A stretch of DNA of 64,000 nt from Planctomycetota bacterium (GTDB lineage Bacteria > Planctomycetota > Phycisphaerae > WQYP01): NCBI GenBank assembly GCA_021852275.1, contig JAJZNX010000025.1, forward strand, positions 621-64,620. The letters run 5' to 3'. How positions within the stretch are numbered: the first letter of the stretch is position 1; each line of letters begins with the position of its first letter. The notes below the pieces were generated by a model. It was not told the DNA's origin. It ran no database searches and saw only the letters and a list, made by a program, of their open reading frames with translations. Below are positions 1 through 64,000 of the stretch, one piece after another. The translations under genes were made by a program, and so were the position numbers.

Positions 1-711
1 CCCACCCAGGCCGGACATCGCGGATACAACGGATTTCCCAATGGCTTGGTGTTGGCACAAAAAGGAAGCCCGGTGGTACACTGGTGGCGACACCAACATG
101 AGTTTCACGCGGTGATCAAGCCGTTTGGTTACAACCATGGCCAACTTTCTCACTGGAAGTACGTGGAGGATGTACGGATTGACAAACAGGGGGTGGCGCA
201 TTTCAAATACACTTTTTACAGCCATGAGCGCATCACTCAACGAATGAATGCGGAAATTCCCACGCTCTATTCGGACCGCACAGATGCATTTATGTTTCCG
301 AGGATTTGTCCGTTCAAGAATTCATCGACGGCGAGGCGGGATGCCCGCACCGGTCGATGGCCGGTGAAACTGCTGCGGCCGGCCCCAAGTTGGCCACAGC
401 CGGGGATACGGTCCAAAGGTTGGATTGCCAATATTGATACCGCCGATCATCTGGGCATTTTCTATACTACACCGGTTGGCTTGACAGAGGCGTACGGCAC
501 ATTTCCCGGTGCCGGGGTATCCGACCGGCCGCCGCTGGGCAAGACGAACGTGGCGGCCCTGGGCCTGATTTCCTATCCTGGCGAGATATTTTCGGTGAAA
601 TTTTCGGCCTTGGTGGCCAGGCCAAAGAACGGCCCGGTGCTGATTTCGCGTCAGCAACCGGCGGTGTTTAGAATTATTCACAATGTGGCACCGAAATTGC
701 CACACCCCTGA
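1..711 (+). CDS. hypothetical protein, C-terminal fragment (ORF open at the left window edge)
   Basis: Frame 1 has no stop from base 1 to the TGA at 709-711. The tracked ORF merely begins at a TTG at 46. No motif recognised. Confidence 0.4.
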   Translation, partial: PTQAGHRGYNGFPNGLVLAQKGSPVVHWWRHQHEFHAVIKPFGYNHGQLSHWKYVEDVRIDKQGVAHFKYTFYSHERITQRMNAEIPTLYSDRTDAFMFPRICPFKNSSTARRDARTGRWPVKLLRPAPSWPQPGIRSKGWIANIDTADHLGIFYTTPVGLTEAYGTFPGAGVSDRPPLGKTNVAALGLISYPGEIFSVKFSALVARPKNGPVLISRQQPAVFRIIHNVAPKLPHP

Positions 712-852
712 GTTACGCGGCTGCCGGAGTGGCGCTTGGTCGGGGCTAAGAGAACCTCTGGTCAGCGGTTGGGCAGCAAGCGGAGAAAAGGCCTTAAAAC
801 GTGCTGTTGGAGCAACGTAGCTTGCGTGGCTCTACGACCTAACCCCCCACGT

Positions 853-2022
853 TCAGGCGCTATCGCGGCGGATCAATTCGACCGGGACGGTGCGCTGACG
901 GGCCATGAGCCTGTCCTGCCTCCGCATGGCGAGTTGTTCCAGCAGGAGTTGAGCAGCGTTGATTCCGATGGCCTTGCCATTCTGGCGGATGGTTGTAAGT
1001 GCCGGTGTGAATACACTGGCCATAGCGGTATCGTCGAATCCGATGACGGCGATGTCGTCCGGAATGCGCCGGCCGGAGAGCAGAATGGATTTCATGCCGA
1101 TCATGGCTTCGAAATCATTGCCGAAGAAAATACCATCCGGCGGATACCGCTGGGCCAGCAAGCTACGTATGATGGACTGAAAGCTTTTACGTGCAGAAAA
1201 ACCGCTGGAGTCATCGCAGGAACAGATGCGGCGATAATCCATGGGCACGCCGGCTTCGTTGACAGCCTGCAGAAAACCATCCCTCCTGTCCCGGACGGCG
1301 GATATTCTGAAACTGTGCGTTACAAGGGCGGGCCGCCGACAGCCGCGCTGCAAAAGCAGACGACCGGCCATGCGTCCGCCTTCCCGATTATCGGAGGCAA
1401 CATGCCAGCATGGAATATCGGCAAAGTAGCGGTCTACCAGAACAATAGGCTCACCATCGATTACAGCGCGGACAAGATCTCGCACCACGTGCGGACCGAG
1501 GTTGGAAAAGGCGATAATGCCGTTGCCTTCGCGAATGGTCTGTTCAAGCTGTTCATACTCTTCCTGCTCATCCAGGTGGGTATCGACAACGGTCACGTGC
1601 AACCGCTGGGCGGCGAGAACCTGACGCAGGCCGAGAATAATATCGGCGGCGAATGGATCGCCGAGTCGGGGAATGACCACCGAAACCTTGCGGATGGCAG
1701 CGAGCTGGTGCGTGGGCTGGTCAAGCCCGGAGAGCGTATTCGCTGGGGTTTGGCCGTTATCCGCGGCTCCGACAACGATTTGCGGGGCGTGCCGCGATAC
1801 AAAAGTGCCACGGCCACGGTACGTATGCACAATTCCCTCGGCCGCCATTTTCTGAATAACATTCCAGACGGTGAGAGTAGCGGCACCGGTGCGCGTGGCG
1901 AGTTGGCGGACACTAGGCAGACGGTCTCCGGGGCGAAAATCGGCGCGAGCGATGTGCCCGAGCAGGTAACTGCGGATCTGCTCCTGAACAGATATAGGTT
2001 GGTTGCGTATTACTTTAGCCAT
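853..2022 (-). CDS. transcriptional regulator: GntR-type winged-helix N-terminus fused to a LacI/PBP1-type sugar-binding domain (AraR-like architecture)
   Basis: 389 aa. The N-terminus (RPGDRLPSVRQLATRTGAATLTVWNVIQKMAAEGIVHTYRGRGTFV) is a GntR-type HTH. The rest (VSVVIPRLGDPFAADIILG ... IAVIGFDD) is a LacI/GalR-type ligand domain. It lies divergent from the 2365-9888 locus. Confidence 0.85.
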   Translation of the reverse strand: MAKVIRNQPISVQEQIRSYLLGHIARADFRPGDRLPSVRQLATRTGAATLTVWNVIQKMAAEGIVHTYRGRGTFVSRHAPQIVVGAADNGQTPANTLSGLDQPTHQLAAIRKVSVVIPRLGDPFAADIILGLRQVLAAQRLHVTVVDTHLDEQEEYEQLEQTIREGNGIIAFSNLGPHVVRDLVRAVIDGEPIVLVDRYFADIPCWHVASDNREGGRMAGRLLLQRGCRRPALVTHSFRISAVRDRRDGFLQAVNEAGVPMDYRRICSCDDSSGFSARKSFQSIIRSLLAQRYPPDGIFFGNDFEAMIGMKSILLSGRRIPDDIAVIGFDDTAMASVFTPALTTIRQNGKAIGINAAQLLLEQLAMRRQDRLMARQRTVPVELIRRDSA

Positions 2023-2063
2023 ATTCTAAGCTCCCGGCGGCTGGGCTAAACTTGCTACTGGAT

Positions 2064-2080
2064 CAACGCGGAGTGCGTTG
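2064..2080. promoter_or_regulatory. inverted repeat CAACGC-N5-GCGTTG, candidate operator in the divergent intergenic region
   Basis: Perfect 6-bp arms at 2064-2069 and 2075-2080, about 40 nt upstream of the regulator start codon. Confidence 0.25.
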
Positions 2081-2190
2081 GCAGTATATCTCGCGTCATC
2101 ATACACACTAGCGGTCAAGCCAAGTCTGGCATGATGTTAAGCCTATGAAACAGTATAACACACTTTTTCACATTTTCCAGCAGAATTGCC

Positions 2191-2219
2191 TTGACAATGA
2201 ATGTTTCAGCCGTCATAGT
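2191..2219 (+). promoter_or_regulatory. candidate sigma70-type promoter for the DUF1559 / surface-protein locus
   Basis: TTGACA (2191-2196), a 17-nt spacer, then CATAGT (2214-2219). Sequence match only. Confidence 0.3.
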
Positions 2220-2256
2220 ACAGATAAATATAAGGGCTGCGGCGAGCACCCTGATG

Positions 2257-2272
2257 CCTTGGAACACCAAGG
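2257..2272. promoter_or_regulatory. perfect palindrome CCTTGG-AACA-CCAAGG (operator or 5'-UTR hairpin)
   Basis: 6-bp arms with a 4-nt spacer, located between the candidate promoter and the ATG at 2365. Confidence 0.3.
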
Positions 2273-2364
2273 CGACATTTGCTTAAGCGTGTTGGGTGGT
2301 CTCGCTCCGGCTGGATTTGTGGGGTTGTCGATTACCGAATTGGCGACCCCAGGAGGTTTCACCC

Positions 2365-3312
2365 ATGCGGACGAAACGAACTCGAGCCTTTACTCTACTA
2401 GAATTACTGGTGGTGATTTCCATCATCGCTTTGTTGATTGCCCTGCTTTTACCAGCACTGTCGCAGGCGCGTATTCTGGCGCAGAGGATTCAGTGCGCAT
2501 CGAATTTGCGCCAATTGGCTCTGGGCTTGCAGGAATATGCGAACCAATACAATGATGTATACCCGATGACCAATGATAACGCCAAACCGTTCGGCGGCTT
2601 CCATGGCAGCAGTGGTACTGCAACCAACCAGTGGAATAACTACGGACCAGAGTGGGGGCTATCGGAACTGTTTTACAGTTCATGGGGAATAAGCGGCCCG
2701 TACATGGTGAATATGCGGCCGGGCGTGATGAAGCCGGATCCAGGCGGCATAGCATTTCTGTATTCGACACAGCCAGGCGGAATTAATGCGACCAACCAGA
2801 TTCGAGCAAGTTACTATGACACTACGGCCGGCACCTTGGGTTATGGCCTGCTGCGGCAATGGAATTTTTACGGCGGCTATTGCTATTGGGTGGATCGTGG
2901 CAGCGGCCCCATACCAGCCGGTGGAACTGTTCCGCAGGGATACAGTTCAGCCTACGACATGCGCGTGCTGGAACAGGGATATACGCCGAACTATTCGAGT
3001 GCCAACTTCGGGTTGGATTTTCCGAATCCTGATACGATCCACATGCCGGCAGAAAATCCGCAGTCTAATCCTGGAGCCATCTTGCTTTCAGACATTGCGT
3101 TAGTACAGCCAACGTCGATTGGAGAGGCTCCTCAGGCCGGGCTGGTGTGGACCGGTACGAATGGAGAGCCGGCGTCAAGCCATGTTGATAGCAATAATTT
3201 AGAACTACCGGACGGGGTGCACGAAGTCTATAACGACGGATCTGTGCACTGGGTACCGGTGGGGCTAATCAGAATCCGTTATGTGATGCAGGGGCTGAAT
3301 TTTGCGTGGTGA
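2365..3312 (+). CDS. prepilin-type N-terminal cleavage/methylation domain protein, DUF1559 family
   Basis: ATG at 2365 is preceded by AGGAGG (2351-2356). The N-terminus [30 protein letters not shown] is a type IV pilin-like signal, and the following pattern is typical of the planctomycete DUF1559 expansion. The 23 upstream codons of the tracked ORF have no RBS. Confidence 0.85.
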
Positions 3313-3479
3313 GCGGCCGGAAGAGAAAAGTCGCACAAATGTTAAATGTGAGGCCGGCATCAGGTCGGACAGACGGCAGTGTAAGAGGGTAACAATGCTG
3401 CAGGATGTTTGCAATGAGAAAAAAAGCAACGTACTGTGTGGTACGTTATTTTGAGGGTTCTTTTTAAGGAGTAGCACCT

Positions 3480-5606
3480 ATGTTCATCTCCACAAACAAA
3501 ACTCACGGTAAGGCAGCCATAATGGCGGCGGCGGCGACACTGGTTGCCATGGGATTGGGGGCGCGGGTCGCCAAGGCCAATTACATCTGGGATCCCAGCA
3601 GCGTCAGTGGAGGCAGTGACGGCAACGGCACATGGTATGGAGCAGGCCTTGGCGCCAATAACTGGTATAATGGCAGCACGGAAACAACCTGGGCCAACAG
3701 CAACACCGCAGTATTTGGCCGGGGGAACACATCGGCATTTACCGTAACCTTGGGGAGCAGCACCAATAGTGCATCGGGATTGATTCTGGGGTTTGACGGT
3801 AACTACACGCTGGCGGCCAACGGTACCAATAATGCACTGGCGGTGACGGGGCAAGTGATTCTCAAGAGAAATACCAGTAGCGGTAACGCCGGCACACTTA
3901 CGCTACAAGGCGTAACGGTGAATAACAGCACCTACAACGGTGGCAGCGACAGTTTGGACAGTGGCGTGTATGACAACGGTACGTTAAATATCGGCAATAG
4001 CACCGCGAGTGCCGTGTTGGAAGTGCAGAATATTGTGGCCGGCGGCGGGTCAGGCATTACTAATTCGACCGCCGGTTCGCTGGGCACGATCAACATCAAC
4101 CAGGGAAGCACGCTGGCAATCAGCGGCAACTCCCGGCTGCAAATTGATTACGGCGAAGCACCGGCCAACGGCACCGGCGGGGCGGTGAACGTGAATGGCG
4201 GAACGGTGACTCTGGGGAGCACCGGGATTATATGGCTTAGCGACGTGAGCGTTAGCGGGGGCGGCACCACATCTGTCGGGACCATGAACGTCGGACAGAC
4301 GGGCTCGGGCAGTTACGTGAGTGCCTCTGAGGCGGAAACTGCTAACAACGGTTTCACCCAGACCGGTGTGCTCAACGTGTACAGCGGCACGGTTAAGCTC
4401 ACCGGCAGCACGTCGATTAATACTGCGGCTGGGTCGACAACAAATGTGAACGTGTCGGGCGGCACGCTTACCGCCAGCGGTACGGTCAATTCGGGCGGCA
4501 GCGGCGCCTACACCGACCTGACCGTCAGCGGCACAGGCATTGTAACTGCCAATGAGATCACCAGCAGCAGTGGTGCAACCACGGGTGTTAATGTCAGCGG
4601 CGGCAGCTTATCGACCAGCGTGATCAGCAGCAGCGGAACTACAAACGTAACCGTGAGTGGTACGGGCACCTTGACGGCCACGAGCACGGGTGGTTCGATT
4701 ACCAGCGGCAGCGGCGGCAAGACAACAATCAATCTTAATGGTGGTACGCTGTCAGTTTATAACATCAGCGCAAATGGTGGCAGCGGCGGAAGTACCACGC
4801 TGACCTTCAACGGCGGTACGCTGCAGGAGAACGGCGGTTCTTCGTTTTCCAAGGGGATTATCAGCAATGCAAATGGTGCCAATCCGACATTGTACGTTGA
4901 TAGCGGCGGAGCGACCATCGACAACAACTCAGCGACTGCATTTGTCTACGTGCCACTACTGACGGGGACGACTTCCGGCGGCGGCCTGACGATTGCCAAC
5001 AGTGGCAGCGGCGGCGAGGTTGGTCTGGAAGGTGGAGGCAACACCTATACGGGTGCGACGGTGGTTGAAGGCAATGCGACCTTGAGTTTGATATACAGCA
5101 GCACGCTGGGCAGCGCATCTACAATTGCCAACAGCAGCCTACTGCAGATTGATGCCGGTGGAACGCTTAACATTGTACCCGACTCTGCGGGACAGCAGAT
5201 CAGCGTTGCAGGTGGCCTGACCCTGGAAGGCGGCACTATTGATGTTCTGTTAGCCACACCGGTGGCTACAACGGAGCTGCAGAATATTCAGGCGACGGTT
5301 GCCGCCACCATCAGCGGAAACAATATCATCAATGTGTCCGCGTCGGGTGCGAACGCGCTTGTACCGGGCACGTATACACTGATATCTGACACCGCCGGCG
5401 GGCTGATTCCAGGTGATTTTATCCTGGCCAGCAATACCGTTACTCTGAACAGTATTACATATGACCTTAGCCTTACCGGGAGCGCCACAACGGAGATGTT
5501 GACCGTGAGCAACGTGCCTGAACCGGCAACGCTGGGAATACTGGCCTTGGGTGGGCTTGGGCTATTGTTGGCAAAACGTCGACTGATGGCAGTGCAGGGC
5601 CGGTGA
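3480..5606 (+). CDS. autotransporter-associated beta-strand repeat protein with a PEP-CTERM sorting signal
   Basis: 708 aa. Signal peptide, then G/T/S/N-rich degenerate beta-strand repeats (e.g. GGGNTYTGATVVEGNATLSL). The C-terminus VPEPATLGILALGGLGLLLAKRR is a PEP-CTERM signal. Confidence 0.85.
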   Translation: MFISTNKTHGKAAIMAAAATLVAMGLGARVAKANYIWDPSSVSGGSDGNGTWYGAGLGANNWYNGSTETTWANSNTAVFGRGNTSAFTVTLGSSTNSASGLILGFDGNYTLAANGTNNALAVTGQVILKRNTSSGNAGTLTLQGVTVNNSTYNGGSDSLDSGVYDNGTLNIGNSTASAVLEVQNIVAGGGSGITNSTAGSLGTININQGSTLAISGNSRLQIDYGEAPANGTGGAVNVNGGTVTLGSTGIIWLSDVSVSGGGTTSVGTMNVGQTGSGSYVSASEAETANNGFTQTGVLNVYSGTVKLTGSTSINTAAGSTTNVNVSGGTLTASGTVNSGGSGAYTDLTVSGTGIVTANEITSSSGATTGVNVSGGSLSTSVISSSGTTNVTVSGTGTLTATSTGGSITSGSGGKTTINLNGGTLSVYNISANGGSGGSTTLTFNGGTLQENGGSSFSKGIISNANGANPTLYVDSGGATIDNNSATAFVYVPLLTGTTSGGGLTIANSGSGGEVGLEGGGNTYTGATVVEGNATLSLIYSSTLGSASTIANSSLLQIDAGGTLNIVPDSAGQQISVAGGLTLEGGTIDVLLATPVATTELQNIQATVAATISGNNIINVSASGANALVPGTYTLISDTAGGLIPGDFILASNTVTLNSITYDLSLTGSATTEMLTVSNVPEPATLGILALGGLGLLLAKRRLMAVQGR

Positions 5607-5739
5607 ACTTGTAACATAGGCTTTGGTTTGGGGATTCCTCTATCGCACAGATGTACATTCAGGTGAGCGGTGAGTGTGTGAAACCGCCTTTGGCGGCAGG
5701 CATAGAGCGCGGTTGTATTGTTTAAGGAGATTGGCGGAA

Positions 5740-7086
5740 ATGCCAGAACGAGGTTTTGATCGCCGGCGATTTCTGAGTACGGCGGCACTTGCCAGCCTGG
5801 CGGCAGCGACTGGGGCCGGCGCAGTAGCTGAGTCGGGCACAGCCAGCGGTAAGGGGATGGCGGCGATGGCGCTTGCCGGCGCACTGAATGTGTGCAATTT
5901 CGGTGCTCGTGGAACTGGGAAAAGCGACGATACCATGGCCATCCAGAAGGCGCTGGATGCTGCTGGCCGCAGGAATGGCCAGGTGGTAACGCTGCCGCCG
6001 GGTAATTACCTGCTGAGAGGTTCACTGCACGTGCCGGAGAATGTGACATTGCAGGGATGCTTCCGGGCACCGCCTAGGCCGGCCGAGGTGGGTCAAAACG
6101 CGAACGTTCATGGTGGTAGCATGCTGGTGGCGGTGGCGGGCAAGGGCCATGCAGACGGGGAGCCACTGATTTCACTCTACGCGAACTCCACACTTTACGG
6201 ACTTGGTATCTTTTATCCTGAGCAGACAGCTCCAAATATGCCGGTGGAATATCCGTGGACGGTGCGGCAAGTCAGCGACAGCGCAGCCATAGTGAATGTG
6301 CTGATAATTAATCCGTGGCAAGCGGTGGATTGTGGCACAGTAACGGGCGGGCGGCACTATATACACGGACTGTATGCTCAGCCGCTGAAAACAGGTTTGT
6401 ATATTGATCGCTGTCTGGACGTGGGGCGAGTGGAAAATGTGCACTTCTGGCCATTCTGGAGCAGCAATCCGGAAACCCTTAAATTCACGTCCACAACGGC
6501 TACGGCATTTCAGATCGGCCGCACAGACTGGCAGTACATGTTCAACTGTTTTGCCATCTGCTGCATGACCGGTTATCACTTCATGCGTACCTCCGACGGT
6601 GCCCCGAACGTGCTGCTGACGCAGTGCGGGTGCGATGAAGGGGCGGCGGGCACAAAGAGCACATCGGTACTGGTGGATGCGTTGGAACAGCATGCGGGGG
6701 TCAGTTTTGTCAACGGGCAGTTCATGGGAGCGCCATCAGTACGTGTCAACAGAGGATGTAATGGCCCGGTGAAATTCACGAACTGCGGTTTCTGGGGTGG
6801 TGCACAGACGAACACAATCGCGCTGCTGGCGGGGACGGGGCAAACCACATTCATGGGCTGTCATTTCGAGTGGTGGGGGCAGCAGAACCATAATACCCCG
6901 GCGATTGAACTGCATTCGGGTTCGATTACGGTGAATGGGTGCGAATTCCTGGACAAAGGTAAATTACAAGTAGCCATTCTGGGTGGCGATGCGGCGATTA
7001 TCACGGCCAACCGCCTGCATGGATCAGCACGCATCGTCAACCATATCGGGAAGCGAGCCAAGATGGCGCTGAATGCGGTGGGGTAA
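5740..7086 (+). CDS. Tat-exported right-handed beta-helix protein (pectate-lyase-superfamily / glycoside-hydrolase-like)
   Basis: ATG at 5740 with AAGGAG at 5724-5729. Twin-arginine signal DRRRFLSTAALASLAAATGAGA. LNVCNFGARGTGKSDDTMAIQKALDAA...VVTLPPGNYLL matches the N-terminal signature of Pectate_lyase_3-type beta-helix enzymes. Confidence 0.7.
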   Translation: MPERGFDRRRFLSTAALASLAAATGAGAVAESGTASGKGMAAMALAGALNVCNFGARGTGKSDDTMAIQKALDAAGRRNGQVVTLPPGNYLLRGSLHVPENVTLQGCFRAPPRPAEVGQNANVHGGSMLVAVAGKGHADGEPLISLYANSTLYGLGIFYPEQTAPNMPVEYPWTVRQVSDSAAIVNVLIINPWQAVDCGTVTGGRHYIHGLYAQPLKTGLYIDRCLDVGRVENVHFWPFWSSNPETLKFTSTTATAFQIGRTDWQYMFNCFAICCMTGYHFMRTSDGAPNVLLTQCGCDEGAAGTKSTSVLVDALEQHAGVSFVNGQFMGAPSVRVNRGCNGPVKFTNCGFWGGAQTNTIALLAGTGQTTFMGCHFEWWGQQNHNTPAIELHSGSITVNGCEFLDKGKLQVAILGGDAAIITANRLHGSARIVNHIGKRAKMALNAVG

Positions 7087-7203
7087 TGTCGGGAAGAGAC
7101 AGGGCGGTGACGCCGCGGAAAGGAAGGCGCAAACCCGGTGGGAGTGTGGCGCGAATTTTCCCGGCAATCCGGGAATAGTCCGGGCGAGAGTGAAGGAGTG
7201 ACA

Positions 7204-9888
7204 ATGAATAAAAATTTAACGTATCTGCTTTTGCTGACGGCCGGAGCGGCATGGTGCACGGGGAGGCCACCGGTTGCACAAGGCCGGGCAATGGGTATAG
7301 ACGTCTCGAATTTTCAGGGGAGTATCAACTGGACGCAGGTGGCCGCGGACAGCGTGGGCGGCAGTTCCATCAGCTTTGCGTGGGCGAAATGTGATGAAGG
7401 CAGCGCAAGTAACGTAGACTACATTGATCCGACTTTTCAAACTAATGTGGCTGGTGCTACAACAGCAGGCATTATGATCGGGGCGTATCATTTAGCACAT
7501 CCGGAGCTTGACACGCCGGCATCCGAGGCGGATTTCTTCGTGGCCAACGCCCGCGCGCAGATTGGTGCCGGCTACCTGCGGCCGGTGCTGGATCTGGAGG
7601 AGGGTGGTGGAGTGCCGGTGGTGGGGGCATCAAGTCTGTCCGGGTGGGTCAATGATTTTTTAAGCGATGTGCAGGCTCTCAGCGGGGTTACGCCGATTAT
7701 CTATACGGACAGCAATTACGCCCAGAGTTACCTTGATTCGAGCGTAGCGAAGAACAATCTCTGGATCGCCAATTATAATTATCCAACGCAATCACAGACG
7801 GCCAGCCCGCCGGTTGGCGTTTTCAATGTCTGGAATTTCTGGCAATACACGGACAGTCTTAGCCTATCTGGCATCAGCGGCAACGTGGACGGCGATGTGG
7901 CTAACGGCCCGGTAAGCTACGTACAGAGCTTTGTGACCCCGATTGACACGCTGCAGTGGAATTCGGGTGAAAGCGGCAGTGGTGGTACTGATGGCAACGG
8001 CACATGGGGCGGGACTGGCAAGCAGTGGTACGACACGACAACTGTGGCCGGTCCTGTGCTGTGGACCACCGGTGACGGGGCGGCGCTCGGCAGTGGAAGT
8101 TCGGGGCAATACACCATTACGCTGACCAATGATGTTATCTGCGGCCAGAATGAAACCGGTACGTCAAATGCGGGGCCGTTTGTCGGCCTGACGGTTGCCT
8201 CCGGCGCCAACTATAACCTGAACGGTTCTGGACAGCTTTACTCGCTGACTGACAATGGCCGATTTCAGGTTAACGGCCGGCTTACCTTGGGAAACATTAC
8301 CCTGGACAATAGTTCGTATGACCATAACGTTTATTCAAGCATATCGGGCGTCTACGGAGGCCAGTTGAACATCGGTGCAGGGGCAAATGTCAATGCGGCG
8401 GAGATTGATGCGGGCGGGGGCAGCGGCGCAACCGGGACGATTAACGTCAATAGCGGAGGCAGTTTACTGGTAGGTTCGCGATTGCAGATCAACTTCGGCA
8501 AGGGGCCGGCCAGCGGTACCGGCGGCGTAGTAAATGTTGAAGGTGGTACGATCAGCTTGGGAAGCAGTGGAATCATCTGGCTTAGCGATGTGAACACGGG
8601 CGGGGGCAGCAATGGATCTGTGGGTACCCTCAACGTGGGTACAGGTGGCACCGGCGGCATTGTTACCGCCCCGGAAATGGAAACGGCATATAACAACACT
8701 GCGCAGACCGGGGTGTTGAATATTTACAGCGGTGCCGTTACACTCACCGGGGGTATTGCTGTTACCGCCAATGGCTCGGCAGTTACGGATGTCAATGTTT
8801 ACGGCGGTACATTTAACGCCGCTTCCGGCACGATTACCTCGGCTGTCGGGGCAGGTACAAACCTGAACGTAACGGGTGGAATCGTTACAGCGGCGACAAT
8901 CGATGCCGCGGGAACCACCAGTATGACCATCAGCGGCAGCGGCATCGTGAAAGCCACGAGTACTGGTGTCGGCGGGTCAATTACCAGTGGCAGCGGCGGT
9001 ACAACGACGATCAATCTTGACGGCGGGGTGCTATTTGTTTACACCATCAGCGGTGCCGGTGACGGGAACACCACACTTAATTTTAACGGCGGAATGCTGC
9101 AGGAAAATGGCGGATCTTCATTCGATCAGAGTATGATCAGCAGCGCCGGTGGATCGAAGCCGAACGTTTATATCGATAGCGGAGGAGGAATCATTGATAA
9201 CAATTCTGCAACTGTAATTGACTATGCACCATTTCTGGCGGGAACAACTTCCGGCGGCGGCCTGACGATTGCCAACAGCGGCAGCGGCGGAGCGGTCGAA
9301 CTGGCAGGTGGAGCCAACACGTACACGGGAGCGACGGAAATTAAATCTGGTGCCACCCTGGCGCTGGCGTACCATAACGGCGTGTCGGCTACGATTGTAG
9401 ACAGCAGGTTGCTGCAGATAGACACGGGAGGTACGTTGGACCTTACGGAGGAGGCGACGGGACAGCAGATCAGCGTTGGCGGATTGAGACTGGCGGGAGG
9501 CACCCTGAGATTCCTGCTGGACGGCAGCCAACTGCAGAGCATTGCCGCGAGCAGTGCCGCAACGGTCAGCGGCACAAACTGGATTGATATTTTTACCAAA
9601 GGATCTTCTCTCACAGTCGGCACGTACAACTTAATCAGTGATGGGCAGGGTGGATTATCAGGTGGAGGAAGCTTGAATTTTGGTAATGGTCTGGATCAGG
9701 AAACGGTTGTTGTTGGTTCTAACGGATACCTATTAACCTTGATAAATTCCGCCACACTGGAGACTTTGACCGTCGGCACGCAAGGGACCATTCCTGAACC
9801 ACCGGCGTTGGGGCTGGTGGCCGAGGCCGTGCTGCTGCTAGGGTGGAGCAGACGCACATACCGCGGTTTTAAACGCCAATGCGTATAA
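7204..9888 (+). CDS. GH25 muramidase (lysozyme) domain fused to beta-strand-repeat region and PEP-CTERM anchor
   Basis: ATG at 7204 follows GAAGGAG, and a signal peptide is present (LTYLLLLTAGAAWC). The GH25 signature runs GIDVSNFQGSINW...GAYHLAHP...LRPVLDLEE...IIYTDSNY...LWIANYN...WNFWQYTD...GNVDGDVANG. About 650 aa are paralogous to 3480-5606. The C-terminus is IPEPPALGLVAEAVLLLGWSRR. Confidence 0.85.
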   Translation: MNKNLTYLLLLTAGAAWCTGRPPVAQGRAMGIDVSNFQGSINWTQVAADSVGGSSISFAWAKCDEGSASNVDYIDPTFQTNVAGATTAGIMIGAYHLAHPELDTPASEADFFVANARAQIGAGYLRPVLDLEEGGGVPVVGASSLSGWVNDFLSDVQALSGVTPIIYTDSNYAQSYLDSSVAKNNLWIANYNYPTQSQTASPPVGVFNVWNFWQYTDSLSLSGISGNVDGDVANGPVSYVQSFVTPIDTLQWNSGESGSGGTDGNGTWGGTGKQWYDTTTVAGPVLWTTGDGAALGSGSSGQYTITLTNDVICGQNETGTSNAGPFVGLTVASGANYNLNGSGQLYSLTDNGRFQVNGRLTLGNITLDNSSYDHNVYSSISGVYGGQLNIGAGANVNAAEIDAGGGSGATGTINVNSGGSLLVGSRLQINFGKGPASGTGGVVNVEGGTISLGSSGIIWLSDVNTGGGSNGSVGTLNVGTGGTGGIVTAPEMETAYNNTAQTGVLNIYSGAVTLTGGIAVTANGSAVTDVNVYGGTFNAASGTITSAVGAGTNLNVTGGIVTAATIDAAGTTSMTISGSGIVKATSTGVGGSITSGSGGTTTINLDGGVLFVYTISGAGDGNTTLNFNGGMLQENGGSSFDQSMISSAGGSKPNVYIDSGGGIIDNNSATVIDYAPFLAGTTSGGGLTIANSGSGGAVELAGGANTYTGATEIKSGATLALAYHNGVSATIVDSRLLQIDTGGTLDLTEEATGQQISVGGLRLAGGTLRFLLDGSQLQSIAASSAATVSGTNWIDIFTKGSSLTVGTYNLISDGQGGLSGGGSLNFGNGLDQETVVVGSNGYLLTLINSATLETLTVGTQGTIPEPPALGLVAEAVLLLGWSRRTYRGFKRQCV

Positions 9889-10084
9889 TCGGGGCAGCGT
9901 CTTGAGATCCAAGGGATGCCCGAACAATTTCGCAACGCTTAATGAATCATGGTATTTTCACGGTGCAAGGAAGAAACGACCGGTTGGCACCTGATGCGAG
10001 ACGACGTTTGGTCAGGAAGTCGGTGGCGAGTAACATGGTTGCGTTTAGCAGTGGGGGGGTACCATGGGATACAGTGGAGTTCAT

Positions 10085-10414
10085 ATGCAGCGCAATGAGG
10101 CGGACGGGATTATTATTTCCTGCGACTTTTGTGGGACGGATTGGGATGGCCAGGCCGCAATGGTCGAGGGGCATCATGGTTCGGTCATCTGTCTGGATTG
10201 CGTAAAAAAAGCGTTGGAAGGGGCCGCAGTGGGCGAGGATAAATACGAATGTACGTTGTGCCTGCGTCATAATATACCAGGGTCGCTGCCGCGGTGGACT
10301 AATCAGCCTAAGTTCAGTGCGGTGGTTTGCCAGGAATGCTTACATCAAGCGGCCAAGGCATTAAGCAAGGCACCCCATGCTCAATGGAAATGGCAGGGTG
10401 GAGCCAAAAAATAA
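10085..10414 (+). CDS. small protein with two ClpX-type C4 zinc-finger-like modules
   Basis: ATG at 10085 with GGAG 5 nt upstream. CDFCGTDWDGQAAMVEGHHGSVICLDCV resembles the ClpX N-terminal zinc-binding pattern CxxC...CxxC. A second module reads CTLC...VVCQEC. Confidence 0.5.
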   Translation: MQRNEADGIIISCDFCGTDWDGQAAMVEGHHGSVICLDCVKKALEGAAVGEDKYECTLCLRHNIPGSLPRWTNQPKFSAVVCQECLHQAAKALSKAPHAQWKWQGGAKK

Positions 10415-10476
10415 AATTGACATAGCCATGCTGCAGCGATAATCTACTAAAGTTATCTTTCAACAAGGAGATTAAA

Positions 10477-11430
10477 ATGAGTCGGCTTTTTCCAGACATT
10501 ACCTCTACGATGGGCAATACACCCCTGGTACGAATCAATCGTTTGATTCCAGCCGGACAGGCGACAGTATACGCCAAATGCGAATTTTTTAATCCGTTAG
10601 GCAGCGTGAAAGACCGCATTGGCGTGGCAATGATTGCGGCAGCGGAAAAGGCGGGGCAAATTAACAAAGAAACGCACATCTTGGAGGCTACCAGCGGCAA
10701 CACTGGAATAGCCTTGGCATTTGTGTGTGCGGCAAAAGGCTACAAACTTACGCTGTTCATGCCGGAAAGCATGTCGCTGGAGCGGCGTAAGCTGCTGCGA
10801 ATTTTAGGTGCGAACCTGGTATTGACACCAGCTACGGAAGGTATGCCGGGGGCGATCCGTCGTTGTTCTGAAGCGGCGGAACATGACAAGAACTCTCTGA
10901 TTGCGAGGCAGTTTGAAAATCCTGCCAATGTAGAGATTCACCAGAAAACCACTGCAGAAGAAATCTGGCGTGATACTGACGGCAAGGTGGATGTTTTAAT
11001 ATCAGCAGTAGGTACTGGAGGAACAATTTCAGGGGTGGCTTCGGTGATTAAGAAGCGAAATCCAAGATTTCGGGCGATTGCCGTGGAACCAACGAATTCG
11101 CCGGTGATAACGCAGACGAAAGCGGGCCAACCTATCAAGCCTGGCCCGCATAAGATTCAGGGTGCCGGTGCAGGATTTATTCCCAAGAACTTACATATGG
11201 ATATTGTGGATGAAGTGATACAATGCACGAATGAAGATGCATTTACCTGGGCGCGGCGTTTAGCGGCGGAAGAGGGAATTTTGGCGGGCATCAGTTCCGG
11301 AGCCAATATGTGGGCAGCGGCCCAGGTGGCAGCCAGGCCGGAAATGAAGGGCAAAGTGATTGTGACAATTATGTGTTCTACCGGAGAGCGGTATTTGAGC
11401 ACAGCCATGTTTGAAGGCTTGGATGTATAA
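10477..11430 (+). CDS. cysK: cysteine synthase A (O-acetylserine sulfhydrylase)
   Basis: 317 aa. [11 protein letters not shown], the PLP-lysine region [22 protein letters not shown] and GTGGTISG are canonical CysK motifs. Confidence 0.95.
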
Positions 11431-12033
11431 GGTTACCGTTGGAGGGTGGGTTAATTTTTGCGATAGGCGGGCAATTATACTCAATTTAACATAACGTATA
11501 TACTGATTCACATGTGTTAGGTAGTCTGAGTAACGAATGATTGGTATCTGTGGATGAATAATAGTACGTATTACTTTGATATGACCAGGTGGAGTCAGAG
11601 TAACAGAATGATGAGGCTGTTTTAGTACCTTTAGAATCCGAATTGCATAAGTCGGTAATCTGCGTCTGAAAGATATAACGCTAAGAGCACCATCAGATCC
11701 CCATGGCGATAAGGGACAATTAATCTGGTTAGGTTTTAACATAGTTGATGAGATGATAACTCCGTGGCGCAACCAGAAAATTCGGACTGGGAATTTACAG
11801 TATGTCATTGAAAACTTACGCCGGCCGAGTTTCCAATTAAAGAGAGAAGAGTATTGGTGAACGCTTGATATGTAACAGAGCTTTGCGGTTTTTAATACAA
11901 AAATCTTGGCTGGAAAATGGATGAACTTGATTGTTTGTGAGTTTTGCAGTCGAGCACGTATAATGACGACACGTGCTAAACAACTGGTTGAAGCCAGAGC
12001 TATGACTGAGAAAATTAAGAGGTACTTTTTCAT
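11260..12033 (-). CDS. hypothetical signal-peptide protein whose ORF runs across attL into host DNA
   Basis: A 257-codon ORF in AT-rich DNA, where the other frames are stop-dense. Begins [18 protein letters not shown]. Residues YIRYVKL are encoded by the att core. The last roughly 80 codons lie outside the prophage and antisense to the cysK 3' end. Confidence 0.35.
11481..11501. repeat. attL: left copy of the 21-bp direct repeat TCAATTTAACATAACGTATAT (hybrid dif-like site 11484-11511)
   Basis: Identical to 21660-21680. It contains ATTTAACATAA (reverse complement of the E. coli XerD arm TTATGTTAAAT) plus the 6-bp centre CGTATA. The distal arm TACTGATTCAC is non-canonical. Confidence 0.8.
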
Positions 12034-12481
12034 ATAAAGCCCTTTAATGAGAAAATTCTTATCAGGAATATGAGATCCTGTCAAGCAATGGCTGATAAAA
12101 AATCGAAAAAATGACGTTCAATCAAATATTTAACAGTACGTTAGGTATTTGTTTGTATCAGCCGACCTGATTACACCTCAGTAAAAGAGAAATGAGAAAG
12201 ATCCGCTCCACGGCCGCTTGGCCGCTTGCAACTCTCTTCCCTCCAGGCTGGCCGACTGCCGTCGGCATTAGTTTCGCAGGTTAAATATGTAATGATGCTT
12301 CGTGTAGATCAGGTGATGCCATTGCTGGCCTGCATGCATAATTCGTATCAGGTTACGGATGGACGAACGGTCCTGTTGGTTCTTTACGTGCTGAATCTGG
12401 CATTGAAATGACCAAAGAAAACAGTAAAAAAGCAGAAAGGCTATGCTGATGATTCTTGGCCAAGACTTCCACATATGTTAC

Positions 12482-12871
12482 CTAGTAAATAATGTGCTTT
12501 TGTTTTAATATCTCAGGTGGTATTTCGTCATTCTTACCGGCGATGGCACGCCAGAAGTTCTTAACGTGCTTAGTCTCTTGGTAAACGAAATGACGATCAG
12601 ATTCTGGACCTGTTTCAGGACATAATTCTCGGAACCAGATGATATCTAAGAGCTCGCAATATTTTCGCCTGGTAGCGTCAGAATGGATTATGTCCAAGAC
12701 TTGATACCCGAAGAGTTGGCCGAGAAATAAAGCTCCAATTGCTGATTCTAATTGTCGGGCATCTGTTTCGCTTCGGTGACTATCACGTAATGCGTCTTCC
12801 ACGGTTTGGAGAATTTTATGAAGGCGCTTTGCTTGTTCTCGGGTATGTGCAAATGGTTTAGTTTTTTTCAT
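12482..12871 (-). CDS. hypothetical protein (prophage accessory gene)
   Basis: 129 aa. The start overlaps the stop of the upstream ORF (ATGA at 12868-12871). No motif recognised. Confidence 0.6.
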   Translation of the reverse strand: MKKTKPFAHTREQAKRLHKILQTVEDALRDSHRSETDARQLESAIGALFLGQLFGYQVLDIIHSDATRRKYCELLDIIWFRELCPETGPESDRHFVYQETKHVKNFWRAIAGKNDEIPPEILKQKHIIY

Positions 12872-13131
12872 GATTTCTCCTCTAAAAAGTGTCCATTCAT
12901 CCGCTTAATCATCAGCAGGACAGCCGCAAACGCCTCCTGTTGGCCTTGCAACCTCCGATACGACGGGTCGTCCTCTCTGATGTGAATTGACTCAAGCTGG
13001 GCCATCCTGGCTTGCGCCTGAGCCTCCTTGCCCACCAGCCAGTTAATGAGTGGTTGACTGTCCATGACGGGATCCTTTCTGTAATGTTTTTGTTCGGCCT
13101 TCCGCTTCAGCGAAAAGCTTCTTGGACTCAT
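12868..13131 (-). CDS. hypothetical small protein (prophage accessory gene); the start is more likely the ATG at 13065
   Basis: 87-aa tracked ORF. An internal ATG at 13065 gives a 65-aa product, MDSQPLINWLVGKEAQAQARMAQLES..., predicted helical. Translationally coupled to 12482-12871. Confidence 0.45.
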   Translation of the reverse strand: MSPRSFSLKRKAEQKHYRKDPVMDSQPLINWLVGKEAQAQARMAQLESIHIREDDPSYRRLQGQQEAFAAVLLMIKRMNGHFLEEKS

Positions 13132-14329
13132 TCAGAACTGGCTTTAAAATGACTGAATGTCTCAAGCCACCCGGTAACAAGTGAGGTTGTTGGTAATGTT
13201 CTTTGCAGGCAACACTTTCCAAAGAGATCCACAAAGAAAATTCGTCGCCGGCATCGTCATCGGCTAAGGTTGGATTGTTTGAAGATATTCCAAATTCCTT
13301 GCCCAAGCTTCGGTCAGTAGCACGGACTAACTGTACGGTGTCTCCAACATATCCTTGTGCCAGAAAATTGATTGTCTGTTGTACTTCTGGTGCTAACGGG
13401 TTTGAATCACCACCAATAAAACTCGAGATTGTAAGGTTTCCAGCAATAACCCAGTGGTTGCCGACTCTTGCTGCATTGAGGTCAACTGTAAGCCCGGATG
13501 TGCGCGTAGAGTAGCCTGATGTCAGCAGGTTATTGGTATTGCTGGTTGCAGCAGTTGTAGTGTATTCAGGAGCGACAATTGTTGTGGTATCAGTGTACTT
13601 TTCCTCTTGCCGGCTAAGCATAGTTGCTCCAAATGTAGTGAGAACAGCTTGAGCTTGGTGCAGCACATTACCCAAGACATTAACTCCAACACCAGATACT
13701 GTGGTCATTGAGGTTAGCGGAGTTGAGATCCCGTTGACAGATATATCAACATTGTTTGCCCGGCTTTCGTTGAGGAGCCAGACTTTGACACGTACTTGAG
13801 GAACACGACGAAGTAAGAATCGAAGTAGCTTTTCTGCCTTCGAGTACAGGCTGATGGGACCAGTAACAACCAATCTGTCGCCAATAGCCGAGAAGTTGAC
13901 TCGTGGAATTGCAAGTTGTTCCGGAACAATGCCCGTTAAGCCAGGATTGATCGGGTTAGGGACAACGACAGTAAACTGCCGGCGATGAGACCAATGCAAG
14001 CGAATAACATTACCTCGGAGATGAGGAACCGTATCTGTTTCACGAGCTAAGACTCTTGACAATCTTCGGGCTGTATATCGTCCGGCAAGCCAAACAGGAT
14101 CATCCTGCAATCGTGGATTAAAAAGTAAATGCAGGTTTTCGGTTGCCAATGCGGAACGCAGTACCCGTAATGTCATAATGCCTGAGAGGCGAAAGCCATG
14201 ACCATATACGTGAAACTTACGGACTTCACGTATCGTAAAGTGCTGGTGGACTGGCGTGGATGGCAAATCACCCATAGCACAGCCGGTGAGTGATATCACT
14301 ATTAAAAACAAAATCGTTAACCGCTTCAT
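13043..14329 (-). CDS. secretin-family outer-membrane channel, lipoprotein (phage pIV-like)
   Basis: 428 aa. Lipobox LTGC at residues 14-17. The C-terminal half (TVDLNAARVGNHWVIAGNLTISSFIGG...PEVQQTINFLAQGYVGDTVQLV) follows the secretin C-domain pattern. The size matches f1 pIV (about 426 aa). ATGA overlap with the Zot-like gene. Confidence 0.75.
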   Translation of the reverse strand: MKRLTILFLIVISLTGCAMGDLPSTPVHQHFTIREVRKFHVYGHGFRLSGIMTLRVLRSALATENLHLLFNPRLQDDPVWLAGRYTARRLSRVLARETDTVPHLRGNVIRLHWSHRRQFTVVVPNPINPGLTGIVPEQLAIPRVNFSAIGDRLVVTGPISLYSKAEKLLRFLLRRVPQVRVKVWLLNESRANNVDISVNGISTPLTSMTTVSGVGVNVLGNVLHQAQAVLTTFGATMLSRQEEKYTDTTTIVAPEYTTTAATSNTNNLLTSGYSTRTSGLTVDLNAARVGNHWVIAGNLTISSFIGGDSNPLAPEVQQTINFLAQGYVGDTVQLVRATDRSLGKEFGISSNNPTLADDDAGDEFSLWISLESVACKEHYQQPHLLPGGLRHSVILKPVLNESKKLFAEAEGRTKTLQKGSRHGQSTTH

Positions 14330-15552
14330 CTAATAGCTTTCTCATGGATAGTCATAGCACCCGCCTGATGACGTAATGTATCTGGAGCTTTTGGCTTTGG
14401 AGGCCACCACCAATATCGTTGAGTGACTTTGCCGGCTGGTCCCATGATTTGAATACCACCATAATTGACATCGAGTATTTTCCATCCATCAAATTTAAGT
14501 CCGATGGGAAGTAGGCCAACGTGAGATCCGTTACCCAGTATGACAGAATCGCCGATGATCCCATATAGACGGAGCTTTGATGACTTTTTGTAGACTTTTC
14601 TGACGATAATCTGTTTATGATTCTTTTTGGCAGGTAAATGCTGGTGATCGTATATGGCATCGGCCACCAAGAAAAGTGCCAAGACGGCCAAAACGTATCT
14701 TTTCCACTTTCGACGAGGCTTTTCTGCATGGTGGTTGGCGTTAACTTGCACAATTGTTTGTTGCGGCTGAACTTGTCCTGCATAAGCCGGATTAGCAGGA
14801 GGTATCGGTATGTGATAAGTCTGGGAAGACTGTCCAGGTTCAGGTTGATCACTTAGCACAATTGGCATGACTTTATTTCCTGTTGGTCGACTAACAACTG
14901 ATCCAGGTCGATTAGCCTTATTGGCAGCAACTTTGGCGCGAGTGTCGTACAGTTTGTAATAAGGGAGCATTTCCGCCGCTGTAACAACACGCGGAAGACC
15001 GATAGCCTGTTGTCGCTGACCATTCTCCACATTGTAAGTACGCTGGAAAAAAAAAATCGGACGGCCGCCGACTCTTGGTACAAATTCTGGGAATCCAACT
15101 CGTCTACAAGCTGTAAATCGTGTAGCCCGTTGGCGAATGAAAATATCCAGGTTGGCAAAATTCTGGCACAAGAGCCAGAGGCTATCGCCGTCTTTCCTGA
15201 ATTGTGATATGTAGGCTTGGAATGTGTTGCGATGGCCTGAGGAATCTTTCTCCGCACTGTTGATCTTCCAATCGCGAGCGGACCAGATCAGGTGAGCTTC
15301 GTCTACGTAGACGTCATATCCAGGAGGTATCAACTCCCAGAAGTGTCTGGTTTCTCCGGCATCATCGTCCAATAGAACAACTTCAGCACCCGACCAGATT
15401 CTTTTGGCTTGCTGCACAAAAGCAGGCAGGATTGCAATATTGGTTGCAATTTTATGGTGTCGGTAAACAGAATCGAGCATCAATTGTACGGCGAGCAGGC
15501 TTTTGCCACGACCTGGTGCACCGTCAATTATTGTCAGTGTACCATCCATCAA
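14326..15552 (-). CDS. Zot / pI-like P-loop morphogenesis ATPase
   Basis: Walker A IIDGAPGRGKS, Walker B-like VYVDEAHLIW, and an internal TM segment (RYVLAVLALFLVADAIY) as in inovirus pI/Zot. The likely true start is the ATG at 15549 (TGATG overlap with the upstream ORF). Confidence 0.85.
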   Translation of the reverse strand: MMDGTLTIIDGAPGRGKSLLAVQLMLDSVYRHHKIATNIAILPAFVQQAKRIWSGAEVVLLDDDAGETRHFWELIPPGYDVYVDEAHLIWSARDWKINSAEKDSSGHRNTFQAYISQFRKDGDSLWLLCQNFANLDIFIRQRATRFTACRRVGFPEFVPRVGGRPIFFFQRTYNVENGQRQQAIGLPRVVTAAEMLPYYKLYDTRAKVAANKANRPGSVVSRPTGNKVMPIVLSDQPEPGQSSQTYHIPIPPANPAYAGQVQPQQTIVQVNANHHAEKPRRKWKRYVLAVLALFLVADAIYDHQHLPAKKNHKQIIVRKVYKKSSKLRLYGIIGDSVILGNGSHVGLLPIGLKFDGWKILDVNYGGIQIMGPAGKVTQRYWWWPPKPKAPDTLRHQAGAMTIHEKAIR

Positions 15553-15950
15553 CTATTACCCCAGAACTGATGATAAGCGATCAGGGCAATTCGGATTAAC
15601 AGACAAACAGGTAGCAGGAGAAGGAGAAAGGCCAAACCGTCAACAAATACGGCCATATCAATAAATGGGTTAATTACGTCAGATAAAATGCTATAAATGT
15701 TCTCTATTACTGGTGCTGCATTGGTTATTGCAGTGGTGATATAGCTGACGACATATGTTAACCCCATGGCAGATATGCTAGCTTGAAAGAAGCTTGAAAT
15801 TTCAGGCAGGTAACCTTCAAGGCATGAGTACATGTAGGTCCAGATAACTTGAGCAGCAGCTTCTAAGCCCTGTATGACAAACTTTGTCGCAAAGTGTGCG
15901 AAATCAACCAGTGGCTGCATTACGTATGAGATAGTACCAGAAAGACTCAT
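15549..15950 (-). CDS. hydrophobic minor-coat-like membrane protein (pVI-like by size and position)
   Basis: 133 aa with several hydrophobic segments. Located between the adsorption-protein gene and the Zot-like gene, as gene VI is in Ff phages. Confidence 0.55.
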   Translation of the reverse strand: MSLSGTISYVMQPLVDFAHFATKFVIQGLEAAAQVIWTYMYSCLEGYLPEISSFFQASISAMGLTYVVSYITTAITNAAPVIENIYSILSDVINPFIDMAVFVDGLAFLLLLLPVCLLIRIALIAYHQFWGNS

Positions 15951-15952
15951 TT

Positions 15953-18157
15953 TTAGTCCTCGTTAGATGGTGCTCCGAGTTTGAAAGGTAATTCACCACC
16001 CCATAGTGACCAGTGAAAAATCTTAACGGTTGCGACCAGAATCCATAAAATATAAAAGCCGGTGCAAATTGGTTGTAACCACTCGCAGCCTGTAGAGAAG
16101 GTTATTAGACCGGCAACGAATGCGTTACCAATTGTTGAAACTTCACCATCCGGATCTGATGATGAAGTCGAAGTGAAACCAGGTCCTGTCCAGGAAACAC
16201 CGTTTGAAGGTTGCTGGATGCCGCCGTAAAGCGGCATATTCGAGAGGTTGGTTTGACCATCTGTATTGGATGCAGACGCAACTGCACCGATGCCCGTTGA
16301 TTCTGTAGATGCGTTAGCAGAGTTAAGAATGGTGTTTGTTACAAACTGCAATGGTTGTGTGAGTCTTGTAGCCTTTAATACGTCATAAGCACCTGTGCCT
16401 GAAGTGCTGTTAAATGTGTAAGAACCGGATGAAGATGTAGCAGAAGGCATGTCTTGGGTTAGTTGTGTGACCATATAGCCAGCATCAGAAGATGCTGATA
16501 ATGCAGAGCTTTGGGTGTTTTGCTGAATTGTAGTTTGGGAAAGTTGACCACTGGTCAGTCCAGAGAACGTGGCCAGGTAAGGTTTGATGTTTCCGTTTGC
16601 ATCTGGGGCGTTATAGAACGCCTCGGCGAACATGTTTGTATAGACACCTTGAGGTGTGTCAGGTCCCTGATACCACTCGGCTGGAGTTTCTCCAGGTGCC
16701 TGTTGGAAGGAGGAAGTAGTAATGAAGTTATATGGTGCAGTTAAGTAACCTGATTGCGTTTCAGTGATACCATATGCGTATGAGAGTAGTTGTGGTAATG
16801 ACGCACTAACTTGACTCCCGAATGGCATGCTATTCAAACTTCCATTACCGTATTGGTTGTAAAATTGCCAGTCTAGTGCACCAAATGATGTGTAATAAGG
16901 TTGTGGTATAGATCCACCTAAACTCGAATTATAAAATTGACCTATATCGTAATTTGGTTGCCAGGTGAGAGCAGCGGCGATGTCGTCTAAATAGCTGTTT
17001 CCCTCCGGATCAAGAAAAACACTGTGGCCGATGTCGGGGTTGCCTTGTGGCCCGGTTAGGTTTGGATTGTCGGTTAGGAATACGCTGCTGCCCAGTGGGA
17101 CGGTTTCGGTGCCGGTGATTGCTTGTGCTTGGGTTTGGAATGCTGAATCCCAAATACCCTGTTGGGGGTAGGTCTGGTTGTGGTTTGGCATGTACCATGC
17201 TTCCCAGTTGTTTCGTCCCGAGAAGACAGATACGCTTTCTTCTGGTCCGTATTCGTCTTTGAATACGGAGCTTAGGCCTGCTTTTGGGCTGTTGGATGTG
17301 ATGCCTGTGTCGTAGTTGAGTTGTGCAAAGTAGGACAGTCCGCCGTTTATTCCGAGGTTGGTGTTCGCGGTGGGTTGGACGAAGGCGCTTGCTCCGTATT
17401 TGTCTGTGAAGACGGGCCAAGAGTTGTTGTATTCGGTGGCTTCTTGCCATGCCGTCGGGGGCTGAAGTGCGTTTGCTAGGTTTTGCGCCGCGGCGTCCGG
17501 GTTGTAGGCGAAGTCGGATTGTTCGGTCAAGGCGTTGTAAAACAGGCTGTTGCCGTTGCCGTCCTTGAATACGCTGGTGGCGGTGCCTTTCTGGTTTCCG
17601 GAGGAGTTTGTGTAGGTTGGGGTGAAAGAGAAGTCGCTGCCGCCGGTGTTGGGGTCTATGAAGACGCTTTGGTAGGTTGATGGTTCGTTTAGGGTGCCGG
17701 TGGCGTAGTAGGGCATTCCGTTGCCCATCATCCACCATGGGTTTTGGCTGTATTGTTGCTGGAATACGCTCCATTGGTTGTTTTGGTCGTAGAAAGCGTG
17801 GTAATTGATTGATGCGGTGCTGGCGAGTACGCCAGTTTGGTTGGCGGTGTTGCCGCGTATGGCGGGTAGTTCGCCGACGGTGCTTGTGCCGACGGTTGCG
17901 TCGTTTGCTATGCCGATTTGGGCGGCGCTTTGGTTGATGGCGTTTACCACGGTGCTGAAGGCTGGGTATGAGCCTGATCCGTTGTTGTTGGTGTAGGCCG
18001 CGCTTGCCGTTGCGCAAGGGGCGGCGGCTGTGGCTAGGATTATGGCTGCGGCCGCCGTGTGGTGCCAGTTGGTGCGGGTGGTCCGCTGGGGCCAGGCGGT
18101 CGCTAGGAGGCTGTGTAGTCGGTGCGCGTCTTGTCGTCGTGTTTTTTTGGCGTTCAT
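15953..18157 (-). CDS. large N/S/T/Q/Y/G-rich secreted protein with a C-terminal membrane anchor (pIII-like adsorption / receptor-binding protein)
   Basis: The ATG at 18157 gives MNAKK...AAAAIILATAAAPCATASA, a signal peptide. The C-terminal hydrophobic anchor is GFYILWILVATVKIF. The largest gene of the element sits immediately upstream of the pVI-like and pI-like genes. Confidence 0.65.
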   Translation of the reverse strand: MNAKKTRRQDAHRLHSLLATAWPQRTTRTNWHHTAAAAIILATAAAPCATASAAYTNNNGSGSYPAFSTVVNAINQSAAQIGIANDATVGTSTVGELPAIRGNTANQTGVLASTASINYHAFYDQNNQWSVFQQQYSQNPWWMMGNGMPYYATGTLNEPSTYQSVFIDPNTGGSDFSFTPTYTNSSGNQKGTATSVFKDGNGNSLFYNALTEQSDFAYNPDAAAQNLANALQPPTAWQEATEYNNSWPVFTDKYGASAFVQPTANTNLGINGGLSYFAQLNYDTGITSNSPKAGLSSVFKDEYGPEESVSVFSGRNNWEAWYMPNHNQTYPQQGIWDSAFQTQAQAITGTETVPLGSSVFLTDNPNLTGPQGNPDIGHSVFLDPEGNSYLDDIAAALTWQPNYDIGQFYNSSLGGSIPQPYYTSFGALDWQFYNQYGNGSLNSMPFGSQVSASLPQLLSYAYGITETQSGYLTAPYNFITTSSFQQAPGETPAEWYQGPDTPQGVYTNMFAEAFYNAPDANGNIKPYLATFSGLTSGQLSQTTIQQNTQSSALSASSDAGYMVTQLTQDMPSATSSSGSYTFNSTSGTGAYDVLKATRLTQPLQFVTNTILNSANASTESTGIGAVASASNTDGQTNLSNMPLYGGIQQPSNGVSWTGPGFTSTSSSDPDGEVSTIGNAFVAGLITFSTGCEWLQPICTGFYILWILVATVKIFHWSLWGGELPFKLGAPSNED

Positions 18158-18363
18158 TTTGCAAGTTCCTTGTAGTGGTTGACTATTTCCGGGGTTCGGG
18201 CGCATTTGCCGCAGAGTCCACGGCCGCGGCTGAAGTCTACCCAGAGCCAGGATGTACCGTCTGGGCCTCTCCTGCGGCCAGTAAGATGGCATCCCACGCA
18301 TCGGCACTTTGTCCAAGACTGTCTGGACATGATCATTAGACGACGATCAATTTTCATTTTCAT
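18154..18363 (-). CDS. small Cys-rich zinc-ribbon-like protein
   Basis: ATG at 18363 with GGAAAGGA just upstream. 69 aa containing CRCVGC...CGKC. Its stop overlaps the pIII-like start (ATGA at 18154-18157). Confidence 0.45.
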   Translation of the reverse strand: MKMKIDRRLMIMSRQSWTKCRCVGCHLTGRRRGPDGTSWLWVDFSRGRGLCGKCARTPEIVNHYKELAK

Positions 18364-18484
18364 TGTCCTTTCCGCTTTTTGGTGAAAACATGGGTTTAAG
18401 CAGTGGCAGATAGACAAAAGCATAGAAGGCAAACATGCCACAAAAAAATGACAACACTGGCATTACATAATCTCCAAACGATGC

Positions 18485-18501
18485 CCGGGCCGGGGCCGAT
18501 A
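18485..18501. repeat. left arm of a 17-bp perfect inverted repeat bracketing the major-coat gene
   Basis: CCGGGCCGGGGCCGATA is the exact reverse complement of 18819-18835. Confidence 0.9.
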
Positions 18502-18525
18502 TTAGAGTGTGAAGTAACCTTCGGA

Positions 18526-18804
18526 TTACTTCATGGCGTGTTTGGCCCTCCGGAAGATAAAGAACACTGTCCAGATCGCGGCCCCGATACCGATGATCGG
18601 GAGCAAGGCCGGGTAAATGTAGGTGGTCAGTGACCCAACAATGTTATCAGGCGAGACCGATGAGGAAAGTGTAGGACCGTAGTCTACCTGTGCCCATGTA
18701 ATGCCATGGAAAAACAACGTGCCAACCAGGGCAACTGCTGCGAACAGAAAAGTCCGTGTTCGTCGGAAGAGGCTTGAAGCCATCGAAATTAGAGAAGAAA
18801 ACAT
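18526..18804 (-). CDS. major coat protein candidate (pVIII-like)
   Basis: 92 aa. Signal peptide ending ITWA/QVDY, then an acidic/polar N-terminus. One TM helix (ALLPIIGIGAAIWTVFFIF) and a basic C-terminus (RRAKHAMK). This is the classic inovirus coat architecture. Confidence 0.7.
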   Translation of the reverse strand: MFSSLISMASSLFRRTRTFLFAAVALVGTLFFHGITWAQVDYGPTLSSSVSPDNIVGSLTTYIYPALLPIIGIGAAIWTVFFIFRRAKHAMK

Positions 18805-18818
18805 AAAAGAATCCTTTC

Positions 18819-18835
18819 TATCGGCCCCGGCCCGG
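18819..18835. repeat. right arm of the 17-bp perfect inverted repeat bracketing the major-coat gene
   Basis: TATCGGCCCCGGCCCGG lies 15 nt upstream of the coat ATG. Its partner is at 18485-18501. Confidence 0.9.
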
Positions 18836-18842
18836 AGACCGA

Positions 18843-19025
18843 TTAAGTATCACTTTCATTGTCAGAACCATACCGATCGTCAATGATAAAATGTTGGTCT
18901 TTGTTTGAATTATCAGCAGCTTCGTTATTGTCAGAAAACAGAACGTGTACAATCTCGATGATCCAAGTAATCACTGCAATGCAGATACTTAGCCACCACA
19001 TGCTGATGTTGTAAATGATTCTCAT
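18843..19025 (-). CDS. small single-TM protein (minor coat-like)
   Basis: 60 aa, MRIIYNISMWWLSICIAVITWIIEIV..., with an acidic tail. The ATG overlaps the stop of the upstream ORF (ATGA at 19022-19025). It is hidden in the track inside a longer 136-aa ORF. Confidence 0.4.
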   Translation of the reverse strand: MRIIYNISMWWLSICIAVITWIIEIVHVLFSDNNEAADNSNKDQHFIIDDRYGSDNESDT

Positions 19026-19216
19026 TTTAAGACTTCCCAACATCTTCGGATGATCCAAGGTCCAAAAAATAGGCCGGCTGCACAACCACAGAGAACAAGA
19101 GCACCAGGTGCCAACCAACTCCAAACTGATTCGCCAATTTGTATTGCCGTGACTACAGGCTCCGGTCCGTATGAAGAAGCGGCTGCAATCTGTGCCAAAA
19201 TCATGTTTACTTCCAA
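19022..19216 (-). CDS. small single-TM protein (coat-like: hydrophobic core, basic C-terminus)
   Basis: 64 aa. The TM segment is APGALVLCGCAAGLFFGPWII, followed by RRCWEVLK. Confidence 0.45.
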   Translation of the reverse strand: MEVNMILAQIAAASSYGPEPVVTAIQIGESVWSWLAPGALVLCGCAAGLFFGPWIIRRCWEVLK

Positions 19217-19500
19217 TCCAATAAATCAACAGCTTGGCGCCAGATCCAGCCAAAACTCATGCTTGTTGACCAGATCAATAAACCGGCTCCCATACCATCC
19301 ATGAATCCGTTAAGGCTAAGATTGGGCTCGTTAGGTTGTGTCCAAATAGGATAGCCAGAATCAGGGTTAGGAGGCGTCATCTGGTAAACCGTGACATCGC
19401 CTGCGGAACTTTGTCCAGGTTGTAATTGACCCAAAACAAGGCTTTGTGTTGCCCAAATAGCCCAGGCAGCGAAAAAAAGATAAATGATGGCCAGTTTCAT
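19207..19500 (-). CDS. small secreted/membrane protein
   Basis: An internal ATG at 19500 gives MKLAIIYLFFAAWAIWA, a signal peptide. 97 aa with a C-terminal hydrophobic segment. Confidence 0.45.
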   Translation of the reverse strand: MKLAIIYLFFAAWAIWATQSLVLGQLQPGQSSAGDVTVYQMTPPNPDSGYPIWTQPNEPNLSLNGFMDGMGAGLLIWSTSMSFGWIWRQAVDLLDWK

Positions 19501-19517
19501 AGAAAATATTCCCCGGG

Positions 19518-19925
19518 TCAGGCTGGAGACTCCCTGTAGGCCAAGGTCCATTCAATAACACGCTCAAGCCATATCGGTATGTTTGGTGGGGGGTTTGGCG
19601 GTTTTGTGTTATTAATCAAGTAAAGCTTTTTAACTCCCGAATTATCGCCGGCGGCGGCTTCGCTAATCGCCGCCGGCATCTGTTCGGGATACCCAGAAAG
19701 TGATACTGAATTAACAACACCAAAAACCGACCGGAAACACCCGAGAAAATATTGCCAGGTTGTAGCGTCTATGGTGACCGCAATCCATCCTTTAGAACCA
19801 GCAGGTACTAAATCTAGTCCTAGATGTCGAAGCGTATCAAGCAGCTGATTGAAATTGATTTTTAGATTGCCAAACCATCGTCCGTAGACCCTGTACGTGC
19901 TTCTATTGCTGGCCTTGTCTATCAT
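19518..19925 (-). CDS. C-terminal portion of the replication initiator (separate ORF only because of a frameshift at the G10 tract)
   Basis: This reading frame is open upstream of its ATG as far as 20030. It joins the Rep frame if the G run at 19974-19983 is one nt shorter. Confidence 0.5.
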   Translation of the reverse strand: MIDKASNRSTYRVYGRWFGNLKINFNQLLDTLRHLGLDLVPAGSKGWIAVTIDATTWQYFLGCFRSVFGVVNSVSLSGYPEQMPAAISEAAAGDNSGVKKLYLINNTKPPNPPPNIPIWLERVIEWTLAYRESPA

Positions 19926-20523
19926 TTGACCAATGCTGGTATAAACAGGGATAGGGATCGGCCCATTTGGCCGCCCCCCCCCCTGACCGAACTGGTGACC
20001 TCCAGAAACCAGGTGAGGCGTGAATGATCTTCACCGACCCTGCCCTGTATGTGTATAAAAATGGTGGTACACCATCAGTTTTTGAAAAGTATTTACAGAA
20101 ATAGCGGAGTTCAAATTCACCGGCCCGCCTGATCCAGACAAAGCCCCAGCCCCAGCATTTATCGAGCAGGTCATGTTCGATTCTGTCCAGGCCGATTATT
20201 AAAATGTGCCAATGAAGCCAGCCTCCAGATTGAAACTCTGTTTTAGCAATCCATAGTCCGGTTAGCGAAGTGCCGAGGCGCTCACTTAATCTGGTAATGA
20301 ACCGTCTTAGGTGACGTTCAGCAGAGGCTTTGTAGTAAAGGTCATCTGGGGATTGGAACTCTTCACGTCGATAGGTCAGTTCGATTTTAAGAACACGTTC
20401 ACCCTTACAACGAGTAATAAGTTTCTCGGCTAATTGCCAGGCTTTCACCGGCCCGTAAGTAGCGTCAAGCCAGGAACGTGCCTGACCAGGTTTAATCTCT
20501 ACGTCTGTTGCGTTGTTATCCAT
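19903..20523 (-). CDS. rolling-circle replication initiator, HUH endonuclease (phage gene II-like), N-terminal portion
   Basis: HUH motif GGWLHWHILIIG, and a downstream Tyr motif, ELRYFCKYFSK. The ORF ends 21 codons after the G10 tract. Confidence 0.7.
   Translation of the reverse strand: MDNNATDVEIKPGQARSWLDATYGPVKAWQLAEKLITRCKGERVLKIELTYRREEFQSPDDLYYKASAERHLRRFITRLSERLGTSLTGLWIAKTEFQSGGWLHWHILIIGLDRIEHDLLDKCWGWGFVWIRRAGEFELRYFCKYFSKTDGVPPFLYTYRAGSVKIIHASPGFWRSPVRSGGGAAKWADPYPCLYQHWSNDRQGQQ
19974..19983. repeat. homopolymer C10 (G10 on the coding strand) inside rep
   Basis: Counted directly: ccg + 10 c + tga. Confidence 0.95.
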
Positions 20524-20582
20524 TTAATCGTCTCCAAGTTATTTCAAAGTCTGGAGCTCTCTCTCCGCTCCCCAGGCTAGTC

Positions 20583-20846
20583 TTACTTGGAGACAATTCT
20601 TTTTGCGTTCGTGAGCATGAACTTCCAAGAATTATTAAACTGCTCGAAATTGCCTGTGCACTCATACTGTGCACCGACCTGACAGGAATCTGCCAGCTTC
20701 TGGTCCCTGGTAGCCAACTCGAATGTCCCGCCCATGCATGAGAATTTGACCAGGTGCTGGAAGACCCGGCCATCTTTGGTTTTCAGGTCACGGACTTCTG
20801 AACAGACACCAACCAACTGAAACGAGGGAATCGGAGCAAAATCCAT
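20583..20846 (-). CDS. small protein, candidate ssDNA-binding protein (gene V-like by size and position)
   Basis: 87 aa, the same length as f1 gVp. Good RBS (GAAAGGA), immediately upstream of rep. No sequence motif was verified. Confidence 0.4.
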   Translation of the reverse strand: MDFAPIPSFQLVGVCSEVRDLKTKDGRVFQHLVKFSCMGGTFELATRDQKLADSCQVGAQYECTGNFEQFNNSWKFMLTNAKRIVSK

Positions 20847-20858
20847 AAATGGATCCTT

Positions 20859-21578
20859 TCATAAAACGCATAACTGATGCGCGTCAGGACAAACCAAACT
20901 GGCTGGTCGAGCCATGCCGTGAAGGAGGAACACGGCATGGTTGCGACGAGTCAGGTAGGACAACTGACCGGTCACAGGCGTAGGAGCTTTATTTTGGAAG
21001 TAGCGGCAAATACCAGACTGTAACAGGCTGTATTGGGTGGCAGTTTTCTGGAATGAGTTGACTTGGTGCCTTAATTTTCGAGAGTTTGTTCTTGTGTTCT
21101 TCGAATAAGAAGAGCCAGACAAGTTCATCGGCTGGAGCAGCAGCGAGGATTGATGCTGTAATAGAAGAGCAATTACTTGGCAGATAAGGGCACCCGTTGT
21201 TGGTGATTGCCAGTACGTGTCCATTGATAACGTCAATTGGTTGAAATTTTGGATCCATAAAATACTCCTGATAAAAAGAGATTGGCCGGTTAAGAAAGAT
21301 CGGAGATTGCGTGGACTGGTTAATGGGTTAAGCCACCTTAAAGGAAAGATTTCAGGTCCCGGGTAACCCGGAATGAATCTCATATCTTTAAGTGAACGAA
21401 ACCAGTCTGAATGTATCCAACGAATTGCGGCATTGTGCCGGCGGACATCATAGTTATGCAGTCTGATGATTGTAATAACGTTAAGCCAGATGACCCAGAT
21501 GAAAAAAGTAATCAGGAAAGGCCATCGTACTGACTTGTAGACACGATCAATTATGTTTTCAAAACGCTTAAAGTCCAT
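20859..21578 (-). CDS. hypothetical membrane protein (first gene of the prophage; true 3' end uncertain)
   Basis: ATG at 21578 with AGGTG upstream. The N-terminal roughly 100 aa contain a clear TM segment (WPFLITFFIWVIWLNVITII). The distal part is S/L/Q-rich, overlaps the 89-aa ORF and includes the hairpin. Confidence 0.35.
   Translation of the reverse strand: MDFKRFENIIDRVYKSVRWPFLITFFIWVIWLNVITIIRLHNYDVRRHNAAIRWIHSDWFRSLKDMRFIPGYPGPEIFPLRWLNPLTSPRNLRSFLTGQSLFIRSILWIQNFNQLTLSMDTYWQSPTTGALICQVIALLLQHQSSLLLQPMNLSGSSYSKNTRTNSRKLRHQVNSFQKTATQYSLLQSGICRYFQNKAPTPVTGQLSYLTRRNHAVFLLHGMARPASLVCPDAHQLCVL
20912..20940. repeat. perfect 10-bp stem / 9-nt loop hairpin CCATGCCGTG-AAGGAGGAA-CACGGCATGG
   Basis: Read directly. 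It lies 66 nt upstream of the SSB-like gene start, in the segment between the 89-aa ORF and that gene. Confidence 0.9.
20989..21258 (-). CDS. hypothetical protein
   Basis: 89 aa. The ATG at 21258 is preceded by AGGAG with a 6-nt spacer. It overlaps the 239-aa ORF in a different frame. Confidence 0.4.
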   Translation of the reverse strand: MDPKFQPIDVINGHVLAITNNGCPYLPSNCSSITASILAAAPADELVWLFLFEEHKNKLSKIKAPSQLIPENCHPIQPVTVWYLPLLPK

Positions 21579-21659
21579 GCTGGCACCTGTTAGGTAATAG
21601 TTTGCAGTCTGTTTGGGCAGTCCTGTAATAACAGTTTATTCTGTAAATTTTAGAGGTGG

Positions 21660-21690
21660 TCAATTTAACATAACGTATATTATAGGACGT
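21660..21690. repeat. attR: right copy of the 21-bp repeat plus the complete 28-bp dif-like site (21663-21690)
   Basis: ATTTAACATAA-CGTATA-TTATAGGACGT. The reverse complement ACGTCCTATAA-TATACG-TTATGTTAAAT aligns with E. coli dif GGTGCGCATAA-TGTATA-TTATGTTAAAT. The XerD arm matches 11/11, and the ATAA end of the XerC arm is conserved. Confidence 0.75.
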
Positions 21691-21776
21691 TGTATAAATT
21701 ATAAAAAAGCTGGTGACGCCCGGTTTTATAGGAAAATTGCGTCAAGAGCCGTCTCCGCATATTCTTTATTCAAGTC

Positions 21777-21850
21777 GCGCTCGTAGCTCAGTTGGATAGA
21801 GCGGCGGTTTCCTAAACCGCAGGTCGCAGGTTCGATCCCTGTCGGGCGCA
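21777..21850 (+). tRNA. tRNA-Arg (anticodon CCT)
   Basis: 74 nt, folded by hand as a cloverleaf. Acceptor GCGCTCG/CGGGCGC, anticodon loop TTCCTAA, T-loop TTCGATC. Confidence 0.9.
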
Positions 21851-21864
21851 TCAGACCGGCCAGT

Positions 21865-22290
21865 TCATCCGATCATGGCGGTAGCTTCAATTTCAATCAT
21901 TGCCGCCTCATCAATGAGGTTGCTCACTTCCACCGTGACTGTGGCAGGCCGGATTTCTCCGAACATTTCTCCATGCACTGTGGCCACCTTCTCCCAATCC
22001 TTGATATGCCGCAGGTACATGCGAGTACTGACGACATCCGCTACTGAAGCTCCCAGCACCTCGAGGGCACTTTGAATAATGGCCAGCGATCTGCGGGTTT
22101 GCTGGGCTACATCCGGGGAGTATGTTTTATCTGGGTTGATGCCCACGCATCCACTGACAAATATCAGATTTCCCTTTTTCACTGCCCGACTGTAGCCGAT
22201 TTTTGGCTCCCACGCACTGCCGGAACTAACGGTTAATTTTCCAGCACGTTCTACCAGGGTAAATGGTGATTTTTGATGGTTATGAGCCAT
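21865..22290 (-). CDS. ridA: RidA/YjgF/TdcF family reactive-intermediate deaminase
   Basis: 141 aa. The pattern YSRAVKKGNLIFVSG ... ADVVSTRMYL ... RPATVTVEVSNL...IEIEATA is typical of the family. Confidence 0.8.
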   Translation of the reverse strand: MAHNHQKSPFTLVERAGKLTVSSGSAWEPKIGYSRAVKKGNLIFVSGCVGINPDKTYSPDVAQQTRRSLAIIQSALEVLGASVADVVSTRMYLRHIKDWEKVATVHGEMFGEIRPATVTVEVSNLIDEAAMIEIEATAMIG

Positions 22291-22634
22291 GTTAAAATCC
22301 TTTGTCTTGGGTCCAGGTTACAAAGTAATTTTGGTACTAAGGAACCGGGCAAAAATAACTTCGCACTTTTCGGCTGGCCCTTTTGGCCTCCAGCTTCGTT
22401 GTTCGCTCGTTTCAGACCCACTGCCGGGGTATGCACCTCACTCACGCCTCGCTGGCGGCCAAAATTTCTGCGCCGTAAAACACGAATTTATTTTTGCGCG
22501 GTTCCTAATCGTATCAATTATCCAGAAAATTGCATCAATATACACGCATCGAAGAAGTCCTGCACACTCCATATCAGCGCATGTCCGGTCGCCTGGTCGC
22601 TTGGGTTGCGGTGGAGAGCGACTATAATAGGCAT

Positions 22635-23033
22635 ATGGCATTAAAACCTGACGATACGGTATGTTTTTGTTTTCATGTTCCATTACGGAAGATAGAAACA
22701 TTTTGCCGCGTGGAAAAGCCGCGGTCGCCGTCGCAGATTTCCGATTGTCTCTCCGCCGGGACTGGCTGTGGCTGGTGTGTTCCGATGCTTAAGCAGATTC
22801 ACAGCCGCATTTGCGGGCCGCAGAAACCATGGTGGCAGCAACATCATCAAGAAGATCAACAAGATAAGACTTCAATTAAAAATGACCCTAAAAATTATAA
22901 AATAAAAAAGGACATAAGTTTCAACTTGACGGCAGATGAATATGCCGCCGGACGAAGACAATATATCGCCGAAGGCAAAGGCCACCCTCCATCAGAGAAC
23001 AAGACCGAAGCCCCCCACCGCGACACCCCGTAA
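22635..23033 (+). CDS. BFD-like [2Fe-2S]-binding domain protein
   Basis: ATG at 22635. The pattern CFCFHVPLRKI...CLSAGTGCGWCVPML matches the four-Cys BFD-like ferredoxin pattern. The C-terminal tail is Lys/Gln-rich and low-complexity. Confidence 0.6.
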   Translation: MALKPDDTVCFCFHVPLRKIETFCRVEKPRSPSQISDCLSAGTGCGWCVPMLKQIHSRICGPQKPWWQQHHQEDQQDKTSIKNDPKNYKIKKDISFNLTADEYAAGRRQYIAEGKGHPPSENKTEAPHRDTP

Positions 23034-23122
23034 GTGATTCCCTTGCGAATTGTGGCGTTTTTTATCAACGATTATCATTCGCAACTGGTGTGGCAGAAGA
23101 TTTGGAAGACCTGGAGATAAAA

Positions 23123-23866
23123 ATGATCGATGTGGTGATGTTGCCGGAAATGTTGGATACCAAAATACTGCCTGAATCGCAAGTGGTGGTATTGGATGTA
23201 CTGCGAGCGACATCCAGTGTGGTTACGGCCTTGGCTCATGGGGCTACAGAAGTACGGTTGTATGGAACAGTGGAAGAGGTATCCGCAGCCGCGGGTACCG
23301 CCCCACCGCCGGTGATAACGGCAGGTGAGCGTGGTTGCCTGAAAGTGCCCGGGTTTGACCTGGGCAATTCGCCGGGGGAATTTCAAACTGAGCGTATCGG
23401 CGGAGCTACGGTACTGATAAGCACGACGAATGGAACGCGTGCCGCGATTGCGGCGCGGGAATCGCAGAAACTTTTTCTAGCAAGCCTGCTGAATGCATCA
23501 GTCACGGCGCAAGCCCTGATGGGAGAGATAGACAATTGGCATACGATTTTTGTTGCCGCGGGCACAAATGGCCGCATTGCCCATGAAGATATTATTGGTG
23601 CCGGGGCGATTCTCTGGAGCCTTTTAGGCGGCAGTTATCGCGTGGATCTTCCGTTTACGGATACTGCGTGGCTGGCGTACAACGCCTATTCCGCCACGCG
23701 AGGCCATCTGGGAGCGGCTTTACGGCTGGGACAGGGCGGAATTAACCTGATTGAAAATGGCTTTGAGGAGGATATAGATTATTGTGCAGCCATTGACAGC
23801 AAGGCTGTGATTGTTGAGGTGGAGAAAACTACCCTGGCGGCCAAAATATTCAACCAAGCAACGTGA
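23123..23866 (+). CDS. comB: 2-phosphosulfolactate phosphatase family protein
   Basis: VVVLDVLRATSSVVTAL, AGERGCLKVPGFDLGNSP and ISTTNGTRAI match ComB-family motifs. The start could also be at 23090. Confidence 0.75.
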   Translation: MIDVVMLPEMLDTKILPESQVVVLDVLRATSSVVTALAHGATEVRLYGTVEEVSAAAGTAPPPVITAGERGCLKVPGFDLGNSPGEFQTERIGGATVLISTTNGTRAAIAARESQKLFLASLLNASVTAQALMGEIDNWHTIFVAAGTNGRIAHEDIIGAGAILWSLLGGSYRVDLPFTDTAWLAYNAYSATRGHLGAALRLGQGGINLIENGFEEDIDYCAAIDSKAVIVEVEKTTLAAKIFNQAT

Positions 23867-25774
23867 TCAGGCCCGTACAAATCCCTCGACGGCTTCGTAT
23901 TCAGCCAAGCCAAGGGTGTTGTAGATTTCGGCGGTAGCACGGTTGCGTGATTCGCTGCGTTGCCAGAATTCGCGTTGGTCAGTACCTGGAAACATGGCTT
24001 TATCTTTCTGCGATTGGTGGCGGAAAATAGCGTTGCGTTTGCGCATCAGTTCCTGTGGCGAAAGCGGAACGGCCATATCGATGCGTTCAGGTTCCCATTC
24101 CTGCCAGGCGCCACGGTATAGCCAAACCTCTGCGTGCTTAAACCAGTTTTGAGACTTTACCTGCTCGATGGCCTGCATGATAGCGGCCAAACATACACGG
24201 TGTGTGCCATGGGGATCGGAGAGGTCTCCGGCGGCGTATATCTGGTGTGGCTGGAGCTTTTCCAAGATGTCCACAATAATTTTAATATCGGCGGGGCTTA
24301 AGCCTTTTTTGCGAATGGTGCCGGTTTCATAAAATGGCATATCAAGAAAATGCAGATTTTCCCGTTTAACGCCACAAACCTGTCCTGCGGAGCGGGCTTC
24401 TCCACGGCGGATCATAGCTTTGATCTGCTGCACTTGAGCAGAATCGATATGGCCAGGTTTCTTGGCTTCCAGACTTCGGCGAATATCTTGTTCCACTTGA
24501 GTCGCCTGGGCACCATAAAACTTGAATAAGTGCATAAAATCTACGGCAAAGTCGGTAAAGCGAATGGCATCGGCGTCAAAGACCGCAATGTTGCCGGAAG
24601 TTTGATAAGCCACATGGACATCATGTCCTTGATCGACCAGTCGAATGAGGGTACCGCCCATGGAAATGACATCATCATCGGGATGGGGTGAAAAAATCAG
24701 CACGCGCTTGGGGAATATGGCATCTGTAGGCCGGTTAATATCGCCGGGGCGTTTGCGATCCTGTGGTTTTCCGCCGGGCCAGCCGGTGATTGTTTCGGTG
24801 AGGCCACGAAATACCTCAATATTGAGCGTGTAGGCGTGGCCATGCTCGGCGAGTAAATCTTGCAGGCCACCGCTGTTGTAGTCCTCATCGGTGAGTTTGA
24901 GAATGGCTTTTTTAGATTGCTGGGCGAGCCAGATGACGGCCTTGCGAATTAAGGCCCTGTCCCACTTTACAGGTCCGACAAGCCAGGGAGCGACACAGCG
25001 CGTCAACCGGCTGGCAGCCGCCTCATCCAGCATAATTTGCGCATTGGGGTGCTCCTGCAAGAAGCTGGCCGCCACGGTATCGGTTACGGGTCCTTCGACA
25101 GCTTCGGCTACAATTTGGGCTTTACCTTCGCCGAAGGCCACAAGAACCACACGTCGAGCGGCCAGAATAGTACCAACGCCCATGGTAATGGCCCGCCGGG
25201 GAACGTACTCTTCGCCAAAAAAGTCGGATGCGGCATCCTGTCTGGTAACGCGATCCAGAGTGATTAACCGTGTTCGGCTGCTGCGTCCAGAGCCAGGTTC
25301 GTTGAAACCGATATGCCCGGTGCGGCCGATACCTAAAAGTTGCAGATCCAGGCCGCCGGCTTCAGCAATCGCCTTTTCGTAGGTTTCGCAATAGGTTGCC
25401 ACTTTTTCCAGTGGAATGGTGCCATCGGGAATATGCACCTGCGATGGTGGAATGTCGATGTGATCAAAAAGGTGTTCCTGCATGAAGCGACGGTAACTTT
25501 GCAGTTCGGTTGGCTGCATAGGGTAGTATTCATCGAGATTGAAGGTGAATACATTTTTGAAGCTCAAACCATCCTGTTGATGCATGCGCACCAATTCAGC
25601 GTACACCGACACCGGGGTGGAACCTGTAGCCAGGCCCAGCACACAGGGACGATTCTCACTGGAGCGTTGACGAATGAGGTCTGCAATTTCGCGGGCCACT
25701 GCGCAACTGACATCATGAGCGGAAGATAGAACTCTTGTTGGCACGTGTTCCCGCTGTTGAATACTGGACTGCAT
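23867..25774 (-). CDS. nagB: glucosamine-6-phosphate deaminase (NagB) fused to a C-terminal LmbE/PIG-L-type deacetylase domain
   Basis: The N-terminal half (LGLATGSTP, FNLDEY, GIGRTGHIGFNEPG) is NagB. The C-terminal half (VLIFSPHPDDDVISMGGT...) is the PIG-L motif. The 64 extra N-terminal codons in the track (MLYQLSYG...) are antisense to tRNA-Lys. Confidence 0.85.
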   Translation of the reverse strand: MQSSIQQREHVPTRVLSSAHDVSCAVAREIADLIRQRSSENRPCVLGLATGSTPVSVYAELVRMHQQDGLSFKNVFTFNLDEYYPMQPTELQSYRRFMQEHLFDHIDIPPSQVHIPDGTIPLEKVATYCETYEKAIAEAGGLDLQLLGIGRTGHIGFNEPGSGRSSRTRLITLDRVTRQDAASDFFGEEYVPRRAITMGVGTILAARRVVLVAFGEGKAQIVAEAVEGPVTDTVAASFLQEHPNAQIMLDEAAASRLTRCVAPWLVGPVKWDRALIRKAVIWLAQQSKKAILKLTDEDYNSGGLQDLLAEHGHAYTLNIEVFRGLTETITGWPGGKPQDRKRPGDINRPTDAIFPKRVLIFSPHPDDDVISMGGTLIRLVDQGHDVHVAYQTSGNIAVFDADAIRFTDFAVDFMHLFKFYGAQATQVEQDIRRSLEAKKPGHIDSAQVQQIKAMIRRGEARSAGQVCGVKRENLHFLDMPFYETGTIRKKGLSPADIKIIVDILEKLQPHQIYAAGDLSDPHGTHRVCLAAIMQAIEQVKSQNWFKHAEVWLYRGAWQEWEPERIDMAVPLSPQELMRKRNAIFRHQSQKDKAMFPGTDQREFWQRSESRNRATAEIYNTLGLAEYEAVEGFVRA

Positions 25775-25939
25775 TGTTTTCTCCGATGACCCGCCCATTT
25801 GCAGTTTTTTACCGCCAGCCACATCATTCGTCAATGGCCCGGCCAGCGTGGACCTGCCGATTTCCATCCCAAGGCCCTGCCGCTTGCCAAATTGGCCAAC
25901 GGCCTTAGAATGATTGAAATTCCCTCTCCCAAGGGCAAT

Positions 25940-26012
25940 GAGGCCGTAGCTCAGCTGGTAGAGCAACAGACTTTTAATCTGTGGGTCCTGGGTTCGATCC
26001 CCAGCGGCCTCA
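25940..26012 (+). tRNA. tRNA-Lys (anticodon TTT)
   Basis: 73 nt. Acceptor GAGGCCG/CGGCCTC, anticodon loop CTTTTAA, T-loop TTCGATC. Confidence 0.9.
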
Positions 26013-26111
26013 TTAACCCCCCGGGGCTGTCCAGGCCGGTTTGGCGGGCAAGATAGCTGGAATCGGCGGGGGTTTCCCGTGTGACAGCGCGTTGAGTAAA
26101 ATACCTTTGTT

Positions 26112-27101
26112 ATGAGAAAGCATTATCCGCTTCTGGATTTAAGCACGTACATTGCTGCCCGCTGGGCCGCGATGATGCTCGGTTTTTTCCCGTTAAACGC
26201 CAACCTGCTTACAGCCAAGGCTTTTGGATCGTTGCTCTGGACCATGGATCGGCGACACCGGAATATGGCCATTGATCATATTGGTCGCAGCTTTCCAAAT
26301 TTTTCCCAGCAACAGGCGCAGCAGATCGCCCTGCGTTCGATGCAGCATTTTTGCCAGCTCGGGATTGATGTTATGTTTACTACCCGCACCATCAACGTGC
26401 AGCGGTGGCATCAATTCGTGCATTTCCAGGAAAACCTGCGTGAGACCATCCGGATCACGATGGAAAATCGCGGAGCTATCATGCTTACGGGCCATTACGG
26501 CAACTGGGAAGTGCTGGGCTACACCATGGCCACGCTGGGGCTGCGCAGTTATTCGGTGGCCCGCCCCATCGATAACCCGCACGTCGATACCTGGCTGCTG
26601 GGAGTGCGTCAGCGCAAGGGACAAATTATTCTTTCCAAGCGCGGCGTTACCACCACGGCCGAGGAGGTGCTGGAAAACAAGGGAATTCTGGGTTTTATTG
26701 CGGATCAAAACGCCGGACCGAAAGGAATGTTTGTGCCATTTTTTGGTCGCCTGGCCAGCACGTATAAAAGCATCGGTCTTTTGGCGATTCGCCATCGAGT
26801 TCCGGTGATTGTGGGCTGTGCCCGGCGGCGCGGCGACCGTTTTGAGTTTGATATTGATATTGCAGATATTATACGGCCAGAAGACTGGCATCATCAGGCT
26901 GATGAGCTTCGCTACATTACCGAGCGTTACACGATGGGCATAGAAAAAATGGTAAGGCAAGATCCGACCCAATACCTGTGGATTCATCGGAGGTGGAAAA
27001 CGCGCCCCAAAGGGGAAACCCAGACTGATGGACCGGCGCAACCGACAGAACGCGAAGCTTTTATTATGCCAAACTCGCCGGCGGTGGGTCCACCACCATA
27101 A
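26112..27101 (+). CDS. lysophospholipid / lipid A lauroyl-type acyltransferase (LpxL/HtrB family)
   Basis: 329 aa. An N-terminal TM segment, the HX4-type motif TGHYGNWE, and FIADQNAGPKGMFVPFFG, typical of the family. Confidence 0.75.
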   Translation: MRKHYPLLDLSTYIAARWAAMMLGFFPLNANLLTAKAFGSLLWTMDRRHRNMAIDHIGRSFPNFSQQQAQQIALRSMQHFCQLGIDVMFTTRTINVQRWHQFVHFQENLRETIRITMENRGAIMLTGHYGNWEVLGYTMATLGLRSYSVARPIDNPHVDTWLLGVRQRKGQIILSKRGVTTTAEEVLENKGILGFIADQNAGPKGMFVPFFGRLASTYKSIGLLAIRHRVPVIVGCARRRGDRFEFDIDIADIIRPEDWHHQADELRYITERYTMGIEKMVRQDPTQYLWIHRRWKTRPKGETQTDGPAQPTEREAFIMPNSPAVGPPP

Positions 27102-27792
27102 CCGACAGAAACTTCGGCCCATGCACACCCGTGACCAGGTTCATTTCAATATCGGAGGTTTTGCTGGGGCCATTGATAATCACCACATTCGAGGGCATGT
27201 TGCCGCCGGTATCACGGGCCAGCAACGCCATGGCATCCACCAGATCGCCGATGATTTTATCGACCGGCAATATCACCACGTGCAAATTTACCGTAAGCGT
27301 GGAAGACCGTCCAAATTCGGAATCGCTCCATACCATCAGCGAGCCGGTATCGGCCAGGCCATAACGACAATCAGTAACAGCGGCATCACATTCAAAGACC
27401 TTTTGCGTACAGTCTGTATCCGTCCAGCAGTGAACCTGCACACCGGCAGCACTTAAAGACTTCGCCAATGGTTCCACCGGCCAGGTCGCACAATTCAGCA
27501 TAACGCGGCGGGCGTTGTGCTCGGCGAGTGCTTTTTGGATGGCTGCCGGGACCTCATCAGGTCTTACCCGCTGTACACTCATCCCATTACCGGAGGCATA
27601 CTGCATCCACCGGGTAATTCGCTTCGGATCATTGGTTGATACCTCGCGGATGACCGCATCGGAACGTACCGGACGGTCCCCGGGCACTGTCGTTTCGGCA
27701 TGGCCCAAAGCCTGTCGCACCCTGGATAAAAATTGCGTTCGCATATCAGGGGGTTGAATGGGCGGCAGCGGATTCACAGGCAGATCACTCAT
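27064..27792 (-). CDS. lutC: lactate utilization protein C (LUD domain)
   Basis: The ATG at 27792 overlaps the lutB stop (ATGA). LUD-domain-sized, last gene of lutABC. The extra 18 codons in the track lack support. Confidence 0.7.
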   Translation of the reverse strand: MSDLPVNPLPPIQPPDMRTQFLSRVRQALGHAETTVPGDRPVRSDAVIREVSTNDPKRITRWMQYASGNGMSVQRVRPDEVPAAIQKALAEHNARRVMLNCATWPVEPLAKSLSAAGVQVHCWTDTDCTQKVFECDAAVTDCRYGLADTGSLMVWSDSEFGRSSTLTVNLHVVILPVDKIIGDLVDAMALLARDTGGNMPSNVVIINGPSKTSDIEMNLVTGVHGPKFLSVMVVDPPPASLA

Positions 27793-29279
27793 GGCGTTGC
27801 CCCCCTTCCATGGGTTGCCTGTTTGGCCGCCTGATGCTCTTTCCAAAGGTATCGAAAATCATGTCTGGGCGGGCGAGGAAAATCGCGCACGCGCGTCCAT
27901 CCAGCAACAGGGCCCGGGAGTTTGGCGATCCACTGATCTTTGGCCGGAAATCTCCGCAGGACCAGTCGCTGCACAACCTGGCCCCATCGATACGACCATC
28001 GGTGCCGGAGTCCCCACGTCCATAAGTCAAAAATCCATCGTTCCGCACGGGAAGTGATGCCCGTACGCACCTGATCGCGGCGCATCAGAATCAACATTTC
28101 CGGAATGTTTATTTTCACAGGGCACGCTTCGTAGCAGGCCCCGCACAGGCTAGACGCGTGGGGCAAATGTTTGTGTTTCGCCAGGCCATTGAAGAGCGGG
28201 GTTATTAAGGCTCCAATAGGGCCGGGATAGATACTGCCATAGGTATGCCCCCCCACTTTGCGATAAATCGGGCAGGCATTTAAACAAGCTCCGCATCGAA
28301 TGCATCGGAGGGTATCACGATAGTCACCGGCGAGGATCCGCGAGCGTCCATTGTCCATGATAATCAGATGGAACTCTTCGGGTCCGTCATGTTCGTCCGG
28401 ACGTTTGGGGCCGGTGATGATGTTGGTATATTGCGTAAGTGTCTGGCCGGAGGCGCTCCGAGCCAGCAGCTTTAAAAAAACGGGAAGATCTTCCATGGCG
28501 GGAATGACCTTCTCCATACCCATAATGGCCACGTGGATGCGTGGGCGCGTGGTGCACATCCGGCCATTGCCTTCATTGGTACAAAGACACACGGAGCCAG
28601 TTTCCGCGATGGCAAAATTAACCCCACTGATACCCATATCCGCTTCGTTAAATCGGTTGCGCAAATAAACCCGGGCCATCTCCGCGAGGGTTGGTGGATC
28701 GTCGGTGTAAGGAACTTTGAAGTGGGCTGCAAACACTTTCCCAATCTCCATGGCCCGCATGTGAATGACCGGCATCACCAGATGGGACGGGTGACTCTGG
28801 TCCACCTGCAGAATGAATTCTCCCAAATCGGTTTCAACCACTTCCAGACCGGCCGCTTCCAGCGCATGATTCAACTCCATCTCTTCGCTGACCATGCTTT
28901 TACTTTTGACAATCAAATGGCTACTGGTGCGGCGGGCGATGGCAATCACTAAATCATTTGCCTGCTGACTGTCGGCGGCAAAATGCACCTGACCGCCATG
29001 GGCGACCACATTTTTTTCCAGCAGTTCCAGATAATAATCAAGGTGATCGAGGGTGTGGCGTTTGATGTTGCCGGCCAATGCCCGCAACGCATCGGCGTCA
29101 GGCAAAGCGGCCAGCATGGTTCGCCGGCTGTAATCCTTTTTAGTTACTGAATTGTCGAGCGCTGTGTGCAGGGATTCATTGGCGGATTGGGCGGAGGCGC
29201 TGGCCATGAAATCCGGCACAAACACCGGCAGAGCCAGACGCGGCGGCGCAACTTTTTTGTGCGGTTCAGCGACGGGCAT
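27789..29279 (-). CDS. lutB: lactate utilization protein B (LUD domain plus 4Fe-4S dicluster)
   Basis: ATG at 29279 with AGGAGG upstream. The ferredoxin motifs CIRCGACLNACP and CGACYEACP follow a LUD domain. Confidence 0.85.
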   Translation of the reverse strand: MPVAEPHKKVAPPRLALPVFVPDFMASASAQSANESLHTALDNSVTKKDYSRRTMLAALPDADALRALAGNIKRHTLDHLDYYLELLEKNVVAHGGQVHFAADSQQANDLVIAIARRTSSHLIVKSKSMVSEEMELNHALEAAGLEVVETDLGEFILQVDQSHPSHLVMPVIHMRAMEIGKVFAAHFKVPYTDDPPTLAEMARVYLRNRFNEADMGISGVNFAIAETGSVCLCTNEGNGRMCTTRPRIHVAIMGMEKVIPAMEDLPVFLKLLARSASGQTLTQYTNIITGPKRPDEHDGPEEFHLIIMDNGRSRILAGDYRDTLRCIRCGACLNACPIYRKVGGHTYGSIYPGPIGALITPLFNGLAKHKHLPHASSLCGACYEACPVKINIPEMLILMRRDQVRTGITSRAERWIFDLWTWGLRHRWSYRWGQVVQRLVLRRFPAKDQWIAKLPGPVAGWTRVRDFPRPPRHDFRYLWKEHQAAKQATHGRGATP

Positions 29280-30021
29280 TGTCTTTACCTCCTTCCAACG
29301 CAGTGGCGATGATCTCCGCGGCATGCCGTACGGCAAAGGTACTGCCATAGCGATGGCCCGCGCCTCCAATATTCATGGCACAACCGCCGTCATTGACAAT
29401 CATCACCTGTGCCCGGGTGCGATTGCCGCATTGCACCTTATCCCGCACAATGGCCCCGCTGATGTCCGGATATTTTGTAGCGAAGGTGCCGCCGAAGCCG
29501 CAGCATTGTTCAGCTTTTTCGAGCGGCACGAAGCGGCAATTGCCGATTTGCCGCAGCAGGCCGATGCAGGGGTCACCCGTCATCTCCAACCCACGCAGGT
29601 GGCAGGTGTAGTGATAGGTGAAATCAACAGGTTCAGGCAGGCGATAGGGGGTAAGATCGACTTTGAGTATTTTGGTGAGAAATTCAATAAATTCATAAGT
29701 TCGGCCGACAAATTCCAACGCTTCCGGCTGGTGGACCTCGTCGTCGGCAAAGAGGTGGGGATAATGGTCGCGGATCATGGCACAGCAGGAGCCTGATGGC
29801 GTAACAATGTAGTCCGCTTTTTTAAAAACCTCGATCATGCGTTGCGCAAGTGTGCGGGCATGTTCCGGGTAGCCATTGTTAAAAGCCGGTTGGCCGCAGC
29901 AGGTTTGATCTGCGGGAAAATCTACCTGACAACCAAAATGTTCCAGAGTCTTAACTACCGCCATGCCAACAGTTGGCGCATAAAGATCCGTAAGACACGT
30001 GATAAAAAGACTGACTTTCAT
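29266..30021 (-). CDS. lutA: lactate utilization protein A ((Fe-S) oxidoreductase, CCG domains)
   Basis: The ATG at 30021 overlaps the hslV stop (ATGA). [14 protein letters not shown]...[10 protein letters not shown] and CCGFGG are CCG-domain motifs. Confidence 0.85.
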
Positions 30022-30560
30022 GGAAGCGTTTCCAAGGTGATGTGCGAGTTGGTATAAATACAAATCTGGCCGGCAATCAAGAGAGCTTCACGAGTAATTT
30101 CCTCTGCAGAAAGGCTGCTGTGTTTCAACAAGGCCCGGGCGGCCGCAATCGCATAAGGGCTGCCGCTGCCAATGCCGATAATGCCGTCATCAGGTTCAAT
30201 GACATCGCCAGTACCGGAAAGGAGCAGCGAGATGGATTTGTCAGCTACAGCCAACATGGCTTCCAGGCGACGCATGGCCCGGTCAGTCCGCCAATCTTTG
30301 GCCAGTTCTACTGCGGCTTTTTTAGTGTTGCCCTTGAATTCCCGCAGCTTTGCCTCAAAACGATCCAGCAGGGCTAAACCATCGGCGGCGCTGCCGGCGA
30401 AGCCAGCCAGAATCTGATTGTCAAAAAGCCGGCGGATTTTAACGGCATCCTGTTTCACTTTCGTATTGCCCAGCGTCACCTGCCCATCACCGCCCAATGC
30501 AACCATTCCATTGCGACGCACGGAAACAATTGTGGTTGAATGAATTTTTACCGATGCCAT
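30018..30560 (-). CDS. hslV: ATP-dependent protease subunit HslV
   Basis: [10 protein letters not shown]...GGDGQVTLG...KIRRL...[10 protein letters not shown] is the canonical HslV N-terminal region. Confidence 0.9.
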
Positions 30561-30593
30561 ACTTTAAGATCCGATCACGCTTGAACCCGGCAA

Positions 30594-31370
30594 TTATTGT
30601 AACGTTCTTCCATCCGACGGACGAGCCGCTTCCGCACGAGCAGGCGCTGGGCCAAACAAGGCCGTACCGATGCGGACCATGGTGGCCCCCTCTTCGATGG
30701 CGACCTGATAATCGCCGCTCATGCCCATGGAAAGATGACAGAATTGCGGACCGGCAATTTTATGAAATCTGATTTCCTCAAATAGTTCCCGCAGGCGTGC
30801 AAACGCTGGACGTGAATCCTCTGGATTGGCTGTTTGTCGGGCCAAGGTCATCAAGCCCACCATGGAAAGGTTGGCCATGGTTTCAATTTGTTCCGCCAGA
30901 TGAATAGCGGCCGGCAGAGCAATGCCGTACTTGCTTTCTTCTCCGGTGGTGTTGACCTGTAACATCATCTGGGCGGGTTCCTCACGACGAGCGGCAAGTT
31001 CGTTAATTTCTTCGGCCAGCCGCAGAGAATCCACACTATGAATGTAGTCCGCCAAGGATAGAGTCTGCAAGACCTTGTTGCGTTGCAAGTGACCAATCAT
31101 GTGCCATGTCACGTTAGCCGGGCGCGGCCGACTGGGATTCACGGCGGTCTGCTGGCGCCAATTGTAAATTTGTTCCACATGAGCCTGCAATTGCTGGGTA
31201 CGGTTGTCGGCCAGATGAGTTTGGCCCGCTAGAATCAGTTCCTCTATCTGAGCCGGTAACGCATTTTTTACGACGGCCACCAGTTTAATTTCATCAGGAC
31301 TGCGTCGGACTCGCGCGGCTGCAGCGGCAATCTGTTCTTTCACAGCTTGCAGATTGGCGACTAAATTCAT
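30594..31370 (-). CDS. yggS: YggS-family pyridoxal-phosphate homeostasis protein
   Basis: 258 aa. The pattern LVAVVKN...HMIGHLQRNKV...LSMGMSGDYQVAIEEGATMVRIG is typical of YggS. Confidence 0.85.
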   Translation of the reverse strand: MNLVANLQAVKEQIAAAAARVRRSPDEIKLVAVVKNALPAQIEELILAGQTHLADNRTQQLQAHVEQIYNWRQQTAVNPSRPRPANVTWHMIGHLQRNKVLQTLSLADYIHSVDSLRLAEEINELAARREEPAQMMLQVNTTGEESKYGIALPAAIHLAEQIETMANLSMVGLMTLARQTANPEDSRPAFARLRELFEEIRFHKIAGPQFCHLSMGMSGDYQVAIEEGATMVRIGTALFGPAPARAEAARPSDGRTLQ

Positions 31371-31546
31371 AAAACTTGTCCTGCCCGGCGAAAACTCGAA
31401 CCTCCATGAATTATCTGCGCACCGGCGTTTCTGTAAAGAAGGCCCACACGGTGGAGCATGGCTAGCGGCTCAGGCGTGGCGTTGAAGTGATCGCTGGATG
31501 GTTGCCGATAAAAATTCTTTGTCGACTGCTCTGGGTCGACCACCTG

Positions 31547-31574
31547 TTGTATGCCAGCCAAAATGGTGTATAAT
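31547..31574 (+). promoter_or_regulatory. candidate sigma70 promoter for tRNA-Gly
   Basis: TTGTAT (31547-31552), a 16-nt spacer, then TATAAT (31569-31574), 16 nt upstream of the tRNA 5' end. Confidence 0.4.
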
Positions 31575-31590
31575 TTCGACCGATTCGTCT

Positions 31591-31662
31591 GCGGGCGTAG
31601 CTCAGTGGTAGAGCGTCACGTTGCCAACGTGAATGTCGAGGGTTCAAATCCCTTCGCCCGCT
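31591..31662 (+). tRNA. tRNA-Gly (anticodon GCC)
   Basis: 72 nt. Acceptor GCGGGCG/CGCCCGC, anticodon loop TTGCCAA, T-loop TTCAAAT. Confidence 0.9.
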
Positions 31663-32154
31663 TTGTTGGCCGAAAACAGGCCACTATCCTCCTTTGCCGC
31701 ACCACATGATATTATATCCTTACCGTACTTTCGTGGCGTTTGGCCGATTGGGAATCGTAGCAATGACCGATATCAAGGCAATCCCGGCATCTTATTACCC
31801 ATGACACCACCGGAATCGGCATTCGACGGCGAAAATATCCGGAAATTTACATCGACACTCAACTGGTCCGACATTTGCTTTACTCTTTTCTAGCGGTCGC
31901 AGAGATACCGCCTGAAAAATGCGGCAACCAACCCATAAACGAGTTGGATCGTATCAATATCAGTCGCAGTCGCTTGGGAAGGTGACGTCTGATGCACTCG
32001 ATGCGGATTGGTGCCGACCAGGTAAACAAGCTCGCGAGAGTACAGACCCACTATAAAAAAAGGAAGTTATTTTCTTGCATTGACCGATGAAAGACGTTAT
32101 GAATTTACATAGAGCACTGAACCGAGTCCTTTTTTTTTAGAAGGAGTGTTCGTT

Positions 32155-32295
32155 ATGGCCCATCGTCGAACCTCAGGCGCGAAGGTCCGTTCCCACAAGA
32201 TCGGTTTTAACAAAGCTCATTTTCAGCATCGTAAGCAGGCTCGCCTTGAAGCCAAGCGATTGCTGGTGGATGTGCCTCGGCTGATCGCCGAATAA
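32155..32295 (+). CDS. small basic protein (46 aa), below the ORF-track length cut-off
   Basis: AAGGAG at 32141-32146, 8 nt before the ATG at 32155. Product: MAHRRTSGAKVRSHKIGFNKAHFQHRKQARLEAKRLLVDVPRLIAE. Translated by hand. Confidence 0.4.
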   Translation: MAHRRTSGAKVRSHKIGFNKAHFQHRKQARLEAKRLLVDVPRLIAE

Positions 32296-32499
32296 CCTCG
32301 GTAATATGGGCCTTCTCAGACCATAGACTCCGTCTGGAACAATCGCGGCTTCGAAATCGTTGGAAGCTGAATTGTTCTTGACGAATGAATCATGTTTTGT
32401 AACCGCCCCCTTCACCATCAGACGGATCATCCGGATGACAGGTGCGGATTTTCTTCGAGTGCGGTTATAATCGGAGCGTTGAACTAAAAGGAAGTTGCA

Positions 32500-32979
32500 A
32501 TGCCCGATACCAATGCTACCCTCTCAGAAGGCCATCAGACGCGAAGCATGATCCTGGTGGTGGATGATAATCCCCAGAATGTGGAATTGATTCAAGCCTA
32601 TCTGGAAGGGTTAAATTGCGCCACGGATGTCGCCGCAGACGGTGTGGAGGCTTTAGAAAAAGTTGCCGCCGCCAGGCCCGATCTTATAATTTTGGACATT
32701 ATGATGCCACGGATGAGCGGGTTTGAGGTATGCCGGCGCATCAAGGCGGCAGCAGAAACGCGTGAAATTCCCATTTTGATGGTAACCGCCCTGAACGAAA
32801 TCGGCGATATTGAAAAAGGTGTTGAGAGCGGCACGGACGATTTTCTTTCCAAGCCAATCAATAAACTGGAGTTGGTTACACGCGTGAAAAGTCTGCTTCG
32901 GGTCAGACATTTACAGGGTAAGTTGGAACGCACCATGGCCTATCTGACAGAAATTGAATCCAGCGAAAGGCGATCCTGA
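32500..32979 (+). CDS. single-domain response regulator (CheY-like receiver)
   Basis: ILVVDDNPQN...DLIILDIMMPRMSGFEV...PILMVTA...DDFLSKP shows the receiver Asp pocket, the phospho-acceptor D and the conserved T and K. Confidence 0.85.
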   Translation: MPDTNATLSEGHQTRSMILVVDDNPQNVELIQAYLEGLNCATDVAADGVEALEKVAAARPDLIILDIMMPRMSGFEVCRRIKAAAETREIPILMVTALNEIGDIEKGVESGTDDFLSKPINKLELVTRVKSLLRVRHLQGKLERTMAYLTEIESSERRS

Positions 32980-33152
32980 ACAGAAAAATCGGAGGCTGCC
33001 CAAGTCGCGGTCATCAATGGCCGGTCAGTTGACGCGGTGGATTGACTCTGGCTATAAACGCCACCGTGGAATCAGGCGGACTTGGCCCCACAAGGCACAA
33101 ATACATGTGCTGCGAATGTCGGCGGCGTGGCGATACCAAACTGGAAGGTTAA

Positions 33153-34670
33153 ATGCTGAAATTTCAAGTATTTCGCGACGGTAATCCACCGTTAGAGTTG
33201 GATCTGACCTCTGCTTATCTGGCGGGTGCAGACAGTATTCCCATTCGTGGCGATCTTAGTTATTCCGGTGGAGAGCTACGCTGTCGAAAACGCGCCGCTG
33301 GTCCGTCGGCGTTGGCCCTACTCTGGGAGGTCCAGGGGTTCGGTGCAGTACTGCTGGAAACTACGCGGCTTCCAGAGCGACCGGAACCTTACATACTGAA
33401 TCTGGAATTGGCCCGATCACGCATGATGCGACTGATTCAAAAGAGGGAGGAATGGGGCTTTTTTGACCTGCCGGAAGCTCAGGGGATTAATGACAAATTC
33501 AATGAAGCTCGCGATTTGCTAGTGGAGGCCATCTTGCAGCAGGATGATCCACCTGCGGCCAGCCGGCTGGCCGACCGATGTCTGGCGTTGGTGATGCCGC
33601 TGTCTGAACAGGCGGCTGTCGTGCATGCGGAACTGCTCCTGCAGCGGCGTATCACCACAAAGTCGTTTCCGCGCAATGTATTCGGTTGTCATGCCGATCT
33701 GCAAATCACCAACGATCAGTACCGCAAGAAACTCATGGCATGTTCCGATTTTGTAATGCTGCCGGTCCACTGGAAAACGGTGGAACCCCAGGAACAGTCT
33801 TTCACCTGGGGCCAGGTGGACGAGTGGATGGAATTTCTGCGAAGAGCCAAGCTGCCGGTAGTGTTCGGCCCCCTGGTCTCCTTTACCGACCTGTCCATAC
33901 CAGACTGGCTTTATATCTGGGAACACGATTATGAACAGGTTCGCGGACTACTTTATGAACATATTGAGCGCACAGTTACCCGCTACGGAGCGCAGGTGGT
34001 ATTATGGAATGTTCTCAGTGGACTTCATGTCAATGCCCATTTTTCCTTCACTTTCGACCAACTGATGGACCTGACGCGCATGGCCATCGGCGTGGTCAAG
34101 CGCATACTGCCCAACGCCCAAACCATGATTGAAATCACACAGCCGTGGGGTGAATACTATGCACGCAACCAGCGTAGCATACCACCGCTGGTTTATGCGG
34201 ACATGGTGGTGCAAAGCGGAGTAACATTTGACATGTTTGGACTGGCCCTTTCATTTGGGGTGCCTCGCGATGGATGTTGGCAACGTGATCTTTTCCAGAT
34301 CAGTGCACTTATCGATCGCTTTGCAGCACTGGGTAAACCTGTGGCCATCAACCGTATAGAAGTGCCAAGCCACACTGCTGACGATGCCGCTGCCGCTGGC
34401 GTATGGCGGCAGCCCTGGAATGAGCCTCTACAAGCCAAATGGCTGGAGGCCGTCACCAATATCGTCTTAAGCAAACCATTTGTAGAAGCCGTCTGTTGGC
34501 GCAATGTGATGGATCGGAATGACAATGCCATTCCATTTTCCGGTCTTTGCAATGCGGATTTAACCCCCAAAAAATCGCAGGCTACCTGGATTTCCATGCG
34601 TCGTGCGGTCATGGTGGTGCGCCAGGGCGGTGTCAAAACGGGTGACCAGCCAAAGCCTGTCAGCAGCTGA
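33153..34670 (+). CDS. hypothetical protein with a possible GH10-like (beta/alpha)8 region
   Basis: 505 aa. VHWKTVEPQEQSFTWGQVDEWMEF...LPVVFGPL resembles the GH10 'W..vEp..G.f.w' segment. Assignment is tentative. Confidence 0.4.
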   Translation: MLKFQVFRDGNPPLELDLTSAYLAGADSIPIRGDLSYSGGELRCRKRAAGPSALALLWEVQGFGAVLLETTRLPERPEPYILNLELARSRMMRLIQKREEWGFFDLPEAQGINDKFNEARDLLVEAILQQDDPPAASRLADRCLALVMPLSEQAAVVHAELLLQRRITTKSFPRNVFGCHADLQITNDQYRKKLMACSDFVMLPVHWKTVEPQEQSFTWGQVDEWMEFLRRAKLPVVFGPLVSFTDLSIPDWLYIWEHDYEQVRGLLYEHIERTVTRYGAQVVLWNVLSGLHVNAHFSFTFDQLMDLTRMAIGVVKRILPNAQTMIEITQPWGEYYARNQRSIPPLVYADMVVQSGVTFDMFGLALSFGVPRDGCWQRDLFQISALIDRFAALGKPVAINRIEVPSHTADDAAAAGVWRQPWNEPLQAKWLEAVTNIVLSKPFVEAVCWRNVMDRNDNAIPFSGLCNADLTPKKSQATWISMRRAVMVVRQGGVKTGDQPKPVSS

Positions 34671-34732
34671 CTTTGGCGTCAGCCTCATTGAGTTGGCATC
34701 ACGATTCAAAGACGGTCCGGAATCACGAAATC

Positions 34733-35215
34733 ATGAGTTCTCACAAAGATGAACCTGACGATTTCCCCGCAGGCGCGACGCCCCAACAGCATTCGGCCGC
34801 ACCGGAAGCTTCAGATGAATGGGGCTGGACCCGGCGACATCAGATTGGTCTGGCTATGCTCACGTTCTGTCTGCTGGTGTTTTTAGCAGTACAACTCTGG
34901 CGACATCCTGTTCGCTTAGGCTCGCCGGTGAAACAGTCCCACATGCGCCATGCCGTGCTGCAACACCGCATTGATTTAAACACCGCCACCTGGGCATCGA
35001 TCGTGCGTTTACCTGGCGTTGGATCAGGTCGGGCCGATCGAATTCTTGCCTATCGCACCCGCCAACTCAAACTCCACCCTGGCGCGATCGTCTTTCGCAA
35101 AATCAGCGATTTAAGAAAAGTGCCCGGAATCGGCAAGAAAATCAGCCTTGAATTATTGCCATTTCTAAGATTTCCAAAACTTCCCGCAGTGGGTACCATC
35201 CACACAGCCCAATAG
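34733..35215 (+). CDS. ComEA-like helix-hairpin-helix DNA-binding protein with an N-terminal TM segment
   Basis: IDLNTATWASIVRLPGVGSGRADRILAYR is the HhH motif. A second HhH reads LRKVPGIGKKISLELLPF. ATG at 34733 is preferred over the TTG at 34673. Confidence 0.7.
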   Translation: MSSHKDEPDDFPAGATPQQHSAAPEASDEWGWTRRHQIGLAMLTFCLLVFLAVQLWRHPVRLGSPVKQSHMRHAVLQHRIDLNTATWASIVRLPGVGSGRADRILAYRTRQLKLHPGAIVFRKISDLRKVPGIGKKISLELLPFLRFPKLPAVGTIHTAQ

Positions 35216-35261
35216 TACCGGCAGCAACAGCATGTAAATAGTCCCGCAATCAGAGTTCCGG

Positions 35262-36593
35262 TCATTTCACCCGGCGCCCCATCACCCATACCGCGGCGGG
35301 TTCCGGAGCGTTATGTACCATGGCTGCGCAGATGGCAGAGGAATCCGTTCCGGTGGAAGGATCCAGCGGCAGCAGCACTGCATCAGCGGAAAACCCTGCC
35401 GCCAAACGCCCTATGAGTTCAGAAAGTCCCAAGGCCTGGGCCGGGCGCGTGGTGATCATTTCCATCAACACCACCGGCGATATTTCTGGATGGCACTGCC
35501 ACACATGGCGGGCCTCACGCAGCAGGGATAGGTCCGGATTGCTGGCCAGCGAGTCGGTAGCCAGGCACACAGGTATAGAGCGATCCAACATCTTTTGCCA
35601 CGGATGTTCTCTCCGCCGATGATGACCGAAATAAGCGTGCGTGCGCGGGCACCAGGCCACACTGGCACCGCTGTCGGCAAGAATTTTCAGTTCGGCATCG
35701 TCGGCATAATTGACATGGGCCAACACAATGGAAATTGCGCGCAAGCCAGCAGAATTTTTCAGATTTTTAGGAGAGAGCAATCCATACTGTCGGCCCCAAC
35801 GAATTGGTCCACCGACAAATCGCGGTACTTGCTCATCCAAAATGTCGAGCTTTTTCATGAGCGGCCAAGATCGCCCCAGCGGACCATCGAGTGTAGCTAA
35901 AAATGTTCCCTCTTCGGCGTTTTCCGCCAGATGCATGGCCAGCGGTACCTGATGAATTTCCGCCGCAGTTACCACCTGCCGCAGGGCTGGACCTTCCACT
36001 GAATAAGGCGCATGCGGAGAAAGACCGATGGAAACGTATTCACCGGCTGCCTGACTGCTCAACGCGGCGTTCAGACGGGCTTGCAGAAGGTCGCGGCGTT
36101 TACCCAGGGCGGTAATTTCACCAAAACTGACCACACGCAGCGGACCGCCGGCCAGCGTGGGCCGTGTGAACTCCGGCCAGCGGGTAATATCGCCGACGGT
36201 CGTAACGCCAAAGCGAATGCACTCTGCGGCACCCTGCCTGGCCGCGTGTGCGATAACATTTGCGGCATCGTCAGGATTGGGCATTTGGGCAAACAATTGC
36301 AGCACCCAGTCTGGAAATGCGATCGGCCCTGGGATTTTTCCGCATAAGAAGCTTAATTCCAGGTGGGTATGGGCGTTGACGAAACCTGGGCAAAGAAGGT
36401 GGCCGGGGAAATGCTGCTCTGTCATGCCTGAAAACCGGGATCGAAGTTGATCGACCGGCCCTACCGCCATAATGCGTCCATGTTCAACTGCCATGCCCGC
36501 GTGGACAATTATTTCACCAGGGTTCGTCATCAGCGCATCGGCGACAAACATTTGCCTTCGCGGCATATCCGTCGAATAAAATGGCATGACCAA
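35262..36593 (-). CDS. metal-dependent amidohydrolase (chlorohydrolase / nucleoside-deaminase family)
   Basis: 443 aa. PGFVNAHTHLELS is the HxH metal motif. LAMHLAEN and CLATDSLASN fit the family. Confidence 0.75.
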   Translation of the reverse strand: MVMPFYSTDMPRRQMFVADALMTNPGEIIVHAGMAVEHGRIMAVGPVDQLRSRFSGMTEQHFPGHLLCPGFVNAHTHLELSFLCGKIPGPIAFPDWVLQLFAQMPNPDDAANVIAHAARQGAAECIRFGVTTVGDITRWPEFTRPTLAGGPLRVVSFGEITALGKRRDLLQARLNAALSSQAAGEYVSIGLSPHAPYSVEGPALRQVVTAAEIHQVPLAMHLAENAEEGTFLATLDGPLGRSWPLMKKLDILDEQVPRFVGGPIRWGRQYGLLSPKNLKNSAGLRAISIVLAHVNYADDAELKILADSGASVAWCPRTHAYFGHHRRREHPWQKMLDRSIPVCLATDSLASNPDLSLLREARHVWQCHPEISPVVLMEMITTRPAQALGLSELIGRLAAGFSADAVLLPLDPSTGTDSSAICAAMVHNAPEPAAVWVMGRRVK

Positions 36594-36632
36594 AGGCTCC
36601 CGTGCCGGGTGTCCGGCGCAGCGCCGGGGAAT

Positions 36633-38135
36633 TCAGCGAACAGAATTATACAGGGCGTTTACCACTTGATCTTCCCAGCCGTTCACATTCCCCCGGTAAT
36701 GATTAACGAAAATGGCGAAAGCAAACCGAGCATGGGGCAGCGTCAGGTAGCCGCTGAGTGTAGATGCCCCGGTTACATGACCATCTTTAACACGCAGAAA
36801 TGCACGGGCGGGCGAGCGCGTTAAGCGATTGGCGAAGGTCCCCTGTCCCGGCCTGGCCATGGTATCGATAAACACCTGACCGTGCGGCTCGGTAGCAACG
36901 TGTGCCAATATGGTGGTAATGGCAGAGGTGGCCACGCGATCATGGTGCGAAAGCCCGGACCCATCAACCATGTGCGTGAGAGCAGGGTTCACACCAATGG
37001 TGCCCAAATATGCCTTAACCGCCGCGGTACCATTGGCCCAACTGCCCGGTTGACCCGTAGCATCATGGCCCAGCAACTTGCACAGACATTCCGCCATTAA
37101 ATTATAACTGTCAATGTGCGCTCGCTTAAGAATATCCGTCAGCGGCGTTCCATACGAGGCCAGCAGGACGGGCCTGATCTTTTTTTGCGCCGCCAGGGCG
37201 GTAAGCCCTTCACTGCGAACCGCTCCACTGATGGCGATGCCATCAGACAGAAAACTTTGCTTGAGCACCGCACCGGTATAAAGAGCCGGATTATTGATAG
37301 TTACCTGCAAAGGGTAATTGGAATCGGAATAACGTATTTGCCCACGCAGAAAAAAATGATTGCTGTTGGTCGAGCGGTACATCCATACACTTTGCACCGA
37401 ACCGTGACGGGCCTGAATCGTGACCGGCGTATAGGGCGTGGATGGAAATATCCGCACTCCCGGCACGCCGTTGGATTGTATTATCGGCAGCCAATTCAAA
37501 CAGTTATCGGAAAAATTTAACCCGCAAACCTGGGCTTCATACCAATCCAGAGACTGCCCCCTGGGCCATTGCCGATTAAAGAAATTCTGGTTGAAAATAT
37601 GGTCGTCCACCACCACGTCATGAAATTGGGTTTGTCCGATTTTTTTGAGATAGGCTGCCCAGTTATCAAATGCAGTTGTAACAGTCCAGCCGACCTGGCG
37701 GCACAACACCGGATCACCCAACGCCGGGTCGCCGCCACCCACAATCACCAAATCATTGCCCACACGGTACAAATAAGTGTGCAATACGCCGTCAGGGCCA
37801 AGTTTGGCAAAAGCGGCGGAAGTGGTCAGTAATTTTCCATTGCTGCCGGGCATCAGGGGCAGATTGGGGTGATAACCATAAAGGGGGATCGCTGTGCCGT
37901 GGGAAATTTGTACGATACTGATGCTGATCTGCGCGCCGTTGAGTTGCGCCGGATCCGACCGCAGGAGGTATCCGATACGGTCCGCCAGACTTGCCGCAAC
38001 TGCTGTACGTGCACTGACCGAAAGCCCAACGGTAGTTGCGAGAGCCAGGCAATAGAAAAAAATACCGCCAACTCGATGACGATAAACCGAAAATTTCAGA
38101 AATCCAGGCACGCATACCTCCTTGTAAGGGTGCAT
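36633..38135 (-). CDS. dacB: D-alanyl-D-alanine carboxypeptidase/endopeptidase (PBP4, peptidase S13)
   Basis: 500 aa. Signal/TM segment, PGSNGKLLTTSAA (SxxK), DGSGLSHHD (SxN) and the family C-terminal pattern. Confidence 0.8.
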   Translation of the reverse strand: MHPYKEVCVPGFLKFSVYRHRVGGIFFYCLALATTVGLSVSARTAVAASLADRIGYLLRSDPAQLNGAQISISIVQISHGTAIPLYGYHPNLPLMPGSNGKLLTTSAAFAKLGPDGVLHTYLYRVGNDLVIVGGGDPALGDPVLCRQVGWTVTTAFDNWAAYLKKIGQTQFHDVVVDDHIFNQNFFNRQWPRGQSLDWYEAQVCGLNFSDNCLNWLPIIQSNGVPGVRIFPSTPYTPVTIQARHGSVQSVWMYRSTNSNHFFLRGQIRYSDSNYPLQVTINNPALYTGAVLKQSFLSDGIAISGAVRSEGLTALAAQKKIRPVLLASYGTPLTDILKRAHIDSYNLMAECLCKLLGHDATGQPGSWANGTAAVKAYLGTIGVNPALTHMVDGSGLSHHDRVATSAITTILAHVATEPHGQVFIDTMARPGQGTFANRLTRSPARAFLRVKDGHVTGASTLSGYLTLPHARFAFAIFVNHYRGNVNGWEDQVVNALYNSVR

Positions 38136-38262
38136 TGTGAATGAAAGAAATCGAACATTCTCACCGCTAAGTCCGCTGGTTACCAGGCAAGGACAAAATA
38201 ATACCCAGTTTTATTGATACGATTGCTTGAGACTGAAAGTTGGCTATGGCCCGAAAAATCAG

Positions 38263-39639
38263 TTAATGAGCCACCGGTGAACCCAGTTGCTGGCCCACCT
38301 CCTCCAGTTTCTTTTTGAGGGTGTCAGAAGTATTGGCCTCTAAATTCAGACGCAACAGCGGTTCCGTGTTGCTTTTTCGCACGTTGAACCACCATGTATC
38401 GTATTCCACCGTAATTCCATCCAGATAATCAATGGCGGCATCTTTATAGCGCTCCGCCAGCCGTCGCACGGTGCTATCCTTGTCCTGCACTTCATAGTTT
38501 ATTTCGCCGCTGCCATGCCAACGCATCAGCGGCTTAAAGACATGACTTACCGGGCTGTCGTACCGCGAGAGTACCGAAAGCAAACAGGCAAAGGCAATAG
38601 CCCCGGAATCGGTATTGAAGTTATCGCGGAAATAAAAATGCCCGGAAAGTTCGCCGCCAAAAACCCCTTTGCTGTCCGCCAGAGCCTTTTTCATAAACGC
38701 ATGGCCTACGCGTTCGCGACGCGGCACTCCACCGGCATTCTGAATTTCTTCCCGTACTACGCGACTGGATCGCAAATCATACACGACTGCCGCGCCGTGA
38801 TTGGTCTTGAGAAAATCCCGGGCCAACAGGGCGGTAACAATATCACAACGGATAATCCGGGCTTGTTCATCAACAAAAATGCAGCGGTCCGCGTCGCCGT
38901 CAAAACACACGCCCAAATCTGCCGCATTGGAAAGCACGGACTCCTGCAGTTGCCGCAGGTTGGCATCCACCAGCGGATTAGGTTCATGAGCGAACCGGCC
39001 GGTTATTTCCATGTTCAAGGGAATGATGTCGAGGTTTGGATGGCCTATGAATATCTCCGGAATAAACTTTCCGGCCATGCCATTGCTGGCATCCACCACC
39101 ACCCGGAGCTTGCGATTAAGCCGCAGAAACTTGCGCACATGCGTGCGATATGCAACCCGTAGATCGTGGAATTCCACCTGGCCCATCTGCACCGGAGGAT
39201 TTTTTCGCAGGGTGGATGCAATCCGTTTTATTTCCTGCAATCCGGTATCGACACCGACAGGCTTCGCCAGCAGGCCACTTATTTTAAATCCGTTGTAGTC
39301 AGCCGGATTATGCGAAGCCGTGGTCTGTATGCCCCCACAGCACCCCAGATGATTGATGGCATAATAAATCATCGGAGTATCGATTAACCCGATATCAATG
39401 CAGTTGGATCCGGTGGAAAGGATGCCGTCAATAAGGGCTTTACTTAATGACTGGCTGCTGGGTCGCATATCCCGACCGACGATAACCATTTTTTTTCGAC
39501 GATCGGCCTTATCCAGGCCGGTCAGGTTCATCTGCAAAAATTGAGCTGTGGCATAACCAATTTTCCATGCAATTTCTTCATTGAGTTCATCGGGATAAAT
39601 ACCCCGTATGTCGTAAGCTTTGAAGATATTGTCAAACAT
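38263..39639 (-). CDS. phosphomannomutase / phosphoglucomutase
   Basis: 458 aa. Active-site loop TASHNPADYNGFK, metal loop FDGDADR, sugar loop GELSGH. Confidence 0.9.
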   Translation of the reverse strand: MFDNIFKAYDIRGIYPDELNEEIAWKIGYATAQFLQMNLTGLDKADRRKKMVIVGRDMRPSSQSLSKALIDGILSTGSNCIDIGLIDTPMIYYAINHLGCCGGIQTTASHNPADYNGFKISGLLAKPVGVDTGLQEIKRIASTLRKNPPVQMGQVEFHDLRVAYRTHVRKFLRLNRKLRVVVDASNGMAGKFIPEIFIGHPNLDIIPLNMEITGRFAHEPNPLVDANLRQLQESVLSNAADLGVCFDGDADRCIFVDEQARIIRCDIVTALLARDFLKTNHGAAVVYDLRSSRVVREEIQNAGGVPRRERVGHAFMKKALADSKGVFGGELSGHFYFRDNFNTDSGAIAFACLLSVLSRYDSPVSHVFKPLMRWHGSGEINYEVQDKDSTVRRLAERYKDAAIDYLDGITVEYDTWWFNVRKSNTEPLLRLNLEANTSDTLKKKLEEVGQQLGSPVAH

Positions 39640-40157
39640 TCTTAGCCTTTATAAAAGCGTCTGACCATTGTCGGCCCTGCTGATTTTTCATGAGCAGCGC
39701 CATGACCAAGACCAAATGGCCGGCTGTCGCACATTTCGCCGGCCCGAAGTGGCCGGTGCTGCCTCCCACGCTCTCTTAAATCGTATCTTATCGCAGAAAA
39801 GCCCATTCAGCCACAAAGCCGCCCATGATAAATGCCAGGAGTTGTGGCAAGTGGCAGCCAAGCAAAAAGTCGACGCAAAACATTATCGGCATCATGAATC
39901 GCCAGATTGGCGTAATTTCTCATTCTTTGCAACCATTTCGCCGAAAAATAAAATGTCTGGATGGAACCGACACTTGGAGGATCTTTGTGGCGAGCAGCTC
40001 TAACGTTTCTTGAACATTTATCGCCACTAAACTAGATTTTGTGATCCGCGAAGCATCGGCGATGCGTTGTGGCCGGCGAGCGGGTTTAGATGATAGCGAG
40101 CATGGACGACATGGCTCGATTTCAGCAGGTAAATAGTTTTAAAAAAGGAGAGAGAAC

Positions 40158-40898
40158 ATGCGTATGGATGCAAAACTGAATCGGATGGTGCAGGTTTGCA
40201 CAGCTCTTTGCGCTGGGCTGGCCAACTCAGGTGGAGGCCCTAAGGACGACGTTTTGAGCTTTCGTCTGGCCTCCCGGGGCCACAGCATTACCCCGGAATC
40301 TTCAGTCCACTCGGCGCAGGTGGCATTTCGCCAAGATCGCGTGGAAATCAGTCTATCAACAAGCGGTTCGGCGACCTGCGCAGTTCAGGCGGGCAAGGTG
40401 CCTGGCTCAATTACGTTTCGTTATATGGAGGATCGTGCCGCGAATTCGTTGGAATTAAACAAAACCTCGGCACTGTTACGCGTAACCAACGTGGATTCAG
40501 ATTGCATTCTCGCAGATACCATGGTGGAATGGACGTTTGACCAGCTCTTGCCAAGTGACTGTAATTCCAACAGACGGGCAGACCGCACTCTCGCCGACAC
40601 GACCTATACCAGCGTATGGTCGTGGATGGTACAACCTCGAACCAGTCCGACTGCGCACACTTTAAGCTTGCAAGTTTGCTGCATTTCCGGAGATGGTGCT
40701 ATCAGCCAGATTCAATGCCGAATCCATATCGCGGCAGATCAAAAGGAATCTGCGGCAATCCTGTCCGAAATGGCCGACGGCCGCACTGGCCAATTCGTGG
40801 TGGCGTTAACCACACGCGAACTTGGTCCACAATCCGCGATCAGATTTGACTCGCAGGACCAGGCGGCGGATTCACTCAGATCGCTGGCCTATGCCTGA
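40158..40898 (+). CDS. hypothetical protein
   Basis: 246 aa. The ATG is preceded by AAAGGAGAGAG. A weak N-terminal hydrophobic segment. No motif recognised. Confidence 0.55.
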   Translation: MRMDAKLNRMVQVCTALCAGLANSGGGPKDDVLSFRLASRGHSITPESSVHSAQVAFRQDRVEISLSTSGSATCAVQAGKVPGSITFRYMEDRAANSLELNKTSALLRVTNVDSDCILADTMVEWTFDQLLPSDCNSNRRADRTLADTTYTSVWSWMVQPRTSPTAHTLSLQVCCISGDGAISQIQCRIHIAADQKESAAILSEMADGRTGQFVVALTTRELGPQSAIRFDSQDQAADSLRSLAYA

Positions 40899-41326
40899 CA
40901 CCATACCGTTATAGCACTAAATGTGCTCCTATACTCTGCGTGGGCATGGGAAACAGCAGTGAATGTAATAGTTGTCTGTAAAATCATCCCGTTGTCCCGA
41001 CGTTCCAGCTATGGAAATACATTTCCAGACTCTGATAAGGCAATAAATATGGGTGATTTTCTCAACATCGCCGATCCACCGGCCGATAGATAGCATAGGA
41101 ACGGTATTTTCCAGATTGACCCTGGAAATATCTAAAGAGGGTGCCTCTGTGGATCGATTGGCGAGCCAGGCACCCTGTATCTTTTTATACACTCTTTTGC
41201 CGGAACTATGTCGTGAAAACATCCACCGCCAGCAAAGTCAACTTCCCTTGCCTACGCGATAGTGCTATACTTAAGTGGACTGGAGTGAGTGATGATCTCC
41301 AGCGCCGTGGAAAAAAGGAGTCCGCC

Positions 41327-41596
41327 ATGGCCATGTATGATCCAACCACGGACGGAACCCCAAGAATTGCCCGTACGCCCACGACGGAGCTTGCTTCGTC
41401 GCAGCTAACGAGCACGGTTTCACCACGGCGGCAAGGCCTGCCCACGACTGCAGATGATGCGGTCGCCCCGATTCGTGTAAGCTTTACGACATCGGGGGAG
41501 TCGTCAACCCGCGATGATACATCAGTCCAACTGACTGGTGAAATCGCCGGCATCTTGACGACGACACCTTGCCCGTCGGAAATCTTCTTGGGTTAA
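41327..41596 (+). CDS. hypothetical small T/S/P-rich protein
   Basis: ATG at 41327 is preceded by AAAGGAG. 89 aa with low-complexity composition. Confidence 0.3.
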   Translation: MAMYDPTTDGTPRIARTPTTELASSQLTSTVSPRRQGLPTTADDAVAPIRVSFTTSGESSTRDDTSVQLTGEIAGILTTTPCPSEIFLG

Positions 41597-41729
41597 CGCC
41601 CACCTCGCCAACGGAAAATGGCGAACTTGGTCCGGTAATTCCCAACCCCTCAGCGGGTGAAGTTGGACTTTATCTCTTATTTTTTCCCGCCCCAGAACAA
41701 ACGCCATAAAACAGAGTAAATCTCGACTG

Positions 41730-42476
41730 ATGCAGTCTAATCGCTGGACGGATGGCCGAGAAACCGATAAATTTATGGCCATGAGCGAAATTGCATCCAA
41801 TCCACAAACCGATGATAAACGTGAAGATACTTCTCTGTCGGTGAACCCAACGCCTGCGATATCCATCGATCCGGTTAATACGGGCAGTTCCGGCCAGGCG
41901 GTTCCGACCGAGGCAGGTTTGGCATCCTTGCATCTGCGCATGGACGATATCTCTCAGATGCCGCTGCGGCAGGTTATTGAAGCCATTTTATTCGCCAGCG
42001 ACATGCCTCTTTCCAAGGGCAAGCTGGCCCAGACGCTGGGATTGGATGTTACCGCCCCCATTGTTGAGGCGATCCGGGAACTTAACGAGATTTATGTACA
42101 ACGCCAAGCCGCCTATCGCATAGAGGAGCGGGCCGGAGGATACCAGATTCTCACGCTGCCGCAGTATGCGGAATACGTGCAGCGGCTGATGCGCAAAAAG
42201 GACGAAGGCCGATTAACACCGGCTTCGCTGGAAACGCTGGCCATTATCGCGTACAAACAGCCGATTTTACGGGTGGACGTAGAGGCTATCCGCGGTGTGG
42301 CGTGCGGTGAAGTCATTCGCTCTCTGATGGAGCACAATATGGTCAAAATCGTAGGCCGGGCCGAAGAAATCGGCCGTCCGATGCTTTACGGTACCACCCG
42401 GCATTTTCTGGAAGTGTTCGGGCTGGCCACCCTTAAAGATTTACCGAAAACTGACCAGCTAAAAGAGCCCAAATAA
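41730..42476 (+). CDS. scpB: SMC-ScpAB complex subunit ScpB
   Basis: LRQVIEAILFAS...GGYQILT...LSPASLETLAIIAYKQPI.R.DVEAIRGV...L...G..KIVGR.EEIGRPMLYGTT matches ScpB. There is an N-terminal low-complexity extension, so the start is uncertain. Confidence 0.85.
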   Translation: MQSNRWTDGRETDKFMAMSEIASNPQTDDKREDTSLSVNPTPAISIDPVNTGSSGQAVPTEAGLASLHLRMDDISQMPLRQVIEAILFASDMPLSKGKLAQTLGLDVTAPIVEAIRELNEIYVQRQAAYRIEERAGGYQILTLPQYAEYVQRLMRKKDEGRLTPASLETLAIIAYKQPILRVDVEAIRGVACGEVIRSLMEHNMVKIVGRAEEIGRPMLYGTTRHFLEVFGLATLKDLPKTDQLKEPK

Positions 42477-42656
42477 TAGCCATCGAACCAACCTTATAAA
42501 ACCGATGCGGTATTTTGCATTCCCACTCCCTGTTCTTGATATGGGTCATCCCCCCCCCGGAAGCTCGGAAGGCAAAGAAATTTTCGACAATTTCACGCCG
42601 ACCGGCAAACCGGTTACAATCTTTGATTCGTTTGAGGCAAGAAGGAGCCTATATCA

Positions 42657-45548
42657 ATGACCTCCAGTCGGATACGCCGTGAATTCATCGATTTTTTCGT
42701 GCAGCGCCATGGGCATAAATTTGTCCCATCCAGCCCGGTGGTTCCACATGACGACGCAACGTTGCTGTTTGCCAATGCGGGGATGAACCAGTTTAAGCCG
42801 TTTTTTTTGGGAACGGCTAAGACCAAGGCTACGCGTGTGGCCAATACGCAAAAGTGTATTCGTGCCGGTGGCAAACATAATGACCTGGACGATGTGGGCA
42901 TTTCTCGTCGCCACCACACCTTTTTTGAGATGCTGGGGAACTGGAGTTTCGGCGACTATTTTAAGCAAGGCGCCATTGAAATGGCGTGGGAGTTGTTGAC
43001 CAAGGTGTGGCACCTGGATCCTCGCCGATTGCATGTAACGGTTTACAAAGGCAATCCAGCCGATGGCGTACCAGCCGATGATGAAGCGGCGGAGTTATGG
43101 CGGCGAATCGCCGGCCTTCCCGAGAATCATATCCATCGGTTCGTGGATGAAAATTTCTGGGAAATGGGAGAAACCGGACCCTGTGGACCTTGCACAGAAA
43201 TTTTTATTGACCGTACGCCTGATTTTTCGGGCGGATCACAGGTGAATGGGACCGATCCCCGCGTGATGGAAATCTGGAATCTGGTTTTCATTCAGTACAA
43301 TCGACAGGAAGGCCGTAAGCTTACCCCCCTGCCGCAACGGCACGTGGACACTGGCATGGGACTGGAGCGAATATGCCAGGTGCTGGGCGGATTCTCGGAC
43401 AATTATGCAACAGATCTGTTCACCCCGCTTTTTGCAGCCATTGCGGATATAAGCGGACATCATTATCATGGCACGTTTCCGGCGACGGATGCCAACAGTC
43501 CGATGGAGGCGGAAAATAAAACGCTGTCCCGGGACATCGCCTTTCGCGTGATTGCTGATCACATTCGCGCCTTGACTTTTGCCCTTACAGATGGTGCCCT
43601 GCCTGGCAACGAAGGCCGTGGTTACGTATTACGACGAATATTGCGCCGTGCAGTGCGGTTTGGGCGGCAAAATCTGGGGCTGACTGAGCCGTTCCTGCAT
43701 CAATTGGTGCCGGTGGTATTGCATACCATGCAAACTGCGTTTCCGGAGCTGTCCAAAAATCCGGGGCATGTTGCGGACATCATCAAGAGCGAAGAAATCA
43801 GTTTCAGCCGCACGCTAGATCGCGGCATTGAGCTTTTTCAATTAGCGGCGGATGAGGCCCGCCGCAGCAACACGCAAAGCGTGATTTCCGCCGAGAATGC
43901 CTTTAAGCTTCACGATACATATGGATTTCCGATTGACTTGACGCAGGTGATGGCCCGTGAACAGGGAATGACGGTGGATGTGTCCGGATATGAGGTCCGC
44001 ATGGAAGAGGCACGGCAGAAAGCCCGTTCCGGAGGCAAAACCCCCGAAACTGCACTGACAGACTTGCCCCCGGATATTTTGGCCCGCCTTGCAGACGAGA
44101 ACGTACCGAAAACCGAAGATCGGGCTAAATATAAATCCGGCCCGATTAAGGCAACGGTAGCTGCGATATGGAATGGCCGTGAATTGGTGGATCATGTTTC
44201 CGCGGATACCGCCGACCAGGCTGCCTTAATTCTTGATCAAACTAATTTTTACGCGCAGATGGGTGGGCAAATTGGTGATACCGGCGACATTGCGTCGGAG
44301 CGGGGAAATTTTGCAGTGGAAACCACCCATGCGGTGGGCCGTTATATCCTGCATCGGGGCAAGTTAAAATCAGGCTGGTTGCAACGCGGCGATTCCGTTA
44401 CGTTGCAGGTCCACGCGAACCGCAGTCGCATCGAACAAAATCACACTGGCACGCACCTGGCCAATTGGGCTTTGCGGGAGGTGCTGGGTGAGCATGTGCA
44501 GCAGAAGGGATCCCTGGTGGATGCGGAGAAACTCCGCTTTGATTTCGTGCAGCCACAGCCGCCACCAGATGAACAGATACAACGCGTTGAGGAAATGGTA
44601 AATCAGGCCATTGGCCGGCGATTGCCGGTCTATACCGCCGAAGTTCCGCTGGAAACGGCCCGGCACATCTATTCGCTACGTGCCGTATTTGGCGAAAAAT
44701 ACCCGGAACAAGTGCGCGTGGTAAGCATTGGTGTACCGGTCGCAGAACTACTGGCCCAGCCAGACAACCGGCATTGGCGGAACTTTTCCATCGAATTCTG
44801 CGGCGGAACGCACTTGACGGATACCGGACAAGCTGGGGATTTTGTCATTGTTGCGGAAGAATCGGTCAGCAAGGGTATACGCCGCATCGTTGCTTATACA
44901 GGTGCGACCGCAGCGGCGGCCAGGAGCCTTGCGGTTCACATCGACAAATTGATCATCGCCGCGGAGCGCGCCACGGAAGATCAATTACCGACCGGTTTGA
45001 GCCAGCTCCAGCAGGCCCTTGGTGAAACAGGTGTTCCAGTAGTAGTCCGCCGCCGCGCACAATCGGTTATCCGCACATTGCAGGAAAAAATTAGAGAGCA
45101 GGCTAAACGTAGACAGGTTCCACCGCCATCCCATGTCGGCGACAGTTCGGACATGGATCAACTTTTGGCCGCCGCTGAACCGATTGGCCAGGTGGAATTA
45201 ATTGTCGCGGAGATGGGAGTGAAATCCGCCGATGAGCTACGCGCTACCATGGATGCGGTGAAAAAGAAGCGACCGCAAGGCTTGTTTGCTATTCTGTTGG
45301 GATCTACGGAGACCCCAAAGGATAAGCAAGGCAATGCTCTGCCGGCCAAAGTAAACCTGTTGGCCGCGGTCGGGGATCCGCTGATCGGTAAATTAAAAGC
45401 CGGTGATTGGATTCGCACTGTTGCACCGGTGGTAAGCGGCAGTGGCGGCGGCCGCCCTCAACTGGCCATGGCCGGAGGTAAACAAATCGACAAGCTCGGC
45501 GAGGCGCTGTCCACCGGGCGCGAATTTGCCCGCCAATGCCTGCAATAG
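42657..45548 (+). CDS. alaS: alanine--tRNA ligase
   Basis: 963 aa. IRREFIDFF..HGH..V.SS.V.P.DD.TLLF.NAGMNQFK and FEMLGNWSFGDYFK are present. The editing-domain HTGTH/CGGTH motifs are also present. Confidence 0.95.
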   Translation: MTSSRIRREFIDFFVQRHGHKFVPSSPVVPHDDATLLFANAGMNQFKPFFLGTAKTKATRVANTQKCIRAGGKHNDLDDVGISRRHHTFFEMLGNWSFGDYFKQGAIEMAWELLTKVWHLDPRRLHVTVYKGNPADGVPADDEAAELWRRIAGLPENHIHRFVDENFWEMGETGPCGPCTEIFIDRTPDFSGGSQVNGTDPRVMEIWNLVFIQYNRQEGRKLTPLPQRHVDTGMGLERICQVLGGFSDNYATDLFTPLFAAIADISGHHYHGTFPATDANSPMEAENKTLSRDIAFRVIADHIRALTFALTDGALPGNEGRGYVLRRILRRAVRFGRQNLGLTEPFLHQLVPVVLHTMQTAFPELSKNPGHVADIIKSEEISFSRTLDRGIELFQLAADEARRSNTQSVISAENAFKLHDTYGFPIDLTQVMAREQGMTVDVSGYEVRMEEARQKARSGGKTPETALTDLPPDILARLADENVPKTEDRAKYKSGPIKATVAAIWNGRELVDHVSADTADQAALILDQTNFYAQMGGQIGDTGDIASERGNFAVETTHAVGRYILHRGKLKSGWLQRGDSVTLQVHANRSRIEQNHTGTHLANWALREVLGEHVQQKGSLVDAEKLRFDFVQPQPPPDEQIQRVEEMVNQAIGRRLPVYTAEVPLETARHIYSLRAVFGEKYPEQVRVVSIGVPVAELLAQPDNRHWRNFSIEFCGGTHLTDTGQAGDFVIVAEESVSKGIRRIVAYTGATAAAARSLAVHIDKLIIAAERATEDQLPTGLSQLQQALGETGVPVVVRRRAQSVIRTLQEKIREQAKRRQVPPPSHVGDSSDMDQLLAAAEPIGQVELIVAEMGVKSADELRATMDAVKKKRPQGLFAILLGSTETPKDKQGNALPAKVNLLAAVGDPLIGKLKAGDWIRTVAPVVSGSGGGRPQLAMAGGKQIDKLGEALSTGREFARQCLQ

Positions 45549-45653
45549 CACAGTGCGGCTGCGGCTGACAATTGGCCGCCGAATCTGACCTCGCGGCATG
45601 AGCCTTTTTTTCCTAATAGCCGGCCGTGGTGTGTACAATTCCTTATGTATTGG

Positions 45654-46967
45654 TCAGCGTCGGCGAATAAAGTGGTGTATTTGTTCGACAACGTACGTAA
45701 GCATGGGAATAGACAGGCCAGGATACACTCCGATCCAGAACGTCTGGTTCATCACACGATCCGCATTAGCCAAGTCCCCCACCACGCGAAAGTGCTGGTC
45801 CCGCATGTACGGTTGTCGAACCAGATTTCCGGCAAACAACAAACGTGTGCCGATATGGTGGCTTTCCAGGTGCTCAATCAATTCCCTGCGGGAAAATGAG
45901 GCGGTGTTGCGTACAGTAATCGGAAACCCAAACCACGAAGGATCACTGCTGGCAGTGGACTGCGGCAGGATGAAATCATCTTGCATATCCAGCAGATTCT
46001 GGCGTAAAAATTGGAAGTTACTCCTGCGTGCTGCGATGAACGCCGGCAGCTTGTCCAGTTGGGCCAGGGCGCACGCCGCCTGCATATCCGTAATTTTCAA
46101 ATTATAACCGGCATGGGAATACGTATATTTGTGATCATAGCCGGCTGGAAGCTCCCCTAGCTTCCAGCCAAAGCGTTTGCCACAGGTGTTATCGTGTCCG
46201 GGCAGGCAGTAGCAATCGCGGCCCCAGTCCCGACAGGATTCAATAATCTGCTTGAGCAGGGGACTGCTGGTAAAAACCGCACCACCCTCACCCATGGTGA
46301 TATGATGCGCAGGATAAAAACTCAGCGTTCCGACATCACCAAAGGTGCCCACCCCCTGTCCGTTCCAGGTGGCCCCAAGAGCATCGCAGCAATCTTCCAC
46401 CAGCCATAGACCACGGCTCTGGCAAAAGTCCCGTACCCGCCCGACATCAAATGGATTTCCCAGGGTATGCGCCACCATCACCGCGCGTGTACGCGGGCTT
46501 ACCGCCGCGTCGAGTTGGCTGGCATCGATATTGTACGTGGGGATTTCCACGTCCACAAAAACCGGGATTGCGCCGTTTTGCATGATTGGATTAACGGTGG
46601 TGGGAAAGCCGGTGGCCACCGTGATAACTTCATCGCCAGGTTGAATGGCGCGAGTTCCCAATTTCGGTGAGCATAAAGCGCTTAGCGCAAGCAAATTGGC
46701 CGATGATCCGGAATTTACGCTCATCGTGTAACGCACGCCGAGAACAGCAGCCAGGCGCTGTTCAAACTGTGCATTAAAACGACCTGCGGTGAGCCAGCCA
46801 TCGAGTACCGCTTGCGTCATCATTTGCAGTTCTGCCTGGTCAAGCACTTTGCCGGATACTGGAACAGGCGAGGTTCCCGGTATAAATGGGTGCGGGGCCA
46901 GCGAAACCTCGGCATATTGGCCGATGGCCTGGAGAATTTGCTCCCGCAACTTTTCCAACTCATTCAT
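45654..46967 (-). CDS. rfbH: CDP-4-keto-6-deoxy-D-glucose 3-dehydrase (E1, PMP-dependent; RfbH/DdhC type)
   Basis: The ATG at 46967 overlaps the rfbG stop (ATGA). 437 aa. [54 protein letters not shown] and [16 protein letters not shown] fit RfbH along its whole length. Confidence 0.9.
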
Positions 46968-48091
46968 GAAGCAGGTTCCTTTGTGGCTACCGGCATCTGC
47001 CGTGCCATGTCCTTGTGGTACTCTTGAATTTGGGTGCGCGTAAGATCTGCCAACGGTTGCCCCATAGCCCAAGCCTGATACCAACGTACCACCTCAGTGA
47101 TGGTCCGTTCCAGCGACCAGCATGGACGCCAGCCGAGCATACCTCGAGCACGCGAACTATCCAGCCGCAATTCCTGCGTTTCGTGTGCCGACGAAGATGT
47201 CGAATCTACCTTGATTGCTGCGCCATCCCCCCACGCCCTGGCTAGTGCTGCCGCCAGCGATTGCACACAACGTGAGTCTTGAGCAACCGGGCCAAAATTC
47301 CACGCCTGACTGTAAGCCGTGCCATCCATCCAAAGCCTTTCGGCCAGCAGGATATAGCCCGCCAGTGAATCAAGTACGTGTTGCCATGGACGAATAGCCT
47401 GCGGACGACGAATGATTGCCGGTTGACCTGCGGCAAAAGCCCGCATTAAGTCGGGAACGAGGCGATCCTGACTGAAGTCTCCGCCGCCAATAACGTTGCC
47501 AGCCCGCGCAGTGGCCAACCCCACACGATGCTCGCTCCAGCGTGTCGGAGGAAAGTAAGATTGGCGGTAGGCCGAGGTAGCAATTTCAGCACAGGCCTTG
47601 CTGCTGCTGTACGGATCAGCTCCACCCAACGGATCATCTTCACGGTAGCCCCACAACCATTCCTGATTTTCATAGCATTTGTCACTGGTAACCACCACGC
47701 AGACCCGTACCGTATCCATATGCCGCAGAGCCTCCAACACATTCACGGTTCCCATGACATTGGTGGAATAGGTTTCTACAGGTTGGTGGTAGGATTGTCG
47801 TACCAGCGGCTGGGCAGCCAGGTGGAATACTACCTCCGGACAGGCCTCCCGCATGGCGAGATTGACGGTTGCGGCATCGCGCACATCACCGGTGAGGCTG
47901 TGCATGGCCGTGCCAACCTGGGCTAACGTAAAAAGCGAAGGATCCGTCGGCGGATCCAGTGCCAAGCCTGTTATTCTGGCTCCGAGGGAACTGAGCCATA
48001 GTCCTAACATGCTGCCTTTGAAACCGGTGTGGCCGGTCAGCAAGACTTTGCGTCCGTTCCAAAAATTAGTATCCATTACCATACCTTCCAC
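46964..48091 (-). CDS. rfbG: CDP-glucose 4,6-dehydratase
   Basis: [31 protein letters not shown] is the characteristic N-terminus. The extended-SDR YSSSK motif is present. Confidence 0.9.
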
Positions 48092-48843
48092 GGGGCCGTG
48101 CTTTCCTGCCAGAGTGTTTCCAGGTATTGCTTGTCGCGCAGAGTATCCATGGGCCTCCAGAATCCCCGGTGTTCAAAAGCCTGAAGTTGTTTTTCTTTCG
48201 CCAGTTGCTCCAGTGGCTGGGCCTCCCACAGCGTGTCATCGCCGGCTATGTAATTGAGGATAGACGGTTTGAGCACAAAGAAACCGCCGTTGATCCATCC
48301 GCCATCACCATGCGGTTTTTCCACAAAATTGGTCACGGTATGGCCACTCAGATTCAGAGAACCAAACCGCCCCGGTGGCTGCACCGCCGTTACTGTCGCC
48401 ATGCACCCATGGCTATTGTGAAACGCAACCAGATTGCGAATGTTCACATCGGCCAGGCCATCACCATAAGTCAGGCAGAAATCATCTGTTCCGATGTAAT
48501 CGCGGATACGCCGGATGCGCCCGCCGGTTTGGGTAGTTTCGCCGGTCTCTACCAGAGTGACGCGCCACGGTTCACTGTGGTTTTGATGTACGCTAAGGGC
48601 ATTGTTAGCTAAATCCAAGGTTACATCAGAACTATGCAACGAGTAATTGAAAAAATATTCCTTGATCATGTAGCCTTTATAACCCAGGCAAATAACAAAA
48701 TCCTGAATGTTATAAGCAGCGTACAACTTCATGATGTGCCAGAGTATCGGCCTACCGCCTATTTCCACCATGGGCTTTGGTCGAGCAACAGTTTCCTCGG
48801 CCAGACGGGTTCCCATGCCACCAGCTAAAATCACAGCCTTCAA
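48076..48843 (-). CDS. rfbF: glucose-1-phosphate cytidylyltransferase
   Basis: MKAVILAGGMGTRL.EET..RPKPMVEIGGRPILWHIMK.Y is the canonical RfbF N-terminus. Confidence 0.9.
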   Translation of the reverse strand: MKAVILAGGMGTRLAEETVARPKPMVEIGGRPILWHIMKLYAAYNIQDFVICLGYKGYMIKEYFFNYSLHSSDVTLDLANNALSVHQNHSEPWRVTLVETGETTQTGGRIRRIRDYIGTDDFCLTYGDGLADVNIRNLVAFHNSHGCMATVTAVQPPGRFGSLNLSGHTVTNFVEKPHGDGGWINGGFFVLKPSILNYIAGDDTLWEAQPLEQLAKEKQLQAFEHRGFWRPMDTLRDKQYLETLWQESTAPWKVW

Positions 48844-48855
48844 AGAGTTAGTCTC

Positions 48856-49800
48856 CTAACAGCACCGGTGTTGCTGCAAAAAATGGGCGGTTTCCATAAT
48901 TTGCTCATCCAGCGAAACAGGTTTCAACCCCAACCAGTTTTCGATACTCCGAATCTCCGTTGGATTACCCACATAATAATCGCTGGGGCCAGGTTTGATA
49001 AATGGGCGTTCTACCTTGACGGTGCCATTCGTGAGCAAACGCACGCAACGCTGGGCCAATTCGCCGATCTCCACCACTTCCGTACCTGCGGTGTCAAAAA
49101 TCGCTGCAGTACCCGCAGGCTGTTCGCCTATCAGTTCTATCACCATCCGCAACAGGGCATCCGCCGGATAATAGGACCGCCATACCGGATGGTCCGCGTG
49201 CACCAGCACGGTCTGCTGATTCAGGCAGTTCAATATCATTGAGGAAATAGCATAACCCTGATGGTTGTTAATATACGCCCCGCTTAAATTAAATATCCTC
49301 GGCATGACCAGACGAAAGCCACGCCGAACCGCCATTTCTGAAAACACCTGCTCGTCTTCATATTTGCATTTTCCGTATATTGCCAGAGGACTGTTTTCAG
49401 CAACAGTTTTGTTGAGGTAGGCATACACGGCCCCGGAAGAAGGTATCATCAGACCAGCTACATTGTTCTGAGTTAAAAAATGTGCCATCATCTGTTGAAT
49501 ATCGAGGTTGGCTTGACGGTCACTGCCTTCAGATTGATTGCCGACTTGCCCCTTGGTTACAAACGCATGATGAAACACCACCACCGGATCATCAAAGGAA
49601 GCATGGGACAAAAAATTCCATGGCTGCATCTTCATACTGCGGCCACAGGCCAATTTCAGCGTACCTTGATGCCGCCCCACCGCGGTAATCCGCGAGTCAT
49701 CCTCCGGTCCACCCATGGCTGCAAGCGCCTCGACGGTCACACGTCCGAGCCATCCTCCAACACCGGTAACAATAAAATGGCAAGCATCCAGCTTCATCAC
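48856..49800 (-). CDS. NAD-dependent epimerase/reductase (extended SDR), first gene of the rfb-like operon
   Basis: 314 aa. A Rossmann-type glycine-rich N-terminus (FIVTGVGGWLG). A YxxxK-like YGKCK motif. Confidence 0.65.
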   Translation of the reverse strand: MMKLDACHFIVTGVGGWLGRVTVEALAAMGGPEDDSRITAVGRHQGTLKLACGRSMKMQPWNFLSHASFDDPVVVFHHAFVTKGQVGNQSEGSDRQANLDIQQMMAHFLTQNNVAGLMIPSSGAVYAYLNKTVAENSPLAIYGKCKYEDEQVFSEMAVRRGFRLVMPRIFNLSGAYINNHQGYAISSMILNCLNQQTVLVHADHPVWRSYYPADALLRMVIELIGEQPAGTAAIFDTAGTEVVEIGELAQRCVRLLTNGTVKVERPFIKPGPSDYYVGNPTEIRSIENWLGLKPVSLDEQIMETAHFLQQHRCC

Positions 49801-49854
49801 AGCACCAACGCAATTATATGCTCGTTACGATATTTTCACATGAGCTTGACGTTG

Positions 49855-49874
49855 CCATCATCCTATTGGATGAT
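49855..49874. promoter_or_regulatory. perfect palindrome CATCATCC-TATT-GGATGATG in the divergent promoter region of the two sugar operons
   Basis: 8-bp arms read directly. It lies just downstream of a TTGACG hexamer (49845-49850). Confidence 0.35.
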
Positions 49875-49909
49875 GAATAAAGCCTCTGGCGGTTGGTAAA
49901 GGAATATGA

Positions 49910-50776
49910 ATGGCGAATGTAAAAATCGGCAAAGATATCATCGGCGAAGGACATCCATGTTATGTGATTGCTGAAATTGGCATCAATCACAATGGCGATG
50001 TGGAACTGGCAAAGAAATTAATCGATGCTGCTGAAGCCGCCGGCTGCAACGCCGTAAAATGCCAGAAGCGGACGGTTGATGTGGTTTACTCCAGGGAAGA
50101 ACTTGCCAAACCGCGGGAAAGCCCGTTTGGCATGACCAATGGCGATTTAAAACGTGGATTGGAACTGGACCTGGCGGCCTATCGGGAAATTGACGCATAC
50201 TGCCGACAAATGGACATGCCATGGTTTGCCTCCTGTTGGGATGAAGCGTCGGTCGATTTTATAGCCCAATTCAATCCGCCATGCTACAAGATCGCCTCTG
50301 CTTCACTCACAGACGATAACCTGCTTCGGCACCACCGGATGAAACGCAAGCCGATTATCCTATCCACTGGCATGAGCACTCTGGAACAAATTGACCACGC
50401 CGTGGCGGTACTTGGAAAAGATGATCTCATTTTGCTGCATTCAACCAGTACTTATCCCGCCAACTACGATGAGCTAAATCTGCGGTGCATTCCTGTTCTG
50501 CAAAAGCGCTACGGTGTACCCATTGGTTATTCCGGCCATGAAACGGGCTTGCCTTCCTCCGAAGCTGCTGTGGCCTTGGGAGCATGTGTGGTGGAACGCC
50601 ATATTACACTAGATCGGGCCATGTGGGGTTCAGACCACGCAGCTTCGCTGGAACCGAATGGCATAACACGGCTCATGCGCGATATTCGCCTGATTGAGAC
50701 CTCGTTGGGCGATGGTATCAAGCGAGTTTATGAGCGAGAGCAGCCGATTCTGAAAAAGTTGCGCCGCGTGCCATAG
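49910..50776 (+). CDS. NeuB-family PEP-condensing sugar synthase (N-acylneuraminate synthase-like, no SAF domain)
   Basis: 288 aa. CYVIAEIGINHNGD...A..LID.A...G..AVK.QKR, STGMST and GYSGHE are NeuB/SpsE motifs. Confidence 0.8.
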   Translation: MANVKIGKDIIGEGHPCYVIAEIGINHNGDVELAKKLIDAAEAAGCNAVKCQKRTVDVVYSREELAKPRESPFGMTNGDLKRGLELDLAAYREIDAYCRQMDMPWFASCWDEASVDFIAQFNPPCYKIASASLTDDNLLRHHRMKRKPIILSTGMSTLEQIDHAVAVLGKDDLILLHSTSTYPANYDELNLRCIPVLQKRYGVPIGYSGHETGLPSSEAAVALGACVVERHITLDRAMWGSDHAASLEPNGITRLMRDIRLIETSLGDGIKRVYEREQPILKKLRRVP

Positions 50777-50837
50777 TTAACTTCGGCGCAATCTGTTTGT
50801 AATTTGCCCATTCTCGACAAGAAAAGGGGGGCTTGGC

Positions 50838-52634
50838 GTGTCCATTAAACTTTCTGATTATGTTATCGACTTTCTTGCCCAGCGAGGCGTACGCCATGTG
50901 TTTTTTATTCCCGGCGGAGCCGCGATGCACCTGAACGATTCGCTGGGCCGATGCAAGCAAGTTGAATATGTGTGCAATCTGCATGAACAGGCCAGCGCCA
51001 TCTGCGCGGAGGCTTACGGCAAAATCACCAACAATATCGGTGTAGCCATGGTTACCGCCGGCCCCGGTGGCACGAATGCCATTACCGGCATTGCCGGGGC
51101 CTGGCTGGATTCCACACCCATGATGGTAATTTCCGGGCAAGTCAAGCGAGCAGACTTGAAACGGAACAGCAATGTTCGCATGTTGGGCGTGCAGGAAATC
51201 GACATTGTTACAATTGTCTCCAGCATCACCAAATATGCCGTGACTATTTTGGATCCGGCCACCATACGCTTTCATCTGGAGAAAGCCTTTCATCTGGCGA
51301 CTTCCGGCCGAAAAGGGCCGGTGTGGATCGATATCCCGCTGGATGTGCAAGCGGCGATGATTGAGCCGGCAACGCAAGAAGGTTTCAAACCGGAAACCCC
51401 GGTCAAATCAACTGTTCTTGCCCAGCAGGTTGCCGATCTGATCACTTTGTTAAGCACTGCCCACAGGCCGGTCATGCTGGTTGGTAACGGTGTTCGGCTG
51501 TCCGGAGCCATCCCGCAATTCCACGATCTACTCAGGTACGTTGAAATGCCGGTGTTGACGAGTTGGCTGGGTATGGATCTGATTGCTGATGACCATCCAC
51601 TGTTCATGGGCAGGCCGGGGTCACTAGCACCGCGCGGAGCCAACTTTACCCTGCAAAATTCTGATTTACTGCTGGTGGTGGGATCCCGGCTTGATATGGC
51701 CATGACGGCTTATTCGCATGAGCATTTTGCCCGAGTCGCTGTAAAAATTATGGTCGATGTGGACATGGCAGAAATCGCCAAAATGAAAACCCCCATTGCC
51801 CTGCCCATTTGCACCGACGCCCGCGACTTTTTCGCGGAAGTTTTGCGCCAACTACCAAATCTTTCCCGCAGATCCTGGCCCGCCTGGACGCATCGCTGCC
51901 GGGAATGGAAGGCTCGCTATCCGCTAGTACTGCCCGAACATCGCGATTGTACAAAACCAATAAGTATGTATTGGTTTTCAGAGGTGTTATCAGAAGAAGC
52001 TGGTGAAAACGATGTTGTTGCTCCGGGCAGTTCGGGCTTCGCAGCGGAAATTTTTCTTTTGGGTTTCAAAGCCAAGTCAGGTCAGAGAATTTTCCATAAT
52101 CGTGGAACCGGATCCATGGGCTTTGGCCTTCCCGCGGCCATTGGCGCATGCTTGGCCAGCGGCAGGAGAAGAACGATTTGCGTGGAAGGTGATGGCGGTT
52201 TCCAGATGAATGTACAGGAACTTGCCACCGTCGCCAGACTCCAGTTGCCAACTAAGTATTTTGTCATCAACAACAACGGCTTTGCTTCCATTCGGACATC
52301 CCAGCGTGTGTATTTCAAGCAGTTGGTAGGAGCAGACCAAACCAGCGGATTGACCTTGCCAGACATTACCAAAGTGGCGAAGGCGTATGGAATTGCGACG
52401 CTTCGGATTGACGACTCAGCGCGACTGCGGACAGGTATACGGGAGGCTTTATCTTTGCCAGGCCCTGTTGTAGTTGAGGTACTTGTGGCACCGGATGAAG
52501 AGCGTATTCCCCGAGTTGTTTCGATGCAGCAGCTCGGCGGTACGATGGTTTCCAAGCCACTGGAAGACCTTTACCCGTTTCTGGAGCGAGATGAATTCAT
52601 GGCGAACATGCTTATTCCCCCTGTGGTGGAATAG
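50838..52634 (+). CDS. thiamine-diphosphate-dependent enzyme, acetolactate-synthase large-subunit-like
   Basis: 598 aa with a GTG start. GGAAMHLND, TAGPGGTNAITGIAGAW.DS.P and the ThDP motif GDGGFQMN..ELAT......INNNG are present. Confidence 0.85.
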   Translation: MSIKLSDYVIDFLAQRGVRHVFFIPGGAAMHLNDSLGRCKQVEYVCNLHEQASAICAEAYGKITNNIGVAMVTAGPGGTNAITGIAGAWLDSTPMMVISGQVKRADLKRNSNVRMLGVQEIDIVTIVSSITKYAVTILDPATIRFHLEKAFHLATSGRKGPVWIDIPLDVQAAMIEPATQEGFKPETPVKSTVLAQQVADLITLLSTAHRPVMLVGNGVRLSGAIPQFHDLLRYVEMPVLTSWLGMDLIADDHPLFMGRPGSLAPRGANFTLQNSDLLLVVGSRLDMAMTAYSHEHFARVAVKIMVDVDMAEIAKMKTPIALPICTDARDFFAEVLRQLPNLSRRSWPAWTHRCREWKARYPLVLPEHRDCTKPISMYWFSEVLSEEAGENDVVAPGSSGFAAEIFLLGFKAKSGQRIFHNRGTGSMGFGLPAAIGACLASGRRRTICVEGDGGFQMNVQELATVARLQLPTKYFVINNNGFASIRTSQRVYFKQLVGADQTSGLTLPDITKVAKAYGIATLRIDDSARLRTGIREALSLPGPVVVEVLVAPDEERIPRVVSMQQLGGTMVSKPLEDLYPFLERDEFMANMLIPPVVE

Positions 52635-52661
52635 GATGGTTTTACAAATTTGGAGCTGGTC

Positions 52662-53501
52662 ATGACACTGTTGGGTATCATGCAAGGGAGGTTATTGCCC
52701 CCCATAGCTGAACGTATCCAGTGTTTTCCGCGAGGCCGCTGGCAGGAAGAATTTTCACTCGCTGCTCAGATAAAACTCGACGCCATCGAGTGGATTTACG
52801 ATGCCTACGGGGCGGATGACAATCCGCTTGGCACGGATGCTGGAATATCGTTTATGATGGCTCTCTCGCAACAGCACCAAATTCAGGTCAAGTCCCTTTG
52901 TGCAGACTGGTTTATGGATTTCCCACTGGTTCGTGCAACCGCTGAGCAAACCAGGGAGCGGACGCGCCAGTTGAGCTGGTTGTTAGGCCAATGTCAAAAA
53001 GCGGGCATCCGGCGGGTGGTGTTGCCCTTTGTGGATTACTCAAAGATTACCGATGAGCAGGATACACAGACCGTCCTTGCTGTTCTGCATAGCATTTTGC
53101 CCGTTGCCGAAAATCTGGCCATAGAAATACATCTGGAAACCTCACTTCCTCCAGCCTCTTTTGCTGATCTGCTGGCCCATATTCCACATCCGCTCATCAA
53201 GGTCAACTACGATTCTGGCAATAGCGCAGCGCTAGGGTATGATATGCAAGAGGAGTTTGTCGCGTATGGTAAACGAATTGGCAGTGTGCATCTCAAGGAT
53301 CGCCGGCTTCATGGAGGGACGGTGCCGTTGGGAACTGGCAATGCGGATTTTACGGCACTTTTTGAATGCCTGAACGCATTCCAGTACGTCGGCGACTTTA
53401 TCTTGCAGGTGGCTCGCGGTACCGCTGGGGATGAAATGGCTTGGATCACGCGCAACATAGCGATACTGAAGCCTCACCTTCAGCTTTGGCTTGAAAACTG
53501 A
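52662..53501 (+). CDS. sugar-phosphate isomerase/epimerase (xylose-isomerase-like TIM barrel)
   Basis: ATG at 52662 with GGAG 6 nt upstream. The family pattern includes IEIHLE and NYDSGN. Assigned by overall resemblance. Confidence 0.6.
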   Translation: MTLLGIMQGRLLPPIAERIQCFPRGRWQEEFSLAAQIKLDAIEWIYDAYGADDNPLGTDAGISFMMALSQQHQIQVKSLCADWFMDFPLVRATAEQTRERTRQLSWLLGQCQKAGIRRVVLPFVDYSKITDEQDTQTVLAVLHSILPVAENLAIEIHLETSLPPASFADLLAHIPHPLIKVNYDSGNSAALGYDMQEEFVAYGKRIGSVHLKDRRLHGGTVPLGTGNADFTALFECLNAFQYVGDFILQVARGTAGDEMAWITRNIAILKPHLQLWLEN

Positions 53502-53508
53502 GAAAAGC

Positions 53509-54285
53509 ATGGATCTGAACCTGACCAACCAAGTGGCGTTTGTGGCCGGTTCTTCGCGGGGAATTGGCAAAGCAATTGCAGAGAGATTTTTGCTGGAAGG
53601 ATGCCGCACCGTTATTACCGGCCGAACGGTAGAGGACATCAAGAGAGTCCATGCAGAGTTTACACAACGCTTCGGCTGCGATCGCCTGATGGCTTTGCCC
53701 GGTGATTTGACAGACTTAAGTACAATCCGGCATGCCGTCCTGCAAGTGCAATCAAAATGGGGTGATATCGATTGCGCCGTGGCAAACATTGGGACCGGCC
53801 GAGGTCAGTCCGGCTGGGATATCAGCGATTCGCAGTGGACTGAAATTTTTCAGATGAACCTATGGAGCAGCGTACGGCTTATTCCGGAAATTCTGGCGCC
53901 AATGGTTCGTCGTCAATGCGGAAGTGTGGTATTCATTTCCTCCATTACCGGAATGGAAACCACTGCCGCTCCACTGCCATACAGCGCCGCCAAAGCGGCT
54001 CTACTGAATTATGCCAAGAACCTGGCCAGGCAGGTTGGTCCATATCATGTGCGCGTAAATTCCGTGGCACCTGGAAATATATTATTTCCAGGAGGCTCAT
54101 GGGATCGGCGTAAAACCGATAATCCCCAGACTGTTGCTGACTATATTAATGCCGAGGTGCCGTTGCGGCGTTTCGGCAGGCCGGAAGAAATTGCTGATCT
54201 TGTAGTTTTTCTTTCCTCCGATCGCGCCAGCTTTATCACTGGTTCCTGCGTTGTGGCCGACGGTGGCCAGACTCGCAGCATCTGA
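53509..54285 (+). CDS. short-chain dehydrogenase/reductase (FabG-like)
   Basis: VAFVAGSSRGIGKAIA (TGxxxGIG), YSAAKAA (YxxxK) and PGNILFPG are present. Confidence 0.85.
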   Translation: MDLNLTNQVAFVAGSSRGIGKAIAERFLLEGCRTVITGRTVEDIKRVHAEFTQRFGCDRLMALPGDLTDLSTIRHAVLQVQSKWGDIDCAVANIGTGRGQSGWDISDSQWTEIFQMNLWSSVRLIPEILAPMVRRQCGSVVFISSITGMETTAAPLPYSAAKAALLNYAKNLARQVGPYHVRVNSVAPGNILFPGGSWDRRKTDNPQTVADYINAEVPLRRFGRPEEIADLVVFLSSDRASFITGSCVVADGGQTRSI

Positions 54286-54301
54286 ACGTGGAGAATCCAT
54301 C

Positions 54302-55159
54302 ATGCCACGCAGAAATTCCTCCAATAAATCATCGGCATTGGCCAGCCAATTTGATTTAACCGGGCGCACCGCCATCATCACCGGAGGTGCGGGACTGCTT
54401 GGCAGGCAGCACGCTCAGGCCATCGCCAGTGCCGGCGGCGTTCCCGTGATCGTGGATCTCGCCACGGCCCAGCCTGCCAGGCAGGCTGCCAAAGTAGCAC
54501 GCGATTGGAAAGTCTCAGCCATGGGAGTGGTGGCGGATATCACCGATGCCACTCAGGTGAAAAACCTGGCGGCCACCGTGTTGAAACGTTTTGGACGAGT
54601 GGATATTTTAATCAATAACGCCGCCAATAACCCCAAGGTTGAAGATGCCAGCAAAACACCATGGAGTCGATTGGAAGACTTCCCATTGGCAATTTGGCAA
54701 GCCGATCTGGCCGTAAGCCTCACTGGGGCGTTTTTATGCAGCCGCGAGTTTGGATCGTTAATGGCCCGCCAAGGCAAAGGCGTCATTATCAACGTCGCTT
54801 CGGATCTGGCAATCATCGCGCCAGACCAACGGCTTTACCGGCGCAAAGGCGTTCCCAACAACCGGCAACCGGTAAAACCCGTAACCTACTCCGTTGTAAA
54901 ATCCGGCCTGCTCGGGTTAACGCGATATCTGGCCACCTATTGGGCGGACCGTGGGGTACGGGCCAACGCCCTCTCGCCGGGAGGAATTTTTAATGGGCAA
55001 TCCGATGAATTTGTGAAGCGACTCAAAAATCTCATACCCATGGGCCGCATGGCCAGACTGACCGAATATCAAGCGGCGATGATATTTTTGTGCTCCGATG
55101 CCTCGTCATACATGAATGGGGCAAATTTGGTTATCGATGGCGGAAGGAGTTGCTGGTGA
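54302..55159 (+). CDS. short-chain dehydrogenase/reductase
   Basis: ATG at 54302. AIITGGAGLLGRQHA, NNAA and YSVVKSG (YxxxK) are present. Confidence 0.8.
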   Translation: MPRRNSSNKSSALASQFDLTGRTAIITGGAGLLGRQHAQAIASAGGVPVIVDLATAQPARQAAKVARDWKVSAMGVVADITDATQVKNLAATVLKRFGRVDILINNAANNPKVEDASKTPWSRLEDFPLAIWQADLAVSLTGAFLCSREFGSLMARQGKGVIINVASDLAIIAPDQRLYRRKGVPNNRQPVKPVTYSVVKSGLLGLTRYLATYWADRGVRANALSPGGIFNGQSDEFVKRLKNLIPMGRMARLTEYQAAMIFLCSDASSYMNGANLVIDGGRSCW

Positions 55160-55995
55160 ATTTTAACGCCAATACCCTTTTTTCTCTCACGGGTAAAACA
55201 GTGCTCCTCACCGGAGCGTCAGGATTTCTGGGCCGAACCATGGCCGAAGCCATACTGGCAAATGGTGGACGCCTGGTAGCCCTGGGACGTTCCGAGCGAT
55301 TGCAAGAGCTATGCCGACAATGGACTGCCACTTTTGGCCCGCAGCAAGTCATCAGTCACAGAATCGACATGCACGACCATAGCAAGCTTTCATCGCTGCT
55401 TGATCATATTGTCCAACAGGAAGGCTTTATTGAAGTCCTGATCAACAATGCCCATGAGCTAGGTTCTTCCACCGGATTCAACACGCCAATGGGATCGATC
55501 GAAAACAGTAATCCCGATCAATGGGCACGGAACTTTGCCGGCGGCGTGCACTGGCCTGTGCTATTGGCTCAAAAACTCGCACCGGCCATGAAAGCTCATC
55601 ACCGTGGCAGTATCATCAATATAGCTACGATGTATGCCGTGGTTGCACCAAACCCACACTTGTACGAGGGAACGACGTTTCTTAATCCACCAGCATACGG
55701 TGCCGCCAAGGCGGCGATGCTGGCCTTAACCCGGTACATGGCCTCTTTTTGGGGAACCGCTGGAATTCGCGCCAACGCTATCTTACCAGGCCCCTTCTCG
55801 AATACCCAGGATTCCGGGCCTAACAGTGTCAAAAACGATGATGCTTTTCTTGATCGGTTACGGGTTCGAACATGCCTGGGCCGGGTTGGCCAACCCGCGG
55901 AACTTGCCGGCGCAACCCTGTTTCTTGCGTCAGATGCATCCTCCTATGTAACCGGGCATGCCTTGGTCGTCGACGGTGGGTGGACCATTACCTGA
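55156..55995 (+). CDS. short-chain dehydrogenase/reductase
   Basis: The GTG at 55156 overlaps the upstream stop (GTGA), with GGAAGGAG upstream. VLLTGASGFLGR, NNAH and YGAAKAA (YxxxK) are present. Confidence 0.8.
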   Translation: MNFNANTLFSLTGKTVLLTGASGFLGRTMAEAILANGGRLVALGRSERLQELCRQWTATFGPQQVISHRIDMHDHSKLSSLLDHIVQQEGFIEVLINNAHELGSSTGFNTPMGSIENSNPDQWARNFAGGVHWPVLLAQKLAPAMKAHHRGSIINIATMYAVVAPNPHLYEGTTFLNPPAYGAAKAAMLALTRYMASFWGTAGIRANAILPGPFSNTQDSGPNSVKNDDAFLDRLRVRTCLGRVGQPAELAGATLFLASDASSYVTGHALVVDGGWTIT

Positions 55996-56081
55996 ATATA
56001 CCCACAACTGTTATTCTCAATTTGCCCCGACAACAATATGAGTAACATTATCAACGAATAGTCAATGATCGGAATGTGTGC

Positions 56082-56570
56082 ATGGCTACTTATACGCTCA
56101 AATCCGAGTCTATCTCGGCCGTCATCTTTGATTTCGACGGGGTATTTACGGACAATAAAGTTTACGTCTTTGAAGATGGCCGCGAGGCCGTAGCCTGTAA
56201 TCGTTCCGATGGTTACGGCATCAGTATGCTACGTAAAACCAACATCCCCCTGCTGGTTCTTTCCGCGGAAGAAAACCCGGTGGTGGCCGCACGCTGCCGC
56301 AAGCTTTCCATTGAATGTATCCACGGCGTAAAAGATAAACTCCCCGCATTGCGGCAATGGCTTGTTGAGCAAGCCGTGGACATTCGACATACGGCTTATG
56401 TGGGTAATGATTTAAACGATTTAGCCTGTATGCAGGCGGTGGGCTTTCCCATTGCCGTAGCAGATGCCTATCCGCAAATCAAGACTGTGGCCAAACTGGT
56501 GCTCAAGGCCAACGGTGGCCATGGGGCCGTGCGCGAAGTTTGCGATCTGATTCTCGCCGGCTACAGGTGA
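56082..56570 (+). CDS. HAD-IIIA phosphatase, KdsC (3-deoxy-ulosonate phosphate phosphatase) family
   Basis: AVIFDFDGVFTDN (DxDG), SDGYGISMLR and VGNDLNDL match the KdsC/YrbI pattern along the full 160-aa length. Confidence 0.8.
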   Translation: MATYTLKSESISAVIFDFDGVFTDNKVYVFEDGREAVACNRSDGYGISMLRKTNIPLLVLSAEENPVVAARCRKLSIECIHGVKDKLPALRQWLVEQAVDIRHTAYVGNDLNDLACMQAVGFPIAVADAYPQIKTVAKLVLKANGGHGAVREVCDLILAGYR

Positions 56571-56652
56571 TGCCTGGCAAATAATTCCAAAGTCGCCAGC
56601 CGCAGGCAAAGTGTCTGGTGCGGAACATTTAGGTGTCTGTTATAATAAATTT

Positions 56653-56932
56653 ATGGAAAAGGTTATTCGCCAGTTCTCCTCCCACACTCGCGCGGATGCG
56701 GCGGATCGCCAATATTATAAATCCCTCTCGCCGCAGCAACGGTTGGATATTCTTCTAGAACTGGTCTATACGCAGCGGGGTCATGATGAAGCTTCCCAGC
56801 GACTTGCACTTGTTTATCGAATCATTAAACGCTGCTCGCTTTAAATATGTGATCGACGATGACTATTCCGTCGCTTTCCACGACCGTCCGCGTTTTAATA
56901 GGGATATCGCCGATACCGACGAACTCTCCTAA
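56653..56932 (+). pseudogene. decayed small gene: intact 63-codon ORF followed, after a +1 frame change, by a nucleotidyltransferase-like segment
   Basis: MEKVIRQF...RLALVYRIIKRCSL stops at 56842-56844. Frame +1 then continues KYVIDDDYSVAFHDRPRFNRDIADTDELS to 56932. The second segment resembles the '..YvliGGyAvafHG.pR.T.DiD' pattern with Gly replaced by Asp. Confidence 0.3.
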
Positions 56933-56944
56933 TACGAAAATACC

Positions 56945-57904
56945 ATGGATAACCGTATCGAATGCGAGCTACTTATGAAACATATCAGCATACTCACCCC
57001 CTGCTACAACGAAGAAGCCAACGTCCGCGAAATGTATGAAGCTGTTAAGAAGGTATTTTCATGTTCATACCAATACACTTATGACCATTTGTTCATTGAT
57101 AACGCCTCCAAAGATAAAACACCGGTCATTTTGAGGGAAATTGCGGCACAGGACAAGAACGTCAAAGTTATTTTTAACACGCGTAACTTTGGCCATATCC
57201 GCTCCCCCTATCATGGGCTGCTGCAAACAGCCGGCGATGCAACCATCGGACTGGCGTGCGATTTTCAAGACCCGCCGGAACTTATCCCGCAGTTTCTGGA
57301 ACACTGGGAACGTGGCTTTAAGGTAGTGCTTGGTGTTAAAGCCGCATCAGACGAATCGGCCGTGATGTTCGCGTGCCGCAGCGCGTATTATAATCTCATC
57401 AACCGGCTCGCAGAGGTCAACCTCGTGAAAGGAGCCACTGGGTTTGGCCTATACGATCGTACAGTAGTCGAAGCATTAAGGCATATCGACGATCCTTATC
57501 CATACTTTCGTGGGCTGCTATCCGACATCGGGTACGAAACCGCCACCATCGCGTATCACCAGCCTGCCCGTCGCCACGGTCTGACAAAAAATAATTTTTA
57601 CACACTTTACGACTTGGCCATGCTTGGCATTACCAACCATTCCAAAGTTCCGCTGCGCCTGGCCACGATGGCTGGATTCGCAATGTCCGCCATAAGCCTG
57701 CTGGTGGCATTGGGATATTTTATCGCCAAACTTGTCAATTGGAATCATTTCACGCTGGGCATGGCTCCGGTGATTATCGGCCTGTTCTTTTTTTCTTCTG
57801 TGCAACTCTTTTTTATCGGGATTCTGGGCGAATATATCGGGGCCATTCACACGCAAGTACAAAAGCGTCCGCTGGTGATCGAAAGGGAGCGGCTGAATTT
57901 TTAG
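56945..57904 (+). CDS. GT2 glycosyltransferase with two C-terminal TM helices (polyprenol-phosphate sugar transferase, ArnC/GtrB/DPM1-like)
   Basis: ISILTPCYNEE.NV, FIDNASKDKT and the CDFQDPPE (DxD-like) motif are present. Two C-terminal hydrophobic helices. An alternative start is at 56975. Confidence 0.85.
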   Translation: MDNRIECELLMKHISILTPCYNEEANVREMYEAVKKVFSCSYQYTYDHLFIDNASKDKTPVILREIAAQDKNVKVIFNTRNFGHIRSPYHGLLQTAGDATIGLACDFQDPPELIPQFLEHWERGFKVVLGVKAASDESAVMFACRSAYYNLINRLAEVNLVKGATGFGLYDRTVVEALRHIDDPYPYFRGLLSDIGYETATIAYHQPARRHGLTKNNFYTLYDLAMLGITNHSKVPLRLATMAGFAMSAISLLVALGYFIAKLVNWNHFTLGMAPVIIGLFFFSSVQLFFIGILGEYIGAIHTQVQKRPLVIERERLNF

Positions 57905-57918
57905 ATTCAGCCGCTCAA

Positions 57919-59211
57919 CTACCCGCTGCTCACCCCCGGCTGCTGGCGTGCAGCCGGGTTCGAAAACTTTCCACGTAGCACCCAATACGCACCCAGCATG
58001 CTCCAACAGAGTGGCAAAAACCGCAGCGCCTGCGCCAGTGCAAACGCCTGGTTCACAGTATCTATTCCATGCGTTACAAAAAAGAAAAGCAGCAATGAAT
58101 CCAATACGCCCAAGCCCATCGGCGGTAGAATCGGCACGCTCACCGCCAGCGCCACTACTGGTAAACATACCAGGTACCAATCGAACGGTGCCTGCATGGC
58201 CAGCGCACGACCAATGTACCAACCTGCAAGCGGAGTAATACCCTGCGACAACAGGCTTACCGCAAACAAAACGCCCATCAGGCCTGAATGGCTCCGGTAG
58301 CGCTGCAGCGTTCCATGGGCATGTTTGATAAACGTCGGTAGCGGCAGCCAACCCAGCATGGATTCAATTCTTAGAAAACGTCGCAACGGCCGATGCAAAT
58401 AAAAAAGTGCGGCAATCCCGGTGGCTAACAGCAAACCTGTAATAATCCACCAGACACGGATGAGAAGCGAATGGGTCCATGCCGCGGGGCCTTTCCAAAC
58501 GCCGGCATCCAGAATCAGCAGTGCAGTGGTTGTGAGCAGCGCCAGCACCAGCAATGCCACCAGCCCAACCACGCGGTCCAGCACAATTGATACCGCGCTG
58601 CCGGTGGTATTACCCGTGGCTTTTCCGGTATAAACTATCTTTACCACATCCCCACTGACTGATCCGGGAAGAAATGCAGAATAAAATTGCCCCACAAAGG
58701 TGAGCCTTAGACACTGCCCATACGACACCTCCGGAGTTTGTACCGTCAACAGTTTCCACCAACGCCATGCAGTGATAAATGTCGGCAACCCCAATAATCC
58801 AAGAGCCATAAGCAAGGGCCACCAATGGGCAGAAAATATGAGTCCCGGCAGGCCGCGGCGTATTTCTACCATACCGCCTAACGACACCAGGCATTGACGG
58901 GGAATCGTAATTACGGCAGGCCAACTCAAGGGCGCACGATCCGGTACGCCATCTACCACCAGGCCGGAAGCTAATCGCACTCGCAGCCGTTGCTGCCCCA
59001 CAGCCACTTGAGCTATGTTGTTGCCGAGGTGCAGGAGGCGAATCGGAACCTCTCGCAACACCACCACACCACGAATTATGCTTCCAGGCTGCAAAAACAC
59101 CTGATTGTGCCAGGTAATCTGCCTGGTAACGTACCACAGTCCGACTAACGCAACCATCAACTTGAGCACCAGTACCGATGCTCTTCGCCAGCGATGCTTT
59201 TGTGGTACCAT
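57919..59211 (-). CDS. multi-pass membrane protein, flippase-like / LPG-synthase-TM (UPF0104) family
   Basis: 430 aa. Basic N-terminus followed by about 8 TM segments. The insert between TM1 and TM2 is typical of this family. Assigned by architecture. Confidence 0.6.
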   Translation of the reverse strand: MVPQKHRWRRASVLVLKLMVALVGLWYVTRQITWHNQVFLQPGSIIRGVVVLREVPIRLLHLGNNIAQVAVGQQRLRVRLASGLVVDGVPDRAPLSWPAVITIPRQCLVSLGGMVEIRRGLPGLIFSAHWWPLLMALGLLGLPTFITAWRWWKLLTVQTPEVSYGQCLRLTFVGQFYSAFLPGSVSGDVVKIVYTGKATGNTTGSAVSIVLDRVVGLVALLVLALLTTTALLILDAGVWKGPAAWTHSLLIRVWWIITGLLLATGIAALFYLHRPLRRFLRIESMLGWLPLPTFIKHAHGTLQRYRSHSGLMGVLFAVSLLSQGITPLAGWYIGRALAMQAPFDWYLVCLPVVALAVSVPILPPMGLGVLDSLLLFFFVTHGIDTVNQAFALAQALRFLPLCWSMLGAYWVLRGKFSNPAARQQPGVSSG

Positions 59212-59497
59212 GTAATCCGCTCGGTTCTAAACGTCACATTCTATCAATTGGCCAGCTATGACAGACGATTCCACCTGCAGGTAGTTGGAGGCCAAATACG
59301 ATGAGGCTAGATGCACTGTACTCTGCGTCATGTTTCAGCAACCACTTGGGCCAGTCCCACGGCTGATTGATCTATCTGCATCAATCGATGGCCATGCCGC
59401 TACCACCACTGCGCAACTACCGCGCCAATTTTACCTGCAGAACCAGCAATCATGGTTGGCGCAATCATAGTCATAAATCTCCGAAGTACCCGGCCCG

Positions 59498-59929
59498 TTA
59501 CGTGCCCATACCGCGCTGATGTAATTTTATCACCGTATTCGAAAGTCGCATCTGTTGTTTTATCTGCTTGAAGATTTCTTCCTGATACATCCAGGAGGAG
59601 ATCAGAATAGGCTCCGAGCGACCATGCAATTCCGTCGGAGCTAAAATTCGTCGACCTGCAATACGCCTGCTGCGAATTCGTTCGCTCGAGTCTACAAAAG
59701 CCGCAATTTGGTCAACTCGCAGCAAGCCGGCCGCCAACAACCGGTGGGTCAGAGAGCCTACGCCCCAGATGATGAGTTTTTTTCCACGACGCGCCGCCTG
59801 GTCAATGATTCGACATACTCGTCGGTCCGCGACTCTAGATGCAGCGACGTATCGTTGCAGTGCGTGCTGGCAGTGCTGGTCCCTGCTCACCTTCACCCCC
59901 CCCCCCCTGCCTGTCGGTACAAACCGCAC
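59498..59929 (-). CDS. C-terminal domain of a sugar C-methyltransferase (separate ORF only because of the G12 tract)
   Basis: KKLIIWGVGSLTHRLLAAGLL...IAAFVDSSERIRSRRIAGRRILAPTEL...PILISSWMYQEEI follows the TylCIII-type C-terminal domain pattern. Confidence 0.55.
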   Translation of the reverse strand: MRFVPTGRGGGVKVSRDQHCQHALQRYVAASRVADRRVCRIIDQAARRGKKLIIWGVGSLTHRLLAAGLLRVDQIAAFVDSSERIRSRRIAGRRILAPTELHGRSEPILISSWMYQEEIFKQIKQQMRLSNTVIKLHQRGMGT

Positions 59930-60747
59930 ACGATGGGTTCGGTGGTTTTGATTCCCTGCTTGCGCATAAAGCGCAGGTGTGCCAGTTGCTCAAATCCTAC
60001 CACCGCCATCAGATTGCGAAGAGAAGACGCGGTGAAAAAATTGATATGCTCTGTACTGAATTGCTGAAATGGGGCATTGCGCGAAGCCGCCAGCCCCATC
60101 GCATCGGGAACGGCCAAAAACAGACGCCCACCGGGAGTAAGCCTGTTCACGATGTTTTGCAGAGCACGTCTGACATCCCGTATGTGTTCCAGCACACCCG
60201 CTAGAATAATCAGGTCAAATTGGCCGCTTTGGCAGCCAAGATCAAAAACAGTTCCCGTCGCAACCGGAATCTGGTATAAACGAGCGGCAACTTTTGCACA
60301 TGCAGGCGATGGATCCAGACCGTGGAGATTCTTAAAACCGTGGCGGCCAAGCACATGAAGAAATGCACCCGTTGCGCAACCAACATCCAAGATGGCCCCG
60401 TTACGGTCTATATCTGATTTGCAGATAAAATTTGCCAGACGCTCGAAGGTTCTCATATCGCTGGCGGACACCTGACCATTATGATGACTGTATTCATATT
60501 TGGAGAACTGGCGGTAGTAACGATTGAAATCCGACTGCTGCGGGATCAAATCTGCATAGGCAGCGCCGCAATGGTTACATGTTACAACATGATATCCTGT
60601 CAACAAAGCAGACCCCATGAAATATTGCTTAAAAATCAAACGTCGCCCAGATGACTGGCATATCGGACACTTACGATGCGACTCCGACAATCTCAACCGT
60701 TTCTGCCTTTGACCCGGCTTCATAAAGGCACCTCCTTTTCGCGGCAT
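59893..60747 (-). CDS. class I SAM-dependent methyltransferase with an N-terminal zinc ribbon (N-terminal two domains of a TylCIII-like NDP-hexose C-methyltransferase)
   Basis: CPICQS...CNHCGAAY is the zinc ribbon. ILDVGCATGAFL is SAM motif I, followed by DLIILAGVLEHI and LTPGGRLFLAVPD. The ORF stops immediately after G12. Confidence 0.8.
   Translation of the reverse strand: MPRKGGAFMKPGQRQKRLRLSESHRKCPICQSSGRRLIFKQYFMGSALLTGYHVVTCNHCGAAYADLIPQQSDFNRYYRQFSKYEYSHHNGQVSASDMRTFERLANFICKSDIDRNGAILDVGCATGAFLHVLGRHGFKNLHGLDPSPACAKVAARLYQIPVATGTVFDLGCQSGQFDLIILAGVLEHIRDVRRALQNIVNRLTPGGRLFLAVPDAMGLAASRNAPFQQFSTEHINFFTASSLRNLMAVVGFEQLAHLRFMRKQGIKTTEPIVCGLYRQAGGGG
59896..59907. repeat. homopolymer C12 (G12 on the coding strand) at the junction of the two methyltransferase ORFs
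   Basis: Counted directly: ttca + 12 c + tgc. Confidence 0.95.
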
Positions 60748-60941
60748 GGCAATCCACTTGTACGTATGGTCCCCATCCTAAACGATGTTCACCCTGATTT
60801 ATGCTTTACTCCCGACTTGCCCCAACCCCTTATCGCATCACCGGCCATGGCTCAGGCCCAGCCATTTGACCCGGGGCCATGCCCTATTCCCTAGATAGCC
60901 TTGACCGTTACCTGTATCTGTCCAGCAGCTCCGGCCGACAT

Positions 60942-62309
60942 TTAACTTGTGGCTTCTACCCCCAACTGCATCTCTCCAAACACCCGGCACGGCATGGCAT
61001 AGCTCGCCACAAACAAAAGCAAAAGCAGTAATGTCAACGCCTTAAACTGCCCGGCAAAGCTAACCCGGCCATTGAGCACCATATAACATTGCTGCGGTGT
61101 AAACAAAATTGCGCAAGCAGTTAAAATTGCCAGTATTTTCCATAATTGAAAATTCACCCGCCCGGAATAGACTTCTTCCAACAGAAAAAAGAGCACAAAC
61201 ATCGTCCATGGTATATACATGTACAATAACGTATAATCAAACGATACACCCGGAGCCAGCACCTGAACGATAAACACCGCAAAAACACAGTTTAAAATCG
61301 GCATTCGCCGGAAATGCCATACCATCACCACCATCGCAATCAGCCAGGCCATGGTATATACGTGGTACCACATGCCGATCATCGTCAGGAGGCTGCCAAA
61401 GCGAGTTCCATTGACATACCCCCCCCAGGCAAGTACCTGTTTCACCACTGAAAACAGTGAATGATCTACACCAATGCCAGCCGGACTGAAAGTTAGAACA
61501 TAGGTATTTTGAAATACTTTTATTCCCCGCCCGATGGAATGGAGCACCTGCGCAATATGTGGAGCCGCAAACCACATCGCCACAAAATTAATCGCAAAAA
61601 ATGCCACCACAAACGTCCAAGCGCCTCTCCAGTCCCGCCTTCTTAAAAATAAAAAAATTAGAATCAACGGAGCCAGCTTCATCGCGGCCACACATCCCCA
61701 AAATATGGCCGCAATACGCCCATAATTTTTGACAAATGCCCACGCCCCCACCAGCGCCATCACCCATGCCGCACCCTCCACATTGGCTCGATCCGCCATA
61801 AACATCAGCGGATAGGACGTCATCAGCATCAAACCCAAAATGGCCGCCACGGGGGCCACCAGTTGATGCTTTCGCACTGACCACACCAGTAAACCTGCCG
61901 CCAGAACCGCAATTCCAACAATGGTGGTATCAAAAGCCAGGGCCGCCGCTATGGCACTTTTTGGAAAAAGCCGAAAATAAAGCAAATACACATACGCATC
62001 TGGCGCGGGGTAATTCATATTGTGATGGCCATGCCAGAACCTGGGCGTACCAAACGACTGAAACTTATGATAAAATTGCGTAAAATCTGATAGACGCATG
62101 CTCGGCGCAAAAACAATGCTGTTAAATGGAAATGGCCACGGCTTATCTATTTGCGTGTGCCAATACACCAGCAAATATGCCACAATCGCCAAACCGGTCA
62201 GCACGGTTACGTACCAAAATAAGCCACGAAAAACCAACTGCCGTCCCGCTGCCGCTGCCACCGGATCTGGTTGCAGCAACGGTTGAATATCGCCGGCGTT
62301 CTGACTCAC
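60942..62309 (-). CDS. polytopic membrane protein, GT-C-type glycosyltransferase candidate (DUF2029 / GT87-like)
   Basis: 455 aa with at least 10 hydrophobic segments. The aromatic-rich first loop is typical of polyprenol-phosphate-sugar-dependent GT-C enzymes. An O-antigen polymerase-like role cannot be excluded. Confidence 0.5.
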   Translation of the reverse strand: MSQNAGDIQPLLQPDPVAAAAGRQLVFRGLFWYVTVLTGLAIVAYLLVYWHTQIDKPWPFPFNSIVFAPSMRLSDFTQFYHKFQSFGTPRFWHGHHNMNYPAPDAYVYLLYFRLFPKSAIAAALAFDTTIVGIAVLAAGLLVWSVRKHQLVAPVAAILGLMLMTSYPLMFMADRANVEGAAWVMALVGAWAFVKNYGRIAAIFWGCVAAMKLAPLILIFLFLRRRDWRGAWTFVVAFFAINFVAMWFAAPHIAQVLHSIGRGIKVFQNTYVLTFSPAGIGVDHSLFSVVKQVLAWGGYVNGTRFGSLLTMIGMWYHVYTMAWLIAMVVMVWHFRRMPILNCVFAVFIVQVLAPGVSFDYTLLYMYIPWTMFVLFFLLEEVYSGRVNFQLWKILAILTACAILFTPQQCYMVLNGRVSFAGQFKALTLLLLLLFVASYAMPCRVFGEMQLGVEATS

Positions 62310-62354
62310 GATGATCTCCTGATTGAATCGGCGGACATTGCCACCCGATGCAGC

Positions 62355-64000
62355 TTACCCCGCCTTGGCTTCCCATGCTTCCAGCGCCTCGGCCAAGTCA
62401 CTTTGCACCCGCGTGTAATCTAACTTGGCCTGCCGCAAATGTTCCGCCACCGTGGCCACTTTGGGGTCTGCCAGCGTTCGCTCAGCCTGCTGCTTTTGCT
62501 GTTCCAGCCGCTGAATCAATTCTTCCACCGCACTCAAGCTCAGGCGGCTTAGATGTGGCGGTAATTTTGCCGATGTTGAAGGTGTCGGCCGATGACGGTC
62601 TTTAGCCTGACGATTCTGCCGAGCCTGCGATTGCTCCCTTCGTTTTTTATCCTGCTTTTCCGCATCACGACGTTGTAACGATAACTGCTCTGCCGCGCTG
62701 GCTGCCGCCACCAGATAATCGCTGTAACTCCCATTGAACAATCGCCACTGCGGCCCCTGGCCGGCTTCTTTGGCAGGCTCCAGCACCAGCAGTTGATCGC
62801 ACACGGAATCTAAAAAGAACCGGTCATGTGATACTAAAATCAAGGTTCCGTCAAAACTATCCAGGGCCGTTTCCACCACCTGACACGTGAGCATATCCAG
62901 GTGATTGGTCGGCTCATCCATCAAGATAGTATTAGATGGATTCAGGAGCAGTTTGGCCATAGCCACACGTGCTTTTTCTCCCCCCGAAAGAACCGCAATC
63001 TTTTTATCTATGGTATCTCCCGAAAACAAAAACAGGGCCGCCAGATCGCGCATGTCCTGTGGTGACATGGTGGGTCGGGCACTATGAAGTTCCTCGGCCA
63101 CGGAGTTTTCCGGATTTAAATCCTGATGTTCCTGCCGGTAGTATTGAACGCTTACAGCGTGGCCCCAGTGAATCTCGCCCGTATCCGCAGCCAGATCACC
63201 CGCCAAAATATTCAACAGCGTACTCTTGCCCGCGCCATTGGGACCAATGATGCCCAGTCGTGTGCCCCGGGGCAAATGAAAGCTGATACCCGCAAACAGG
63301 TTCTTTTCGTCGAAGCGCTTGCTAACACCATCAAGCCGAAGGGCTTCCTGACCGCTGGGCCGTGCGACTTTCAGATTCAAGATCATAGCTTTGTCCTGAC
63401 CACGTGGTCGGGAAACCAACCCTTCTTCTTTCAGCCGCTCCAGTCTGGTCTTGCGGCCACGGGCCTGCATTGCCCGCTGGCCGGCACCAAACCGGCGGAT
63501 ATATTCCTCTTGCTTGGCAATAAATGCCTGCTGCTGCGCAAACTGCCGCTGCCGGGTTAATTGCCGTTCGGCACTCAGGGTTAGATAATCGGAGTAATTT
63601 CCGGGATATTTTTCTATCTCGCCGCCACGCATCTCCACAATGTTATTCACCACCCGATCCAGAAAATACCGGTCGTGGCTGACAATCACCATGGTTACAT
63701 CGGTCATGGCCTTGAGGGTTTCTTCCAGCCAGTTGAGCATGTGTAAATCAAGATGGTTGGTGGGTTCATCAAGCAGCAGTAAATCCGCTCCAGATAGCAG
63801 CATGCGGGCCAACTGAGCCCGCGATTTTTGTCCGCCGGACAAGGCTGAAATCGGAAGGGTCAAATCCCGTGAAGAAAACCCCAATTCCTGCAGTACCATT
63901 TCAACACGCCGCTCAATATCCCAGCCACCCAGATGTTCAAAATGATGCTGCAATGCATCGTAGCGCCGAATTGCCGCGTCATGCTCCGGACCGGATGTAT
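62355..64000 (-). CDS. ABC-F family ATPase (Uup/EttA-type), N-terminus beyond the right window edge
   Basis: It carries two ABC signature motifs and one Walker A (LSGGQKSRAQLARML; GIIGPNGAGKSTLL; LSGGEKARVAMAKLL). It also carries a charged C-terminal coiled coil. The frame stays open upstream of the tracked TTG to base 64000. Confidence 0.9.
   Translation of the reverse strand, partial: TSGPEHDAAIRRYDALQHHFEHLGGWDIERRVEMVLQELGFSSRDLTLPISALSGGQKSRAQLARMLLSGADLLLLDEPTNHLDLHMLNWLEETLKAMTDVTMVIVSHDRYFLDRVVNNIVEMRGGEIEKYPGNYSDYLTLSAERQLTRQRQFAQQQAFIAKQEEYIRRFGAGQRAMQARGRKTRLERLKEEGLVSRPRGQDKAMILNLKVARPSGQEALRLDGVSKRFDEKNLFAGISFHLPRGTRLGIIGPNGAGKSTLLNILAGDLAADTGEIHWGHAVSVQYYRQEHQDLNPENSVAEELHSARPTMSPQDMRDLAALFLFSGDTIDKKIAVLSGGEKARVAMAKLLLNPSNTILMDEPTNHLDMLTCQVVETALDSFDGTLILVSHDRFFLDSVCDQLLVLEPAKEAGQGPQWRLFNGSYSDYLVAAASAAEQLSLQRRDAEKQDKKRREQSQARQNRQAKDRHRPTPSTSAKLPPHLSRLSLSAVEELIQRLEQQKQQAERTLADPKVATVAEHLRQAKLDYTRVQSDLAEALEAWEAKAG

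Follow-up and report, generated by a model that had tools for sequence, protein, structure and literature searches.

A putative pathway for a branched CDP-3,6-dideoxyhexose in a conserved gene cluster of a planctomycete

The biosynthesis of yersiniose, erwiniose, caryophyllose and gastriose was brought together in 2022 in a "unifying scheme" for acyl-branched sugars (PMC9306805). [quoted passage not shown] In the JanthE cluster, which has the erwiniose-type layout (PMC9306805), the order rfbF-rfbG-rfbH-ThDP-SDR is accompanied by a BphI/BphJ aldolase-dehydrogenase pair, whereas the family described here has a NeuB gene in that slot. The initial annotation of the planctomycete locus suggested that its genes may serve a pathway matching none known. 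The logic has precedent, and we infer a variant of the acyl-branched sugar scheme in which NeuB and a KdsC-type phosphatase replace the pyruvate aldolase. With a probability of roughly 0.6, the genes would form one pathway, every step of which is drawn from homology and synteny, leading to a CDP-3,6-dideoxyhexose with a long hydroxylated C-4 branch derived from a sialic-acid-like keto acid, a rare surface sugar that is then passed by a lipid carrier to the envelope.

Gene content and the CDP-dideoxyhexose genes

In the window (the whole 64,000-nucleotide stretch analysed), the open reading frames (ORFs) of all eleven genes previously placed at 45654-56570 were found at their coordinates, and profile matches agree with the set (Table 1): rfbH, rfbG, rfbF and a divergent extended SDR on the minus strand, and on the plus strand a NeuB-only synthase, a ThDP enzyme, an AP_endonuc_2 TIM barrel, three classical SDRs and a HAD phosphatase of the KdsC/YrbI family. 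The end at 56570 was set too early, for the functional unit reaches ~62309 and takes in downstream transfer genes. The coupling reported earlier is evident on direct reading of the sequence: rfbG and rfbH share an ATGA overlap (rfbH ATG on the rfbG stop), and SDR2 and SDR3 a GTGA overlap (SDR3 start on the SDR2 stop). An ATGGTAA overlap likewise places the rfbG start on the rfbF stop, and the remaining plus-strand junctions are short gaps without overlaps. The divergent intergenic region holds one sigma-70-like match (9/12, 49846-49874, plus strand); shuffled sequence gives promoter-like matches at least as often as this region does.

Table 1. Features of the cluster and the evidence for their assignment
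Feature	Coordinates	Strand	Basis
rfbH/ddhC, CDP-6-deoxy-L-threo-D-glycero-4-hexulose 3-dehydrase (E1), PMP- and [2Fe-2S]-dependent	45654..46967	-	NF011936 equivalog
rfbG/ddhB, CDP-glucose 4,6-dehydratase	46964..48082	-	TIGR02622 equivalog
rfbF/ddhA, glucose-1-phosphate cytidylyltransferase	48076..48843	-	TIGR02623 equivalog
Divergent extended SDR, 313 aa, candidate YerF/ErwF-type branch-carbonyl reductase	48856..49797	-	Pfam Epimerase 8e-13
Divergent intergenic region between the two operons	49798..49909	.	Direct sequence reading
Short NeuB-family PEP-condensing synthase, 288 aa, no SAF domain	49910..50776	+	Pfam NeuB 3.5e-76
Predicted YerE-like ThDP-dependent carboligase, 598 aa	50838..52634	+	Three TPP_enzyme domains
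Xylose-isomerase-like TIM barrel, sugar(-phosphate) isomerase/epimerase/dehydratase, accessory tailoring or precursor step	52662..53501	+	Pfam AP_endonuc_2 7.8e-19
Classical SDR 1	53509..54285	+	Pfam adh_short_C2 5.8e-52; YSAAK
Classical SDR 2, resembles gluconate 5-dehydrogenase and KduD	54302..55159	+	Profile matches
Classical SDR 3, resembles gluconate 5-dehydrogenase and KduD	55156..55995	+	Profile matches
KdsC/YrbI-family HAD phosphatase, predicted ulosonate-phosphate phosphatase	56082..56570	+	TIGR01670
GtrB/ArnC-type GT2, polyprenyl-phosphate glycosyltransferase	56975..57904	+	Pfam Glycos_transf_2
Polytopic membrane protein, LPG_synthase_TM/flippase-like domain, putative lipid-linked-sugar flippase	57919..59211	-	PF03706 5e-28
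Sugar C-methyltransferase-like gene, two ORFs in the window	59498..60747	-	Methyltransf_23 + Methyltransf_14
All-helical polytopic membrane protein, 455 aa, tentative GT-C-type transferase	60942..62309	-	Sub-threshold GT87

The identities given earlier to the three rfb genes are confirmed, as each exceeds its NCBI equivalog cut-off: RfbH with 735 bits (cut-off 423), RfbG with 486 (278) and RfbF with 455 (300; 255/255 profile positions matched). RfbH shows the Fe-S and His motifs typical of E1: it has the cysteine pattern C194-x57-C252-x-C254-x7-C262, and its FYPAHH segment places His221/His222 at the Lys position of aminotransferases. Together the three enzymes would convert glucose-1-phosphate into CDP-4-keto-3,6-dideoxy-D-glucose. 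As noted before, an E3 reductase (ddhD/ascD) is missing from the scanned ORFs of the window, which comprise those of 150 aa or more up to 45.7 kb and the ORFs of the cluster region, and from every related locus examined. Because RfbH needs E3/DdhD, the 3-deoxygenation stays putative; its electron donor would be encoded elsewhere. The extended SDR (motifs GVGGWLG and Y142-x3-K146) has no close homologue in other related loci and shows 22% identity (E 1e-5) with a 348-aa extended SDR lying 3' of the ThDP gene in one of them (L086). It is a candidate for the reduction of the branch carbonyl, as done by YerF and ErwF.

Affinity of the ThDP enzyme

An in-silico survey by Krug et al. in 2024 reportedly comprises more than 200 YerE-like clusters. 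The best PDB match of the ThDP enzyme in the window is JanthE (8rph, 385 bits), a characterised YerE-like sugar-branching enzyme and the nearest solved structure, followed by PpYerE (5ahk, 286 bits), which scarcely exceeds E. coli IlvB (269 bits). JanthE shows 35% identity over the full length and has the same C-terminal PLEDL extension; the motifs HEQ49-51 and GDG451...NN are also present. It is scarcely credible that the protein is instead an ordinary acetolactate/acetohydroxyacid synthase (ALS) of branched-chain amino acid synthesis, lying by chance in a sugar cluster. Sources label the family "acetolactate synthase large subunit" and TIGR00118 is its best NCBIfam match, but that score (383 bits) falls short of the cut-off (538), the enzyme lies below every ALS and glyoxylate carboligase cut-off, identity to E. 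coli IlvI is only ~30%, and JanthE is a far better match than any ALS. Moreover, neither the window nor any of 88 loci encodes an IlvH-like small subunit, and the conserved neighbours are NeuB, HAD, rfbFGH and GT2 genes rather than ilv genes. Sequence and synteny already effectively refute the ALS reading.

Two sequence-based outcomes had been named as counting against the YerE analogy, namely that the enzyme falls firmly among ALS with ilv linkage, or that the plus-strand genes belong to a known separate pathway. Because the enzyme is JanthE-like, fails the ALS cut-offs, has no IlvH-like partner and is co-conserved with rfbFGH and NeuB, neither is the case, and the analogy holds. As a YerE-like enzyme it is predicted to decarboxylate a ulosonate and to couple the resulting acyl-anion equivalent with the C-4 ketone of the CDP-4-keto sugar, which would give a tertiary alcohol with an acyl branch.

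Source of the branch donor

The synthase lacks a SAF domain, as described before, and lies under the cut-offs of NeuB (253 vs 400) and PseI (207 vs 340), and it keeps the metal-binding His residues in SGH208 and ERH229. It is predicted to condense PEP with an aldose phosphate to yield a 3-deoxy-2-ulosonate phosphate, from which the phosphatase would strip the phosphate to leave a 4-hydroxy-2-oxo acid, the donor class of YerE-like enzymes; these steps follow the logic of the Kdo-8-P and KDN-9-P pathways. The KdsC-type assignment of the phosphatase holds at family level (121.8 bits, TIGR01670 cut-off 106.95), with scores under the equivalog cut-offs of KdsC (135 vs 208) and KDN-9-P phosphatase (104 vs 180). 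Its PDB matches are 3mmz (2.6e-44), KdsC (~1e-28) and KDN9P phosphatase (1e-20), and it has the motifs DFDG and GNDLND. The phosphatase gene is present in 49 of 54 loci with a short NeuB, compared with 1 of 13 with a fused or long NeuB (P = 1.2e-8), as would be expected if the short form acts on a phosphorylated substrate. In the fused forms the partner is a cupin isomerase or a TIM domain, which links NeuB to sugar isomerases.

To see whether the arrangement recurs in other genomes, as the initial annotation had proposed to check, we compared 80 related loci, which span at least 15 phyla and of which 47 have full flanks. A NeuB-family gene adjoins the ThDP gene in 43 of these 47, a HAD gene is present in 32, rfbFGH is no more than 10 kb away in 33, and the BphI/BphJ pair occurs in none; a pyruvate aldolase is absent from all the loci. 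In 45 of 69 loci the gene immediately upstream of ThDP, on the same strand, encodes a NeuB homologue with 60-85% identity, and in 43 loci the HAD gene sits between the two; in the window it ends the operon instead, so dephosphorylation could come after coupling. Dozens of loci share the arrangement and span at least 15 phyla, which is more than chance would give; environmental microbes of these phyla carry the same gene set, unstudied.

Two independent pathways might nevertheless share the locus, one for a yersiniose-like sugar with a two-carbon branch from pyruvate, and the other for a Kdo-, KDN- or sialic-like ulosonic acid activated on its own. The two gene sets of the window do lie on opposite strands, whereas in one locus (L047) rfbF-G-H, NeuB, HAD, ThDP, TIM, SDR1-3, extended SDR, C-methyltransferase and GT2 form one co-directional operon, with NeuB, HAD and ThDP inside the rfbFGH operon; these three also lie side by side and in one direction in at least 15 phyla. 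Pyruvate is accepted in vitro by JanthE and MyGE but rejected by ErwE, which belongs to the same type of cluster as JanthE. The pairing of NeuB with a KdsC-type phosphatase is known from the KDN/Neu5Ac-9-P logic; however, the scanned window ORFs contain no CTP_transf_3 (NeuA/KdsB) gene by Pfam, in line with the missing CMP-ulosonate synthetase noted earlier, and a KdsB-like gene is absent from the window and all 88 loci, which speaks against activation of the ulosonate as a separate sugar. We regard two separate pathways as unlikely. Because NeuB, HAD and ThDP genes are adjacent across phyla and a CMP-synthetase is absent, the branch most likely derives from the ulosonic acid. The earlier proposal of a branched and/or ulosonic-like sugar is supported and can be narrowed to one pathway joining both. 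Ulosonic acids are mostly cyclic hemiketals and may serve poorly as ThDP donors.

It is similarly improbable that the ThDP enzyme uses the ulosonate without a nucleotide-sugar acceptor, either as a decarboxylase yielding a 2-deoxy-aldose or as a carboligase acting on a small aldehyde, in a pathway unrelated to rfbFGH. Such a role would suit the 14 of 47 full-flank loci with NeuB/ThDP and no rfbH within 10 kb, and the closest planctomycete relatives (L087), where NeuB and ThDP genes lie amid toxin-antitoxin genes with no rfb gene in the 14.9 kb fetched. However, the other 33 do have rfbH within that distance, rfb genes may sit farther off in the remainder, and among characterised enzymes the closest is a sugar-branching enzyme that accepts ketones and comes from an rfbFGH cluster.

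Tailoring and transfer to the envelope

The Pfam matches agree with the earlier description of a TIM barrel and three classical SDRs, which we infer to be an optional tailoring set. The TIM barrel is weakly similar to the L-ribulose-5-P 3-epimerase UlaE and is found in 20 of 80 loci, 17 of which also have SDR2; SDR2 never occurs without it in related loci, and SDR1 orthologues are present in seven TIM-containing loci. One locus (L009) has an AP_endonuc_2 domain fused to NeuB, with no pairwise similarity to the window TIM barrel. In the single pathway that we favour, these enzymes may either supply an unusual aldose or modify the side chain through epimerisation or deoxygenation.

Among the downstream genes, the C-methyltransferase (Methyltransf_23 N-terminal; Methyltransf_14, a C-methyltransferase C-terminal domain, at the other end) has homologues in 21 of 80 loci. 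A +2 frameshift breaks it in the window. The shift lies in a variable poly-C tract (59896-59907, plus-strand coordinates) of 12 bases here, 11 in L002 and 10 in L001 and L091, where the gene is intact (407 aa). If the frame is intact, the enzyme would add a methyl group. The GT2 matches GtrB sll0501 (1e-46) and ArnC (5e-27) in the PDB and lies under the PgfS cut-off with 202 bits; in 42 of 80 loci a homologue with 54-65% identity is encoded no more than 10 kb from the ThDP gene. It would place the sugar on polyprenyl phosphate, and the flippase-like protein, slightly below the TIGR00374 cut-off (41.8 vs 43.2 bits), would carry the lipid-linked sugar over the membrane. The latter gene is restricted to the window lineage, with GtrA at the analogous place in L024. 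The sole match of the 455-aa membrane protein is GT87 (23.9 bits, cut-off 25); it has no PDB sequence match, and its AF2 single-sequence model (pLDDT 47.6) is unusable. We tentatively regard it as a GT-C-type transferase that would join the sugar to an envelope acceptor. A lipid-carrier route is consistent with the resemblance of the GT2 to both GtrB and ArnC, and with the GtrA and the PMT_2-family GT-C (the latter in L047) of related clusters.

Gene content of the cluster and its CDP-dideoxyhexose core

The initial annotation had mapped two divergent operons at 45654-56570, and this ORF map is borne out, every assignment being backed by Pfam and NCBIfam. RfbF, RfbG and RfbH each score above the curated equivalog (exact-function) cut-off of NCBIfam. 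The sequence of RfbH carries the Cys pattern C194-x57-C252-x-C254-x7-C262, and His221/His222 in FYPAHH stand at the site of the aminotransferase PLP lysine; the E1 3-dehydrase is marked by a [2Fe-2S] Cys motif (C-x57-C-x-C-x7-C) together with His at this lysine position. Start and stop codons, as read from the sequence, overlap at rfbG/rfbH (ATGA), rfbF/rfbG (ATGGTAA) and SDR2/SDR3 (GTGA). The cluster is flanked by genes for AlaRS (42657-45548) and an ABC-F protein (62355-63953). A Rfam scan of the window returned three tRNAs and no riboswitch, and the promoter and terminator scans gave matches no commoner than in shuffled sequence.

Genes of the cluster and its downstream neighbours (positions in the window; model scores with their cut-offs)
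Feature	Position or length	Strand	Family match
rfbH	45654-46967	-	NF011936, 735 bits vs cut-off 423
rfbG	46964-48082	-	TIGR02622, 486 bits vs cut-off 278
rfbF	48076-48843	-	TIGR02623, 455 bits vs cut-off 300
Extended SDR, 313 aa	48856-49797	-	
Divergent intergenic region between the operons	112 bp		
NeuB-only protein, 288 aa	49910-50776	+	PF03102, 3.5e-76
ThDP enzyme, 598 aa	50838-52634	+	TPP_enzyme_N, M and C domains
AP_endonuc_2 TIM barrel	52662-53501	+	Pfam/NCBIfam
Classical SDR1	53509-54285	+	Pfam/NCBIfam
Classical SDR2	54302-55159	+	Pfam/NCBIfam
Classical SDR3	55156-55995	+	Pfam/NCBIfam
KdsC-type HAD phosphatase	56082-56570	+	TIGR01670, 121.8 vs cut-off 106.95
GtrB/ArnC-like GT2	56975-57904		
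Flippase-like protein	57919-59211		LPG_synthase_TM/flippase-like domain
C-methyltransferase-like gene	59498-60747	-	
Polytopic membrane protein, 455 aa	60942-62309		Sub-threshold GT87 match only

A Pfam search of the window ORFs (down to 150 aa in the stretch up to 45.7 kb, together with the ORFs of the cluster region) found no E3 reductase (DdhD/AscD; Fer2/ferredoxin/FNR-type), no CTP_transf_3 domain (KdsB/NeuA) and no aldolase domain. The initial annotation had likewise seen neither an E3 reductase nor a CMP-ulosonate synthetase in the window, and both statements hold among the scanned ORFs. A regex motif scan of the window and 88 fetched loci also found no E3, which is a weak negative from a crude scan with no positive control, and no E3 gene was seen within 10 kb of JanthE or in the context of fetched locus L086. 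The reductase that RfbH requires would be either a housekeeping enzyme or an E3 encoded elsewhere.

The ThDP enzyme and its relation to known branched-sugar pathways

The ThDP enzyme bears the catalytic Glu and ThDP motif of the ALS-like decarboxylase superfamily (HEQ49-51 and GDG451...NN), and it has thousands of homologues, labelled only "acetolactate synthase" or "TPP-binding protein". Among solved structures its best match, well ahead of the rest, is JanthE (8rph, 385 bits), followed by 5ahk (286 bits) and E. coli IlvB, the best ALS (269 bits). The entry 5ahk, deposited as "acetolactate synthase II, large subunit", is PpYerE. The comparison covered JanthE, PpYerE and ALS, with YerE itself, ErwE, MMAR_2332 and MyGE outside it. 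PpYerE is named in a 2025 review as a second YerE-like enzyme with a solved structure, and JanthE is known to join alpha-keto acids to ketones (PMC12188165, PMC12247030). The window enzyme shows 35% identity with JanthE over the full length and ~30% with E. coli IlvI. It also has in common with JanthE a C-terminal extension (...G-T-x-V-S-x-P-L-E-D-L...), which is invariant in the window ThDP family and lies outside the region aligned to PpYerE and IlvB. All NCBIfam models for ALS, glyoxylate carboligase and related enzymes stay below their cut-offs (e.g. TIGR00118, 383 versus 538 bits), and an IlvH-like small subunit could be detected neither in the window nor in the 88 fetched loci. The sub-cut-off scores, the lack of an IlvH-like gene and the synteny together led us to reject an identity as acetolactate synthase (IlvB/G/I). 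By sequence, the ThDP enzyme stands nearer to the characterised YerE-like proteins in the comparison than to the acetolactate synthases. The earlier reading by analogy with YerE is supported by the match to JanthE, the failed ALS cut-offs and the linkage to rfbH in relatives; in the window, the ThDP gene adjoins the rfbFGH genes producing CDP-4-keto-deoxysugar.

JanthE is encoded in Janthinobacterium sp. HH01 (AMWD01000002.1, 4131597-4153429) in the order rfbF, rfbG, rfbH, JanthE, extended SDR, acetaldehyde dehydrogenase (AcetDehyd-dimer), 4-hydroxy-2-oxovalerate aldolase (HMGL-like and DmpG_comm), second extended SDR and GT2. In the erwiniose-type scheme of Steitz et al. 2022, an aldolase produces a 4-hydroxy-2-oxo acid, a YerE-like enzyme decarboxylates that acid and joins it to CDP-4-keto-3,6-dideoxy-D-glucose, and a reductase completes the branch (PMC9306805). 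The physiological substrates of JanthE have been described as unidentified (PMC12188165); the setting of its gene, an erwiniose-type cluster that includes rfbFGH and a BphI/BphJ-like aldolase/dehydrogenase, points to 4-hydroxy-2-oxopentanoate and CDP-4-keto-3,6-dideoxyglucose.

The window cluster and the erwiniose-type clusters (ErwE/F/I/J of Pectobacterium atrosepticum, and JanthE) alike combine rfbF-rfbG-rfbH with extended SDRs, a GT2 and a ThDP enzyme of YerE type, and neither the window cluster nor its erwiniose-type counterpart encodes an E3. They differ in the source of the donor: 4-hydroxy-2-oxopentanoate comes there from a BphI/BphJ-type pyruvate aldolase and acetaldehyde dehydrogenase, whereas the window family has a PEP-dependent NeuB-type synthase and a KdsC-type phosphatase in the aldolase slot. 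Measured against the cluster definition of Steitz et al. 2022, the deoxy-sugar genes, ThDP enzyme and SDRs are present and the pyruvate aldolase is missing. In addition, the window enzyme has the canonical GDG motif and JanthE has CDG. The 313-aa extended SDR of the window has no significant match among the SDRs of the JanthE cluster and resembles a 348-aa extended SDR type only weakly. Judged from gene content, the window family keeps the rfbFGH, ThDP, SDR and GT2 scaffold, with NeuB and the phosphatase filling the place of the aldolase.

A NeuB/KdsC module as the putative source of the donor

In the condensation of PEP with an aldose by NeuB/KdsA-type enzymes, the product is a 3-deoxy-2-ulosonic acid and hence belongs to the 4-hydroxy-2-oxo acids. 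The predicted product of the NeuB protein would thus fall into the same donor class as the aldolase-made acids. The metal-binding His residues in SGH208 and ERH229 align to the matching SpsE residues, and Pfam finds no SAF/antifreeze-like C-terminal domain in the 288-aa protein. It scores below the equivalog cut-offs (TIGR03569, 253 versus 400; TIGR03586, 207 versus 340), as does the HAD phosphatase with its DFDG and GNDLND motifs (NF007019 for Kdo-8-P, 135 versus 208; NF058599 for KDN-9-P, 104 versus 180). A PEP-condensing synthase with a KdsC-family HAD phosphatase also occurs in the KdsA/KdsC, KDN-9-P (B. thetaiotaomicron) and Neu5Ac-9-P pairs. The window differs from these in its NeuB without SAF and below NeuB/PseI, in a phosphatase below the KdsC/KDN9P cut-offs, and in having no cytidylyltransferase (KdsB/NeuA). 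E. coli KdsB gave no tblastn match in the window and the 88 loci, a search that a distant NeuA could escape. Since a ulosonate as end product would need KdsB/NeuA and none was found in the scanned window ORFs or the 88 loci, we read the ulosonate as not being activated. With a probability of roughly 60%, the cluster is a variant of the acyl-branched-sugar pathway in which the NeuB/KdsC module supplies a sugar-derived keto acid as donor. Cyclic hemiketal forms could restrict ulosonates as ThDP donors, on chemical reasoning. According to the 2025 review, YerE-like enzymes use C2-C8 keto acids.

The size of such a donor would set the cluster apart from yersiniose A (DdhA-D, YerE and YerF of Yersinia pseudotuberculosis), which it would resemble in the ThDP-dependent acyl branch at C-4 of CDP-4-keto-3,6-dideoxy-D-glucose. 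Yersiniose takes its C2 branch from pyruvate, and its system includes an E3 gene (ddhD), whereas the window cluster has a predicted long-keto-acid module and no E3 gene. The branch carbonyl of the YerE product is reduced afterwards (PMC9306805). The predicted window product would be chemically nearest to caryophyllose (M. marinum MMAR_2331-2333) and gastriose (M. gastri MyGE/MygI/MygF), for which polyhydroxylated C6 and C8 keto acids have been proposed as donors (PMC9306805); C6-C8 polyhydroxylated alpha-keto donors would lead there to C12-C13 branched sugars. Class II pyruvate aldolases have been proposed as the source of these donors, whereas PEP condensation followed by dephosphorylation is predicted for the window. 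Mycobacteria host the caryophyllose and gastriose pathways, as against Planctomycetota, Acidobacteriota and Verrucomicrobiota here. Aurantose, possibly another branched sugar (C14), carries no weight in this reading. In the searchable literature, we found no paper that treats YerE and NeuB together, or rfbH with acetolactate synthase and neuraminate synthase; a 2024 survey of >200 YerE-like clusters (Krug) may note the link.

A scan of one genome per species gave 80 loci with relatives of the ThDP enzyme, and in these we searched for the window proteins by tblastn. The closest lies in a Planctomycetota MAG (76% ThDP identity) and the others show 50-65%; the window itself carries planctomycete markers, e.g. 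DUF1559/N_methyl proteins. The bacterial loci belong to Acidobacteriota (the majority), Verrucomicrobiota, Kiritimatiellia, Syntrophales, Margulisiibacteriota, Chloroflexota, Bacillota, Armatimonadota, Nitrospirota, Omnitrophota, Hydrogenedentota, Vulcanimicrobiota, Binatia, and Beta- and Gammaproteobacteria, and two further loci are from archaeal MAGs. The NeuB-variant cluster is widespread in uncultured, environmental phyla. Among the 47 loci with 9-10 kb on either side, homologues were found for NeuB in 43, the KdsC-like HAD in 32, the 348-aa extended SDR in 27, the GtrB-like GT2 in 24 and the TIM barrel in 10; rfbH lies within 10 kb in 33 and is missing from that distance in 14. The BphI/BphJ aldolase-dehydrogenase occurs in none of these 47, and a BphI/BphJ-type aldolase in none of the 80 loci, HpcH-type aldolases being outside that search. 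Upstream sequence was long enough in 69 loci; 45 of them have a short NeuB (55-85% identity) immediately before the ThDP gene on the same strand, with the HAD gene between the two in 43 of those 45. The short NeuB is the best-conserved protein of the set (median identity 73%, versus 54% for the ThDP enzyme). In a Bryobacterales locus (L047), the genes form a single co-directional, tightly packed operon in the order rfbF-rfbG-rfbH-NeuB-HAD-ThDP-TIM-SDR1-SDR2-SDR3, followed by extended SDR-C-methyltransferase-GT2. With all genes in one operon there, the two divergent operons of the window can be taken as one functional unit.

The closest planctomycete relatives are at L087 (GCA_027429575.1, DAICGK010000407.1; ThDP 76% and NeuB 85% identity), where several toxin-antitoxin and nucleotidyltransferase/HEPN pairs sit among the genes of the cluster and the fetched 14.9 kb show no rfb genes. 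The two archaeal loci, L018 (Candidatus Altiarchaeota MAG) and L033 (uncultured archaeon LFW-280_3_2), have ThDP homologues of 54-55% identity, accompanied in L033 by a homologue of rfbH and a NeuB-cupin fusion. These suggest either inter-domain transfer of the module or binning contamination.

It is also evident that the form of NeuB co-varies with the phosphatase. Thirteen loci have a more distant NeuB. Among the eight of these covered by a Pfam scan, six are ~500-aa proteins in which NeuB is fused to a Cupin_2/D-lyxose-isomerase-like domain (L011:7802-9337, L028:8456-9979, L033:9036-10568, L034:6641-8320, L052:7842-9377 and L076:7895-9412), one is a 768-aa fusion of NeuB, SAF, AP_endonuc_2 (xylose-isomerase-like) TIM barrel and CBS (L009:7679-9982), and the eighth (L054) gives only a partial NeuB match. 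All seven fusion loci adjoin YerE-like ThDP genes and lack a KdsC-like phosphatase. Overall, the phosphatase accompanies the short NeuB in 49 of 54 loci and is absent from 12 of the 13 loci with a distant NeuB (P = 1.2e-8, Fisher's exact test). This pattern fits a short NeuB acting on a phosphorylated aldose, as for Kdo-8-P and KDN-9-P, and long forms acting on a free aldose from the fused isomerase. The fused TIM domain of L009 shows no pairwise similarity to the window TIM barrel, so the tie between NeuB and isomerase is only at the level of domain family. The TIM barrel and SDRs occur in 20 of the 80 loci; SDR2 is never found without the TIM barrel in related loci, and L024 has a GFO/IDH/MocA oxidoreductase where SDR1 would stand. 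They are an optional module, which probably prepares a rarer aldose or tailors the side chain.

Predicted envelope transfer and other features of the window

The genes at 56975-62309 lie beyond the initially mapped coordinates. The first of them, the GT2, matches GtrB (5ekp, 1e-46) and, over residues 2-302, ArnC (5e-27) in the PDB. It scores below the PgfS and ArnC equivalog cut-offs, and its translation has a catalytic domain followed by hydrophobic C-terminal segments. GT2 homologues (54-65% identity) accompany the ThDP gene in 42 of the 80 loci, and GtrA and a PMT_2-type GT-C are present in related loci. As in GtrA/GtrB/GtrC and ArnC/ArnT systems, a GtrB/ArnC-like GT2 stands with a flippase-like protein and a polytopic GT-C candidate, so that the sugar might pass from its CDP form to polyprenyl phosphate through the GT2, be flipped, and be transferred to an envelope acceptor. 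The donor would be a CDP-sugar rather than a UDP-sugar, and the flippase-like protein belongs to the LPG_synthase_TM family, not GtrA. The 455-aa protein is a weak GT-C candidate, and its single-sequence AF2 model (pLDDT 47.6) is too poor to use. A lipid A acyltransferase gene lies elsewhere in the window.

A poly-C tract of 12 C at 59896-59907 (+ strand) splits the minus-strand C-methyltransferase-like gene into two ORFs. In near-identical assemblies the tract has 10 C (L001 and L091, with an intact gene of 407 aa) or 11 C (L002), and a SNP cluster directly follows it. These could stem from slipped-strand phase variation in a gene that modifies surface glycans, or else from errors in sequencing the homopolymer.

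A broader proposal, to which we give slightly less than even odds, is a large and phylogenetically widespread class of sugars of roughly C12-C15 in which the NeuB ulosonate is decarboxylated and fused to the CDP-dideoxyhexose, with delivery to the envelope via polyprenyl phosphate and, in this planctomycete, a possible poly-C methylation switch. If true, very-high-carbon sugars would have hosts in Acidobacteriota, Planctomycetota, Verrucomicrobiota and many candidate phyla. If the predicted pathway is correct, PEP-dependent ulosonic acid synthesis and ThDP branching of nucleotide deoxysugars, normally separate, would feed one product. YerE-like enzymes, sought as tertiary-alcohol biocatalysts, would gain sugar-derived keto acid donors, and thousands of environmental "acetolactate synthase" and "N-acetylneuraminate synthase" genes would gain a function. 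An unusual envelope glycan would then be expected in Planctomycetota and in Acidobacteriota of soil and peat, whose surface glycans are almost unstudied.

Two other regions of the window are also of note. A low-GC stretch at ~12000-21850 (45-50% GC), ending beside tRNA-Arg(CCT) at 21777-21850, encodes a Zot-like assembly ATPase (14326-15552) and a REP_ORF2-G2P replication protein (19903-20523), besides several ORFs without a family match. It has the look of a filamentous (inovirus-like) prophage integrated into a planctomycete genome. Inside it, 16001-18000 has a strong local GC skew of +0.24 and AT skew of -0.18, and is spanned by a 787-aa ORF (15953-18316, minus strand) with no Pfam or PHROG match. 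At 23867-25966 (minus strand), a 699-aa fusion joins glucosamine-6-P isomerase/6-phosphogluconolactonase to PIG-L (GlcNAc deacetylase), adjoining a ComB-like 2-phosphosulfolactate phosphatase (23090-23866) and a BFD-like [2Fe-2S] protein (22530-23033).

Follow-up and report, generated by a model that had tools for sequence, protein, structure and literature searches.

Repeat-driven on/off switching of glycan-modifying enzymes is textbook biology in host-adapted pathogens, and the poly-G tracts in the capsule and LOS modification genes of Campylobacter, Neisseria and Haemophilus are classical contingency loci. To our knowledge, such repeat-driven glycan switching is rarely documented in free-living environmental bacteria. 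Surface glycans are also modified by the gtr-type O-antigen modification operons, which encode a GtrA flippase, a family 2 glycosyltransferase (GT2), GtrB, and a GT-C glycosyltransferase, GtrC, and are phase-variable in Salmonella. The Salmonella gtr switch is epigenetic (Dam/OxyR) and not based on a repeat, and a methyltransferase of the kind described here is not involved. Examples of poly-G/C phase-variable glycan-modification genes in Campylobacter jejuni include Cj1295 (PMC3068675; reviewed in PMC8355987), and microevolution of homopolymeric tracts in clonal bacteria has been reported for Bordetella pertussis (PMC1891110) and the Mycobacterium tuberculosis complex (PMC10334774). Our literature search found no paper tying phase variation to Planctomycetota. 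A repeat-mediated on/off polymorphism of a glycan-modifying enzyme is a familiar type of system, and a planctomycete is an unusual host for it. Here we propose, with moderate confidence, that a methyltransferase gene of such a bacterium is subject to a real, slippage-driven tract-length polymorphism that turns the enzyme on and off.

The window, i.e., the whole stretch of 64,000 nucleotides that was analyzed, is contig C85 of a metagenome-assembled genome (MAG) of 214 contigs and 3.58 Mb that is 82% complete, and its DNA is present in mine-drainage metagenomes. The methyltransferase gene of this contig is divided by a run of G on its coding strand as follows.

59896-59907, minus strand (C12 on the plus strand): poly-G tract, G12 in the MAG, as read from the sequence.
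59893-60723, minus strand: truncated product of the G12 allele, a zinc ribbon (CPIC...CNHC) and a class I SAM methyltransferase core, 276 aa (public gene call P0125).
59498-59895, minus strand: region coding for a C-terminal Rossmann-like domain (WGVG...FVDSS...), assigned from PF08484, fold and invariant residues.

At the tract the minus strand reads CAG GCA GGG GGG GGG GGG TGA. The upstream open reading frame (ORF A; 59893-60747, minus strand, 284 aa) ends in ...YRQAGGGG, with the TGA (59895-59893) placed directly after the G12, and the downstream one (ORF B; 59498-59929, minus strand, 143 aa) runs through the tract in the -1 frame, where it reads ...GRGGGVKVSRDQ.... In the MAG, the region of the C-terminal domain is shifted into the -1 frame with respect to the upstream part, and in the G10 allele the two are contiguous; the tract codes for the Gly run of the linker that joins the methyltransferase core to the C-terminal domain. 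This is the anatomy that the first-pass annotation had described, and its frame arithmetic is also borne out: counted from the upstream ATG, the fusion is 416 aa long in silico with G13 and 415 aa with G10, i.e., G10 and G13 are in frame and G11 and G12 out of frame. Since AAGGAGG is found at 60737-60731, 7 nt 5' of the second ATG (60723), M9 is probably the real start, which gives a truncated form of 276 aa and an intact form of 407 aa and agrees with the public gene calls. The G12 tract is far beyond chance expectation. Four G/C runs of at least 12 are observed in the genome, compared to about 0.04 expected by extrapolation from the decay of short runs, and for runs of at least 9 the numbers are 27 observed and about 5 expected, an approximately five-fold excess.

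The domains that had been named from sequence patterns were recovered in the Pfam scan, where ORF A matches Methyltransf_23 (1e-28) and ORF B alone matches PF08484 (Methyltransf_14, the C-methyltransferase C-terminal domain) with 26.4 bits at a cutoff of 23.5. With the same cutoff, PF08484 scores 23.3-23.4 bits on the full-length protein and 22.9-29.2 bits on the three relatives that were scanned. PF08421 (Methyltransf_13, the N-terminal domain) gave no match in the Pfam scan of the protein, and PF22674 (C2185-like_N) is found in precomputed family annotations and is absent from the local Pfam scan. A sequence search returned hundreds of proteins that share this layout and are about 400 aa long, and the named records include Terriglobales, Vicinamibacterales, Chloroflexi and Nostoc. 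In a 48-member alignment of the family, the four Cys of CPIC and CNHC, the LEH motif, an EH pair and the C-terminal WGxG are invariant, and the invariant residues of the C-terminal domain include Y291, W319, G320, G322 and P362.

The AF2 model of the intact G10 protein has a pLDDT of 93.2 and a pTM of 0.91. When it was compared with the PDB by Foldseek, the best 18 matches were all TcaB9, KijD1 or MtmC, aligned over the full length (410-428 columns) with TM 0.63-0.70 and E-values around 1e-21, and generic methyltransferases came next in the list at 1e-10 and half the length. The modelled C-terminal domain folds and aligns with the C-domain of TcaB9 and KijD1. In a HMMER alignment to TcaB9, LEH is opposite CHI and EH opposite EH, so that the family-invariant H180 (E179/H180 being part of LEH) and E225/H226 fall on H181 and E224/H225 of TcaB9; the equivalent of TcaB9 Y76 was assigned by spacing. 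The G10 protein has the three-domain architecture of the TylC3/TcaB9/KijD1-type NDP-hexose C-methyltransferases, and the TcaB9 active-site residues H181, E224 and H225 are retained in the alignment. As modelled, the intact protein is a 407-aa SAM-dependent methyltransferase of three domains, i.e., a zinc ribbon, a class I core and a nucleotide-sugar-binding-like C-terminal domain. The PDB matches and the active-site alignment together indicate the fold, and probably also the active site, of the NDP-hexose C-3 methyltransferases, and the predicted chemistry would be methyl transfer onto a sugar carbon, as in that class, where the acceptor is an NDP-4-keto-hexose.

The genes around the methyltransferase gene are the following.

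57919-59211, minus strand: flippase-like membrane protein of the LPG_synthase_TM family (5e-28), downstream and in the same orientation.
56945-57904, plus strand: GT2 glycosyltransferase (1e-22), convergent with the methyltransferase operon.
60942-62309, minus strand: polytopic membrane protein, upstream, with a weak match to GT87 (GT-C-type glycosyltransferase) of 23.9 bits, below the cutoff of 25.
50838-56570, plus strand: candidate sugar-precursor genes, namely a ThDP enzyme (598 aa), a xylose-isomerase-like TIM barrel, three short-chain dehydrogenases and a HAD hydrolase.

The LPG_synthase_TM gene adjoins the methyltransferase gene in both congeners as well, and a GT2 also neighbors the orthologue in one of these congeners (G003) and the distant homologues. 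The distant homologues (Terriglobales, Nostoc and one further record) adjoin a ThDP enzyme of about 597 aa, an NDP-sugar dehydratase/epimerase and a GT2, with a NeuB or a TIM barrel beside 2/3 of them. One homologue (P0011) is fused to GtrA. Judging from these neighbors, the methyltransferase gene would be part of a cluster whose enzymes produce an unusual sugar and transfer it for use in a cell-surface glycan, and the conservation of the ThDP-enzyme/NeuB/GT2 neighborhood across phyla points to an uncharacterised sugar pathway. Both the AF2/Foldseek comparison and the neighboring genes therefore support the gene identity given earlier, a three-domain fold of the TcaB9/KijD1 type in a sugar or glycan cluster.

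The per-sample Logan assemblies of four metagenomes from one study were aligned to the window, and the allele lengths given here are those of the assembled consensus, as assembled contigs drop minority variants. The length variation that had been predicted is present: G10, G11 and G12 occur on otherwise identical DNA. The intact G10 allele is found in the Logan contigs of three samples (depths 11, 27 and 4), in a 90.8-kb ENA contig and in an NCBI record with the same protein; in all it is seen in L013, L014, L015, L017 and X4, and the longest contig that carries the intact 407-aa protein is 134 kb. Some of these G10 records are perhaps re-assemblies of the same raw data, and S1, S2 and S4 are certainly distinct samples. 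G11 is found in one NCBI metagenome contig (L016, JAEHJW030005759.1), whose 295-aa product (P0122) ends in ...AGGGGEGEQGPALPARTATIRRCI and has 19 foreign residues past the tract. G12 is found in this MAG only, with a product of 276 aa. The flanks of L013-L016 are the same as the window over 4.2-7.2 kb, the tract excepted, and the 90%-identity protein cluster has six members, with the intact 407-aa form on ENA, Logan and NCBI contigs. Two features of phase-variable genes are thereby found, as the run lies inside the ORF where it can toggle the frame, and, at the level of the assembled consensus, its length differs between otherwise identical genomes.

The contigs of the X3 sample (depth about 20) also branch at the tract. 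One contig ends at 59905 and the next starts at 59898, each with exactly ten C's, which suggests a mixture of G10 and a longer allele, as a k=31 de Bruijn graph would break there. Because assembled contigs drop minority variants, the case for a mixture within one sample is read from these contig ends. The common natural state is ON (G10), and the MAG caught a rare OFF allele, so the split gene of the MAG is not the typical state at this locus. None of the words of the gene were found in the RNA runs of the same study.

The variation at the tract can be seen against the rest of the genome, for which the four sample assemblies were set against 119,640 bases of the MAG. Seven indel sites were found, each of them within a G/C run of at least 7, and such runs make up 139 bases, or 0.12% of the sequence compared. 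G/C runs of length 6 were never variable (0/30), and the variable fraction was 1/6 at length 7, 1/2 at length 8, 2/3 at length 9, 2/3 at length 10 and 1/2 at length 12; A/T runs of lengths 7-10 were never variable (0/42). In this near-clonal population, changes in the length of G/C runs are the main difference between samples. The only other G/C run of at least 10 in the window, a C10 at 19974-19983, also breaks an ORF, as the first-pass annotation had remarked: it disrupts the frame of a Rep-like ORF, and a C9 in two samples restores 334 aa. One sample has C10 for the C9 at 42550, which precedes a 963-aa ORF by about 100 nt, and one 20x sample has C10 for a C9 within a 577-aa helicase ORF. 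All four samples have C9 in place of the C8 by which a 285-aa ORF is truncated in the MAG, and C6 in place of a C7 run of the MAG. PHROGs gave no match for the Rep-like ORF or the 285-aa ORF. A second C12 (C129:7559) and a G10 (C58:61197) are the same in the MAG and in both spanning runs (X2 and X3), which means that length alone does not predict variation.

Apart from the methyltransferase tract, the variable runs are intergenic or lie in mobile-element-like genes. As several other G/C runs of at least 7 vary likewise, the instability is general and not targeted, and the idea that it is specific to the methyltransferase gene is contradicted by these data. Among bona fide conserved genes, the methyltransferase gene has the longest run of this kind. 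A mutator background was considered as well and rejected, as MutS (MutS1) and MutL are present and intact.

The alternative that holds up best is a technical artefact, in which the tract would be G10 everywhere and G11, G12 and the contig break would arise from sequencing or library stutter together with assembler choices. We consider this unlikely. In its favor, length miscalls are typical of homopolymers, and several MAG contigs end in long G/C runs. At the C8 and C7 runs the MAG also differs from every one of the four sample assemblies, so its own assembly is perhaps poor at G/C runs. A very weak point in the same direction is that no indexed run held both of the two words sampled from the G12 stretch. 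However, most reads would need to be in error to give a consensus of +2 within a contig that extends tens of kb to either side, and three different lengths are found in consensus sequences. Between the two samples of about 20x there are differences at several G/C runs and none at the 42 A/T runs of 7-10. Furthermore, both X3 contig ends branch at C10, and a poly-G read tail cannot cause this on the downstream side. With G10, G11 and G12 on identical flanks, a plain assembly error is unlikely. Rampant homopolymer error from long-read or flow chemistry is also unlikely, since the frame is preserved across most G/C runs of 9 within long ORFs and the assemblies show no difference at A/T runs; the assembly is thus not riddled with homopolymer errors. 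MAGs from acid-mine-drainage sediment have been obtained by HiSeq 2500 sequencing and per-sample metaSPAdes assembly (PMC9948709), and these may be data of a similar kind, although that study is not tied to this genome. Taken together, the variation would be biological and not technical.

If the variation is biological, it might reflect an evolved contingency locus, where selection keeps the tract because it hedges between a methylated and an unmethylated surface glycan, for instance against phages or grazers. The gene class and the position of the run match the classical poly-G switches in glycan-modification genes, ON and OFF alleles occur together on identical haplotypes, and the five-fold over-representation of G/C runs of at least 9 in the genome is in line with this explanation. 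The origin of the tract argues against it. A sister strain (L018/L019, in the same 90%-identity protein cluster) has GGGGGGGTGG at the codons of the tract, in frame (G7-T-GG), and reads GCA GGG GGG GTG GTG GAG, compared to GCA GGG GGG GGG GTG AAG in the G10 allele. This sister sequence implies that the run was made by one T>G change, with G10 as its ancestral in-frame length. Intact orthologues of 406/411 aa that lack the tract are present in the congeners G003 and G002; the linkers RRAARMVKM and RRGFGPVKL replace the Gly run, and the G10 form matches their linker length. On this comparison, the tract is one point mutation old and lineage-specific. The proposed check of the same locus in relatives therefore speaks against an evolved contingency locus, as neither the sister strain nor either congener has the tract.

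Other observations point in the same direction. The remaining variable runs are found between genes or in mobile-element-like ORFs, the samples seen are mostly ON, and a second surface-glycan gene with a long run was not found. The evolutionary signature of a maintained switch, i.e., a tract kept across strains and similar tracts in surface genes, was thus not observed. An evolved contingency locus is in our judgment doubtful, and the evidence fits an incidental, young hypermutable site better. Because the tract is one mutation old, lineage-specific, one of several unstable runs and mostly ON, the term classical contingency locus exceeds the evidence.

A third explanation is recoding, where the ribosome would slip by -1 with tRNA-Gly on the GGG before the TGA, or RNA polymerase would slip on the run, so that full-length enzyme would be made even from the G12 allele. 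Long homopolymers are in general known slippage sites. The TGA is placed directly after a run where -1 re-pairing would be perfect, and the -1 frame is exactly the downstream frame, which makes some slippage leak conceivable. However, the site is not conserved, relatives lack the run, the usual allele is a plain in-frame G10, and the G11 allele needs the opposite shift. We regard recoding as very improbable as an explanation, and it would add leakiness at most. A fixed, decaying pseudogene, as the split gene in the MAG might suggest, is ruled out by the intact G10 alleles on identical flanks, which dominate in the other samples, while neither half has a further lesion, both are 100% identical to the intact allele, and the downstream domain retains all family-invariant residues.

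The explanation we prefer is a slippage-driven tract-length polymorphism with an on/off effect on the methyltransferase. In one lineage, the G7 and the GG in the part of the gene that codes for the linker between core and C-terminal domain would have become one G10 run through a single T>G change, and slipped-strand mispairing during replication would then add or remove G's in this run. G10 would keep the frame and give the 407-aa enzyme (ON), while G11 and G12 would give 295 aa and 276 aa, with translation stopping 0-19 codons past the tract (OFF). The OFF forms would lack the conserved C-terminal domain, and the alleles would coexist in a population that is otherwise clonal at the locus. The truncated G11 and G12 forms are probably inactive. 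In OFF cells, the sugar of the glycan might then lack its methyl group, or that branch might be stalled, and the outcome could be heterogeneity of the surface glycan. We consider it likely that the tract-length polymorphism is real and, given a real polymorphism, also likely that it has an ON/OFF effect on the enzyme. The ON/OFF switch as first proposed is thus retained in part, since the gene identity and the length variation are supported and the evolved contingency role and the specificity for this gene are not.

A stronger version would be that slippage in a G/C run serves a free-living, mismatch-repair-proficient planctomycete of acid mine drainage as an on/off switch, at the level of the population, for a surface sugar with a methyl branch, here caught in situ. 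We find this improbable, but if true, it would be the first repeat-based contingency locus described in Planctomycetota, and it would suggest phage or grazer pressure as a driver of pathogen-style phase variation in environmental bacteria. The switch states are visible directly in natural samples, and it can thus be asked how tract-length frequencies relate to phage load or site chemistry. For users of MAGs, a gene that is broken by a long G/C run could be one of the alleles at a polymorphic site and not a pseudogene or an error.

Compared to known systems, the enzyme is closest to TcaB9, KijD1 and MtmC (TylC3-type; PDB 3NDI, 5T64 and 4RV9), with which it shares a length of about 410 aa, the three-domain fold, the four-Cys zinc site and the active-site His and Glu-His. 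However, the identity to these is only 15-17%, PF08421 has no match and PF08484 is at threshold here, and those enzymes act in antibiotic sugar pathways whereas the genes here are for a putative cell-surface glycan. The gtr operons resemble this locus in that a GT2 and flippase-like and GT-C-like membrane proteins neighbor the methyltransferase gene, with a homologue fused to GtrA, and in the on/off decoration of a surface glycan, which is putative here. They differ in that their switch is the epigenetic Dam/OxyR system, compared to a repeat here, and in that only this locus has the methyltransferase. The tract microevolution of B. pertussis and the M. tuberculosis complex is similar in that G/C-run indels dominate the differences between samples of a near-clonal population and affect assorted genes as well as intergenic sites; those studies used isolates and reads, while our comparison is of metagenome contigs from few samples. 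The glycan-modification genes of C. jejuni and the LOS loci of Neisseria and Haemophilus differ in several respects, as the bacterium described here is a free-living environmental planctomycete whose MutS/MutL are intact, and its tract is mid-gene in a domain linker, is very young, is known from assemblies and comes without a set of similar tracts in other surface genes. The likeness to these loci is in the switch itself: an intragenic G run of about 9-12 in the gene of a sugar-modifying enzyme, where changes of 1-2 bases toggle the frame and ON and OFF are found in otherwise identical genomes.

Length variation between the MAG (G000) and the same clone in the per-sample assemblies X1 to X4 was also found at the following G/C runs, two of which lie on another contig of the MAG, G000:C129:

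Window 19974-19983, minus-strand gene: C10 run in a Rep-like ORF (split ORFs 19518-20523)
Window 42550-42558: C9 run about 100 nt 5' of the ATG of a 963-aa ORF (42657-45548, plus strand)
L023 (G000:C129) 10756-10763: C8 run in the MAG, in an ORF that has 285 aa in the C9 form
L029 (G000:C129:20001-40000) 10140-10148: C9 run within a 577-aa helicase ORF

The Rep-like ORF is broken by a run that is C10 in X2, X3 and the MAG and C9 in X1 and X4. The C9 allele restores a 334-aa Rep-like ORF, for which a PHROGs search of the protein gave no match. At the second site, X3 carries C10 while X2 and the MAG carry C9, and this tract could be part of the promoter or leader of the 963-aa ORF. In L023, the C8 of the MAG leaves a truncated frame of 206 aa and the C9 present in all four sample assemblies gives the 285-aa ORF, which had no match in a PHROG search. 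The helicase ORF, which has a zinc-ribbon-like segment at its C-terminal end, is frameshifted by C10 in a 21.6-kb X2 contig of depth 20 and has C9 in X3 and the MAG.

Because 5 of the 27 G000 runs of 9 or more G/C are about 200 bases or less from the end of their contig (C105:13-27, C133:7-18, C174:22-32, C202:178-187 and C40:199-207), the MAG assembly appears prone to break at such runs.

One X1 contig fuses window position 17653 to 22340, so that 4,686 bases are absent, the Rep-like gene among them. This junction, whose supporting side is 20 bases only, may stem from a small integrated element, as either its empty site or its excised form. Word depth is about 25 in the flanks and reaches about 1,200 in these short segments:

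Window 21300-22630
Window about 25950-26600
Window 31264-31927

Position 31615 is linked to 21821 in many contigs via differing palindromic inserts of 15-18 bases, one of which is ATTGACTGTTAATCAAT. The high-depth segments resemble a repeat element or repeat array of very high abundance that is common to other community members.

Around the methyltransferase, gene order differs between the window genome and its congeners: a flippase-like gene lies downstream in the window (57919-60747 for the two genes together) and upstream in G002 (L003) and G003 (L002). A recurrent neighbourhood beside the methyltransferase family is shared by Terriglobales, Nostoc and one further record (together L031-L033), and by the planctomycete window (50838-57904). 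It comprises a ThDP enzyme of about 597 aa, an NDP-sugar dehydratase/epimerase and a GT2, usually with NeuB and/or a xylose-isomerase-like TIM barrel and sometimes with an FkbM-type methyltransferase. The ThDP-enzyme/GT2 neighbourhood points to an uncharacterised sugar pathway, possibly of branched-chain or nonulosonic type.
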